Shown here: positions 1 through 64,000 of the stretch, piece after piece
Layout: every line of letters begins with the position of its first letter
How positions within the stretch are numbered: the first letter of the stretch is position 1
Source: Eledone cirrhosa
Taxonomy: Eukaryota
DNA: 64,000 nt
Assembly: GCA_964016885.1 (NCBI GenBank)
Contig: OZ024743.1
Location: forward strand, 233,244,001-233,308,000
Reading direction: 5' to 3'
The notes under the pieces: generated by a model
What the model was told of the DNA's origin: nothing
The model's database searches: none
The model's input: only the letters and a program-made list of their open reading frames with translations
Translations under genes and position numbers: made by a program

Positions 1-3000
1 GTACAGTAGCATGGCGTGTTGTACAGTAGCATGGCGTGTTGTAGCGTGGTCTGCTGTACTGTAGTGTGGTGTGTTGTACAGTAGGTTGGTGTGTTGTACA
101 GTAGTGTGGTGTGTTGTACAATAGTGTGGTGTGTTGTACAATAGTGTGGTGTGTTGTACAATAGTGTGGTGTGTTGTACAATAGTGTGGTGTGTTGTACA
201 ATAGTGTGGTGTATTGTAGTGTGGTGTGGTGTGTTGTACTGTAGTGTGGTGTGTTGTACTGTAGTGTGGTGTGTTGTACTGTAGTGTGGTGTGTTGTACT
301 GTAGTGTGGTGTGTTATACTGTAGTGTGGTGTGTTGTACTGTAGTGTGGTGTGTTGTTCTGTGCTGTAGCGTGGTGTGAGGTATAGTAGCTTGGTGTCTT
401 GTACAGAACTGTGGCGTATTGTACAGTAGCGTCGCGTTTTGTACTGTAGTGTGGTGTGTTATACTGTAGCGTGGTGTGTTGTACTGTAGCGTGGTGTGTT
501 GTACTGTAGCGTGGTGTGTTGTACTGTAGCGTGGTGTGTTGTACTGTAGCGTGGTGTGTTGTACTGTAGCGTGGTGTGTTGTACTGTAGCGTGGTGTGTT
601 GTACAGTAGCGTGGCGTGTTGTACTGTAGTGTGGTGTGTTGTACTGTAGTGTGGTGTGTTATACTGTAGCGTGGTGTGTTGTACTGTAGCGTGGTGCGTT
701 GTACAGTAGCGTGGCGTGTTGTACTGTAGTGTGGTGTGTTGTACTGTAGCGTGGCGTATTGTACAGTAGCGTGGCATGTTGTATCTGTAGTGTGGTGTGT
801 TATACTGTAGCGTGGTGTGTTGTACTGTAGCGTGGTGTGTTGTACAGTAGCCTGGCGTGTTGTACTGTAGTGTGGTGTACTGTAGCGTGGCGTATTGTAC
901 AGTAGCGTGGCATGTTGTATCTGTAGTGTGGTGTGTTGCACTGTAGTGTGGTGTGTTGTTCTGTGCTGTAGCGTGGTGTGTGGTATAGTAGCTTGGTGTG
1001 TTGTACAGTAGTGTGGCGTATTGTACAGTAGCGTGGTGTGTTGTACAGTAGCCTGGTGGTGTTGTACTGTAGCGTGGTGTGTTCTACTGTAGCGTGGTGT
1101 GTTCTACTGTAGCTTGGTGTGTTCTACTGTAGCTTGGTGTGTTGTACAGTAGCATGGTGTGTTGTACAGTAGCATGGCGTGTTGTACAGTAGCATGGCGT
1201 GTTGTACAGTGCGGTGTGTTGTACAGTAGCGTGGTGTGTTGTACAGTAGTGTGGTGTGTTGTACAGTAGCGTGGTGTGTTGTACAGTAGCGTGGTGTGTT
1301 GTACAGTAGCGTGGTGTGTTGTACAGTAGCGTGGTGTGTTGTACAGTAGCGTGGTGTGTTGTACAGTAGCGTGGTGTGTTGTACAGTAGTGTGGTGTGTT
1401 GTACTATAGCGTGGCGTGTTGTACTATAGCGTGGTGTGTTGTACTGTAGCGTGGCATATTGTACAGTGCGGTGTGTTGTACAGTAGTGCGGTGTGTTGTA
1501 CAGTAGCACGGTGTGTTGTACAGTAGCGTGGTGTGTTGTACTGTAGCGTGGCATATTGTACAGTAGCGTTGTGTGTTGTACAGTAGTGTGTTGTACTGTA
1601 GCGTGGCGTGTTGTAGAGTAGACTTGGTGTGTTGTACAGTAGTGTGGTGTGTTGTAGAGTAGAGTTGGTGTGTTGTACAGTAGCATGGTGTGTTGTACAG
1701 TAGCGTGGTGTGTTGTACAGTAGCGTGGTGTGTTGTACAGTGGCGCGGTGTGTTGTACAGTAGTGCAGTGTGTTGTACAGTAGTGCAGTGTGTTGTACAG
1801 TTGTGTAGTGTTTTGTACAGTAACATCGCGTATTGTACAGTAGCGTGGCGTGTTGTACAGTAGTGTGGTGTGTTGTACAGTAGCGCGGTGCGTTGTACTG
1901 TAGCGTGGCGTATTCTACTGTAGCATGGCTTTTTGTACAGTACCGTGGTGTGTTGTACAGTAGCCTGGTGGTGTTGTACTGTAGCGTGGTGTGTTCTACT
2001 GTAGCGTGGTGTGTTCTACTGTAGCTTGGTGTGTTCTACTGTAGCTTGGTGTGTTGTACAGTAGCATGGTGTGTTGTACAGTAGCATGGCGTGTTGTACA
2101 GTAGCATGGCGTGTTGTACAGTAGCATGGCGTGTTGTACAGTAGCATGGCGTGTTGTAGCGTGGTCTGCTGTACTGTAGTGTGGTGTGTTGTACAGTAGG
2201 TTGGTGTGTTGTACAGTAGTGTGGTGTGTTGTACAATAGTGTGGTGTGTTGTACAATAGTGTGGTGTGTTGTACAATAGTGTGGTGTGTTGTACAATAGT
2301 GTGGTGTGTTGTACAATAGTGTGGTGTGTTGTACAATAGTGTGGTGTATTGTAGTGTGGTGTGGTGTGTTGTACTGTAGTGTGGTGTGTTGTACTGTAGT
2401 GTGGTGTGTTGTACTGTAGTGTGGTGTGTTGTACTGTAGTGTGGTGTGTTGTACTGTAGTGTGGTGTGTTGTACTGTAGTGTGGTGTGTTGTACTGTAGT
2501 GTGGTGTGTTGATCTGTGCTGTAGCGTGGTGTGAGGTATAGTAGCTTGGTGTCTTGTACAGAACTGTGGCGTATTGTACTGTAGTGTGGTGTGTTATACT
2601 GTAGCGTGGTGTGTTATACTGTAGCGTGGTGTGTTGTACTGTAGCGTGGTGTGTTGTACTGTAGCGTGGTGTGTTGTACTGTAGCGTGGTGTGTTGTACT
2701 GTAGCGTGGTGTGTTGTACTGTAGCGTGGTGTGTTGTACTGTAGCGTGGTGTGTTGTACAGTAGCGTGGCGTGTTGTACTGTAGTGTGGTGTGTTGTACT
2801 GTAGTGTGGTGTGTTATACTGTAGCGTGGTGTGTTGTACTGTAGCGTGGTGCGTTGTACAGTAGCGTGGCGTGTTGTACTGTAGTGTGGTGTGTTGTACT
2901 GTAGCGTGGCGTATTGTACAGTAGCGTGGCATGTTGTATCTGTAGTGTGGTGTGTTATACTGTAGCGTGGTGTGTTGTACTGTAGCGTGGTGTGTTGTAC

Positions 3001-5985
3001 AGTAGCGTGGCGTGTTGTACTGTAGTGTGGTGTGTTGTACTGTAGCGTGGCGTATTGTACAGTAGCCTGGCGTGTTGTACTGTAGTGTGGTGTACTGTAG
3101 CGTGGCGTATTGTACAGTAGCGTGGCATGTTGTATCTGTAGTGTGGTGTGTTGCACTGTAGTGTGGTGTGTTGTTCTGTGCTGTAGCGTGGTGTGTGGTA
3201 TAGTAGCTTGGTGTGTTGTACAGTAGTGTGGCGTATTGTACAGTAGCGTGGTGTGTTGTACAGTAGCGTGGTGTGTTGTACAGTAGCATGGTGTGTTGTA
3301 CAGTAGCATGGTGTGTTGTAGAGTAGTGTGGTCTGTTGTAGAGTAGCGTGGTGTGTTGTAGAGTAGCGTGGTGTGTTGTAGAGTAGCGTGGTGTGTTGTA
3401 GAGTAGCGTGGTGTGTTGTAGAGTAGCGTGGTGTGTTGTAGAGTAGCGTGGTGTGTTGTAGAGTAGCGTGGTGTGTTGTAGAGTAGCGTGGTGTGTTGTA
3501 CTGTAGTGTGTTGTGTTGTACTGTAGTGTGGTGTGTTGTACAGTAGTGTGGTGGGGTGTACAGTAGTATGGTGTGTTGTACAATAGTGTGGTGTGTTGTA
3601 CTGTAGAGTGGTGTGTTGTACTGTAGCGTGGCGTATTGTACAGTAGCGTGGCATGTTGTATCTGTAGTGTGGTGTGTTATACTGTAGCGTGGTGTGTTGT
3701 ACTGTAGCGTGGTGTGTTGTACAGTAGCGTGGCGTGTTGTACTGTAGTGTGGTGTGTTGTACTGTAGTGTGGTGTGTTGTACTGTAGCGTGGCGTATTGT
3801 ACAGTAGCGTGGCATGTTGTATCTGTAGTGTGGTGTGTTATACTGTAGTGTGGTGTGTTGTTCTGTGCTGTAGCGTGGTGTGTGGTATAGTAGCTTGGTG
3901 TGTTGTACAGTAGTGTGGCGTATTGTACAGTAGCATGGTGTGTTGTACAGTAGCGTGGTGTGTTGTAGGGTAGCGTGGTGTGTTGTAGAGTAGCGTGGTG
4001 TGATGTACAGTAGTGTGGTGTGTTGTACTGTAGCGTGGTGTGTTGTACTGTAGTGTGGTGTGTTGTACAGTAGCGTGGTGTGTTGTACTGCAGTGTGGTG
4101 TGTTGTACAGTAGCATGGTGTGTTGTACCGTAGCGTGGTGTGTTGTACTGTAGTGTGGTGTGTTGTGTTGTACTTTTGTGTTGTGTGTTGTACTGTGCTG
4201 TAGCGTGGTGTGTTGTACTGTAGCATGGTGCATTGTACTGTAGCGTGGTGTATTGTACAGTAGCGTGGTGTATTGTACAGTAGCGTGGTGTATTGTACAG
4301 TAGCGCGGTGTGTTATACTGTAATGTGGTGTGTTGTACCATGCTGTAGTGTGGTGTGATTTGGTGCAGTGTACTGTGGTGTGTTGTACTGTAGTGTTGTG
4401 TGTTGTAGAGTAGCGTGGTGTGTTGTACAGTAGCCTGGTGTGTTGTATAGTAGCGTGGTGTGTTGTGCTGTAGCGTGGTGTGTTGTGCTGTAGCGTGGTG
4501 TGTTGTACAGTAGCGTGGCGTGTTGTACAGTAGCGTGGCGTGTTGTACAGTAGCGTGTTGTACAGTAGCGTGTCGTGTTGTACTGTAGCGTGGTGTGTTG
4601 TACAGTAGCGTGGTGTGTTGTGTTGTAGCGTGGTGTGTTGTACTGTAGCGTGGTGTGTTGTACAGTAGTGTGGCGTGTTGTGCTGTAGCGTGGTGTGTTG
4701 TACTGTAGCGTGGTGTGTTGTGCTGTAGTGTGATGTGTTGTACAGTAGCATGGTGTGTTGTACAGTAACGTGGTGTGTTGTTCTGTAGCGTGGTGTGTTG
4801 TACAGTAGCGCAGTGTGTTGTACAGTAGCTTGGTCCGTTGCACTGTAGCGTGGTCCGTTGCACTGTAGCGTGGTCCGTTGCACTGTAGCGTGGTGTATTG
4901 TACAGTAGCGCGGTGTGTTGTACAGTAGCGCGGTGTGTTGTACAGTAGCGCGGTGTGTTGTACAGTAGCGCGGTGTGTTGTACAGTAGCGCGGTGTGTTG
5001 TACAGTAGCGCGGTGTGTTGTGCAGTAGCGCGGTGTGTTGTACAGTAGCGCGGTGTGTTGTACAGTAGCGCGGTGTGTTGTACAGTAGCGTGGTGTGTTG
5101 TACTGTAGCGTGGTGAGTTGTACAGTAGCGTGGTGTGTTGTGCAGTAGCGTGGTGTGTTGTACAGTAGCGTGGTGTGTTATACAGTAGCGTGGTCTGTTG
5201 TGCAGTAGCGTGGTGTGTTATACAGTAGCGTGGTCTGTTGTACAGTAGCGTGGTGAGTTGTACAGTAGGGTGGTGTGTTGTGCAGTAGCGTGGTGTGTTG
5301 TGCAGTAGCGTGGTGTGTTGTGCAGTAGCGTGGTGTGTTGTGCAGTAGCGTGGTGTGTTGTACAGTAGCGTGGTGTGTTATACAGTAGCGTGGTTTGTTG
5401 TGCAGTAGCGTGGTGTGTTATACAGTAGCGTGGTCTGTTGTACAGTAGCGTGGTGAGTTGTACAGTAGGGTGGTGTGTTGTGCAGTAGCGTGGTGTGTTG
5501 TGCAGTAGCGTGGTGTGTTGTACAGTAGCGTGGTGTGTTTTACAGTAGCGTGGTGTGTTTTACAGTAGCGTGGTGTGTTGTACAGTAGCGTGGTGTGTTG
5601 TACAGTAGCGTGGTGTGTTGTACAGTAGCGTGGTGTGTTGTACAGTAGCGTGGTGTGTTGTACAGTAGCGTGGTGTGTTGTACAGTAGCGTGGTGTGTTG
5701 TACAGTAGCGTGGTGTGTTGTACAGTAGCGTGGTGTGTTGTACAGTAGCGTGGTGTGTTGTACAGTAGCGTGGTGTGTTGTACTGTAACGTAGTGTCTTG
5801 CACTGTAGTGTAGTGTGTTGTACTGTAGTGTAGTGTGTTGTTCTGTAGTGTAGTGTGTTGTTCTGTAGTGTGGTGTGTTGTTCTGTAGTGTGATGTGATG
5901 TGATGCAGTGTACTGTAGTCTTGTATGCTGTGCTGTGCCATAGTAGGCTGTAGTGCGGTGTGCTGTTTTATGGTATGTTATGGTG
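1..5985. repeat. 20-bp minisatellite (consensus ~GTGTTGTACAGTAGCGTGGT) with kb-scale higher-order duplications; runs off the window edge
   Basis: Continuous 20-nt periodicity; variant strings recur, e.g. 1-~1050 is echoed at ~2115-3250. The HTT/YNTP ORFs are artefacts of this repeat. Confidence 0.95.
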
Positions 5986-6089
5986 TACTACATTATTGTA
6001 CACAAATGTGAGATATATACTGGAATTCTTGCTCCACCTTGAGCCAGGAGGAGATGCCTCCTGGGGTATCTCCTAAGGTGACTCCTTAC

Positions 6090-6234
6090 CTTGAGGTTAG
6101 GTACATGTACCACCTGCCCATACTGGTCCTTGGTGAGTACAGTGAGGATGGCAGGCCAGCTGCACTTCAACTCTTCCTTGTTGTAGATCACTTCACACTG
6201 ACGTGGGTCCACATAAGAGTCTGGTTGTAGCCAA
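6090..6234 (-). CDS. MYCBP2: MYCBP2 exon (WLQPDSYVDPRQCEVIYNKEELKCSWPAILTVLTKDQYGQVVHVPNLK)
   Basis: cag acceptor and gtaag donor; phase fits the preceding exon; resembles vertebrate MYCBP2 WLQPDSY...TKDQYGDVVHVPNMK as recalled. Confidence 0.9.
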
Positions 6235-6303
6235 CTGGAACATAACACACAACAGTACTAATAGCAAATAGAGTAAGAGTTTGATGGTGGTGGTGGTAGG
6301 GAG

Positions 6304-6345
<42 letters not shown>

Positions 6346-6454
6346 GGATATGGCAGTGGGAAGAAATAGAGGAGGGGAGAACACAGGAGAGACTGAAGTG
6401 AGGTAGAATAATGGAGTTTAGAAGAAGCAGAAAAAGAAAAGTAGAGTGAAGCAT

Positions 6455-6514
<60 letters not shown>

Positions 6515-6893
6515 AGTGTAGAAAACAAAGAGGGGAGAGTGGAAGGAAGAGGAGAGAAAATGGAGAGAGTAAAAGGAAGAGGGAGAAAAAGGAGTAGAAG
6601 GAAGAGGAGAAAAAAAGGAGAAAAAGGAAAGAGGAGAAAAAAAGGAGAAAAAGGAAAGAGTAGAAGGAACAGGAGAAAAAGGAAAGAGTAGAAGGAACAG
6701 GAGAAAAAGGAGAGCGAGAAAGTGTTAAGTTATTACTACAGTTATATAATTTCAGAGAGAAAGGGGGAGTAAAGGAAGGAGAGAACAATGGAATAACTAT
6801 CTATCTCTCTCTACACACAGGGAAGACATAGAGTGAGAGGGGGGGGGCAAAGGAGGGGAAGAGGGTTGAACAAGTGAGTCAAATGAGACTTAC

Positions 6894-7066
6894 CGTGCCA
6901 AACGGCCACCACTGGTACCAGGTTTGCAAGCAACTAAATCCTTCAGAAATGATCTCTCATTTGATTGCCAACTGAAAGGAAGGTTTCCCTCCAGGGCCTG
7001 CATTATAGTTGGAGGGTGGGAAAGTGCAAACCCTTTATCCAAGAGGGTTGAATGGGCATTGAATAC
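6894..7066 (-). CDS. MYCBP2: MYCBP2 exon (VFNAHSTLLDKGFALSHPPTIMQALEGNLP...GTSGGRLAR)
   Basis: cag/gtaagt boundaries, 173 nt, conserved KGxALSH and GTSGGRLARW motifs. Confidence 0.9.
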
Positions 7067-8029
7067 CTGTAAGAAACAGACAATAACATCATCAATATGT
7101 GCATGTACTCTTGGGTCCCAAATAATAGTGGAAGGGGTTTGACATTTGCTTAAATTCTTGTAGGTGGGAGGTGGGGGAAATTGGTAATTGTCTAGTGTAC
7201 ATTCGTAAATATGGGATTCTTGTAATGTTCTTTTTTTTGTCATATATAATACTTTGTTTTAGTGTAAAATAAAATTATTATTAGATTCTCCAGCTGCTGT
7301 ATCAATATGAATCACTTATAATAATAAAATTTCGTTAGAGATAGATTAGCAACATTTAATAAGCAGGGGGAGGGGTTGGAAAAAATCTGAAAAATTAATA
7401 AGCGAGGGAAGGGCACGATTTTTTAAGACCTGAGAGGTGTAGAACTGTGTGTGTGTGTGTAAAAAGATGGGGTGGTCACAGCTATAATGCCTTTGATCAC
7501 AGATAAGGCGATAAATAATAATCTATATTCGTATATAAGTCACAACTGGTCTCATGGAATTATAATGTGATGTATCTTCTAGACTGACAAAACCTTACTT
7601 CAAGAGAAATGGTACATTCTAAATCATAACCATCATTTAATGTCCATTTTTCACACTTGCATGGATTAGACGGCTTGTCACGTTATGAGATAAATCAGAT
7701 CAGGTGACAATATCGTGCTCATACAGATCTGTATTTTGGCTTTGTTTCTATGGCTGGATGCCCTTCCTAATACCAAACATGTTACAGTGTGGACTGGGTG
7801 CTTTTTGTCATGGCACCAAATGTATATAAAATTGGGTAGTGACTTCTACACAAGTATATACACTAACTACAACAACAAAACTAACAGCTGTAAAGTAATT
7901 AGTTCATAATGTATTTATATGTTATTAAATAATAATAATGAAAATTATTGTGCTCAGGTGCACTACAACTTATCAAAGGTGAATGTATGGTACATAGAAT
8001 AATGTACAAAAGTCAGGAAAGTGAACAGT

Positions 8030-8245
8030 GTATGAGTCATGATATACACACAGACACACACATGCATGTGTATGTAGGGGGAATATCAGGTGTAGTGTTG
8101 GCAAATTTCAGGAAGCATGGAAGTTTTGAAAGATGCAGTGTCCCAACAGCTAACAACTCATGCAGATAGATTGTTCCATGCTTAAGCAAATCTGAGCATG
8201 AAAAAATGTTTCCGAAAGTCATGGGAGCTGTACTGTTTTCTGATC
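8030..8245 (-). mobile_element. CR1-like LINE 3' fragment
   Basis: Degenerate HDFRKHFF...WN.L.ASVVS C-terminus; related copy at 45400-45580. Confidence 0.55.
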
Positions 8246-8447
8246 TTGATAACAAGCTGACCAAGACAAGCAGAAGCTTCCATTTAAATTAAAAGCATGC
8301 AGCATAATTTTTGTACAGTGGCCATATGTTAGGTTATTATCTTAGAAAGTTAAAAATGAAATAAAAATTTTATTTCATTAGAAATACAGTCACAGGGGAA
8401 AAAAAGGAATTTTTTTATAAAATAAATACAGAAAAAAAAGTACTTAC

Positions 8448-8500
8448 CAACTGAGCCCCTTCTTCAACAGAGTCTAAATCTTCATCTATATCTTCAGCTC
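8448..8500 (-). CDS. MYCBP2: MYCBP2 small exon (GAEDIDEDLDSVEEGAQL)
   Basis: cag/gtaagt boundaries, 53 nt, phases 1 to 0 link the flanking exons exactly. Confidence 0.85.
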
Positions 8501-8542
8501 CTGATGAAGTATAATAGCAATATTTCAGTGTGTATGTATGTG

Positions 8543-8582
<40 letters not shown>

Positions 8583-8778
8583 TAGGAAAATGTTTAACCC
8601 TGATGGCAGAGCTCAAGCCGTTTTGACGGCTATTTTTTGACAGAAATAGCCGTCAAAACGGCTTGAGCTCTGCCGTCGGGATTCAACATTTTTTCCTACT
8701 ACCCACTCTACTACCCTAAGTATTGAGTACTCTGGTGTGTTGGGGTCCATCTGGTTCCTTACTATACCTCCTTCGTTA
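8583..8778. mobile_element. Small hairpin-plus-tail element in (TA)n, family copy 1
   Basis: ~50-bp inverted arms 8583-8698 plus ~80-nt tail; inverted homologue at 13260-13440. Confidence 0.7.
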
Positions 8779-8796
8779 TATATATATATATATAAA

Positions 8797-8837
<41 letters not shown>

Positions 8838-8844
8838 CACACAG

Positions 8845-8882
<38 letters not shown>

Positions 8883-8890
8883 TCACATAT

Positions 8891-9046
8891 ATTCATTTTA
8901 TTAAGATCTTCTCTGGAGTTCCACCTGCTTCTCACTGGGTGATCTCACTGATGATCCTGTGAAAAGCAGGTGGAACTGCAGAGTAGACTCTCACCATTTA
9001 GTCTTAATAAAATGAATTTTTAAACTCTACTTCGTCTGTCAACTAC

Positions 9047-9049
<3 letters not shown>
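8891..9049. repeat. Second, unrelated hairpin-plus-tail element in (TA)n
   Basis: attcattttattaaga/tcttaataaaatgaat and agttccacctgctt/aagcaggtggaact inverted arms. Confidence 0.6.
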
Positions 9050-9077
<28 letters not shown>

Positions 9078-9081
<4 letters not shown>

Positions 9082-12000
9082 TCATCATCATCATCATCAT
9101 CAACGTTTAACGTCCGTGTTCCACGCTTGCATGGGTTTGGACGGGGGTAGTCCCACTTGAGGCAAGAGTGATTGTCTTGCTCGCATAGGACTGTCTGGCA
9201 GGTTTTCTACAGTTGGATGCCCTTCCTAACACCAACCACATTTACAGTGTGGGTCTGGGAGGTTTTTACCGTGTTGCCTACACGGCCACATTACAGCGTG
9301 GACTGTGTGTTTTTTTGTCGTGACACCTACACGATCTCATTTGTTTCGGCCTCGATGGCGCGGCACCAACATAACTTTACATAGAACGGGGTGGTGTGGA
9401 TGGGGTGGGGGTGGTGGTGGTGGGACGGGGTGTATTTTGTTAGAGATGCCTACTGGCTGGAGTAGGTTTTACTATATATTTAGGTAAGGCGGGTCTTCTC
9501 TGTTACTGAGTACCGCCAAAGGTCTCGGTCCAGTGACATTGTCTTGGAGAAGTGTAAGTGTGTGATGTCGGAGTTTATCAGCTCGTCCCAGGTTTTTCTA
9601 GGTCTGCCTATTCCGTGACTACCGTCTATCTTTATTGCCCTGCACTTTGTTATACAGCTATCGACTTTCATGCGCATCACGTGTCCATACCAACGTAGCC
9701 TTCTCTCGAGTAAACAACATCTGATCCCTCTTATCTCTAATTTTTTCCTTAGTTCGTTTATGCTTTGCCGTTCACGTATATTACTGTTACACATCCAGCG
9801 GAGCATGCAAGCTTCGTTCCTCTCTAGTCTGCGTATATCCTCTGCACACAATGCCCAGGTCTCACTGCCATGCAGCATTGCTGTTCGTATGCAGGCATCG
9901 TACAACCTGCCTTTCATTTTTAGGGAGAACCCTTTAGCAGCTAATAGTGGTATAAGCTCTCTGAACTTTTTCCAACCAGTTCTGACTCTAGCTACAGTAC
10001 TTTCAGAGCACCCTCCCCCACTGCTGATTTTATCGCCCAGGTAACGGAAGCTGTCCACTATTTCTATAGAACCCTCTGCGCAATTGAAAGAGCTAGTATT
10101 TTGTGGGCACTTGCTGCTACTTATTGCACCAGAGCACCGGCCACATGTAAAATCTATGTTCTTAGTTAGCTTACCTGTGATCCCACTACATCTTTTATGC
10201 ACCCATACTTTGCATTTAGGACATAAAATGGAGTTTCTACCTACGCCTTTCCTACACACCGAGCACGACCATTTCCCAGAAGGGACCGCCGCCTTGTTTT
10301 CTTTCCTACAAACTAGTACTTTGGTCTTAGCCAGGTTAATTTTAAGTCCTTTTGACTCTAGGCCGTGCTTCCATGTTTGGAATTTCTTCTCTAGCTCGGC
10401 CATTGATTCCGCTATGAGTGTCAGGTCGTCTGCGTATAGGAGTTCCCATGGGCAGCCTGTCTTGAACTCCTCTGTTATAGCCTGAAGGGCAATAATAAAT
10501 AGTAGTGGGCTGAGAACAGAGCCCTGATGGACGCCAACTTTTACGCTAAACTCTTCACTATATTCGTTGTTAATTCTAACCTTGCTGACTGTTTCTTTAT
10601 ACATGGCTTGTATAGCCCTCACAAGACATTCGTCAACGCCTAGTTTTCTAAGAGCCCACCAGATAATGGAGCGGGGGACTCTGTCGAAGGCTTTCTCCAA
10701 GTCGACAAAAGCTAAGTAGAGGGGTTTACCTTTAGCTAGGTACTTCTCCTGTAGTTGTCGTACTATGAAAAGAGCGTCTGTGGTACTTTTGCCTGACACA
10801 AACCCGAACTGCATTTCATCTAGGTCAATTCTCTCTCTGATTAGTTGCGCTATTACTTTTTCCGTGACCTTCATGACCTGGTCGATTAATTTAATGCCTC
10901 TATAGTTACTCCTATCTAGGGCGTCTCCTTTACCCTTATAACAGTTAACGATGATGCTGCTATGCCAGTCCTTCGGAACAACCCCATTCTGTACGACTTG
11001 GTTAACTATGCGGGTGACCATGGTGTGTCCCACCGTGCCAGATGCCTTCAGCATCTCAGCAACTATTTCCGAAGGCCCAGCCGCCTTACCCGTCTTCATA
11101 TCCTTGATTGCCTTACTTATTATACTCCCCTCGACTAACACTGCTGGTCCCTCTATTGGGTCGATATGGGGGAGACTGTCTTTCTCCCATTTATTCTCCT
11201 CATTTAGTAGCCTTTCATAGTGACACTTCCAAGCTACCTTCTTATCAGCGTCGGTGATGGCAAGTGTGCCATCGTCGTTTAGTACACACTTCTCCCCGAC
11301 AATATCACGGTTTTCCTTGACGCATTGCCTAGCAATCCTGAACACCTCACGTTTTTGGTCATCGCGTTGTAGAACATGCTTGAACTTTCTTTCCTCAGCT
11401 TCCCTTCTTGCTAAGTACACTTGTCTCCTAGCTTCCCTCCTGGCCACTTGATAGTCTTCTCTACTTCCCCCATCCCGCCATACTTTCCAAGCCTGCTTTT
11501 TGGCCTTAATTGACCCCTCCACCTTACTGTTCCACCACCATGTTACTCTCCTCCTGCCTACAGGCCTGCTCCAGCCACAGACTTCGTCTGTCGCCAACAG
11601 CAGGTTTGCTTTCAGAAATTCCCACTCTCCCTCTATATTGTCCGACTCTAAATGTTCTTCCTTACTGTCGAAAGCATCAAGTAATATGCTTTGAAATTTA
11701 TTCCTGGCTGTGGGGTCCTTTAGCTTCCATATTTTTCTCCTGAGGATAGTCCTCTTCTGCTGTCGAGTACGTCTCGTCCTGACTATGAGGTCGCTAATTA
11801 TCAGTCTATGTTGGGAGGTGCATTCTTCATGGGGGAGGGATTTAGTGTTTACAACAGACACTCTGTCACGTCTTCTGGTAAGGATATAATCTACCTGGCT
11901 TGTGTGTTCCCCGGATCTATAGGTGATCAGGTGATTGTCACGTTTTTTGAAGTTAGTGTTACAGATAGTTAGGTTATTTGCATCACAGAATTCCAGGATT

Positions 12001-13066
12001 CTGGAGCCTTCCTCATTTCTAGTACCAAACCCATAGCCTTCATGGATTTCGTCGTAGCCGTCACAATGTTGTCCAACGTGACCATTTAGGTCGCCTGCGA
12101 TAATTATATAGTCACTGTCGGATATTTGGGAGGTAGTTAGCATCAGTGTCTCATAGAGTCTGTCTTTTATAGTGCCGGGCAGTCCGGATTGGGGTGCGTA
12201 CGCAGATATTACTGTCACCGTAGTTCTATTGAGGACAAGTCGTATTTTAATTATTCTGTCGTTCACTCTATTTACGTCTATTATCTTATCTGCCCACTTT
12301 TCTGCTACCATGATTCCTACTCCACCCAGCCCATCGTCGTTTCCCACCCAGAAAAGCTTATAACATCGTTTTTTACCCTCAATGAACCTAGCAGACCCAC
12401 CCCTCCACCTGGTCTCTTGAATACAACAAACATCGACCTCCTTACGTTCAAGCATTTCTACAACCTCGTTAGCGCGACCCTTTAGGGTGCCTACATTTAT
12501 GGTGCCAACTCTGAAATTTTGGATTGCGTTTGGGGGTTGGGGGCGGTCGGGGGCGGGGGGCGATGGGGTTATGTTAGCCGTCCGCGGTCGAAACAATGAG
12601 GAGTGCTCGCATTCTCGTCCAAGAGGTGAATTTGTCTTTATCTTTGGCATTGTCGCTTGAGCGTCCAGATTTTTCTCTCTCTCTCTCCTCCACTCTCCAG
12701 GATTCCGCAGTCCATCCATCCATCATATATCGAAAGGCAACCAGGCAAGCGATAGTATAGGCCTCTGGCTTCTGATTGGTCCGCGTAATAATACTGGTGA
12801 TGCGTGGGGGCTCTGTTTTATGATTGGTCCACGTAATAGCAATGGTGGTGCGTGGGGATGGGAGGGAGGGGAGTTGGGTAGCTAGATAGAAGGTAATGAT
12901 TGAATGGGGTCCTTGCATTTAACAAGCGATTAACAAAAATACAAAATTTGTTCTGTTCAATACGACCAAAAACTTTCGTATTTAACAATTAATAAAAACA
13001 AAAAATGTAGTTTGTTTTAGCGATAGATTGGCTATTTGGACTTGATACGAAATATGGATTGTTTTG
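9078..13066 (-). mobile_element. Full-length RTE-clade LINE (family 1)
   Basis: Single intact ORF, ~400-nt 3' UTR, (GAT)n tail at ~9078, (TA)n on both flanks; the 5' boundary is approximate. Confidence 0.92.
9480..12719 (-). CDS. RTE LINE ORF, 1079 aa: APE endonuclease, reverse transcriptase and PHD-like Zn finger
   Basis: APE motifs (GTINVGTL, IQETRW, AGDLNGHVG, SQVDYIL, SQHRL); RT motifs (FVDLEKAFD, GVHQGSVLSP, LYADD); RTE-type C-terminus RRLRWYGHVMR...GRPRKTW. Confidence 0.95.
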   Translation of the reverse strand: MDGLRNPGEWRREREKNLDAQATMPKIKTNSPLGRECEHSSLFRPRTANITPSPPAPDRPQPPNAIQNFRVGTINVGTLKGRANEVVEMLERKEVDVCCIQETRWRGGSARFIEGKKRCYKLFWVGNDDGLGGVGIMVAEKWADKIIDVNRVNDRIIKIRLVLNRTTVTVISAYAPQSGLPGTIKDRLYETLMLTTSQISDSDYIIIAGDLNGHVGQHCDGYDEIHEGYGFGTRNEEGSRILEFCDANNLTICNTNFKKRDNHLITYRSGEHTSQVDYILTRRRDRVSVVNTKSLPHEECTSQHRLIISDLIVRTRRTRQQKRTILRRKIWKLKDPTARNKFQSILLDAFDSKEEHLESDNIEGEWEFLKANLLLATDEVCGWSRPVGRRRVTWWWNSKVEGSIKAKKQAWKVWRDGGSREDYQVARREARRQVYLARREAEERKFKHVLQRDDQKREVFRIARQCVKENRDIVGEKCVLNDDGTLAITDADKKVAWKCHYERLLNEENKWEKDSLPHIDPIEGPAVLVEGSIISKAIKDMKTGKAAGPSEIVAEMLKASGTVGHTMVTRIVNQVVQNGVVPKDWHSSIIVNCYKGKGDALDRSNYRGIKLIDQVMKVTEKVIAQLIRERIDLDEMQFGFVSGKSTTDALFIVRQLQEKYLAKGKPLYLAFVDLEKAFDRVPRSIIWWALRKLGVDECLVRAIQAMYKETVSKVRINNEYSEEFSVKVGVHQGSVLSPLLFIIALQAITEEFKTGCPWELLYADDLTLIAESMAELEKKFQTWKHGLESKGLKINLAKTKVLVCRKENKAAVPSGKWSCSVCRKGVGRNSILCPKCKVWVHKRCSGITGKLTKNIDFTCGRCSGAISSSKCPQNTSSFNCAEGSIEIVDSFRYLGDKISSGGGCSESTVARVRTGWKKFRELIPLLAAKGFSLKMKGRLYDACIRTAMLHGSETWALCAEDIRRLERNEACMLRWMCNSNIRERQSINELRKKLEIRGIRCCLLERRLRWYGHVMRMKVDSCITKCRAIKIDGSHGIGRPRKTWDELINSDITHLHFSKTMSLDRDLWRYSVTEKTRLT

Positions 13067-13259
13067 ATATATATATATATATATATCATAAAAGTATGTA
13101 CCCTCCCCTCTTCTCCATTTCTTCCAACCCTTCCATTTCTTTTTCTTCTTCCTCCTTCACCTTCTCTTCCTTCACTTTCTCTTCCACCTCCTTCTCTGTC
13201 TGCTTTCATAGGTTAGACAGGTTGTCATAGTCTGAATTATATATATATATATATATATA

Positions 13260-13440
13260 ACAAAGAAAGTGTGGTAAGAAACCAGGTGGACCATAACGCA
13301 CCAGAGTACTCGATACTTAGGGAAGTAGGGTGGGTAATAGGAAAAGAGTCAGGACCCTGATGGCTAAGCTCTGGCCGTTTTGACAGCTAGCAGTCAAAAC
13401 GGCCGGAGCTCAGATGTCGGGGTCCTGACTCTTTTCCTAT
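13260..13440. mobile_element. Small hairpin-plus-tail element, family copy 2 (inverted relative to copy 1)
   Basis: Tail caccagagtactc.atacttaggg is the reverse complement of 8713-8740; terminal hairpin 13337-13440. Confidence 0.7.
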
Positions 13441-13474
13441 ATATATATATATAAGAAAGGCAATATATATATAT

Positions 13475-15517
13475 ATAAGTAAGGCAATCAAGGATATGAA
13501 GACGGGTAAGGTGGCTGGGCCTTCGGAAATAGTTGCTGAGATGCTGAAGGCATCTGGCACGGTGGGACACACCATGGTCACCCGCATAGTTAACCAAGTC
13601 GTACAGAATGGGGTTGTTCCGAAGGACTGGCATAGCAGCATCATCGTTAACTGTTATAAGGGTAAAGGAGACGCCCTAGATAGGAGTAACTATAGAGGCA
13701 TTAAATTAATCGACCAGGTCATGAAGGTCACGGAAAAAGTAATAGCGCAACTAATCAGAGAGAGAATTGACCTAGATGAAATGCAGTTCGGGTTTGTGTC
13801 AGGCAAAAGTACCACAGACGCTCTTTTCATAGTACGACAACTACAGGAGAAGTACCTAGCTAAAGGTAAACCCCTCTACTTAGCTTTTGTCGACTTGGAG
13901 AAAGCCTTCGACAGAGTCCCCCGCTCCATTATCTGGTGGGCTCTTAGAAAACTAGGCGTTGACGAATGGCTTGTGAGGGCTATACAAGCCATGTATAAAG
14001 AAACAGTCAGCAAGGTTAGAATTAACAACGAATATAGTGAAGAGTTTAGCATAAAAGTTGGCGTCCATCAGGGCTCTGTTCTCAGCCCCCTACTATTTAT
14101 TATTGCCCTTCAGGCTATAACAGAGGAGTTCAAGACCGGCTGCCCATGGGAACTCCTATAAGCAGACGACCTGACACTCACAGCGGAATCAATGGCCGAG
14201 CTAGAGAAGAAATTCCAAACATGGAAGCACGGCCTAGAGTCAAAAGGACTTAAAATTAACCTGGCTAAGACCAAAGTTCTAGTTTGTAGGAAAGAAAACA
14301 AGGCGGCGGTCCCTTCTGGGAAATGGTCGTGCTCGGTGTGTAGGAAAGGCGTAGGTAGAAACTCGATTTTATGTCCTAAATGCAAAGTATGGGTGCATAA
14401 AAGATGTAGTGGGATCACAGGTAAGCTAATTAAGAACATAGATTTTACATGTGGCCGGTGTTCTGGTGCAATAAGTAGCAGCAAGTGCCCACAAAATACT
14501 AGCTCTTTCAATTGCGCAGAGGGTTCTATAGAAATAGTGGACAGCTTCCGTTACCTGGGCGATAAAATCAGCAGTAGGGGAGGGTGCTCTGAAAGTACAG
14601 TAGCTAGAGTCAGAACTGGTTGGAAAAAGTTCAGAGAGCTTATACCACTATTAGCTGCTAAAGGGTTCTCCCTAAAAATGAAAGGCAGGTTGTACGATGC
14701 CTGCATACGAACAGCAATGTTGCATGGCAGTGAGACCTGGGCATTGTGTGCAGAGGATATACGCAGACTAGAGAGGAACGAAGCTTGCATGCTCCGCTGG
14801 ATGTGTAACAGTAATATACGTGAACGGCAAAGCATAAACGAACTAAGGAAAAAATTAGAAATAAGAGGGATCAGATGTTGTTTACTCGAGAGAAGGCTAC
14901 GTTGGTATGGTCACGTGATGCGCATGAAAGTCGATAGCTGTATAACAAAGTGCAGGGCAATAAAGATAGACGGTAGCCACGGAATAGGCAGACCTAGAAA
15001 AACCTGGGACGAGCTGATAAACTCCGACCTCACACACACCTCTCCAAGACAATGTCACTGGACCGAGACCTTTGGCGGTACTCAGTAACAGAGAAGACCC
15101 GCCTTACCTAAATATATAGTAAAACCTACTCCAACCAGTAGGCATCTCTAACAAAATACACCCCGTCCCACCACCCCCACCCCCACCCCCACCCCATCCA
15201 CACCACCCCGTTCTATGTAAAGTTATGTTGGTGCCGCGCCATCCAGGCCGAAACAAATGAGATCGTGTAGGTGTCACGACAAAAAAACACAGTCCACGCT
15301 GTAATGTGGCCGTGTAGGCAACACAGTAAAAACCTCCCAGACCCACACTGTAAATGTGGTTGGTGTTAGGAAGGGCATCCAACTGTAGAAAACCTGCCAG
15401 ACAGTCCTATGCGAGCAAGACAATCACTCTTGCCTCAAGTGGGACTACCCCCGTCCAAACCCATGCAAGCGTGGAACACGGACGTTAAACGTTGATGATG
15501 ATGATGATGATGATGAT
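13475..15517 (+). mobile_element. 5'-truncated, near-identical copy of RTE family 1 (pseudogenised)
   Basis: ORFs 13496-14161 and 14192-15088; TAA at 14159-14161 replaces the Y of YADD; small C-terminal frameshift; (GAT)n tail. Confidence 0.93.
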
Positions 15518-15789
15518 ATATATAAAGAGAGAGAGGTGGGGGATAGACAGATAGATAATGTACCCCCACACGTACATCTATCTACATAGAGAGACATTGG
15601 TTCATTACAACATTTACAGTCTACAACAGATGTATATAAGAATTGTGTAAATGTGATGTGTGCATGAGTGTGTATGTATGTAAGTAAATATATATATATA
15701 TATATATATATGTATTTATCATCATCGTTTAACGTCCATTTTCCATGATAGCATGGGCTATATATATATTATAGTAATAATAATAATAA

Positions 15790-15985
15790 TAATAATTGTT
15801 TCTACTTTTGGCACAAGGCCAGCAATTAACCAGTGCATTACTGGTACTTTATTTTATCGACCCCGTAAGGATGAAAGGCAAAGTTAACCTCGGAATGATT
15901 TGACCTCAGACCATAAAGGACCATAACTCTTTGCTGCAAAGCATGGCATCCGACCCTCTACCGATACTGCCAATCCACCAAATTT
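15790..15985 (-). mobile_element. tRNA-derived SINE, type with the tttgcctttcatccttacggggtcgataaaataaagtacc core (Deu/Nin-like)
   Basis: Same core as copies at 23370-23500, 44958-45340, 49120-49290, 50130-50320, 50910-51130 and 52700-52840. Confidence 0.65.
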
Positions 15986-16161
15986 GAAGACTAAAATCCA
16001 AAGAGGGCTCGATAAGGATAAATATATATCAAATATATATAAATATATATATACACACACACATATATATATATACACACACACTGACACACATATTCAA
16101 GGAATAGGCTTTTGATTCTCACTATTACATAGAAATGAAGGCAAAGAAATAGTGTTCTTAC

Positions 16162-16249
16162 CTGCAGGAAGTGTCAGGTCTTTTCTCATTAAGGCTGAGG
16201 CACACATACCTCCAAGGAAAGATAATTCTCTTTCCAAGTGGAACACTGC
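16162..16249 (-). CDS. MYCBP2: MYCBP2 exon (AVFHLERELSFLGGMCASALMRKDLTLPA)
   Basis: cag/gtaag boundaries, 88 nt, phase-consistent; conserved LExEL..LGG.CA.ALM.KDL.LP. Confidence 0.9.
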
Positions 16250-17141
16250 CTGAAATGATGATAATGATTTTTAAGTTTGTCAATGTATGGTTAATAGGTT
16301 CACTCCACAATCAGCTGGTTCTGGGATCCATCTTACTGCATGACATTTTGGACAATGGGTTTCAACTATAAGCTTAAGTTAACCAATGCCTTAACAGTGG
16401 AATCTTATAGGCAGAAACAGTACAAGAGCCTGTTTCTATATAAATGCATGTGTGTGCAGAGAGTGGAGGGTATATATAAGCTGGTTCTACAATAAAATAC
16501 ACAAAGTAAACTCTGTAAAGTGGTAGAGTTGGTGCAATGAGAAGATACCCCCAGCCCACTCTGTAAGTGGTATAGTGATGGTACCACGATAAAATGATCT
16601 CAGTAGGTGTTGTAAAGTGGTTGGCATTAGGAAGGACATCCAATCATAGAAACCTTGCCAAACTGGAACATATAAGCAAGATGTGGTCATCTACCAATCC
16701 TATTAATAAACAAAGGCTGTATATATTTAAGGGTAAGGAAAAGAACAATGAATTGAATTGATTCCCATTATATTAGGTGCAGGTATGGCTGTATAATTAA
16801 GAAATTCACTTCAAAACACATTGGTTCAGGTTTCAGTCCTATTGTATAGCATTTGGGGCAAATGTCTACTCTAGCCCCAGGTAAACCAGCACTTTGTGAG
16901 CGAATTTCATAGACAAAAACTATAAGAAAGGCCAGGGATCTTTGTCCCCTTATATGTATGGTCAACATGTTTTAATGATAAGGGTTTCCAATTCTATCAT
17001 GAAAAGCAACCTAAAATGAAGTGTCTTGCTCAAGAACACAACATACCAAATGGTTTAGGGATCAAAACTGTAACCTTATGAGACTGTGTCAAACACTAAC
17101 TACTAGGCCATACACCTCCACACACATCAATATATACTTAC

Positions 17142-17260
17142 ATCTTCCGGTTTGCTACTCCATTCATAGCCAGTTACCATACACTTGAAGCCAAAGAAGC
17201 AAGCTTTCTCATCTTTAACATAATCTGAGGCACTTTCTAGTGAAAAGGTGACTTCATTCC
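17142..17260 (-). CDS. MYCBP2: MYCBP2 exon (GNEVTFSLESASDYVKDEKACFFGFKCMVTGYEWSSKPED)
   Basis: cag/gtaagt boundaries, 119 nt, phase-consistent. Confidence 0.9.
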
Positions 17261-17304
17261 CTGTTGGAAACAAGAAAAATAACAAAAAGGCATAAAAACC
17301 ATCC

Positions 17305-17900
17305 TTAACAACACCATCATCATTATCAACATCAACACCAACAATACCAACATCATCATCATAATCACCAACATCACCAAAACCACAATTGCCATCAACA
17401 CTAACACCACTACCAACATGAACAACATGAACAACATCAACAACACTACCTCCAACAACAAGACCAACATGAACAACATGAACAACACTACCTCCAACAA
17501 CAACAAGACCACCAACACCACAATTGCGACCACCACCAACATGAACAACACTACCTCCAACAACAACACCAGCACCAACATCAACGACACCACCAACACT
17601 ACCATCAACACCAAAACTACAATCGCTCCCACCAACATCAACAACATCAAAAATACCACCAAGATCAACAACACCACCAATTCCAACAACACTACTACCG
17701 CCAACACCACCTCCAACCACACAAATACATGCTGAGGTTTGTGTGTGAGAATAAGAGAAGAGAAAGAAAGAGAAAGAGAGAAGAGAAAGAGGGGAGAGAA
17801 GAGAAAGAAAGAGAAAGAGAGAAGAGAAAGAGGGGAGAGAAGAGGAAGATAGAGAATAAAGAGAAAGAGAGAGAAGAGGAATAGAGAGAGAGAAAGAGAA
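17305..17900. repeat. Degenerate (CAA/CAC/CAT)n trinucleotide tract followed by a GA-rich tract
   Basis: Low-complexity composition; source of the spurious V/L/N/T-rich ORFs. Confidence 0.85.
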
Positions 17901-17976
17901 CAGGGAATAAAGTCTGCATGTATGCATGTGAACCGAAGTGTGCTTTCAGTTTAACAATCATTCCTAATACACTGAC

Positions 17977-18211
17977 CAGGTAAAACGACAGCAGCTTTTG
18001 GCCAGTTGTTGCCATGGAATTTCTTCAGAACCGGCCATAAGACAGATGTTGATTGTTGCTCTTCTTCTTCTTCTTGACCAGTCAATGGACAGAGGGTGTT
18101 TTCTTTGACCCGACTTGGGATGTAAAGCTGCAGCGTGTCCTCTGCTTGTGCAGTGCCACATTGTACATCAAACTCCAACACCATCCATCGAACCGTGGTT
18201 GGGAAACACAC
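17977..18211 (-). CDS. MYCBP2: MYCBP2 exon (VCFPTTVRWMVLEFDVQCGTAQAEDTLQLYIP...WPKAAVVLP)
   Basis: cag/gtcagt boundaries, 235 nt; conserved VRWM..EFD.QCGTAQ.ED.L. Confidence 0.92.
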
Positions 18212-19449
18212 CTGAAAAGAAATACACAGAAAAATAAATAAAACATTGATTTAATTACTTAACCCATTTGTTGAGTAATTAAGTATTTCTAATCAAATAC
18301 ATTGTATTCAAATTAATCTATGAAAAATTTAGAGCAATTTGCTAAATTTACTATTTCATTACTAAGATAGTCACATGTGAAGGTACATGGCCTAGTGTTG
18401 AACTTACAGTCATAATGCCACAGGTTTACTTCCTGTTGTGTTATTAAGCAAAACATTTGAGTTTATGTTGTTCCAGTGTACTCAGCTGAAAATGAGTACC
18501 AGCTGTAGCTGGAGTTTTACATCCCGTCCAGTGGTGAGTCTTGTCTCTCAGTCACTTAATACCAAAGAAATTGGGATAATCACAAGCCTACAGAGACTCA
18601 GAGCTTCAGACAGAGTCTAGACTTAGACTTTATTAGAAGATAGTAACTTAACATATGTTTCTTATATGTAAAATTATGCAGTAACAGTAGCAATCATTTT
18701 AAGACCATTATTCCCTGCTAAAGCATGGGTTAACCTTGCAAACCCCATGATAGGCTTCATGCTCATCATGGGGTCCTTTTTGAAGTGATGTTTTATGGCA
18801 GGTGCACTTTTATGTCCTACATCAGGTCAAAGATACATTTTGAGATCACCTTAAATCGGCTTAATCAGGACAGACCTGGGTTTATACACCAAGCACTCTT
18901 TCAACAAAGGTTTACTCAATTGTGTGTGTGTGTGTGTGAGGGGGGGGGGGGGGGGGGGGGGGCTAGGATTAAACAACTAACTTCTTTTAATCATTAGTCT
19001 GCTCAATTAAGGTGGAACTGGAGTTATATAACACACTCCATCTAATAATAGGTCTGCTTTGATTAGGGCAGGCTTGGATTTAAACAAAACAAAGAAAAAA
19101 GCACCCTCCTCAGTCATGACTGGCCATGGGTCATGCAGCTATGATTGCCTGACCATGTATATGCCTCTCCAAAGCACAATCCTGGATAGGATGTGTTTCT
19201 GGAAGGCCAGTAGCTACCCATGCATGCAAATCTCCATTTTTTTTATTCTATTGATGTTGTCCAAGGAAAAGATAAGGTCTGACAAATCTTGGCACCAGTG
19301 TTATTGCAGCTTATTTTTTTCCAGCTGAGGGAAAAAGAGAGTGTTGCTCAAGGACACAATGAGCCACCTGGTTTGGGAATCAAATTGACGACATTACAAT
19401 CATGAGCCCAGCATCCACCAAACCAGAACACCACATGCCTTCATGGCTA

Positions 19450-19685
19450 AACCAAGAATGATCATTGAGTGAAGAAGTGCCAAGAAATCTCAATGAAAGG
19501 ACGCTGCAGCAGAAGGAAACCAAGGAAGAACTGAGCAGAAGTTGTGAGAACTGATTTCAAAATCATTGATGCTTGCAGAGTAGATGACAAAGGACCATGA
19601 TAAGTGGAAGGATGCTGTGTTGGAAAAGACACAGACAATCCATGCAAGCGTGGAAAAAGCCGATATGTGATGATGATGATGATGG
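19450..19685 (+). mobile_element. Degenerate RTE LINE 3' fragment
   Basis: VKKCQEI..GR..RRKPRK..AEVVRTD remnant similar to 62910-63209; ends in (GAT)n right beside an exon donor. Confidence 0.7.
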
Positions 19686-19692
19686 ATGTTAC

Positions 19693-19890
19693 CTTGTAAT
19701 TAGCCACAGTGGCTGGTTTGTAAGGATGGTCACTTTCAATAAGACAGTAGTGCTGGTTGGTGCCACAAGACTCAGATTCGGGTAACATTCCATCTTGATG
19801 GCCACTGTAGGATGTGAGGACACTTTGGCTGTTTAATGCTACAACTGCAGGCAACACATCATGAATCAGTCCCAGTATCTGTACAGCTCC
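19693..19890 (-). CDS. MYCBP2: MYCBP2 exon (GAVQILGLIHDVLPAVVALN...HYCLIESDHPYKPATVANYK)
   Basis: cag/gtaac boundaries, 198 nt, conserved ESxHPYKPA. Confidence 0.9.
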
Positions 19891-19948
19891 CTGTTAACAG
19901 AGGGGTAGAAGGTGGTAGAATAATGGTGAGAGAAAGACAGAGTAACAA

Positions 19949-19982
<34 letters not shown>

Positions 19983-20032
19983 TGGTAGGGAAAAACAGAG
20001 AGAGCAATAGGGAAAAAGAGAGAGTGACATAG

Positions 20033-20084
<52 letters not shown>

Positions 20085-20438
20085 GCATAGAAAGATAGAG
20101 ACATAGAAAGATATAGAGAGATATAGAAAGATAGAGAGACATAGATAGAGAGAGACATAGAAAGACAGAGAGAGACATAGAAAGACAGAGAGAGACATAG
20201 AAAGACAGAGAAAGACAGAGAGAGACATAGAAAGACAGAGAGAGACATAGAAAGACAGAGAGAGACATAGAAAAACAGAGAGAGAGAAAGAGTTAAGTTA
20301 TATAGAGAAACTAAATGTAAGAAGTAGAAAAGAAAATATATTACAGAAAGATGTGATCAGTGAGTAGGTTTGAAAAAGATGTGATCAGTGAGTAGGTTTG
20401 AAAAAGATGGGAGTATTCAAAATTGATATTGAGCATAC

Positions 20439-20539
20439 CCTTGGGTCTTGTGTCGCAACAGGTCCAATGTAGGCCAATACTAAAGGCAACAATGATGAAA
20501 ACATCGGAGTTTCACCCAAAATTTCCTTTGCTTCTTCAG
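20439..20539 (-). CDS. MYCBP2: MYCBP2 exon (EEAKEILGETPMFSSLLPLVLAYIGPVATQDPR)
   Basis: tag/gtatg boundaries, 101 nt, conserved LLPL..AYIGPVA. Confidence 0.88.
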
Positions 20540-21182
20540 CTAGAATGAAACAGAAGACATGGTGGATGGAAAAAGAGAAAAAAAAAGGAAAGAAAGAACT
20601 AAAAATGGAACTGTCTAAATTACAGTAGAAAAGTCTCTCTGCAGCATCACTAAATGGCTAGAAATAGCAGTAAAAAAAAAAGTTGATCTTCAGATTGTAC
20701 TAAGAAAATGTTCTCAGTAGTCTTTTCATTGTTGATACTATCTGCTGGTTGCAACGCCAGGTAGATGGAGGCAAGATTTGAACTCAGAGGCCCCAGAGCT
20801 GGATCAAATAGCACAAGGCATCATGTCCAAATGTTTAATAATTCCACCAATCCACTGCCGATTGGACTGGTACATTATTCTTCAACCCTAAAAAATGAAA
20901 CACAAGGTTGACCCGATGAAGTTGGAAAAGGACACACTGGATGTTGTGGTCCTGGATTCCCTATGTATAGGGAGAAAAACAAAGCAGGATAGTCATGGTT
21001 GGAATGGTTTTGATCAGGGCTCTAATCAATCAGGGCAGACATGGTACCATCAAAAACACAATGTACTGTTAATCTGACAGTTGTTTTGTTAGAGTAACCC
21101 AGAACCAAACTCAGAACCAAATTCAGGATAATTTTGACTACAGCGAACATGTGACCTTGACAACAATGCATATCTAACTACA

Positions 21183-21455
21183 ACAGCATACACATAGCCA
21201 CACTGACAGCATACACATAGCCACACTGACAGCATACACATAGCCACACTGACAGTGCACACATAGCCATGACAATAGAGCACAGTGTAGCCATGACAAC
21301 AGTGCTCAGGGTATCCATGACAACAGTGCTCAGAGTATCCATGACAACAGTGCATAATGTAGCCATGACAACAGTGCATGAAGTAGACTTGACAATGGTG
21401 CATAATGTAGCCATGACAATGGTGCATAATGTAGCCATGACAACAGTGCTCAGTG
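21183..21455. repeat. Minisatellites with 22-bp and ~30-bp units
   Basis: acagcatacacatagccacact x3, then gccatgacaacagtgc... repeats. Confidence 0.85.
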
Positions 21456-21537
21456 AAGCAGAACTAACTGCTACTGAAAGAAAGGGGAAGGAAAAAAAAA
21501 AAAAAAAAAACACTTGATGTGAGTTAGAGAAACTTAC

Positions 21538-21677
21538 ATGAAATTCCTCGAGCTCTATGAAGAATATCAATGGCTGACCGACAGATAGCATTGGTAATCC
21601 CTATAGCATCCTTCCGAGCCTGCATCTCAGCAAGGACCTTTGACTGATGTTGCTGGAATTCACCATCTTGAGAAGCA
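21538..21677 (-). CDS. MYCBP2: MYCBP2 exon (ASQDGEFQQHQSKVLAEMQARKDAIGITNAICRSAIDILHRARGIS)
   Basis: cag/gtaagt boundaries, 140 nt, open frame, phases 2 to 1 fit both neighbours. Confidence 0.85.
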
Positions 21678-21697
21678 CTGGAAACAACAAAGTACAC

Positions 21698-22076
21698 ATC
21701 ATCATTTTACGTCCGCTTTTCCCTGCTTGCAAGGGTGGGACAGGAACTGATTCTGGCTTGATTTCTACAGCTGGATGCCCTTCCTAACACCAACCTCATT
21801 TACAGTGTGGGCTGGGTGCTTTTTTTCTGTGGCGCCTCCACGACCAGTTTACAGTGTGGGCTGGGTGCTTTTTTGCCGTGGTACCTCTACGACCACTTTG
21901 CAGTGGAATAATATGGACCCCAGTCCCTATCATCTCATTTCTACAGCTGAGTAAACTGGAGCAATGTGAAATAAAGTGTCTTGCTCAAAGAAACAACACA
22001 TCACCCGGTCTGAGAATTGAACTCACAATCTTTCGATTGCAAGGCCAATGTTCTAACCACTAAGCCATACGCCTCC
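21698..22076 (-). mobile_element. Full-length tRNA-derived SINE with RTE-derived tail
   Basis: A box tggcttagtgg, B box gttcaattc, tail cttgcaagcagggaaaaagcggacgtaaaatgatg; inverted homologue of 45585-45912. Confidence 0.85.
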
Positions 22077-22244
22077 ATAATGGATGAAAATAGCTTAGTG
22101 GTAGAGTCTAAAATAATGTAAAGTCCTTCTCAAAGCCAGGAGGCTCACCAGACTGGTGCTTATCCTGATTTCATGGCATTAAGTGACTGAGAGTTCAACA
22201 CTCCCCACTGGGACAGGTCGTCAGCTGACTGATATTTATAGTCA

Positions 22245-22475
22245 AAGATGGTGATGTTATGATGATGAAGTTGGTGATGGTGGTGGTGGTGGTGATAGTG
22301 ATAATGGTGGTAGTGATGGTGATAGTGGTGGTGGTGATGAAGATGATAATGAAGGAGGTGATGGTGGTAGTGAAGGTGATGGTGATGGTGGTGACGAAGA
22401 TGATAATGATGATGGTGAAGGTGAAGATGGTGAAGGTGAAGATGGTGGTGGTGGTGATGGTGGTCGTAGTGCTGG

Positions 22476-22509
<34 letters not shown>

Positions 22510-22625
22510 GGTGGTGGTAATGAAGATGATGATAAGGATAATGGTTATGATGATGATAAAGAGGGAGGTGATGATGCTGAAGTCAGTGGTGATGAAGATG
22601 GTAGTGGTAATGATAATGAAGATAA
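22245..22625. repeat. (GGT/GAT)n compound microsatellite
   Basis: Trinucleotide low-complexity tract. Confidence 0.9.
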
Positions 22626-22699
22626 ACACACGTGCTTTTTTTTTAATTAGAGATTCATAAAGAATAAAATTTAAAAAAAACGTGATTTAAAAGACTGAC

Positions 22700-22878
22700 C
22701 TGTAGTAAACGATCTGAGGCAACTGTCCACGCATGTGGTTAGTACCATTACTGCTGAGGGAGCAGGATGTAAATGTAAAGGTGGTACCATCAGGACATTT
22801 CACTCGGCTTAAACCTCCATCACCATTCAGGGTACGTGGACCATGGTTCCTTAAAAGGACAGCATATTTGACCCCTTC
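22700..22878 (-). CDS. MYCBP2: MYCBP2 exon, end of PHR2 (EGVKYAVLLRNHGPRTLNGDGG...SSNGTNHMRGQLPQIVYY)
   Basis: tag/gtcagt boundaries, 179 nt, PHR signature NGT...GQ.PQ..Y. Confidence 0.93.
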
Positions 22879-24089
22879 CTAGTTAGTAAAAAATAAACCA
22901 AAAAAAGGATTTTTAAGTATTTTTTTTTTTGGTAAATTTTCAACTCTTTTAGGTTGTTAACAAATATACCAGGAACAATAGATCAGATGGACCAAGTATG
23001 TTAAATCAGACAAACCATGTATAAATATTTTTTTGTGTGTGTTGAGCAAGAGACTCCTAGTCTTCATTTAGACATCTCTCTAGAAGGTTACTCTGATATA
23101 AAACTTGTGACTTCATTTGCATCCAATGATGTAGACCAGTTCTTCTTTTTGGGCAAATGCATTCGATGTTCAGAGAGTGGGATTGGACCCGTGCAAAGCT
23201 TTTCCTCACTTTAAAAAGCTTCAAGCACAGGCATCGCTTAATATTTGCCATTTTTGCGATGCATGGTATTGCTAGCTATAGGCAAGTCCCTACCAGGACT
23301 AAATTGCCACATCCACGATACTCATGCTTAAGTATCAAGCGATGGCATTATTCGAAATCAAGTCATTAAGACGTCGGATAGAATGCTTTACGGTATTCGT
23401 CCCACCTCATTGCGCGCTCAGAGTTCAAATCTCACCATGGTCAACTTTGCCTTTCATCATTCGAGGTTGATAAAAAAAAAGTACCAGTCTAGTACCAGGA
23501 CCGATTCTTCCTCTATAGAAAAAAAATCGTTTGTGTTCAGACCTGAAGAGGGTTGGGCACCACCAAGTTTAAAGGTGCCCTAGATACACTGTATGACAGT
23601 GCCCCTACAACTCCACAAGGAGTTATGGGATCTTTATCCTTTTACACACACACATAATTATGTTACCATCAATTTTTGACCAGATATTCTTCATGATGCC
23701 AACTCTTAATTACTGCTTACAACACACAAACACACATGTATGTATGTATGTATTTATGTATGTATGTATCATCCTCATCATCACCGTTTTACGTCCGTTC
23801 TTCCATGCTAGCATGGATTAGACGAATTGTCCTGTTGTGGGCAGTGTCTGGTCGGCTGACCATGCCTTGCTCATACAGGAACTGATTTTGGCTTGATTTC
23901 TACAGCTGGATGCCTTTCCTAACACCAACCTCATTTACAGTGTGGGCTGGGTGCTTTTTTGCCGTGGCACCTCCACGACCACCTTGCAGTGGGAGGGTGT
24001 GAGGGCATATTGTCTATTTGCTTCAGCTTGTACCCATGGGAGGTCGGGTACTCTGTATTACTGCGCGACGCCAGAGGTCTCGGTCGTGT

Positions 24090-24156
24090 GTGTATGTATA
24101 TATATATATATATACATACATACATACATATACATACAGAATAATAAAGATAGACA

Positions 24157-24223
<67 letters not shown>

Positions 24224-25169
24224 ACATATACATATATATACATATACATATATATACATATACATATACATATATATACATATACATATACATATACATA
24301 CATATACATATATATACATATATATACATATACATATATATACATATACATACATATACATATATATATACATATACATATATATACATATACATACATA
24401 TACATATATATACATATACATATATATACATATATATACATATACATATATATACATATACATATATATACATATACATATATATACATATACATATATA
24501 TACATATATATACATATACATATATATACATATACATATATATACATATACATATATATACATATACATATATATACATATACATATATATACATATACA
24601 TATATATACATATACATATATATACATATATATACATATATATATACATATATATATACATATATATATACATATACATATATATACATATACATATATA
24701 TACATACATATACATATATATGCATATACATATATATACATATACATATATATACATACATATACATATATATACATATACATACATATATATACATATA
24801 TACATATATATATATACATATATACATATATATACATATATATATATACATATATATATATACATATATATATATACATATATATATATACATATATATA
24901 TATACATATATATATATACATATATATATATACATATATATATATACATATATATATATACATATATATATATACATATATACATATACATATATATATA
25001 TACATATATACATATATATATATACATATACATATATATATATACATATATATACATATATATATATACATACATATATATACATATATATATATACATA
25101 CATATACATATATATATATATACATACATATATATACATATATATATATACATACATATATACATATAC

Positions 25170-25200
<31 letters not shown>

Positions 25201-25244
25201 CATATATACATATATATATACATATATACATATATATATATATA
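24090..25244. repeat. (TA)n/(CATA)n compound microsatellite
   Basis: Direct inspection. Confidence 0.95.
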
Positions 25245-25368
25245 TGAATATAGACATAGAATATTCGAAAATATTCTGTATGTTTATAATAAACATTTTG
25301 AAGACCTAATCGCTATAGAATAGAATACGTCACGTATTACAATTAGATTCTCGATAAAAGCAAGGGAA

Positions 25369-25411
25369 GTAATCTACGCGTTTCATTCTCGTTAGAAATC
25401 ATCAGGACTAC
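25369..25411 (-). ncRNA. Minimal type I hammerhead ribozyme, inverted arm (also at 25679-25721 and 25989-26031)
   Basis: Exact reverse complement of the plus-strand motif. Confidence 0.82.
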
Positions 25412-26253
25412 ATATCCAGTGCTTTTATCGAGAATGACACAGCTAGAGACTTATAGAATACTTAGCTGTGTACAGGAACTGGTTTGAAAGAGCGGTTGCC
25501 GGTCCGGCAGAAATTAGAAATCGGAATAAATGCTCTGAAATAGCGATATATATGTGAATATAGACATAGAATATTCGAAAATATTCTGTATGTTTATAAT
25601 AAACATTTTGAAGACCTAATCGCTATAGAATAGAATACGTCACGTATTACAATTAGATTCTCGATAAAAGCAAGGGAAGTAATCTACGCGTTTCATTCTC
25701 GTTAGAAATCATCAGGACTACATATCCAGTGCTTTTATCGAGAATGACACAGCTAGAGACTTATAGAATACTTAGCTGTGTACAGGAACTGGTTTGAAAG
25801 AGCGGTTGCCGGTCCGGCAGAAATTAGAAATCGGAATAAATGCTCTGAAATAGCGATATATATGTGAATATAGACATAGAATATTCGAAAATATTCTGTA
25901 TGTTTATAATAAACATTTTGAAGACCTAATCGCTATAGAATAGAATACGTCACGTATTACAATTAGATTCTCGATAAAAGCAAGGGAAGTAATCTACGCG
26001 TTTCATTCTCGTTAGAAATCATCAGGACTACATATCCAGTGCTTTTTAGGTCTTCAAAATGTTTATTATAAACATACAGAATATTTTCGAATATTCTATG
26101 TCTATATTCACATATATATCGCTATTTCAGAGCATTTATTCCGATTTCTAATTTCTGCCGGACCGGCAACCGCTCTTTCAAACCAGTTCCTGTACACAGC
26201 TAAGTATTCTATAAGTCTCTAGCTGTGTCATTCTCGATAAAAGCACTGGATAT

Positions 26254-26296
26254 GTAGTCCTGATGATTTCTAACGAGAATGAAACGCGTAGATTAC
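26254..26296 (+). ncRNA. Minimal type I hammerhead ribozyme, first of 22 plus-strand copies spaced 310 bp apart
   Basis: GUAGUC-CUGAUGA-U(UUCU AACG AGAA)U-GAAA-C GC G-UA^GAUUAC: core boxes, 6-bp stem I, stem II, palindromic ACGCGU helix III, GUA cleavage triplet. Confidence 0.85.
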
Positions 26297-29200
26297 TTCC
26301 CTTGCTTTTATCGAGAATCTAATTGTAATACGTGACGTATTCTATTCTATAGCGATTAGGTCTTCAAAATGTTTATTATAAACATACAGAATATTTTCGA
26401 ATATTCTATGTCTATATTCACATATATATCGCTATTTCAGAGCATTTATTCCGATTTCTAATTTCTGCCGGACCGGCAACCGCTCTTTCAAACCAGTTCC
26501 TGTACACAGCTAAGTATTCTATAAGTCTCTAGCTGTGTCATTCTCGATAAAAGCACTGGATATGTAGTCCTGATGATTTCTAACGAGAATGAAACGCGTA
26601 GATTACTTCCCTTGCTTTTATCGAGAATCTAATTGTAATACGTGACGTATTCTATTCTATAGCGATTAGGTCTTCAAAATGTTTATTATAAACATACAGA
26701 ATATTTTCGAATATTCTATGTCTATATTCACATATATATCGCTATTTCAGAGCATTTATTCCGATTTCTAATTTCTGCCGGACCGGCAACCGCTCTTTCA
26801 AACCAGTTCCTGTACACAGCTAAGTATTCTATAAGTCTCTAGCTGTGTCATTCTCGATAAAAGCACTGGATATGTAGTCCTGATGATTTCTAACGAGAAT
26901 GAAACGCGTAGATTACTTCCCTTGCTTTTATCGAGAATCTAATTGTAATACGTGACGTATTCTATTCTATAGCGATTAGGTCTTCAAAATGTTTATTATA
27001 AACATACAGAATATTTTCGAATATTCTATGTCTATATTCACATATATATCGCTATTTCAGAGCATTTATTCCGATTTCTAATTTCTGCCGGACCGGCAAC
27101 CGCTCTTTCAAACCAGTTCCTGTACACAGCTAAGTATTCTATAAGTCTCTAGCTGTGTCATTCTCGATAAAAGCACTGGATATGTAGTCCTGATGATTTC
27201 TAACGAGAATGAAACGCGTAGATTACTTCCCTTGCTTTTATCGAGAATCTAATTGTAATACGTGACGTATTCTATTCTATAGCGATTAGGTCTTCAAAAT
27301 GTTTATTATAAACATACAGAATATTTTCGAATATTCTATGTCTATATTCACATATATATCGCTATTTCAGAGCATTTATTCCGATTTCTAATTTCTGCCG
27401 GACCGGCAACCGCTCTTTCAAACCAGTTCCTGTACACAGCTAAGTATTCTATAAGTCTCTAGCTGTGTCATTCTCGATAAAAGCACTGGATATGTAGTCC
27501 TGATGATTTCTAACGAGAATGAAACGCGTAGATTACTTCCCTTGCTTTTATCGAGAATCTAATTGTAATACGTGACGTATTCTATTCTATAGCGATTAGG
27601 TCTTCAAAATGTTTATTATAAACATACAGAATATTTTCGAATATTCTATGTCTATATTCACATATATATCGCTATTTCAGAGCATTTATTCCGATTTCTA
27701 ATTTCTGCCGGACCGGCAACCGCTCTTTCAAACCAGTTCCTGTACACAGCTAAGTATTCTATAAGTCTCTAGCTGTGTCATTCTCGATAAAAGCACTGGA
27801 TATGTAGTCCTGATGATTTCTAACGAGAATGAAACGCGTAGATTACTTCCCTTGCTTTTATCGAGAATCTAATTGTAATACGTGACGTATTCTATTCTAT
27901 AGCGATTAGGTCTTCAAAATGTTTATTATAAACATACAGAATATTTTCGAATATTCTATGTCTATATTCACATATATATCGCTATTTCAGAGCATTTATT
28001 CCGATTTCTAATTTCTGCCGGACCGGCAACCGCTCTTTCAAACCAGTTCCTGTACACAGCTAAGTATTCTATAAGTCTCTAGCTGTGTCATTCTCGATAA
28101 AAGCACTGGATATGTAGTCCTGATGATTTCTAACGAGAATGAAACGCGTAGATTACTTCCCTTGCTTTTATCGAGAATCTAATTGTAATACGTGACGTAT
28201 TCTATTCTATAGCGATTAGGTCTTCAAAATGTTTATTATAAACATACAGAATATTTTCGAATATTCTATGTCTATATTCACATATATATCGCTATTTCAG
28301 AGCATTTATTCCGATTTCTAATTTCTGCCGGACCGGCAACCGCTCTTTCAAACCAGTTCCTGTACACAGCTAAGTATTCTATAAGTCTCTAGCTGTGTCA
28401 TTCTCGATAAAAGCACTGGATATGTAGTCCTGATGATTTCTAACGAGAATGAAACGCGTAGATTACTTCCCTTGCTTTTATCGAGAATCTAATTGTAATA
28501 CGTGACGTATTCTATTCTATAGCGATTAGGTCTTCAAAATGTTTATTATAAACATACAGAATATTTTCGAATATTCTATGTCTATATTCACATATATATC
28601 GCTATTTCAGAGCATTTATTCCGATTTCTAATTTCTGCCGGACCGGCAACCGCTCTTTCAAACCAGTTCCTGTACACAGCTAAGTATTCTATAAGTCTCT
28701 AGCTGTGTCATTCTCGATAAAAGCACTGGATATGTAGTCCTGATGATTTCTAACGAGAATGAAACGCGTAGATTACTTCCCTTGCTTTTATCGAGAATCT
28801 AATTGTAATACGTGACGTATTCTATTCTATAGCGATTAGGTCTTCAAAATGTTTATTATAAACATACAGAATATTTTCGAATATTCTATGTCTATATTCA
28901 CATATATATCGCTATTTCAGAGCATTTATTCCGATTTCTAATTTCTGCCGGACCGGCAACCGCTCTTTCAAACCAGTTCCTGTACACAGCTAAGTATTCT
29001 ATAAGTCTCTAGCTGTGTCATTCTCGATAAAAGCACTGGATATGTAGTCCTGATGATTTCTAACGAGAATGAAACGCGTAGATTACTTCCCTTGCTTTTA
29101 TCGAGAATCTAATTGTAATACGTGACGTATTCTATTCTATAGCGATTAGGTCTTCAAAATGTTTATTATAAACATACAGAATATTTTCGAATATTCTATG

Positions 29201-32200
29201 TCTATATTCACATATATATCGCTATTTCAGAGCATTTATTCCGATTTCTAATTTCTGCCGGACCGGCAACCGCTCTTTCAAACCAGTTCCTGTACACAGC
29301 TAAGTATTCTATAAGTCTCTAGCTGTGTCATTCTCGATAAAAGCACTGGATATGTAGTCCTGATGATTTCTAACGAGAATGAAACGCGTAGATTACTTCC
29401 CTTGCTTTTATCGAGAATCTAATTGTAATACGTGACGTATTCTATTCTATAGCGATTAGGTCTTCAAAATGTTTATTATAAACATACAGAATATTTTCGA
29501 ATATTCTATGTCTATATTCACATATATATCGCTATTTCAGAGCATTTATTCCGATTTCTAATTTCTGCCGGACCGGCAACCGCTCTTTCAAACCAGTTCC
29601 TGTACACAGCTAAGTATTCTATAAGTCTCTAGCTGTGTCATTCTCGATAAAAGCACTGGATATGTAGTCCTGATGATTTCTAACGAGAATGAAACGCGTA
29701 GATTACTTCCCTTGCTTTTATCGAGAATCTAATTGTAATACGTGACGTATTCTATTCTATAGCGATTAGGTCTTCAAAATGTTTATTATAAACATACAGA
29801 ATATTTTCGAATATTCTATGTCTATATTCACATATATATCGCTATTTCAGAGCATTTATTCCGATTTCTAATTTCTGCCGGACCGGCAACCGCTCTTTCA
29901 AACCAGTTCCTGTACACAGCTAAGTATTCTATAAGTCTCTAGCTGTGTCATTCTCGATAAAAGCACTGGATATGTAGTCCTGATGATTTCTAACGAGAAT
30001 GAAACGCGTAGATTACTTCCCTTGCTTTTATCGAGAATCTAATTGTAATACGTGACGTATTCTATTCTATAGCGATTAGGTCTTCAAAATGTTTATTATA
30101 AACATACAGAATATTTTCGAATATTCTATGTCTATATTCACATATATATCGCTATTTCAGAGCATTTATTCCGATTTCTAATTTCTGCCGGACCGGCAAC
30201 CGCTCTTTCAAACCAGTTCCTGTACACAGCTAAGTATTCTATAAGTCTCTAGCTGTGTCATTCTCGATAAAAGCACTGGATATGTAGTCCTGATGATTTC
30301 TAACGAGAATGAAACGCGTAGATTACTTCCCTTGCTTTTATCGAGAATCTAATTGTAATACGTGACGTATTCTATTCTATAGCGATTAGGTCTTCAAAAT
30401 GTTTATTATAAACATACAGAATATTTTCGAATATTCTATGTCTATATTCACATATATATCGCTATTTCAGAGCATTTATTCCGATTTCTAATTTCTGCCG
30501 GACCGGCAACCGCTCTTTCAAACCAGTTCCTGTACACAGCTAAGTATTCTATAAGTCTCTAGCTGTGTCATTCTCGATAAAAGCACTGGATATGTAGTCT
30601 TGATGATTTCTAACGAGAATGAAACGCGTAGATTACTTCCCTTGCTTTTATCGAGAATCTAATTGTAATACGTGACGTATTCTATTCTATAGCGATTAGG
30701 TCTTCAAAATGTTTATTATAAACATACAGAATATTTTCGAATATTCTATGTCTATATTCACATATATATCGCTATTTCAGAGCATTTATTCCGATTTCTA
30801 ATTTCTGCCGGACCGGCAACCGCTCTTTCAAACCAGTTCCTGTACACAGCTAAGTATTCTATAAGTCTCTAGCTGTGTCATTCTCGATAAAAGCACTGGA
30901 TATGTAGTCCTGATGATTTCTAACGAGAATGAAACGCGTAGATTACTTCCCTTGCTTTTATCGAGAATCTAATTGTAATACGTGACGTATTCTATTCTAT
31001 AGCGATTAGGTCTTCAAAATGTTTATTATAAACATACAGAATATTTTCGAATATTCTATGTCTATATTCACATATATATCGCTATTTCAGAGCATTTATT
31101 CCGATTTCTAATTTCTGCCGGACCGGCAACCGCTCTTTCAAACCAGTTCCTGTACACAGCTAAGTATTCTATAAGTCTCTAGCTGTGTCATTCTCGATAA
31201 AAGCACTGGATATGTAGTCCTGATGATTTCTAACGAGAATGAAACGCGTAGATTACTTCCCTTGCTTTTATCGAGAATCTAATTGTAATACGTGACGTAT
31301 TCTATTCTATAGCGATTAGGTCTTCAAAATGTTTATTATAAACATACAGAATATTTTCGAATATTCTATGTCTATATTCACATATATATCGCTATTTCAG
31401 AGCATTTATTCCGATTTCTAATTTCTGCCGGACCGGCAACCGCTCTTTCAAACCAGTTCCTGTACACAGCTAAGTATTCTATAAGTCTCTAGCTGTGTCA
31501 TTCTCGATAAAAGCACTGGATATGTAGTCCTGATGATTTCTAACGAGAATGAAACGCGTAGATTACTTCCCTTGCTTTTATCGAGAATCTAATTGTAATA
31601 CGTGACGTATTCTATTCTATAGCGATTAGGTCTTCAAAATGTTTATTATAAACATACAGAATATTTTCGAATATTCTATGTCTATATTCACATATATATC
31701 GCTATTTCAGAGCATTTATTCCGATTTCTAATTTCTGCCGGACCGGCAACCGCTCTTTCAAACCAGTTCCTGTACACAGCTAAGTATTCTATAAGTCTCT
31801 AGCTGTGTCATTCTCGATAAAAGCACTGGATATGTAGTCCTGATGATTTCTAACGAGAATGAAACGCGTAGATTACTTCCCTTGCTTTTATCGAGAATCT
31901 AATTGTAATACGTGACGTATTCTATTCTATAGCGATTAGGTCTTCAAAATGTTTATTATAAACATACAGAATATTTTCGAATATTCTATGTCTATATTCA
32001 CATATATATCGCTATTTCAGAGCATTTATTCCGATTTCTAATTTCTGCCGGACCGGCAACCGCTCTTTCAAACCAGTTCCTGTACACAGCTAAGTATTCT
32101 ATAAGTCTCTAGCTGTGTCATTCTCGATAAAAGCACTGGATATGTAGTCCTGATGATTTCTAACGAGAATGAAACGCGTAGATTACTTCCCTTGCTTTTA

Positions 32201-32965
32201 TCGAGAATCTAATTGTAATACGTGACGTATTCTATTCTATAGCGATTAGGTCTTCAAAATGTTTATTATAAACATACAGAATATTTTCGAATATTCTATG
32301 TCTATATTCACATATATATCGCTATTTCAGAGCATTTATTCCGATTTCTAATTTCTGCCGGACCGGCAACCGCTCTTTCAAACCAGTTCCTGTACACAGC
32401 TAAGTATTCTATAAGTCTCTAGCTGTGTCATTCTCGATAAAAGCACTGGATATGTAGTCCTGATGATTTCTAACGAGAATGAAACGCGTAGATTACTTCC
32501 CTTGCTTTTATCGAGAATCTAATTGTAATACGTGACGTATTCTATTCTATAGCGATTAGGTCTTCAAAATGTTTATTATAAACATACAGAATATTTTCGA
32601 ATATTCTATGTCTATATTCACATATATATCGCTATTTCAGAGCATTTATTCCGATTTCTAATTTCTGCCGGACCGGCAACCGCTCTTTCAAACCAGTTCC
32701 TGTACACAGCTAAGTATTCTATAAGTCTCTAGCTGTGTCATTCTCGATAAAAGCACTGGGTATGTAGTCCTGATGATTTCTAACGAGAATGAAACGCGTA
32801 GATTACTTCCCTTGCTTTTATCGAGAATCTAATTGTAATACGTGACGTATTCTATTCTATAGCGATTAGGTCTTCAAAATGTTTATTATAAACATACAGA
32901 ATATTTTCGAATATTCTATGTCTATATTCACATATATATCGCTATTTCAGAGCATTTATTCCGAT

Positions 32966-35094
<2,129 letters not shown>

Positions 35095-35341
35095 GTAGAT
35101 AAATCTACCAAGAGTTTACGGTAGTGTCCAATCCGTATGAAGAACTCAATGTATTCCGGATATCATGGAAAGAAGAGATGTAATGAAAAATCACTTTCGG
35201 TGAAAGATAAACGGTATACAGAGTCAAGATAAAATATTAAACAAATAATGAATAAAACAATGAAACAGTTCCTTATATTAAACAAAAAAAGTTCATTATT
35301 TAACGATCGTTTCTAGGATATATATGTGTTAGAATTGGCAT

Positions 35342-35902
35342 GCATATTCAACAACAAATAACATAAAACAAAATATAAGTGCCTATAATGCATATAAATG
35401 TAAGAAAACCATAAGTATACCACCAGTACATCAAATTAACCATAATATCTCCTCAAATACAGAATTAACGAAAGGTTGTAACTGTAGAAACAAAGCAAAC
35501 TGCCCATTAAAAGGGAATTGTCTTGTTAACAACATAGTCTATAAATGTAATGTTAAAACTAAAGATTCTATTTGCTCATATATAGGAGCTACCTCTAACA
35601 ATTTTAAGACAAGGTTTAATACCCACAAGCATAGTTTTAAAAATGCCGCACTGGCTAATACAACATCTCTAGCAGAAAAAATCAATAGTTATAAAAATAA
35701 GAATATAGAATATGATTTGACCTGGAGTGTGCTCAAAAGAGCCACCCCTTATCAAAATAATAGAAATGAATGTAGATTATGTTCCCAAGAACTATTTGAA
35801 ATAATGAAATCTAAGGATATCCTATTAAATAAACGACAGGAATTAATTATATCGTGTAATCATAAACTAAAAAAAACATTTAAATATTATAAACCTAATT
35901 AA
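35342..35902 (+). pseudogene. Penelope-like ORF C-terminus: Cys-rich linker and GIY-YIG endonuclease
   Basis: Open frame AYSTTNNIKQNISAYN...GCNCRNKANCPLKGNCLVNNIVYKC...SYIGATSNNFKTRFNTHKHSF...CRLCSQE...LLNKRQELIISCNH; in frame with ORF 35717-35902. Confidence 0.88.
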
Positions 35903-36394
35903 TAACATTATTTTAGAAATTAATTTAATTTAAATGTTAGTTAACCTATAAATTTAATTTAATTAAAATTCTACTACAGATGAGAATATAAAATATTGTG
36001 TAATCATAAATTGTGAAAAACCTTTAAATATTACTAATATATACTTAGTAATTTAATTTATAGATTAATTTTAATTTATTTAAACCTTTTATTAAAATTC
36101 CTTTACAGATAAAATATAACAAAATATCGTGTATCCAATGACAGAGAAATAATTTTTAGTATTATAGACCTAATTAATATACATTTTAGAAATATATTTA
36201 TAATTTGGTTTTAAATTTAGTCAACCTAAAAATTTAATTTAATTGGCTTAAAATTAGTATCCTTATACAGACGGATTGCAGAGTGTCATGTAATCATAGA
36301 ATGGGATGTGTTTTGGATGTATACCTAGTTAATATATTCTTTGCAATTTTTGAAAAAATATGTATATGTATGTATGTATATATATGTGTATGTA

Positions 36395-36433
<39 letters not shown>

Positions 36434-36989
36434 GTGTATGTATATGTATATGTATATGTATTAATTTTGATTTCTATTTGCATATAATTATATTCTGCTA
36501 TTGATAAAATACAATATCTGTTTTATTTATTATATACCTAATTAACATATACTATAGAAATTAATATATAATTTTTAATTTAGTTAACCTATAATTTATA
36601 TTCTACTACCGATGTAATACTTTATTTGTTTTTTCCCTATTACTAAATTCATTTCCTAATATTGATACCATAACGTTAATAACCTTAATTTAGTTATACT
36701 ATAATTAATACTCTACTACTATTTAACTTCAAAATTCTGCTTCAAATATTATAAACCTAACTAATTTACACCTTAGAAATCAATATGTTAACTATCTTTA
36801 GTTTAGTTAACATATAATTAATGGTATACTTATTTTGAAATGCATAATTTTGCCTTATTTCTTGTATTTCCTAACACTGAAACTATGTAAAAACATATAT
36901 TGGGATCCAGATACAGATAATATTCTATGTTTCTTGAAACATATATTTACTATAATCCCCTTCTCCAACCCCCCCCCCTTTCCCCCATA

Positions 36990-37435
36990 CTATTATCATC
37001 TGTGTTTGTAAGCGTGTATGTATGAATATATATGTAGGTAGGTGTATATATGTTTGGGTATTTATATCTGAATATAAAAATACATATATGCGCATGCAAA
37101 TAAGAATGTAAGATTGTGTGTGTATATATATGTGTGTATGTATATATATATGTGTATATATGCATGTGTATATATATGTGTATATGTATATATATATATA
37201 TGTGTATATGTGTGTATGTGTGTGGGCGTGTATGTGTGTGTGTATATATATATATATATATGTGTGTATGTATGTGTATATATATATGTGTATATATATG
37301 TATGTCTCTCTATATATATGTCTATCTTCGTATCTATGTGGGTATATGTGTGTATGTACATGTATGCACATGTATGTGTTTATGTGTATATGTGTGTATG
37401 TGTATATATGTACGTGTGCGCACATATATATGTGA

Positions 37436-37473
<38 letters not shown>

Positions 37474-37506
37474 GTATATCTATGTGTGTATATATGTCTA
37501 TATTCG

Positions 37507-37537
<31 letters not shown>

Positions 37538-38093
37538 TATTTATTATTATAATATAACTTATGTGTATGTGTGTATATGTGAGGGTGTGTATATGTATAT
37601 ATATGTATATATATGTGTAAAAAAAAAATATATATGTGTATGTGTGTTTTTTTTGTGTGTGTGTATATATATGTATGTATATATGTGTGTATGTGTGTGT
37701 TTGTATGTGTGTTTATGGTTGTATGTGTGTGTGGGTGTATATATATAAATGTATGTGTATATATATATATGTGTATATGTATCTCTATTAATGTGTGTAT
37801 ATATGTATATGTATATACCTTTTTCTTTGTATGTCTGAGTTGTGTGAGAGTGTAGTGGTGTTTGTATGTATATACGCATATATGGATGCGTATGTATTTG
37901 TATATATGAGTATATGTAAGTGCGTATGTATGTATGAATATATATCTATGTCTATGTATGAGTATATATGTGTGTGTATGTATGTTGTGTGTGTATGTAT
38001 GTATGTGTCTATGTGTGTATATATATATATATATATGTGTGTGTATGTATGTATGTATGTGTATGTATGTACATATATGTCTATGTATATGTG

Positions 38094-38130
<37 letters not shown>

Positions 38131-38647
38131 TTATTTTATATATATGTGTGTGTGTGTATATGTGTGTGTGTGTATATATATCTTTATATATGTGTATGTG
38201 TATGTTCGTGTAGGTGTATGTGTGTGTATGACTATATATGTATGTGTGTATGTGTGTATGTATGTATATGTATGTGTGTGTACATGTATGTATGTGTATG
38301 TATATATATGTGTGTATATGTGTATGTATATATATATATATATATGTGTATATATATATATATATGTATATGTATCTCTATTTGTATGTGTATATGTGTA
38401 TAGGTATATACCTTTTTCTTTGTATGTCTGAGTTGTGTGAGAGTGTAGTGGTGTTTGTATGTATATACCGATATATGGATGCGTAAGTATTTGTGTGTAT
38501 GTATGTATGTATGTCTGTATGTATTTGTGTGTATATATAGGTATGTATGTGTATATCTGTATGTATATAAGTATGTATGTGTATGTATATGTGCGTGTAT
38601 GTGTATATATATGTGTGTCTATATATATATGTGTGATTATATGTGTA

Positions 38648-38688
<41 letters not shown>

Positions 38689-38782
38689 GTATGTGTGTAT
38701 ATGTGTGTATGTGTGTATATGTATATGTTTATATATGTGTGTGTATGTGTGTTCTAAGTGTAGATGTGTGTATATGTATGTG

Positions 38783-38855
<73 letters not shown>

Positions 38856-38860
38856 TTTCT
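36990..38860. repeat. (TG/TA)n compound tract with a ~600-bp-spaced internal duplication
   Basis: atacctttt..ctttgtatgtctgagttgtgtgagagtgtagtggtg occurs at ~37815 and ~38408. Confidence 0.85.
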
Positions 38861-39476
38861 TGATATATTTCTTTTTTCTTTTTTCTTTTTCTTTTCTTTC
38901 CTTTTTAATTTTTATTTTTTATTTCTTAGTTTATAGATACATCTATAAATAAGCAGTCTGCCCAAACCGTTGAATACTGACCTCTCCCCCCCTCCCACCT
39001 AATTTCTGTATCTTGATCTAAATGTGTGTGGCAGTGTTTATGTGAGTGAATTAATATCCATGTGCTTATGATAATATTATATCCACATATATATATGTGT
39101 GTGGGGGTGTGTGTGTGTATGTATGTTCGTAATTATGTGTATGTTTATGCATATACGCGCGCGTGTGTGTGAGTGTACGGATATGTGTGAGTATGAGAAT
39201 ATGTGTATACACTTATTTCATATTTATGTGTCTATACGCATCTTATCTGTGCATTATAAACTTACAGAGACATTAACCTTGAAATTTTGTATTTGCATGC
39301 ATCTTTTTGGCATGCGTATGCATGTTGAGCATACATCTTTGTATAAATATGTGTACGGGGTAGTTACATGTATATACACACACCAAACTGCATAAAACCT
39401 TTTGTATTTTCATTGGTCAATTTTGTTCCCAAACGGACCTGAAATTTTGAATTGTTGTTATTATCAATAAATATAT

Positions 39477-39631
39477 TTCATTATTTCTGAAGACGGCGTA
39501 TATGTGTGTTTGGTATGTATATTTAATCTTGATAGTTTGTATAATTTTGTATAATTTTGTACATAGATCTGTTGAATATGCATGCCAATTCTAACACATA
39601 TATATCCTAGAAACGATCGTTAAATAATGAA
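39477..39631 (+). ncRNA. Putative type I hammerhead ribozyme with a very long stem II, in the Penelope pseudo-LTR
   Basis: UUCAUUAUUU-CUGAAGA-[~116 nt]-GAAAC GAUC GUU^AAAUAAUGAA; 10-bp stem I; palindromic helix III. Confidence 0.7.
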
Positions 39632-39693
39632 CTTTTTTGTTTAATATAAGGAACTGTTTCATTGTTTTATTCATTATTTGTTTAATATTTTAT

Positions 39694-42790
<3,097 letters not shown>

Positions 42791-42872
42791 GAGAATGATA
42801 GGCAGAGGCAACCAAAGATAGACAGACAAACAGTTAGAGAGAGAAAGAGACAAATAATTAAAGCCATCTCAC

Positions 42873-43013
42873 CTTGATTGGAACAGGTCGATCAAACTTT
42901 ATTTCAGCAATGTCATTGACACAATCATCTGGACCATATGAACCTTTAACAATCTCAATACTGTTCCATCGACTGGTATGTGACTGACTTGGATCACTAT
43001 GACCTTCACTTTG
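42873..43013 (-). CDS. MYCBP2: MYCBP2 exon, PHR2 ([47 protein letters not shown])
   Basis: tag/gtgag boundaries, 141 nt, phase 0/0. Confidence 0.92.
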
Positions 43014-43814
43014 CTATATAAATAACAGAAAATAGAAAAATATACACAATAATTTACTTGATCTGAGATCATGTATTGTTTGAGACCATGTATTGTAACT
43101 AAAGCAATTGTTTTGTGGAAGAATCATTTTAGTCATCATCATACTTGTCTGGCAAGTGGCTTGCAGAGTCTATGAGAGGGGGTCCAGTTGGTACTTTGTT
43201 CTGGGTCCCAAGAGCTAAGAAGGCCCCCCACAGTAACCATGCAACATCCATTTTGAGAAAAATCTTTGCCAGCTTCAGGCCCCAAAGGGGTCTTGTACGA
43301 CCTTGCAAAATTTCTCATGGAGGCCCTGGTCACTTGATCTGAGACTGTGTGTGGAAACCAAAGCAATTACCGTATACACTCAAATATAAGCCAAGGAATA
43401 TATGACCCCAAAAAAATCAATGGCTTATATCTGAGGTCAATGTTTTGACTATTTTCACCAACTCCAAATTCTATGTAAATAAAGTGCTAAAATATCTGGA
43501 ATGATTATTTTACAAGGACACACTATTTTTCTACATTATAATATAATTTTTATAATTTGGAATTTTTAATAAATAAATCCCACACACATACAGACACGCA
43601 TGCACACGTGCACACATACATGTATACATGTTTTTCTCAGACAATACCGTTTCTTTCAATCTTAATTCTGATTTTATCTTATTGCTTCCGCTCTTGCCCT
43701 CCCTTTTTCTCACCGTCTCCTCACTCTCACTTGCTGTGTCTCCCTCTCTCTTCTACTCTATAACTCCCTAAACAAAGTTCTCTTATTCGATCTTGTGCTT
43801 TGTGAATACTCCTA

Positions 43815-44370
43815 GCATGTAAAGTGGCTGTGTAGGTGTTCCGACAAAAAGCACCCAGTCCACACTGTAGAGTGGTCGTGTAAGTGGTACGACAAAAAGC
43901 ACCTAGTCCACACTGTAAAGTGGTCGTGTAAGTGGTACGACAAAAAGCACCCAGTACACACTGTAGAGTGGTCGTGTAAGTGGTACGACAAAAAGCACCT
44001 AGTCCACATTGTAAAGTGGTCGTGTAAGTGTCACGACAAAAAGCACCCAGTACACACTGTAAAGTGGTCATGTAGGAGACACAGCAAAAATCACCCAGTA
44101 CACACTGTAAAGTAATCATGTAGGAGACACAGCAAAAAGCACTCAGTACACACTGTAAAGTGGTCATGTAAGAGACATGGCAAAAAGCACCCAGTACACA
44201 ATGTAAATGTGGTTGGCATTAGGAAGGGTATCCAGCCATAAAAAAACAACCAGAAACAGTCCTATATGAGCGAGACACCGTCACCCGACCCAACTTGTCT
44301 CAAGTAGGGCAATCCCGTCTAACCCATGCTAGCGTGGAAGATAGACGTTAAACGATGATGATGATGATGA
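43815..44370 (+). repeat. SINE with its ~51-bp central unit tandemly amplified about 8 times, ending in an RTE-type tail
   Basis: caaaaagcacccagtacacactgtaaagtggtc repeats; tail ...catgctagcgtggaagatagacgttaaacgatgatgatg. Confidence 0.8.
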
Positions 44371-44446
44371 AAGTGATCGGAAGTAAACAAAAAATTGCTC
44401 AGTCAGAGCTGATCTGGGGTTAAACAACAATTACAAATGTACTTAC

Positions 44447-44659
44447 ATCATCCAAGAGCTCCAACTCATATTCATACTGCCCTCCAACTACACTGCCTCC
44501 GTACACGTAGACACCAGCAATTAGGATGCCTGGCCGGTCAACACTGAAGGCCACAGCATCAGGACTTCCATTGCCTGTATTCCAATATGCTCCGTGGATG
44601 GTTCGAGTGAAACGGTTAGGAGTGACCAACAAAGGCCTAGAGGTACTGGCCAGATCAAG
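44447..44659 (-). CDS. MYCBP2: MYCBP2 exon, start of PHR2 (LDLASTSRPLLVTPNRFTRTIHGAYWNTGNGSPDAVAFSVDRPGILIAG...YEYELELLDD)
   Basis: cag/gtaagt boundaries, 213 nt; WNTGNGSPDA is the PHR2 signature. Confidence 0.95.
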
Positions 44660-44957
44660 CTGCCAAAAACAAAAACATTCCATTTATTTTCAATCTTGTA
44701 TTTTGTGAACGATAGCATCATTATTTAACATTTTTGTGATGATATTTCTAATGAAAGATATTAAATTAATTAATGAAGAATTTGAAGAGATTTTTATAAT
44801 CATTAATTATTTTATTATTAATATGGTATTTGTGACATAACTTAAAACATTCTTAAATGAAAAAAAAGTTGGAAAAATTTAATTTAAATAGGAATCCTTT
44901 AAAATGAATGGTGTTGTTTCATAGAACCAGAGTCAGTTTTGGCCACATTATTATCAA

Positions 44958-45345
44958 GAGCGGTCGGTGGATTGGCAGTATCGGTAGAGGGTCGGATGCC
45001 ATGCTTTCCAGCATAGTTACGTCCCTTTACGATCTGAGTTCAAATCCCGCCGAGGTTGACTTTGCCTTTCATCCTTACAGGGTCGATAAAATAAAGTACC
45101 AGTAATGTACTAGGTAATTGCTGGCCTTGTGCCAAAAGTAGAGACAATTATTATCAAGAGCGGTGGATTGGCAGATTGGTAGACGGTCAGATACTATGCT
45201 TTGCAGCATAGAATTACTGCCCGAATTCAAATACCGCCAAGGTAAACTTTGCTTTTCATCCTTACAGGGTTCATAAAATAAAGCACCATTAATGCACTGG
45301 GGTAATTGCTGGACTTATGTCAAAAGTAGAAACAATTATTATCAA
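44958..45345 (+). mobile_element. Tandem dimer of a Deu/Nin-like tRNA SINE
   Basis: Two head-to-tail units, each with B box gttcaaatccc/attcaaatacc and the gcctttcatccttacaggg core, separated by attattatcaa. Confidence 0.75.
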
Positions 45346-45399
45346 AAATTTTATAAGGTTTCTAAGATTGTATGAACCGATAGTTCAAACACCTAGCAC

Positions 45400-45580
45400 A
45401 GCCATACACTGCAACATACACACACCAAATCACAGGGAATATCAGGTGTTTTGAAGGATGCAATGTCCCAACAGCTAACAACTGATGCAGGTAGTTTGTT
45501 CCATGCTTCAGCAACACTGAGCGGAAAAAATGTTTCCGAAAGTCATGGGAGCTGTACTTTTTTCTGATTTTGTAAGCATA
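45400..45580 (-). mobile_element. CR1-like LINE 3' fragment
   Basis: YAYKIRKKYSSHDFRKHFF remnant; homologous to 8030-8245. Confidence 0.6.
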
Positions 45581-45584
45581 TGAT

Positions 45585-45912
45585 GGAGGCACATGGCTTA
45601 GTGGTTAGAGCATTTGCCTTGCAATCGAAAGGTTGTGAGTTCAATTCTCAGACCGGGTGATGTGTTGTTTCCTTGAGCAAGACACTTTATTTCACATTGC
45701 TCCAGTTTACTCAGCTGTAGAAATGAGATGATAGGGACTGGGGTCTATATCATTCCACTACAAAGTGGTCGTGGAGGTGCCACGGCAAAAAAGCACCCAG
45801 CACTCACTGTAAATGAGGTTGGTGTTAGGAAGGGCATCCAGCTGTAGAAATCAAACCAGAATCAGTTCCCGTCCCACCCTTGCAAGCAGGGAAAAAGCGG
45901 ACGTAAAATGAA
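45585..45912 (+). mobile_element. Full-length tRNA-derived SINE with RTE family-2 tail
   Basis: A/B boxes, ccttgagcaagacactt core, tail nearly identical to the 3' end of the LINE at 62892-62947. Confidence 0.87.
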
Positions 45913-46072
45913 ATGAATGAAATGAATGATCCATGGCTGTTAGACATATGGAATTCAAATTCTGATAAAATCCTTTATAATTCCTGGTGGCGATTGAAAT
46001 CCACACCTCTATGTAGGTGTCATTGCTTCAATCAGCTTAACTATGTCAGAGAGGAAACTATAATTTACTTAC

Positions 46073-46495
46073 CTCAGATCCAGTGGCTGATGCTGCCAGC
46101 TCACTAATCAGACATGACAGCAAGGCACATGTGTTTGTCACCAATATTTGGGGATAACATGTTGGCTCTTTGTTAAGGGCCTGACGGATTGGCACGGTGG
46201 CTATCAGCAGCAGTCTATCGAGAACCTCCTTGAATGACGTGTGGCCACTGCCAATGCCCTCCACCTCTGTGCGATAGGTCATGTGGTCAACAAGGATCGG
46301 AAACCTGTGTGACTCAGCTAGGCGTGCTGCACTGTTGGTGTTGTCATCGATACTAATGGACTGGCGACGGAGTATCTCTTCTGTTTCTGGCTCACAGTTG
46401 ATGGGCATTATATTGGTCAGTTTGATGGTTGGGTGGGTCAGGGCTTCCATGATTGCAGCCAGAAGACGACCATACCCATCCATGTTGCTCATTCC
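46073..46495 (-). CDS. MYCBP2: MYCBP2 exon (GMSNMDGYGRLLAAIMEALTHPTIKLT...ELAASATGSE)
   Basis: cag/gtaagt boundaries, 423 nt, phase 0/0. Confidence 0.92.
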
Positions 46496-46574
46496 CTGAG
46501 GAAACCAAGTGAAAGAAAGATAGATAGATAGACAATGAAAAAAAGAAAAGAAACAAAGAAACAAATGTGTGCAT

Positions 46575-47420
46575 AGGTGTATATGAGGTGTGTGTGTATG
46601 TGGCATGATATGTATAAGCATATGTGTATGGCATGATGTAGTGTGTGTGTGTCTGTATATAAATGTATAGCATGATGTAGTGTGTGTGTATATGCATATG
46701 TATAGCATAATGAAGTATGTCTTTGTGTATGGCATGATGTAGTGTGTGTATGTATGCATATGCATATGGCATGATGTAGTGTGTGATTGTGTATGGCATA
46801 ATGTAGTGTGTGTGGGTGTGTGTGTGTGTATGCATGTGTATGGCATGATGTAGTGTGTGTGTGTGTATGCATATATGTATGGCATGATGTAGTGTGTGTG
46901 TGCGTATGACATAATTGTGTGTGTATGCATATGTGCATGGCATGATGTAGGGTGTGTGTGTGTGTGTGTGTGTATGTATGCATGTGTATGGCATGATGTA
47001 GTGTGTATGCATATGTGTATGGCAGGATGTAGTGTGTGTATGTATGCATATGGCATGATGTAGTGTGTATGCATGTGTATGGCATGATGTGTGTGTATGC
47101 ATATGTGTATGGCAGGATGTAGTGTGTGTATGTATGTATGCATATGGCATGATGTAGTGTGTATACTCAGGGAGCATACACACTATGCGGGGCACATTCA
47201 GGGAGGACCTGCGGGAGATGGGAATTACCTGGAGAGGTGCTAGAAGGGTCGCCAGTGACAGGATCAAGTGGAGGAAGCTCATCGCCCAATGTTCCACAAG
47301 GGACTGGAGGAATTAAGACTAAGAGTGTGTATGCATATGTGTATGGCATGATGTGTGTGTGTGTGCATATGTGTGTGAATGTGTGTAGCATGATGTAACA
47401 TCTGTGCATATGTATGTATC
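46575..47420. repeat. Degenerate minisatellite (tatggcatgatgtagtgtgtg...) interrupted by an RTE 3' fragment at ~47166-47322
   Basis: The insert reads TMRGTFREDLREMGITWRGARRVASDRIKWRKLIAQCSTRDWRN* on the + strand, an RTE-type C-terminus. Confidence 0.75.
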
Positions 47421-48112
47421 ATGATATGGCGTGTGCACTGTTCACATTTTTATGCCCACTTTTCCATGCTGGCATGGGTTGTTAGAAATTGTTTTGAGTC
47501 AATATTCTATGACTAGATACCCTTCGAGATGCCAATCAATACCACATTTACAAGTATAGTATATATACCATTTTCATTGAACTAAAAACTGCAGGACATT
47601 AGAGCAGTGTGGCATAGCCCAACTCCCCCATATCACAGAACTGTGACTGAACATAACACCATCTACCCCATACCACAGAACTAAAACTAATCATAACACC
47701 ACCTACCACATACTACAGAGCTAAAACAAATAACACCAGCCACGCCATACCACTCACCCCATACTACATAAATAAGACTAATAATACCACCCACCCCATA
47801 CTACAGAACTGAGACTGATCATAACACCACCCACCCCATACCACAGAATTAATGAAGGAGCTTCATCTCTAAATGGCCACACATCCTGCTAGAAATAACA
47901 AATAACACCGTACTATCTTAGGCAAAAGAATGACATATTGGGTAATGTGGTCCTTGATGCACTAAGCCTGAAAATAAAATAACATAACTTTGATTACAGG
48001 TCTGCTTTATCAGTACTGGCCTGCAGCTAAATAACAACAACAAAAACAACAGCCACAGCTAGTCAGATTTAGCATCAGTTCAGTCCTCTAGTTTATACAT
48101 GTAATCACTCAC

Positions 48113-48387
48113 CGGTTCCAACATCACCAGCAGATCACACAAACACAGCCATTTCAGGTTGGCAGTTGGATAGAAGGCATGGAAACAACCAGTGAAAGTG
48201 TCATGGCATGCAGACAGGATTTCTTCAGCCATCTGCTGAAATTCGGGACACGTCGGTGGGTTAGAAAGAGAAAGCCTGACTTTCGAAGGACGGACCTCTT
48301 CAGCAAGAATCTTGCGAAGCAAATCTCTGGAGTTGCCAACACCTTCAGCCAATTTCATGTTTTCTGGAATGGTTTTTTTGCTGACAG
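48113..48387 (-). CDS. MYCBP2: MYCBP2 exon (VSKKTIPENMKLAEGVG...CFHAFYPTANLKWLCLCDLLVMLEP)
   Basis: tag/gtgagt boundaries, 275 nt, conserved CFH.FYPT..L.W.CLCDLL. Confidence 0.93.
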
Positions 48388-49783
48388 CTAAAGTTAGATA
48401 AGAAAAGGTTGTAGATTGATTAGAAAGTCATTAAAAAAACATCTTTAACCCTTTAGCATTTACATTACTCTATATATTCTATTATATTTTCATGGTAAAG
48501 GATTTACCTCAGATAATTGTCTCACATAATATCGAATCTGATTTTGATATTTATTTTAAGAACACTACCTGAACATCAGTATGAGCAGCCAGTTACGGTT
48601 GGTTTAAACAGAAAGAGGTGAGAGAATTCTGGCCGGTTACGGCCAGTTTAAATGCTAAAGGGTTAAAGGAAAAACCATTTGAAAAATAAATACATTTAAT
48701 ATATAGTAATTTGAAGATTAGACAAGGGTATTAGAAGAACGTTAGAACAATATATGAACAGTAGGTATTAAGGTATATGTAGCATGGCACAAACAAGACA
48801 TATAAAACAACAAAGCAGAGATTAGGGCAAAATTAGAACAAAACATAAGCAATAGGTAATATGGAGTATCGTGGCAGACTTTAAAACAAGCAGTATAGAA
48901 TACTAAAGTAGTTGAGTAGGGGAGGGTTTTCTTCTGTCTTTTTTCTTTCTGACTCATGATTCCTGGTGGAGTTGTTGGGGTGCCATAGAATCATACAGCC
49001 TTTCTAGGACATTTTCTGAACCTGGTGGAATCCAGCCTCTTTCCAGGTCTGAAAACAGCCAATTTCTCCCAAATGAGAGAGAGAGAGAGTGTGATATAGA
49101 GGAAGTGAGAAAGAGAGACAGAGGAAAAATCAACTCCAGTACTGGACTGGTACATTTTTTTTAACCTCGAAAAGCTAGAAGGCAAAGTTGTCCTCGGCAG
49201 GTATTGAACTCGGAGTGCAGAAAGGTGGAATAAATAGCAAAAAGCATTCTATCTGACATTCTAATGACTGCCAATTTGCCACCAGCATTGCAGGATTAAG
49301 ACAATATAAAGATAATGGAGTATTATAAAAGCAACAGGAAGTATACAGGAACCTAAGCTGAAATTATAACAGGAGTAGGGCATGCTACAATGGGTTACAT
49401 AGTATATCACACCTGTGATAAAGGAATGGCTATATATAAATGAATGAAGACAGAAAAACGGGGATTATGAATTTGACTTAACGAGAGAGAGCGTGGGGGG
49501 GGGGGGGGGGGTAGAAAGAAGAAATAAAAAAGGAAAGAGAAAAAGACAATGAAATAGAAGGCAACATCAGGAAGATGGGAAAAAATTAAAAAGACAGCAA
49601 AAAAAGAGAACAACAGAAATGATTGGCAGGGAGAGAGAGGGGGAGGGAGGGAGAGTGATAGAAAATGATGAAAAAAAGGAGAAGGGGACAAGAAAGAGTG
49701 TAAATAAAGAGAAAAAAGAAAGGAAGTCAAAGAGTGGGGAGTGAGTGGGGGAGTGAGTGGGAGAGAGACAGAGCAGGGCATAC

Positions 49784-49976
49784 CTCCATCAGAGAACACC
49801 TCATTAATGTAAATTTTAATGAGACGAAGGCAAGCTTTGCAGATGTAGACAAATCTTTGGAGATCAGAGACCAGCGCTGTACGGCTAATTCCTTTCAGTC
49901 CGTCAACTTCAGCAGCAGAAGAATGGAAGGAAGACCACGCCCACTCCAATAGATTTAATAAGGCATCAAAACAACT
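49784..49976 (-). CDS. MYCBP2: MYCBP2 exon (SCFDALLNLLEWAWSSF...LRLIKIYINEVFSDG)
   Basis: cag/gtatg boundaries, 193 nt, phase-consistent. Confidence 0.9.
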
Positions 49977-50424
49977 CTGAAAAAGTAATTAAACATTTGG
50001 CAATTAGTTAGAGTAGAATAGTTCATTAGAACATGCAGATTAAGAAAAGAAAAAGAAAAGAAAAAGTAGAAAAGCTTTAGTAGGCGATGGATATGGTCAA
50101 ATGAATGGTTCTCTAGTGATGAATTGGTTGAGTTATTAGAGCATCAGACATGCTTAGCAGGGTCTTTTTGTTCTGAGTTCAAATCTCACAGAGGTCAACT
50201 TTGCCTTTCGTCGTTCTGGGGTTGGTAAGATTAAAGTACCAGTCACATACTGAAGTTTATTTAATCAACTTTGCCCTACCCCCAAAATTAACTAGTTTTG
50301 TGCCTACATTAGAAATCAAAATATTACTAGTGCTTAACTCTTATCCTTTAATGATTTAGCAAAAAACACCCCAAAACAAATTTAAATGGTTATAATATCT
50401 TTACTACTGAGCAGATTGTTGAGA

Positions 50425-50670
50425 AAATTTAAAGTATCACAGTATCTGGACAGATTTTATGGGCAAAACCAACCGGCAGGAGACCCGGGAGTAGAGCACA
50501 AGCAAGATGGTTGGATAACACCCATGAGCTTGGCTGGTCATGCTTGGGGATCCAGCCAAATCAGTTGGAGACAGTTGCTTTTGACAGGACCTGCTAGAAG
50601 GTGTGTTTGGGGATTCTGCCCCCACAACCCTCTCAGGAATAAGTAGGCAAAGAAGAGGAAGTAGAAGACA
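50425..50670 (+). mobile_element. Degenerate RTE (Expander/Rex3-like) 3' fragment
   Basis: WAKPTGRRPGSRAQARWLDN...LGW..LGIQPNQLETVAFDR...LPPQP followed by a (GAA)-like tail. Confidence 0.6.
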
Positions 50671-51697
50671 GTATAGATTTCAATTTTAATGTGGTACAGT
50701 CATTGTGCTGTTTTGTAGTTTTTTAAGATTGTCTTGCAAATATGGTTTTATGTAGTACAGGACGTTAAGAGTCAATTTAGTGGCCTGCAGAGGGAGAGGA
50801 AGGATAATTGATCAACTGTAAGACTTCAACTAAAAACAAAGTGATAAATATAAACAGTGAAGCCTAGCATTCTAAAGGTTTTGCCATTTCACAACTCCAA
50901 GAATAAGAATAATTTCTGATATAGGCAGAAGGCCAGAAATTTTGTGAGAAACTATGCTAATAAATTAGAACAATCCACAAGCATTTAACTGGTACTTATT
51001 TTATCAATCCTCTTTATGAAAAACAATAAAAAAATTAAAAGGCAAAGTTGACCACAACAGGATTTGAACCCTGAATGCAACAGGTGTAATTAAATGTTAC
51101 AAAATATTTTATATAGGACTCCACCAATCTGGCATTCTAATATTAGGAATGTTTATCTTTTCATGTAGGCCACAATTTTGTGATTAAGACATAGTTGATT
51201 ACATCCTACCTCATCATTCCTCTGATTTCCATAAAATGTACCAGTAATTAAACTCAATATTAAAATAATAATAAAAAGAATAACTGCTTTTAATTTTGAA
51301 GGGATGGGGAAAGTTGAGTAAATCAACGCCAGTGTGTTACAACCACAAAAGGATGAAAAGCAAAGCTACCACAGCAGAATTTGAACACTGAACATAAAGA
51401 ACCAGAACAAATGTTGCAAAGCATTTTATCAGATGTTCTAATCCACCAGCCTAGGGCTAAACAACAGTATATACAATCTGTGATTCTTATGAAGGAGTCT
51501 CTATGCAACTCAATGAGAGATTTTCTACACAATTGCTTAACCTGCTAAAAATAGCAACTAAATCTCCCAAAACTACATCCAACCATCTTAAAAAGGGAAG
51601 TATTGAATAATGCATAGATGAAATAATCATAAATGGAATGACTTTGCTCTTAAGCCTACATAGAATTAATGGACAATATCAATGTCAACAAACTTAC

Positions 51698-51794
51698 AGG
51701 TGATACAGTTCTGCTGAAGTCTTGGGTTAATACATGAGCAGGCTCTAAATGTTCAGCTTTCCGAGGAATTGACTGTCTATCTGGAGATGGCAAT
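51698..51794 (-). CDS. MYCBP2: MYCBP2 exon (LPSPDRQSIPRKAEHLEPAHVLTQDFSRTVSP)
   Basis: cag/gtaagt boundaries, 97 nt, phase-consistent. Confidence 0.9.
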
Positions 51795-52321
51795 CTGAAG
51801 AAGAAAAAAATAAAACACAAGTGATAAGCAGAAAATAGCTTTTTTCTTTGTAAAAAGAAAAAAAAAATAGAGGACAGATTTTCATTTTCATTTTTATATT
51901 TGGAAATCCCTTCCACCACACCTGATACACCGCCTCTCCAACTCATGCATACAAACATGAAAAGCTGAACATGCTCTATACCAGCTCTGCCACCACAACA
52001 GAAACCACTTAGGCCACTAGGTAAGATGGTTGTGCTGTCAACAAAAAGCACCCACACTATGCGAGACAGCAGTCATGCTGGTGACACAACAGAAATCCAC
52101 TCTGTAGACAATAAAACACCTAAGAAACTCTTAGGTGAGGTATAATTCATTTCAATTTCATAACATATAACAAACAATTATATTAGCTATAAAGATGGTA
52201 CCCTATGGATTACCACTGCCTGAAAACTAAAATTTCATTAAAAATACAAAATTGTTAACAAAATCATTTTTTTTTTAATGGGAGCTATAGAAAGAGTTAA
52301 TAGAAAGAAATTTCAGTAAAC

Positions 52322-52405
52322 CTGTATAGTAACTGAGGGATTTGTCCTGCATTGACATCGGTTCCATTATTGGATTTCTTTGAGCTCTTGAATTTAAACA
52401 CCACC
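52322..52405 (-). CDS. MYCBP2: MYCBP2 exon, end of PHR1 (VVFKFKSSKKSNNGTDVNAGQIPQLLYR)
   Basis: tag/gt boundaries, 84 nt; PHR1 signature. Confidence 0.95.
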
Positions 52406-53374
52406 CTATACAACAGAAGAGACAGAAAAGAATTTTAAATGTGGTTTTATGGTTTTAGAAAATAAAGGTTACAAAAATTAAGCATTTCAAATCAGCAGAC
52501 CTTTTATAGTTCCTTTCATTTATCTCAAACTTAGCATCATTATTGTATGTCTATTTTCCATGCTGGCATGGGTTAGACAAATTGTCATAGTACAAGATAA
52601 AACAAATCAGAGAACCACATCTTGCATGTATGCTCCCTAATTTGGCATGGTTTTTATGGCCGGTTGCTTTTTCTAATGCCAATTCATATCTATTATATTC
52701 TTTATGGCCCTTTTCATTCTGAGTTCAAATCCCGCCAAGGTTAACTTTGCCTTTCATCCTTACGGGATCGATAAAATAAAGCACCAGTAATACACTGGGG
52801 TAATTGCTGGCCTTGTGCCAAAAGTAGAAACAATTATTATATTCTTTCTCTCCTTGACATTTTATTGCTGTCAGTATTGGATTGATATATCACACAGGCT
52901 TAAGTATCTAGTAACTTTCTCACAGTTCTTGCTGTGCCAAGCTTTCTCTAAAGTCAGGTAATTCAACTCAATAGTCAACATCTTCAAGACTACAAGAGCT
53001 ATGATTACATTGACTTCCAACTTAACCAAAAACAAAGTTCACAATGGATATACTGAGGCACACCTAATAAATACATCAGCTGTAACCAATAAGTTAAATC
53101 TACCAGTCACCCAACTTGCTAGAAATAATATCCAAATCTCCCACAAAATTCACTCACAGAAGTATGAAAAACAAAAGACACCTTCTATAATGTAATCTTA
53201 GTTTAACTGAGTTTAGAGAAAATAGACTATGCTGGTCACAGCTTAGATATAGTTGATCATGACTCCTAGATTAGAGCTGGACTAGGGCTAAACCAAAACA
53301 CAATAGCCTATCAGCTAATCAATGAACCAGCCAATGAGACATTAACTATTATACAAATATAGGTTGATACTCAC

Positions 53375-53509
53375 TGATCTTCTGTAGTGACACAAGCCTG
53401 CCCACTAGACCCACAGTCACTGCTTGGTCCAGATATCCTAGCCCAAGCCACATACCAGATATTAGCCTGGACAGACACTGGCTCATAAAACAACATTGCA
53501 TATGTTTCT
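53375..53509 (-). CDS. MYCBP2: MYCBP2 exon, PHR1 (ETYAMLFYEPVSVQANIWYVAWARISGPSSDCGSSGQACVTTEDQ)
   Basis: cag/gtgagt boundaries, 135 nt; upstream exons lie beyond the window. Confidence 0.95.
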
Positions 53510-54007
53510 CTGAAAAAAAAAAAAAAAAAAAAATAGAAACATTAAATGTCATAATAAATCTTCATAAAAGAAACAAAATCAAGTTAACATATAATGCATG
53601 TATATATGTATACGCATGTATCAACCTGTAACTGATGGATGCTATAATGACATATCTTGAGCATTTTAAAGCTGGTGGAGTCTATATTCTCTCCAGGTCC
53701 TATGTGTAAAATATATATACATAATCAATGCATGCAAGATTTCACAGCTCTAGCATGACATCCTCATAGTCAGCCTAACAACTTTTCAGCACACCCCCCT
53801 GTGAGTATGTGTGTGAGTGTGTGTGAGTGAGTGTGAGTGTATTATCATCTCAGTTTCGCATGGAAAAATGGACATACAACAGTGATAATAATACATATAT
53901 ATATATGTATGTATATATGTATATATATATGTATATAATAATAATAATAAGGGTGAAAGCAGCGATTCTTTGCTTAAACTTTAATCTGTTATTTTAATAA
54001 ATATATG

Positions 54008-54043
<36 letters not shown>

Positions 54044-54071
54044 TGTATATATATGTATATATATGTATATA

Positions 54072-54276
<205 letters not shown>

Positions 54277-54399
54277 GTATATATATATCTTGTCAACCCT
54301 TATTAAATGGTCAGTCGATTCTACGAAAATGTAATGTTTTATAGAACATTTTCTTCTTGTCTCCTTAAAACCTCGTTCATTCATCCATATATATCTACA

Positions 54400-56670
54400 A
54401 TCGTTGCTATTCTTGCTTTAAATTAATTTTCTCCACGCTGGTTCTAAATAGTCTCCCTCATTGCTAACTACCCCATACCCTCCCTCCTTCCCCCACTCTC
54501 CACCTTTACTATTTGGACCAATCACAAGTCAACGGCCTATGCTATCACCACTGGCTGCTTTTCGATATGATGGATGGACTAAGGAAGTTCTGAAGAGTCT
54601 GAAGAATCTGGACACTCGATGACAATGCCAAAGATAACGACAAATTCACCTCATGCTGCCGGACGAAGGAGCAAGGCCCACCCCTCTTTGTTTCGGCCGC
54701 AGATGGCCAACATAACCCCAAACTCATTCCCCTCACCCCCTCCCTGCGCCCCATCCTCCAAACACAATCCAAAACTTCAGAGTTGGTACCATGAACGTAG
54801 GCACCTTAAAATGCCGCTCTAACGAGGTTGTAGAAATGCTTGAACGTAAGGAGGTTGATGTTTGCTGTATCCAAGAGACCAGGTGGAGGGGCGGGTCTGC
54901 TAGATTCATTGTGGGTAAAAAACGTTGCTATAAGCTTTTCTGGGTGGGGAATGACAATGGGATAGGTGGGGTAGGAATCATGTTAGCAGAAAAATGGGTG
55001 GATAAGATAATAGACGTAAATAGAGTGATTGACAGAATAATTAAAATAAGACTTGTTCTAAACAGAACTACTGTGACAGTAATATCTGCATACGCGCCCC
55101 AATCCGGACTGCCTGGCGCTATAAAAGACAGATTCTATGAGACACTGATGCTCACTACCTCCCAAATAACCGACAGTGACTATATAATTATTGCTGGCGA
55201 CCTAAATGGTCACGTTGGTCAACATTGTGACGGCTATGACGGAATCCACGGAGGCTATGGGTTTGGTACTAGAAACGAGGAGGCTCCAGAATCCTGGAAT
55301 TCTGTGATGCAAACAACCATACTATCTGTAAGACTAACTTCAAAAAACGAGACAATCACTTGATCACCTACAGATCAGGAGAACATACCAGCCAGGTAGA
55401 TTATATCCTTACCAGAAGACGTGACAGAGTGTCTGTTGTAAACACTAAATCCCTCCCCATGAAGAATGCACCTCCCAACATAGACTGATAATTAGCGACC
55501 TCATAGTCAGGACGAGACGTACTAGACAGCAGAAGAGGACTATCCTCAGGAGAAAAATATGGAAGCTAAAGGATCCCACAGCCAGGAATAAATTTCAAAG
55601 CATATTACTTGATGCTTTCGACAGTAAGGAAGAGCAATTAGAGTCGTACAAGGTAGAGGAACAGTGGGAATTCCTGAAAGCAAACCTGCTGATGGCGGCA
55701 GACGAAGTCTGTGGCTGGAGCAGGCCTGTAGGCAGGAGGAGAGTAACATGGTGGTGGAACAGTAAGGTGGAGGGGTCAATCAAGGCCAAAAAGCAGGCTT
55801 GGAAAGCATGGCGGGATGGGGGAAGTAGAGAAGACTAGAGAGGAACGAAGCTTGCATGCTCCGCTGGATGTGTAATAGTAATATACATGAACGGCAAAGC
55901 ATAAACGAACTAAGGAAAAAATTAGAAATAAGAGGGATCAGATGTTGTTTACTCGAGAGAAGGCTACGTTGGTATGGTCACGTGATGCGCATGAAAGACG
56001 ACAGCTGTATAACAAAGTGCAGGGCAATAAAGATAGATGGTAGCCATGGAGTAGGCAGACCCAGGAAAACCTGGGACGAGCTGATAAATTCCGACCTCAC
56101 ACACTTACACCTCTCCAAGACAATGTCACTGGACCGAGACCTTTGGCGGTACTCAGTAACAGAGAAGACCCGCCTTACCTAAATACAAAGTAAAACCTAC
56201 TAGTCAGTAGGCATCTCTAACAAAATACACCCCCGTCCCACCCATCCACACCGCCCCTTTCAATGCAAAGTTATGTTGGTGCCACAACATCCAGGCCGAA
56301 ACAAACGAGATCGTTTAGGTGTCACAACAAAAAAAAAACACAGTCCACGCTGTAATGTGACCGTGTAGGCAACACGGTAAAAACCTCCCAGTCCCACACT
56401 GTAAATGCGGTTGGTGTTAGGAAGGGCATCCAGCTGTAGAAAACACGCCAGACAGTCTACGCTGTAATGTGGCCGTGTAGGCAACACGGTAAAAACCTCC
56501 CAGCCCCAACTGTAAATGTGGTTGCTGTTAGGAAGGGCATCCAGCTGTAGAAAACCCGCCAGACAGTCCTATGCGAGCAAGACAACCACTCTTACCTCAA
56601 GTGGTAAAACCCCCGTCCAAACCCATGCAAGCGTGGAACAGGGTCGTTAAGCGATGATGATGATGATGAT
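54400..56670 (+). mobile_element. RTE family-1 LINE with large internal deletion and frameshifts
   Basis: 5' UTR and APE (54791-55363), junction at ~55832-55837 removing the RT, C-terminus 55856-56182, 3' UTR and (GAT)n tail. Confidence 0.9.
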
Positions 56671-60365
<3,695 letters not shown>

Positions 60366-60366
60366 A

Positions 60367-60555
<189 letters not shown>

Positions 60556-60562
60556 ATATATA

Positions 60563-62891
60563 TATCATCATCATCGTTTAACGTCCGTGTTCCACGCTTG
60601 CATAGGTTTGGACGGGAGTTTTCCCACTTGAGGCAAGAGTGGTTGTCTTGCTTGCATAGGACTGTCTGGCGGGTTTTCTACAGTTGGATGCCCTTCCTAA
60701 CACCAACCACATTTACAGTGTGGGACTGGGAGGTTTTTACCGTGTTGCCTACACGGCCACATTACAGCGTGGACTGTCTGGCGGGTTTTCTACAGCTGGA
60801 TGCCCTTCCTAACACCAACCACATTTACAGTGTGGGACTGGGAGGTTTTTACCGTGTTGCCTACACGGTCACATTACAGCGTGGATTGTGTGTTTTTTTG
60901 TCGTGACACCTACACGATCTCATTTGTTTCGGCCTGGATTTTGTGGCACCAACATAACTTTACATTGAAAGGGGCGGTGTGGATGGGGTGGGGGTGGTGG
61001 GACGGGGGTGTATTTTGTTAGAGATGCCTACTGACTGTTACTTTGTATTTAGGTAAGGCGGGTCTTCTCTATTACTGAGTACCGCCAAAGGTCTCGGTCC
61101 AGTGACATTGTCTTGGATAGGTGTAAGTGTGTGAGGTCGGAATTTATCAGCTCGTCCCAGGTTTTTCTGGGTCTGCCTACTCCGTGGCTACCGCCTATCT
61201 TTCTTGCCCTGCACTTTCCTATACAGCTGTCGTCTTTCATGCGCATCACGTGACCATACCAACGTAGCCTTCTCTCGAGTAAACAACATCTGATCCCTCT
61301 TATTTCTAATTTTTTCCTTAGTTCGTTTATGCTTTGCCGTTCGCTTTTATTACTATTACACATCCAGCGGAGCATGCAAGCTTCGTTTCTCTCTAGTTTG
61401 CGTATATCCTCTGCACACAATGCCCCGGTCTCACTGCCATGCAACATTGCTGTTCGTATGCAGGCATCATACAACCTGCCTTTCATTTTTAGGGAGAACC
61501 CTTTAGCGGCTAATAGTGGTATAAGATCTCTGAACTTTTTCCATCCAGTTCTGACTCTAGCTACTGTACTTTCAGAGCACCCTCCCCCACTGCTGATTTT
61601 GTCACCCAGGTAACGGAAGCTGTCCACTATTTCTATAGAACCCTCTGCGCAGTTGAAAGAGCTAGTATTTTGTGGGCACTTGCTGCTACTTATTGCACCA
61701 GAGCACCGGCCACATGTAAAATCTGTGTTCTTAGTTAGCTTACCTGTGATCCCACTACATCTTTTATGGACCCATACTTTGCATTTGGGACATAGAATGG
61801 AGTTTCTACCTACATGGCTTGTATAGCTCTCACAAGCCATTCGGCAACACCTAGTTTTCTAAGAGCCCACCAGATAATGGAACGGGGGACTCTGTCAAAG
61901 GCTTTCTCCAATTCGACAAAGGCTAAGTATAGGGGTTTACTTTTAGCTAGGTACTTCTCCTGTAGTTGTCGTACAATGAAAAGAGCGTCTATGGTACTTT
62001 TCCCCGACACAAACCCGAACTGCATTTCATCTAGATCGATTCTCTCTCTGATTAGTTGCACTATTACTTTTTCCGTGACCTTCATGACCTGGTCGATTAA
62101 TTTAATGCCTCTATAGTTACTCCTATCTAGGGCGTCTCCTTTACCCTTGTAACAGTTAATGATGATGCTGCTACCCCAGTCCTTCGGAACAACCCCATTC
62201 TGTATGATTTGGTTTACTATCCGGGTGACCATGGTGTGTCCCACCGATCCAGATGCTTTCAGCATTTCAGCAACTATTTCCGAAGGCCCAGCCACCTTAC
62301 CCGTCTTCATATCTTTGATTGCCTTACTTATACTACCTTCAACTAACACTGCTGGTCCCTCTATTGGATCGATCTGGGGGAGACTATCCTTCTCCCATTT
62401 ATTCTCCTCATTTAGTAGCCTCTCGTAGTGACACTTCCAAGCGACCTTCTTATCAGCGTCAGTGATGGCGAGTACGCCATCATCATTTAGTACACACTTC
62501 TCCCCGACAATATCACGGTTTTCCTTGACACATTGCCTAGCAATCCTGAACACCTCACGTTTTTGGTCCTCGCATTGTAGAACATGCTTGAACTTTCTTT
62601 CCTCTGCTTCCCTTCTTGCGAAGTACACTTGTCTCCTAGCTTCCCTCCTGGCCACTTGATAGTCTTCTCTACTTCCCCCATCCCGCCATACTTTCCAAGC
62701 CTGCTTTTTGGCCTTTATCGACTCCTCCACCTTACTGTTCCACCACCATGTTACTCTCCTCCTGCCTATAGGCCTGCTCCGGCCACAGACTTCGTCTGCC
62801 GCCATCAGCAGGTTTGCTTTCAGGAATTCCCACTGTCCCTCTATATTGTCCGACTCTAAATGCTCTTCCTTACTGTCGAAAGCATCAAGTA
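60563..62891 (-). mobile_element. RTE family-1 LINE, 5'-truncated and internally deleted
   Basis: ORFs 61810-62805 and 61049-61840 joined at ~61811-61813, which deletes the YADD region; 3' UTR with internal duplication; (GAT)n tail. Confidence 0.9.
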
Positions 62892-63441
62892 ATCATCATC
62901 ATCATCATTTTACGTCCGCTTTTCCCTGCTTGCAAGGGTGGGACGGGTCTTATTCAGCACAGCATCTCTCCACTCGTCACGGTCCCTCGTCATCTTCACC
63001 GTGAGCTTCAATGATCTGAGGTCTGTTCTCACCACCTCCGCCCATGTTTTTCGTGGTCTACCTCTACCACGTCTTCCTTCAACAGGCATTTCCTGGCACT
63101 TCTTCACCCATCGGTCATCCTCCATGCGCATCACATGTCCATACCACTTCAGTCTCCTCTCCCGTACACTACATTCTATCCCTCTCAGACACAGTTTCTC
63201 TCTCAACACATTTATGCTGGGTCATTCACGCACAGTGACACTGCACATCCAACGGAGCATGCTTGCCTCATTTCCTCCAGCCGTCGCATATCCTCTGCGG
63301 TTGCTGCCCATGTCTCACTACCATGCAGCATCGCGCTCCTCACAGGCATCATACAACCGGCCTTTCGTACGCAGGGAGAAACCCTTCTTCGTCAACAGAG
63401 GAAGCAGCTCCCTAAACTTCTTCCAACCCGTCCTTATTCTA
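62892..63441 (-). mobile_element. RTE family-2 LINE 3' fragment
   Basis: [16 protein letters not shown]...[11 protein letters not shown]...GRPRKTW...[13 protein letters not shown], immediately followed by a (ATG)n tail. Confidence 0.88.

Positions 63442-64000
<559 letters not shown>

Follow-up and report, generated by a model that had tools for sequence, protein, structure and literature searches.

The 64,000-nt stretch of the Eledone cirrhosa genome analyzed here (the window) carries two minus-strand exons of a gene with two PHR domains, which we take to be MYCBP2/Highwire, and since these exons flank a large tandem array, the array is intronic (Table 1). A further host exon at 46070-46498 was assigned by the PHR family search and gave no match by homologue search, Pfam, PDB or Atlas. 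TRF described the array as a 310-bp tandem repeat at 25236-26046 (2.6 copies) and 26046-32965 (22.3 copies), so the exact 310-bp period given in a preliminary description holds in both arms. Its 22 plus-strand and 3 minus-strand copies were likewise recovered, as the sequence GAAACGCGTAGATTAC occurs 22 times on the plus strand, three times on the minus strand and nowhere else in the window. That a hammerhead stands in every unit is correct as far as the motif is concerned, but not for all cores: the whole plus arm is one unit sequence save two sites, 30600 C>T and 32760 A>G, and the former turns core C3 of one unit into a U, which leaves 21/22 plus-strand cores and 24/25 cores in the window intact. 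In agreement with the preliminary description the unit holds no ORF, the longest stop-free stretch being 59 codons. Both flanks are (TA)n, and any target-site duplication is therefore masked; in metazoan non-LTR retrozymes such duplications, where present, exceed 4 bp.

Table 1. Positions of the features discussed in the text, numbered from the first base of the window.
Feature	Position	Strand	Remarks
Host exon	22702..22878	-	PHR domain positions 92-151
Left (TA)n-rich target tract	24093..25245	no strand	
Inverted arm	25245..26046	-	2.6 units; inner end at unit position 259; outer (sense 3') end, the "short" one, in (TA)n and at unit position ~130
Main arm	26046..32965	+	22.3 units; from unit position 66 to the "tail" end at position 165 in (TA)n; start overlaps the inverted arm by 1 nt
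First plus-strand type I hammerhead	26230..26318	+	
Stem I extension	26230-26245/26303-26318	+	16 bp
Stem I	26254-26259/26291-26296	+	
CUGAUGA box	26260-26266	+	
Stem II	26267-26280	+	U·U base, 4 bp, AACG loop
GAAA	26281-26284	+	
Palindrome ACGCGU	26284-26289	+	predicted cut after 26290
One monomer, cut site to cut site	26291..26600	+	310 nt (predicted circle); 35% G+C, no ORF
C>T at core C3	30600	+	one unit; post-insertion change; ribozyme probably inactive
Last stretch of main arm	32931..32965	+	up to its tail end
Right (TA)n-rich target tract	32964..35094	no strand	
Host exon	44456..44617	-	PHR domain positions 1-51
PLE-W, 5'-truncated copy	58413..60150	-	in (TA)n; young PLE family; RT end, Cx4CxxC linker, GIY-YIG-like end, minimal hammerhead in 3' UTR

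Several details of the proposed ribozyme could be corroborated: stem I GUAGUC/GAUUAC is real, pair 10.1-11.1 is indeed U·U, and the first base 3' of GUA is 26291, consistent with a cut after 26290+310n. A natural haplotype carries A at position 10.1. A perfect 16-bp helix, absent from the preliminary description, prolongs stem I past an internal loop. The hammerhead region folds with z = -5.7 (0/200 shuffles equally good), and for stem II the predicted circle gives a low pair probability (0.13-0.15). The 2-bp helix III suggested earlier had to be abandoned, as it would demand a 2-nt loop and the monomer allows at most an A-U pair closing CGCG. In the monomer circle the predicted pairing probability of helix III is 0.0, while that of a 6-bp ACGCGU duplex between two adjacent units is 0.70-0.77. 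A candidate dimer-type ribozyme is supported, its cleavage being predicted from the fold. Precedents exist in the axolotl, where helix III of HHR_Amex1 consists of one pair and a palindromic tetraloop, HHR_Amex2 features a basal U·U in helix II like the window motif, and cleavage of both improves in dimers (Cervera & de la Pena 2020, PMC7229834). The Rfam comparison by which the motif was to be recognized returned no hammerhead match at the gathering score or at E<=10, i.e., library models do not recognize it. A looser type I descriptor, not requiring stem II and the palindrome, matched 4/2,000 dinucleotide shuffles of the unit; the type I descriptor itself matched the plus strand and gave no hammerhead on the minus strand.

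This strand restriction bears on the viroid-like reading raised in the preliminary description, by which the arrays would be endogenized copies of an autonomously replicating RNA. Size, strong folding of the unit (z = -4.1) and a dimer-type hammerhead do resemble viroid-like RNAs, and for mussel retrozymes the possibility of RNA-RNA replication has been discussed (PMC7229834). The predicted circle is, however, branched rather than rod-like, thousands of genomic DNA copies represent a sufficient source, and an older sister family in the same genome indicates long residence. With a hammerhead on the plus strand only, we regard this as the least credible of the alternatives considered here.

On the genome level, intact core plus stem II matches amounted to 17,812, with 0 in the reversed-sequence control. 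The hemocyanin of this genome is that of an octopod, in support of the cephalopod host given in the preliminary description; homologues of its transposons were uninformative on the taxon. The arrays are dispersed, as anticipated, and 98-100% identical, and they consist of pure units flanked by TA tracts with no LTR layout; their dispersal, private haplotypes and unique flanks also rule out an assembly artefact. The window array belongs to a family with thousands of young copies, a 310-base retrozyme bearing a hammerhead motif. Its length lies within the 150-450 bp of non-LTR retrozymes, its G+C content of 35% below their limit of 50%, it is non-coding, and it features the core, stems I and II and the short palindromic helix III of a type I hammerhead. 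Metazoan non-LTR retrozymes share the tandem units, the hammerhead type, the low G+C content, the missing ORF and the thousands of copies (PMC7229834). An ORF for RT plus GIY-YIG, as in an autonomous PLE, is lacking.

The class as such is consequently not novel, a point which the preliminary description had left unverified: Cervera & de la Pena (2020) described non-LTR retrozymes of coral, mussel and axolotl, and a recent preprint on PLE-derived retrozymes of vertebrates links them to PLEs (Li, Clavereau & Pollet 2026, bioRxiv 10.64898/2026.07.22.740005). The family itself is unrelated in sequence to the retrozymes of the 2020 paper, whose main text has no cephalopods and for which cleavage and circles were shown; both are predicted for the 310-bp family. 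The giant-squid genome paper gives 235 Rfam hammerhead-1 matches without analysis. In the literature covered we found no description of the 310-bp family or, for retrozymes, of its end pattern; cephalopod families may be listed in Repbase/Dfam, in subscription papers or in the supplementary files of PMC7229834 and the 2026 preprint.

The new part of the finding is the insertion anatomy. The arrays sit head-to-head in (TA)n, with outer ends at unit positions ~130 (short) and ~165 (tail). Among 17 clusters on C1, which were not selected for TA and also showed the (TA)n target, 12 were head-to-head, none was tail-to-tail, and all 12 head-to-head clusters carried one short and one tail end. Consistently, 52/52 outward-facing end pairs were short plus tail, 35 nt apart. 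Entering TA we counted 1,195 tail ends (control 0) and 1,436 short ends (control 9), in a search whose pattern included TA. Insertions have a median size of 7.7 units and reach 31 or more. The arms join at variable points, often through short homology, and the breaks at their 5' side spare no region of the unit and do not cluster at the cut site, with 3/132 inner breakpoints at a distance of up to 8 nt, against an expectation of 6.8. This layout, which did not appear in the preliminary description, is the most informative feature of the arrays. It is also missing from the main text of the 2020 paper, as are the two fixed end sites ("inverted" occurs 0 times; PMC7229834), and the terms "tail" and "head-to" occur 0 times in the text of the 2026 preprint, which covers 35 genomes and no mollusc.

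Mobilization by an RTE-like LINE through classical twin priming could be considered here, as an intact 1,080-aa endonuclease-RT frame of this type lies at 9480-12722 in the window. The 5' inversions of L1 with microhomology are known. In LINE twin priming, however, the outer end of the inverted arm is variable, whereas both outer ends of the retrozyme fall on fixed sites within the unit, separated by 35 nt, and lack a poly(A) or repeat tail, and a resident PLE has the same two-end pattern. The LINE explanation is therefore highly improbable.

The haplotypes of the arrays are informative on the template. We distinguished 25 array-wide haplotypes among 46 arrays, and a random pair of arrays matches with P = 0.084, while the two arms of one insertion agree in 35/37 arrays. 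Minority variants were confined to a single unit in 81/89 cases, and 100 single-unit variants stand against multi-unit variants in 8 arrays, i.e., the units diverge in a star-like manner. Mosaic arrays are L155, in which the outermost two units of each arm carry a second haplotype, and L172. Later expansion of short retro-insertions into satellites by unequal crossover or slippage would agree with the variants recurring within arms of L132, L134 and L188, which represent some post-insertion block duplication, and local amplification is favored in the 2026 preprint (bioRxiv 10.64898/2026.07.22.740005). Star-like divergence, the agreement of two opposed multimeric arms and the near-identity of dispersed arrays speak against it, and we consider it very unlikely as a general explanation. 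The sequence data favor one RNA template per insertion. Array-wide haplotypes in both arms combined with unbiased 5' breaks argue for rolling-circle copying of one circle, and the rolling-circle cDNA proposed in the preliminary description remains the best explanation of the concatemer, given array-wide haplotypes, shared arms and no stall at the cut site.

There is further a signal that selection acts on the ribozyme. Within the hammerhead domain, disruptive variants make up 2/15 of the array-wide changes and 17/28 of the later ones (Fisher p = 0.004); over the whole unit the same contrast (2/29 vs. 17/89) is not significant (p = 0.15). Paired stem cells were intact in 580/580 cases across 20 haplotypes. 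No double-sided pair change occurred among these 20 haplotypes, for which the shuffle control was uninformative. The sister family showed 3 pairs with double changes and a covariation of 0.126 vs. 0.078 shuffled, in rows chosen by the core pattern and related to one another.

Comparison with endonuclease-bearing (EN+) PLEs shows where the two-end layout has a counterpart. Neptune and Naiad elements feature an inverted 5' copy, a 30-40-bp tail at one end and a (TA)n bias (Craig et al. 2021, PMC8557442). The purified PLE Poseidon_Ac starts reverse transcription internally at two sites whose spacing equals the tail, on both DNA strands and at AT-rich cuts (Frangieh et al. 2024, PMC11167929). The retrozyme shares the inverted 5'-truncated copy, the one-sided tail of 30-40 nt, the AT-rich/(TA)n target and two internal RT start sites 3' of the hammerhead, which are putative in its case. 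It differs in the lack of an ORF, in forming pure concatemers and in a hammerhead that is canonical in size and has a long stem I, where PLEs carry the minimal type. The strict pairing of short and tail ends is unreported for EN+ PLEs in the main texts of these studies, and in vitro the start site showed no difference between strands (PMC11167929).

An active element with RT plus GIY-YIG and intact frames is present in the retrozyme's genome, and the PLE-W family, of which the window holds a copy, is a candidate helper. Other intact Neptune-type proteins belong to the L111 and L114 families. Its protein gave 103/103 scored matches at 100% identity and many open 1,217-aa frames, and the retrozyme-like two-end layout was seen in 5/5 head-to-head pairs, with a tail of 45-66 nt compared to 35 nt in the retrozyme. 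The end regions of both elements are no more similar than shuffles (144 and 138 of 500). Blastn and nhmmer with the unit and the sister family found no pLTR homology in 48 GIY-YIG loci taken from 10,595 candidates; matches in those loci were sister or other hammerhead repeats only. Twenty unpaired tail ends led to retrozyme arrays or short pieces, with no ORF in the fetched stretch, and the inspected part of 30 sister-family tail ends had none either. The link to PLEs comes from insertion anatomy in the 310-bp family, but from pLTR homology and co-occurrence in the vertebrate retrozymes, which also bear type I hammerheads in tandem and depend on PLEs as non-autonomous elements (Li, Clavereau & Pollet 2026). 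PLEs were called "a strong candidate" for moving retrozymes in 2020 (PMC7229834), and a review describes retrozyme repeats without a motif naming the helper. Rolling-circle copying of retrozyme RNA by PLEs was proposed, not shown, in the earlier papers considered; the copy ends described here point to such copying by PLEs.

We consider it probable that these young genome-wide non-LTR retrozymes travel on the enzymes of an endonuclease-bearing PLE, via one rolled RNA circle. End anatomy, haplotypes and the lack of an ORF also support the non-autonomous hammerhead retroelement proposed before. Arrays would be transcribed, and adjacent hammerheads would pair via ACGCGU, cut after GUA and free 310-nt monomers, as predicted from the fold; a lone monomer, unable to form helix III in the predicted fold, would remain uncut, as established for this motif type. 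Monomers could then be ligated into circles, as in other retrozymes. The RT-GIY-YIG protein of a PLE would cleave (TA)n DNA and start reverse transcription internally at unit positions ~130 and ~165, one per target end, and the RT would circle one template several times, yielding two antisense arms joined head-to-head at variable points. For the second arm, either twin priming on RNA or fold-back copying of the first cDNA may apply. Both routes seem to leave traces; near-symmetric junctions, a sign of fold-back, number 9/66 (p = 0.08, not significant).

The circle itself could be dispensable if a PLE inserted an uncleaved linear multimer, or a stem I-closed monomer with end-to-end RT jumps. 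The main substrate of Poseidon_Ac was uncleaved RNA, the hammerhead being dispensable in vitro (PMC11167929), and many retrozyme dimers fail to cleave, including 8/9 from Xenopus (bioRxiv 10.64898/2026.07.22.740005). The pattern of L155 would correspond to a mosaic linear template copied twice, and the lack of cut-site breakpoints fits as well. Yet 25 haplotypes in 46 arrays, each array-wide, require a one-unit bottleneck per insertion, 682/686 cut-site junctions match their own array cleanly with no added bases, and array-wide variants spare the ribozyme. A linear template is thus unlikely, though less so than the other alternatives, and copying of a circle remains our preferred reading.

Further observations concern expression. 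Six sequencing runs of unknown kind from four studies were listed for the unit, none of them recorded as RNA. Contigs from four of these runs contained the unit: X1 and X2 gave one 340-nt contig each, returning after 310 nt, X3 gave 503 contigs and X6 four. As tandem DNA yields identical-looking contigs, these runs carry no information on expression, on circles or on transfer to other organisms. By eye only, a possible Pol III A/B box was noted at unit positions 60-113; the sister family does not conserve it, and we make no claim for it. A sigma-70 promoter scan stayed at chance level and is irrelevant to animal DNA.

With 17,812 x 310 bp, about 5.5 Mb of candidate self-cleaving, perfectly inverted DNA was added to an octopod genome, where the older sister family indicates a long residence of such elements. 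More tentatively, and with slightly less than even confidence, we propose that one PLE complex engages both (TA)n cut ends at two points 35 nt apart on a single rolled RNA circle, with the haplotypes as per-insertion barcodes. This would be the first direct genomic proof of PLE trans retrotransposition of a circular RNA without a shared pLTR, and the second-strand step would be readable from some 2,000-3,000 recent events. The mover of animal retrozymes and the role of their circles are left open in the main texts of PMC7229834, the review and the 2026 preprint, and the mechanism behind inverted copies and tails of PLEs is described as only partly worked out (PMC8557442, PMC11167929). With thousands of recent, almost identical insertions that follow a strict rule for their ends, with per-insertion haplotypes and with intact PLE frames, both questions become testable.

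The preliminary description announced a two-orientation array of 310-bp units, which was recovered here (Table); its units are all alike save two substitutions, 30600 C>T, which falls on core position C3, and 32760 A>G. With the unit numbered from 26291, the first base past GUA, all parts of the proposed type I hammerhead are present: stem I, CUGAUGA and, following it, stem II with a basal U·U, GAAA and the palindrome ACGCGU. The U·U had rightly been flagged as a caveat and has a functional precedent in axolotl HHR_Amex2, a working hammerhead with U·U at stem II according to the accessible text of PMC7229834. The Rfam search recommended earlier detected no hammerhead in the unit; a looser type I descriptor matched it on the plus strand only, and matched no more than 4 of 2,000 shuffles. 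In fold predictions, a monomer circle leaves helix III unpaired (0.0) and pairs stem II only weakly (0.13–0.15); between neighbouring units, helix III forms over 6 bp with a pairing of 0.70–0.77.

The dispersed copies that the preliminary description had suggested looking for occur genome-wide. Throughout the 3.0 Gb searched, a 20-mer spanning the cut site matched 16,902 times and a 32-letter pattern of core and stem II 17,812 times, with 0 matches to either reversed control. When the first 100 matches to the 20-mer were grouped into 17 clusters and compared by BLAST, 12 clusters were head-to-head, one had a 33-bp inverted piece and four had a single orientation, one of them running into an N gap; a tail-to-tail layout was found in none of the 17. 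The 12 head-to-head clusters, the window and a further locus (L078) each have an outer end at unit 130–139 (short end) and another at 162–170 (tail end). Patterns for these ends followed by TA gave 1,436 (short; control 9) and 1,195 matches (tail; control 0). Among the first 100 short and 80 tail ends of the same stretch of one contig, neighbours at most 20 kb apart formed 52 outward-facing pairs (26 short-tail, 26 tail-short, 0 like-with-like) and six pairs that were not outward-facing. The simple head-to-head layout is seen in 66/82 loci, and 62 of 63 complete head-to-head loci carry one short and one tail end, a count that is not independent, 40 loci having been chosen via their ends. Arrays have a median of 7.7 units, and the tail arm is the longer one in 39/62. 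The 310-bp repeats form a genuine octopod family of retrozymes, non-autonomous hammerhead retroelements, of very recent age and with by extrapolation about 2,000–3,000 insertions. At L075, L077, L130 and L131, the arrays lie in the TA tract ending earlier insertions of Penelope-like elements (PLEs), a nested use of targets.

The end layout of the arrays is PLE anatomy. In the portion of Craig et al. (PMC8557442) at hand, PLE insertions show an inverted 5'-truncated copy, a 30–40-bp tail at one end and a (TA)n bias, and the 310-bp arrays are alike in all three. The available text of Frangieh et al. (PMC11167929) describes a purified PLE that cuts and extends both strands at AT-rich sites, with reverse transcription (RT) beginning at two internal sites whose spacing equals the tail. 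The genome carries several families with RT and C-terminal GIY-YIG. In PLE-W, a very young family (L219–L238) with a copy in the window, 103/103 scored matches (out of 41,872 candidates) are protein-identical; frames of 1,217 aa, with an Asn-rich stretch, are open in many copies, and 4,117-bp tandems occur. In the Atlas, PLE-W lies next to RT/GIY-YIG clusters (0.97), and Pfam gives only a weak RT match. All 5/5 head-to-head PLE-W pairs seen in (TA)n have one short and one tailed end, the tail of 45–66 nt stopping just before ATG. Similarity between the PLE-W end region and the unit was not above shuffles (144/500), and no sequence common to the unit and the sampled PLEs was found. The PLE-type ends make PLEs a well-supported helper class; the sampled sequences point to no single family. 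Several other PLE families with RT and GIY-YIG were seen (L111, L114, L117, L123); in the L114 family, the hammerhead likewise carries a U·U in stem II, and its helix III is the palindrome AGUACU.

Once arrays of too few units were set aside, a complete majority sequence was available for 46 arrays, which comprise 25 haplotypes (P = 0.084 that two random arrays agree); the arms agree in 35/37 arrays, and 81/89 minority variants are confined to a single unit. Since haplotypes are array-wide, arms nearly always alike and most minority variants limited to single units, each array began as a multimer derived from a single unit. Inner breakpoints lie within 8 nt of the cut site in 3/132 cases (6.8 expected), without pile-up and with a mildly non-uniform spread (KS p = 0.02), and 682/686 cut-site junctions match their own array. 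An uncleaved multimer as template would account for the absent pile-up and the matching junctions, but leaves the single-unit origin unexplained; a closed circle accounts for all three. Against this simple picture of a circle, L155 has two haplotypes in mirror order: the two outermost units of each arm are of one type, and the 17 units inside are of another. Rare variants common to both arms in L078, L134 and L146 look as if one arm had been copied from the other's cDNA, or as if conversion had followed, and L172 switches haplotype inside one arm, for which fold-back gives no account. With such mixed patterns, the second arm may have been primed on RNA (twin priming) or copied from the first cDNA (fold-back). 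Blocks were duplicated after insertion in L132, L134 and L188; in L188, of at least 31 units, two linked variants recur in 7/30 units, which is later satellite-like growth.

Array-wide variants in the hammerhead domain lie at N7, in loops or at 10.1, where U to A restores A-U, or are pairing-neutral. Disruptive variants there amount to 2/15 array-wide vs. 17/28 later ones (p = 0.004), a sign of selection on the ribozyme; the two array-wide cases each insert one base into stem I. When the unit is taken as a whole, the difference falls short of significance (p = 0.15). Across 20 haplotypes, stem cells are paired in 580/580 cases (slid controls 43–57%; shuffle control uninformative), and six pairs vary on one side, 0 on both. 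A sister family of greater age, with a 314-bp unit and 466 exact matches to its tail end, has unit 59–154 in common with the 310-bp family, and the same two-end, head-to-head layout. Its hammerhead differs in sequence; both partners have changed in 3 pairs, and covariation exceeds 500/500 shuffles in rows that are related and chosen by core pattern. Short inverted inserts in (TA)n at L116:1185, L120:8081-8197 and L121:3206-3318 hold another hammerhead, with stem II (UUUCU/AGAAU) as in the 310-bp family but with helix III complete. These loci also contain several more types of hammerhead.

The host genome is marked as octopod by its hemocyanin genes: each has seven beta-sandwich matches, seven units being an octopod trait, and one gene scores 203 bits against the octopus structure 1JS8, 172 and 167 bits against the squid structures 4YD9 and 6R83, and at most 96 bits per domain against all others. 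Because minus-strand PHR exons flank it on both sides, the array lies within an intron of a two-PHR gene, which we take to be MYCBP2/Highwire. In the host pre-mRNA (minus strand), the three inverted units in 25245-26857 would be hammerheads in sense orientation; pairing of the two arms there could also give a perfect duplex of ~800 bp, a possible substrate for intron cleavage or editing. The intact LINE frame is presumably RTE-like, the GIY-YIG-like fragment had no Pfam match, and the partial tRNA match is probably a SINE head.

Table. Features of the window, the repeat unit and the sister family.
Feature	Position	Strand	Remark
20-bp satellite	1-5901		294 copies
Endonuclease-RT-PHD LINE frame	9480-12722	-	intact, 1,080 aa
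Broken LINE copy	13391-15088	+	
Broken LINE copy	54716-55838		
Broken LINE copy	61049-62892		
PHR-domain exon	22702-22878	-	one side of array
PHR-domain exon	44456-44617	-	other side of array
Second PHR domain	52321-53511		same host gene
Inverted arm	25245-26046	-	2.6 units of 310 bp, between (TA)n tracts
Main arm	26046-32965	+	22.3 units of 310 bp, between (TA)n tracts
Stem I	unit 274-279/1-6	+	type I hammerhead
Stem I extension	unit 250-265/13-28	+	16 bp, type I hammerhead
CUGAUGA	unit 280-286	+	type I hammerhead
GIY-YIG-like fragment	35333-35902	+	other probable PLE, just right of array's TA tract
Partial tRNA match	45594-45651	+	barely above Rfam cut-off
PLE-W copy	58413-60150	-	5'-truncated
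Sister family	L070:3770-4110, L082:2435-2881, L189-L218		helix III ACAG-A-CUGU and variants

The defining features of metazoan non-LTR retrozymes that can be read from the sequence, as laid out in the accessible text of PMC7229834, are found in the 310-bp family, any target-site duplication being hidden by the (TA)n flanks; on sequence grounds the family would add an octopod member to an already known class. In the main texts searched, neither a description of this family nor these two-end marks in retrozymes were found. Dependence of retrozymes on PLEs was proposed in 2020 (PMC7229834, in the same text) and a 2026 preprint (bioRxiv 10.64898/2026.07.22.740005), the available part of which is without molluscs, makes the case for it on homology. 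The value of the family is mechanistic: with array ends held strictly to two sites and a barcode carried by each insertion, the model of PLE-driven rolling-circle insertion becomes testable.

Follow-up and report, generated by a model that had tools for sequence, protein, structure and literature searches.

A MYCBP2 intron of Eledone cirrhosa holds an array of 310-bp repeats, each with a hammerhead ribozyme motif, whose orientation flips near one end. How did the inverted arm arise, and does the long hairpin predicted for the pre-mRNA matter to the gene? The window analyzed here, a stretch of 64,000 nucleotides, also contains Penelope-like elements (PLEs), and an earlier note on it proposed that Penelope machinery had mobilized the array. 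We consider it probable that the array is a young retrozyme insertion, both arms of which were reverse transcribed by a Penelope-type enzyme from the two DNA ends left by a cut within a TA microsatellite, with the MYCBP2 hairpin as a by-product. What was observed directly is the layout of the arms, their fixed ends (one of each kind), the haplotype common to both arms, and the random 5' ends joined by short overlaps.

The features of the window are collected in Table 1, in which positions within the 310-bp unit are counted from the predicted hammerhead cut site. As the earlier note had claimed, the two arms lie head to head with both 3' ends in TA-rich tracts, and the orientation flip that it placed at 26046/26047 is found at 26046, where a single T belongs to both arms. 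The three minus-arm cut sites that it gave (25375, 25685, and 25995) match those predicted here. The perfect hairpin of about 800 bp that it described has a predicted stem of 802 pairs in the minus-strand transcript; the stem encloses a 192-nt loop, however, and the end given for the hairpin, 26850, is too short, since the pairing partner extends to 27040. An alternative register of the two arms would give about 685 bp with a loop of 116 nt. The minus arm has no mismatches to the unit and the plus arm has two substitutions, at 30600 (a C-to-T change in the core of one hammerhead motif) and 32760. Because these are the only substitutions in about 7.7 kb, the insertion must be very recent.

Table 1. 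Positions of the array, its host intron, and the Penelope-like elements in the window
Feature	Positions	Strand	Remarks
MYCBP2 intron holding the array	22879..42872	-	20 kb, GT-AG, phase 0, inside the second PHR domain
TA/TACA microsatellite, left	24093..25244		Target side for the inverted arm
Inverted arm	25245..26046	-	802 nt, 2.59 units; "short" 3' end at unit position 130; in sense orientation in the MYCBP2 pre-mRNA
Sense hammerhead motif 3	25369..25411	-	Predicted cut 25375/25374
Sense hammerhead motif 2	25679..25721	-	Predicted cut 25685/25684
Sense type I hammerhead motif 1	25989..26031	-	Earliest met by MYCBP2 transcription; predicted cut 25995/25994
Head-to-head junction	26046		1-nt overlap; joins unit position 259 of the minus arm to 66 of the plus arm
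Main arm	26046..32965	+	22.32 units, 22 hammerhead motifs; "long" 3' end at unit position 165
Partner of inverted arm in predicted 802-bp stem	26239..27040	+	Encloses 192-nt loop
TA/TACA microsatellite, right	32966..35091		Target side for the main arm
Inverted 5' arm, neighboring PLE	35092..35353	-	262 bp; ends at "long" end, unit position 6493
Main arm, neighboring 5'-truncated PLE	35345..39687	+	"Short" end 6350; GIY-YIG end of ORF at 35333-35902
Second PLE	58414-60170		One-armed in the window; own hammerhead motif; young family

The host gene was recognized by its PHR-domain exons (Pfam PF08005; PDB 3hwj, MYCBP2, E=1e-18), which lie on the minus strand, and its exons are collinear from 53.5 kb to 18.1 kb. 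A search with PF03256 for later MYCBP2 exons located none, and a PDB search with an exon at about 6.1 kb gave no match; this exon looks filamin-like, and MYCBP2 has a filamin repeat. An inverted pair of LINEs (9103-15492; 2,029 bp, 97.9% identical) lies 10 kb from the array and probably in the same pre-mRNA. The geometry described in the earlier note, with a minus-strand host, antisense units read first, and three sense ribozymes in the inverted arm, is right. When the growing transcript was folded at equilibrium, ignoring kinetics and proteins, with 655 nt of antisense upstream, 57 of 58 sense letters were in duplex once the first ribozyme was complete, and the probability of helix I was 0.0 with the antisense upstream and up to 0.99 without it. 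In this model, the antisense units, being transcribed first, are predicted to sequester all three sense ribozymes. Since read-through from either side of such an insertion meets antisense before sense, ribozymes would be sequestered unless the second arm is the longer; here, none would be free in the MYCBP2 direction and about 19 in the opposite direction.

The unit itself is a non-coding tandem repeat (longest frame, 59 amino acids) that contains an internal inverted repeat. Its hammerhead motif, as read from the sequence, is of type I: helices I and II have 6 and 4 bp, respectively, and helix III is a single pair under a palindromic tetraloop. At the MYCBP2 locus, 24 of the 25 motifs are intact in their core boxes and helices I to III. 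An Rfam search at gathering and E-value thresholds gave no hammerhead match, and a bacterial promoter scan gave matches at chance level. Unit size, motif type, and dispersed copies indicate that the repeat is likely a non-LTR retrozyme, for which self-cleavage and circular RNA are predicted.

We investigated the repeat on all contigs of the 3.0-Gb genome by searching for the ribozyme motif and for end-plus-TA patterns. There were 4,054 exact motif matches, the first 100 of which formed 10 arrays; in this subset, not chosen by ends, 9 of the 10 arrays were two-armed and head to head, and all ends met TA runs. The 3' ends cluster at two unit positions about 35 nt apart, 125-139 ("short") and 162-170 ("long"), with 1,339 short and 1,212 long end-plus-TA junction matches genome-wide, and back-to-back insertions of the 310-base repeat number over a thousand in the genome. 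The first 208 Mb of contig C1 had 84 long and 100 short ends listed, and every one of its 60 divergent neighbor pairs (less than 20 kb) consisted of one long and one short end, with no long-long and no short-short pairs. A sample of 89 loci was mapped, comprising loci from C1 (40 of the 59 pairs spaced by less than 9 kb, together with 20 of 24 long ends and 20 of 40 short ends that had no partner), the 10 arrays from the motif matches, and the MYCBP2 locus. L045, a complex duplicated junction, and L109, the same locus as L059, were dropped before the counts; L087, which has a 270-nt foreign insert, was left out of the junction statistics and L095 out of the length statistics; and the long end of L038, where the map had read into a neighboring repeat, was set by hand. 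As most loci were picked by end-plus-TA patterns, the TA and two-arm counts in this sample are biased upward: 74 of the 89 loci were two-armed, and 159 of 161 3' ends met TA runs. The other 15 loci were one-armed, one of them running into N. Short and long ends were paired in 73 of the 74 two-armed loci, and the remaining one ran off the analyzed stretch. Either arm can be the longer (the long-end arm in 39 of 73 loci), and the arm lengths were weakly correlated (Spearman 0.26, p=0.03). The arms differed by at least 2 units in 40 of 73 loci, so the orientation of an insertion could matter in introns. In 37 of 73 loci, the shorter arm was at least 802 nt, i.e., the stem would be at least as long as that in the MYCBP2 intron, and the largest arms reached 27 units. 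These results demonstrate that the 5' inversion and TA targeting noticed at the MYCBP2 locus are rules of the family, found in the mapped loci and in the unselected arrays.

The two arms of an insertion had the same majority haplotype in 47 of the 50 loci with at least 2 units in both arms, compared to 249 of 2,450 pairs (about 10%) in a cross-locus control; 23 haplotypes occurred among the 50 loci. At the MYCBP2 locus, the marker is a G at unit position 163, which has 24 of its 25 genome-wide matches there, 22 in the plus arm and 2 in the minus arm. A total of 34 variants were fixed within a locus, 16 of which occurred at only one of the 89 loci, and these locus-private variants filled every unit of both arms, terminal part-units included. 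Their presence in both arms requires passage through a single unit close to each insertion, for which a monomer circle read repeatedly would be the simplest template. A monomer circle alone is insufficient, however, because minority variants were in register in both arms at L100, L120, and L065 and out of register at L089, L093, and L054; 62 of the testable minority variants were not mirrored between the arms, versus 12 that were. Variants repeated at intervals in L054, L087, and L052 show some later expansion. The overlap at the head-to-head junctions averaged 2.27 nt in the 59 of 73 junctions without an insertion, compared to 0.76 expected, and the other 14 carried 1 to 7 added letters. The 5' ends were uniform over the unit (p=0.28). 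Snap-back, in which one arm is copied from the other, was rejected as a general route, since either arm may be longer and symmetric junctions (within 25 nt) were not in excess, with 14 of 73 observed and 12 expected. The possibility that ribozyme cleavage sets the ends was also rejected, as only 2 of 146 5' ends lay near the cut site.

The earlier note had reported an inverted 5' arm in the neighboring Penelope element as well, which is borne out for the copy at 35092-39687; the second element in the window has none. The family of the neighbor has a 6,643-bp unit with an 830-amino-acid frame, and its 150 scored matches were 100% identical over 160 amino acids, indicating that it is young. Motifs read by eye in the frame (the RWK-like RWR, DKT, and CxCX5C, with GIY-YIG at the C terminus) are Hydra-like by comparison with PMC8557442; a Pfam search of the frame gave no match. 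A canonical hammerhead and a length of under 3 kb would be expected of the Hydra clade, but the unit exceeds this length and a pattern search of it found no match to the canonical hammerhead core. Of 10 inverted insertions examined in this family, window copy included, 8 had one short end (6350) and one long (6493); the other 2 were one short-short pair and one that ended elsewhere. The family of the second PLE has two ends about 58 nt apart, one of each in both of the inverted pairs read. The proposal that Penelope machinery mobilized the array thus stands for the class, which is well supported by the inversion, the (TA)n targeting, and the two-position 3' end throughout the retrozyme family, but not for the adjacent Penelope as driver: its end offset is 143 nt versus about 35 nt in the 310-bp unit, and the unit had no homology to either PLE family of the window beyond TA tracts and words of 11 to 13 letters. 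Neither of the two PLE families compared offers an autonomous element homologous to the unit. A second hammerhead family (1,369 matches), considered as an autonomous partner, was rejected because it was non-coding in 8 of 8 loci read.

In the reading that we favor, a TA microsatellite would be cut and each nicked target strand would prime reverse transcription of one shared RNA molecule from an internal start site of its own. As template, a monomer circle read round and round would be usual and a mixed multimer occasional; at L100, L120, and L065, both primers would have read the multimer from one and the same unit. The two cDNA ends would finally be joined by microhomology. An inverted 5'-truncated copy, a 30- to 40-bp tail at one end, and a (TA)n bias are hallmarks of PLEs (PMC8557442), and the tail has been traced to two sites at which a Poseidon protein starts reverse transcription; this protein cuts both strands and extends them (PMC11167929). 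Against the model, both end sites of the retrozyme overlap the target by AT letters, whereas the Poseidon start site in vitro is described as lacking homology to the target and did not differ between strands (PMC11167929); the 15 one-armed loci also count against it.

The same two-ended priming might instead have used a linear multimer that was transcribed from a source array and left uncut, without any circle; unequal crossing-over and conversion would later have made the arms uniform and longer. The in-register minority variants, the periodic variants, and the weak correlation of arm lengths would all fit such a template, as would the finding that uncut RNA is the main Poseidon substrate in vitro (PMC11167929). 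We nonetheless consider it unlikely, as the locus-private variants, such as G163 at the MYCBP2 locus, would demand a one-unit bottleneck at nearly every insertion, and unmirrored minority variants far outnumber mirrored ones. L1-style twin priming by an APE-RT LINE, such as the RTE-like family of the window with its intact young frame at 9480-12722, is another conceivable source of the inversion, and head-to-head joints with microhomology are also the pattern of twin priming. That route, however, expects a variable internal second site with a junction nearby, whereas here both starts are fixed and the 5' ends uniform; either arm may be the longer; and the PLE families follow the same one-short-one-long rule, which together make a LINE origin highly improbable. 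A fold-back read or an assembly artefact, which would likewise yield arms identical in sequence, can be given almost no weight. The junction lacks mirror symmetry (259 versus 66), the inverted arm does not mirror the long arm but ends, in a different TA flank, at the short end typical of the family, the MYCBP2 exons are collinear across the array, symmetric junctions are at chance in the family, and folding back cannot yield the pairing of short with long ends. In addition, 14 further head-to-head joints of the unit occur in contigs of public run X1; compared to the mapped loci, these gave 5 loose matches, too close to the roughly 3.6 expected by estimate to be informative, and a recurrent flank beside the unit in public-run contigs had one genomic match. 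None of the listed contigs of runs X1, X5, and X6 (one sample) and X4 bridges 26046, which speaks neither for nor against the junction, since rare forms are lost from contigs and the insertion may be absent from the sample; among about 1 in 100 raw reads of run X23, none aligned.

The earlier note had further suggested that the double-stranded RNA may quench cleavage and act as an ADAR or Dicer substrate in a neuronal gene. The quenching is predicted by the folding described above; that the hairpin has a selected function in MYCBP2, through controlled intron cleavage, ADAR recruitment, or neuronal small RNAs, seems very unlikely to us. Inverted SINE or LINE pairs in introns form long duplexes that are edited by ADAR. 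A selected function in MYCBP2 would be in keeping with the host strand and antisense-first order, with the 802-bp perfect stem, and with the ubiquitous A-to-I sites of squid, which lie mainly in introns and untranslated regions over repeats (PMC9068888). Against it, the insertion is very recent, stems this long or longer are predicted at 37 of the 73 loci, and the 2.0-kb inverted LINE pair lies 10 kb away. Moreover, splicing in human cells withstood hammerhead cleavage within an intron, although a faster ribozyme did block it (Dye 2006, as reported in PMC2995048), and hammerheads with a weak helix III are reported from axolotl to need dimers for good cutting (PMC7229834). As intronic repeats are commonly edited in squid (PMC9068888), editing at this locus would be plausible and ordinary. 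Like the intronic duplexes of inverted SINE or LINE pairs, the array gives a long intronic duplex from mobile repeats; it differs in stemming from one insertion event and in carrying ribozymes whose action the duplex is predicted to prevent. Rather than a gene switch, the MYCBP2 hairpin is thus likely a by-product in which the ribozymes would be blocked by the hairpin itself, and this copy probably matters little to the function of MYCBP2.

The partnership behind two-ended Penelope-type priming, our preferred reading, has been proposed in print. Cervera and de la Pena (2020; PMC7229834) suggested retrozymes as non-autonomous partners of PLEs and tandem cDNA from circles, and Li, Clavereau, and Pollet (2026; 10.64898/2026.07.22.740005) argued for the partnership from co-occurrence and pLTR trees. 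The metazoan non-LTR retrozymes of these two papers resemble the unit in being non-coding tandem repeats of 170 to 400 nt with a type I hammerhead, and two axolotl motifs (PMC7229834) have its one-pair helix III, palindromic tetraloop, and U-U at the base of helix II. Neither text, in its accessible portions, describes inverted arms, ends that are fixed and paired, or targeting of microsatellites. Expression, cleavage, and circles are shown there, whereas the unit here is known from genomic sequence; similarity of pLTRs to PLEs is also reported there, but none was found here with the two PLE families compared. The EN+ PLEs of Craig et al. (2021; PMC8557442), among which Hydra is the nearest motif match, resemble the array in their tandem copies, inverted 5'-truncated copy, 30- to 40-bp tail, and (TA)n targeting; the array differs in that its unit is non-coding, its arms reach up to 27 units, and the tail becomes a strict pairing of one short with one long end. 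Poseidon PAc in vitro (Frangieh et al. 2024; PMC11167929) has two internal reverse transcription starts that bracket the tail, cuts and extends both strands, and uses AT-rich targets. Its start site is described as non-homologous to the target and without a strand difference, unlike the genomic pairs here, which are asymmetric and in which both sites overlap the target.

Our literature search covered open texts, PMC11722881 included, with subscription papers outside its scope; in the portions accessible, neither inverted retrozyme insertions with fixed ends nor a one-short-one-long rule was described. While Penelope mobilization of retrozymes is already proposed, the anatomy of the insertions is without a description that we found, and the MYCBP2 locus adds a private variant in both arms, a side-by-side comparison with a PLE, and the antisense-first prediction. 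How PLEs come to make tandem and inverted insertions is a named open question (PMC8557442), and the case for their mobilization of retrozymes had been built on joint occurrence and on similarity of pLTRs. Here, more than a thousand fresh insertions of a non-coding passenger supply direct footprints, namely, one short and one long start and one template molecule per insertion, which are testable in the existing in vitro PLE assay; for intronic copies, the antisense-first rule makes a prediction that can be tested. Taken together, the phenomenon is real and moderately interesting for the mechanism of PLEs and weak as MYCBP2 biology. A broader reading, which we put forward tentatively and regard as doubtful, is that insertion by Penelope-type enzymes is the work of an asymmetric dimer: priming from the two cut strands would take place at two different fixed sites of a single RNA circle, round which the dimer would roll twice over. 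The head-to-head layout would then be self-muting, since every host transcript would read antisense before sense; selection would keep intronic copies whose longer arm, as in MYCBP2, is antisense to the host, and the hairpins would feed silencing of the family.

Among the variants within the ribozyme, none of the 8 sites fixed within a locus fell in the 11-nt core (p=0.07), and 6 of the 14 sites changed in single units did. This sparing of the core by fixed variants is a weak sign that templates may need a working ribozyme.

Haplotypes switched within the arms of the 310-bp hammerhead repeat, or single-unit variants were common to both arms at an equal distance from the target end, at the genomic loci L100, L120, L065, and L089. 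These switches and shared variants are a direct record of mixed template. At another locus, L087, approximately 270 nt of unrelated, GC-richer sequence separated the two arms at their junction (2199-2470 within the locus stretch), and this insert is possibly captured RNA or DNA filler.

The Penelope-like element beside the window array (35092-39687) was searched by pattern for a hammerhead core, and none was found. Its 6643-bp unit includes about 4 kb of noncoding, microsatellite-like sequence, and the family forms tandem runs, with at least five full copies at 49.52-49.57 Mb of contig C6 in the assembly that holds the window. A second, noncoding hammerhead family was represented by 1369 exact matches (for example, L042 2860-3040 and L166 to L175). 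Helix II of this family is related and its helix III is stable, and its copies were mostly solo or in short head-to-head pairs within (TA)n, with two 3' ends, judged by eye, that lie about 70 nt apart.

When window positions 25236-26700 were used as the query, at least half of the words of the 310-bp unit were present in 20 public sequencing runs, which carried 18 organism labels and came from 17 studies. Among the runs whose contigs were compared with the query, contigs of 340 nt (run X2) and 280 nt (run X17) matched with one and three differences, respectively. The matches under 18 labels may mean that related organisms share the unit, that it has spread horizontally, or that samples were contaminated.

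Other repeats in the window are listed in the table. Of the two LINE copies, the one at 9480-12722 has an open frame of 1080 aa. The minisatellite is likely intronic, and the tRNA-like match is likely the head of a SINE. An element resembling the short palindromic elements was also present at locus L147.

Other repeat features of the window
Feature	Window coordinates	Orientation	Details
APE-RT LINE copies with PHD finger, inverted pair	9103-11124 and 13470-15492	opposite	2029 bp, 97.9%
20-bp minisatellite	1-5901		294 copies
Short palindromic elements	8587-8692 and 13337-13440		mutually related, adjoining TA runs
tRNA-like match	45594-45651		Rfam, barely above cut-off
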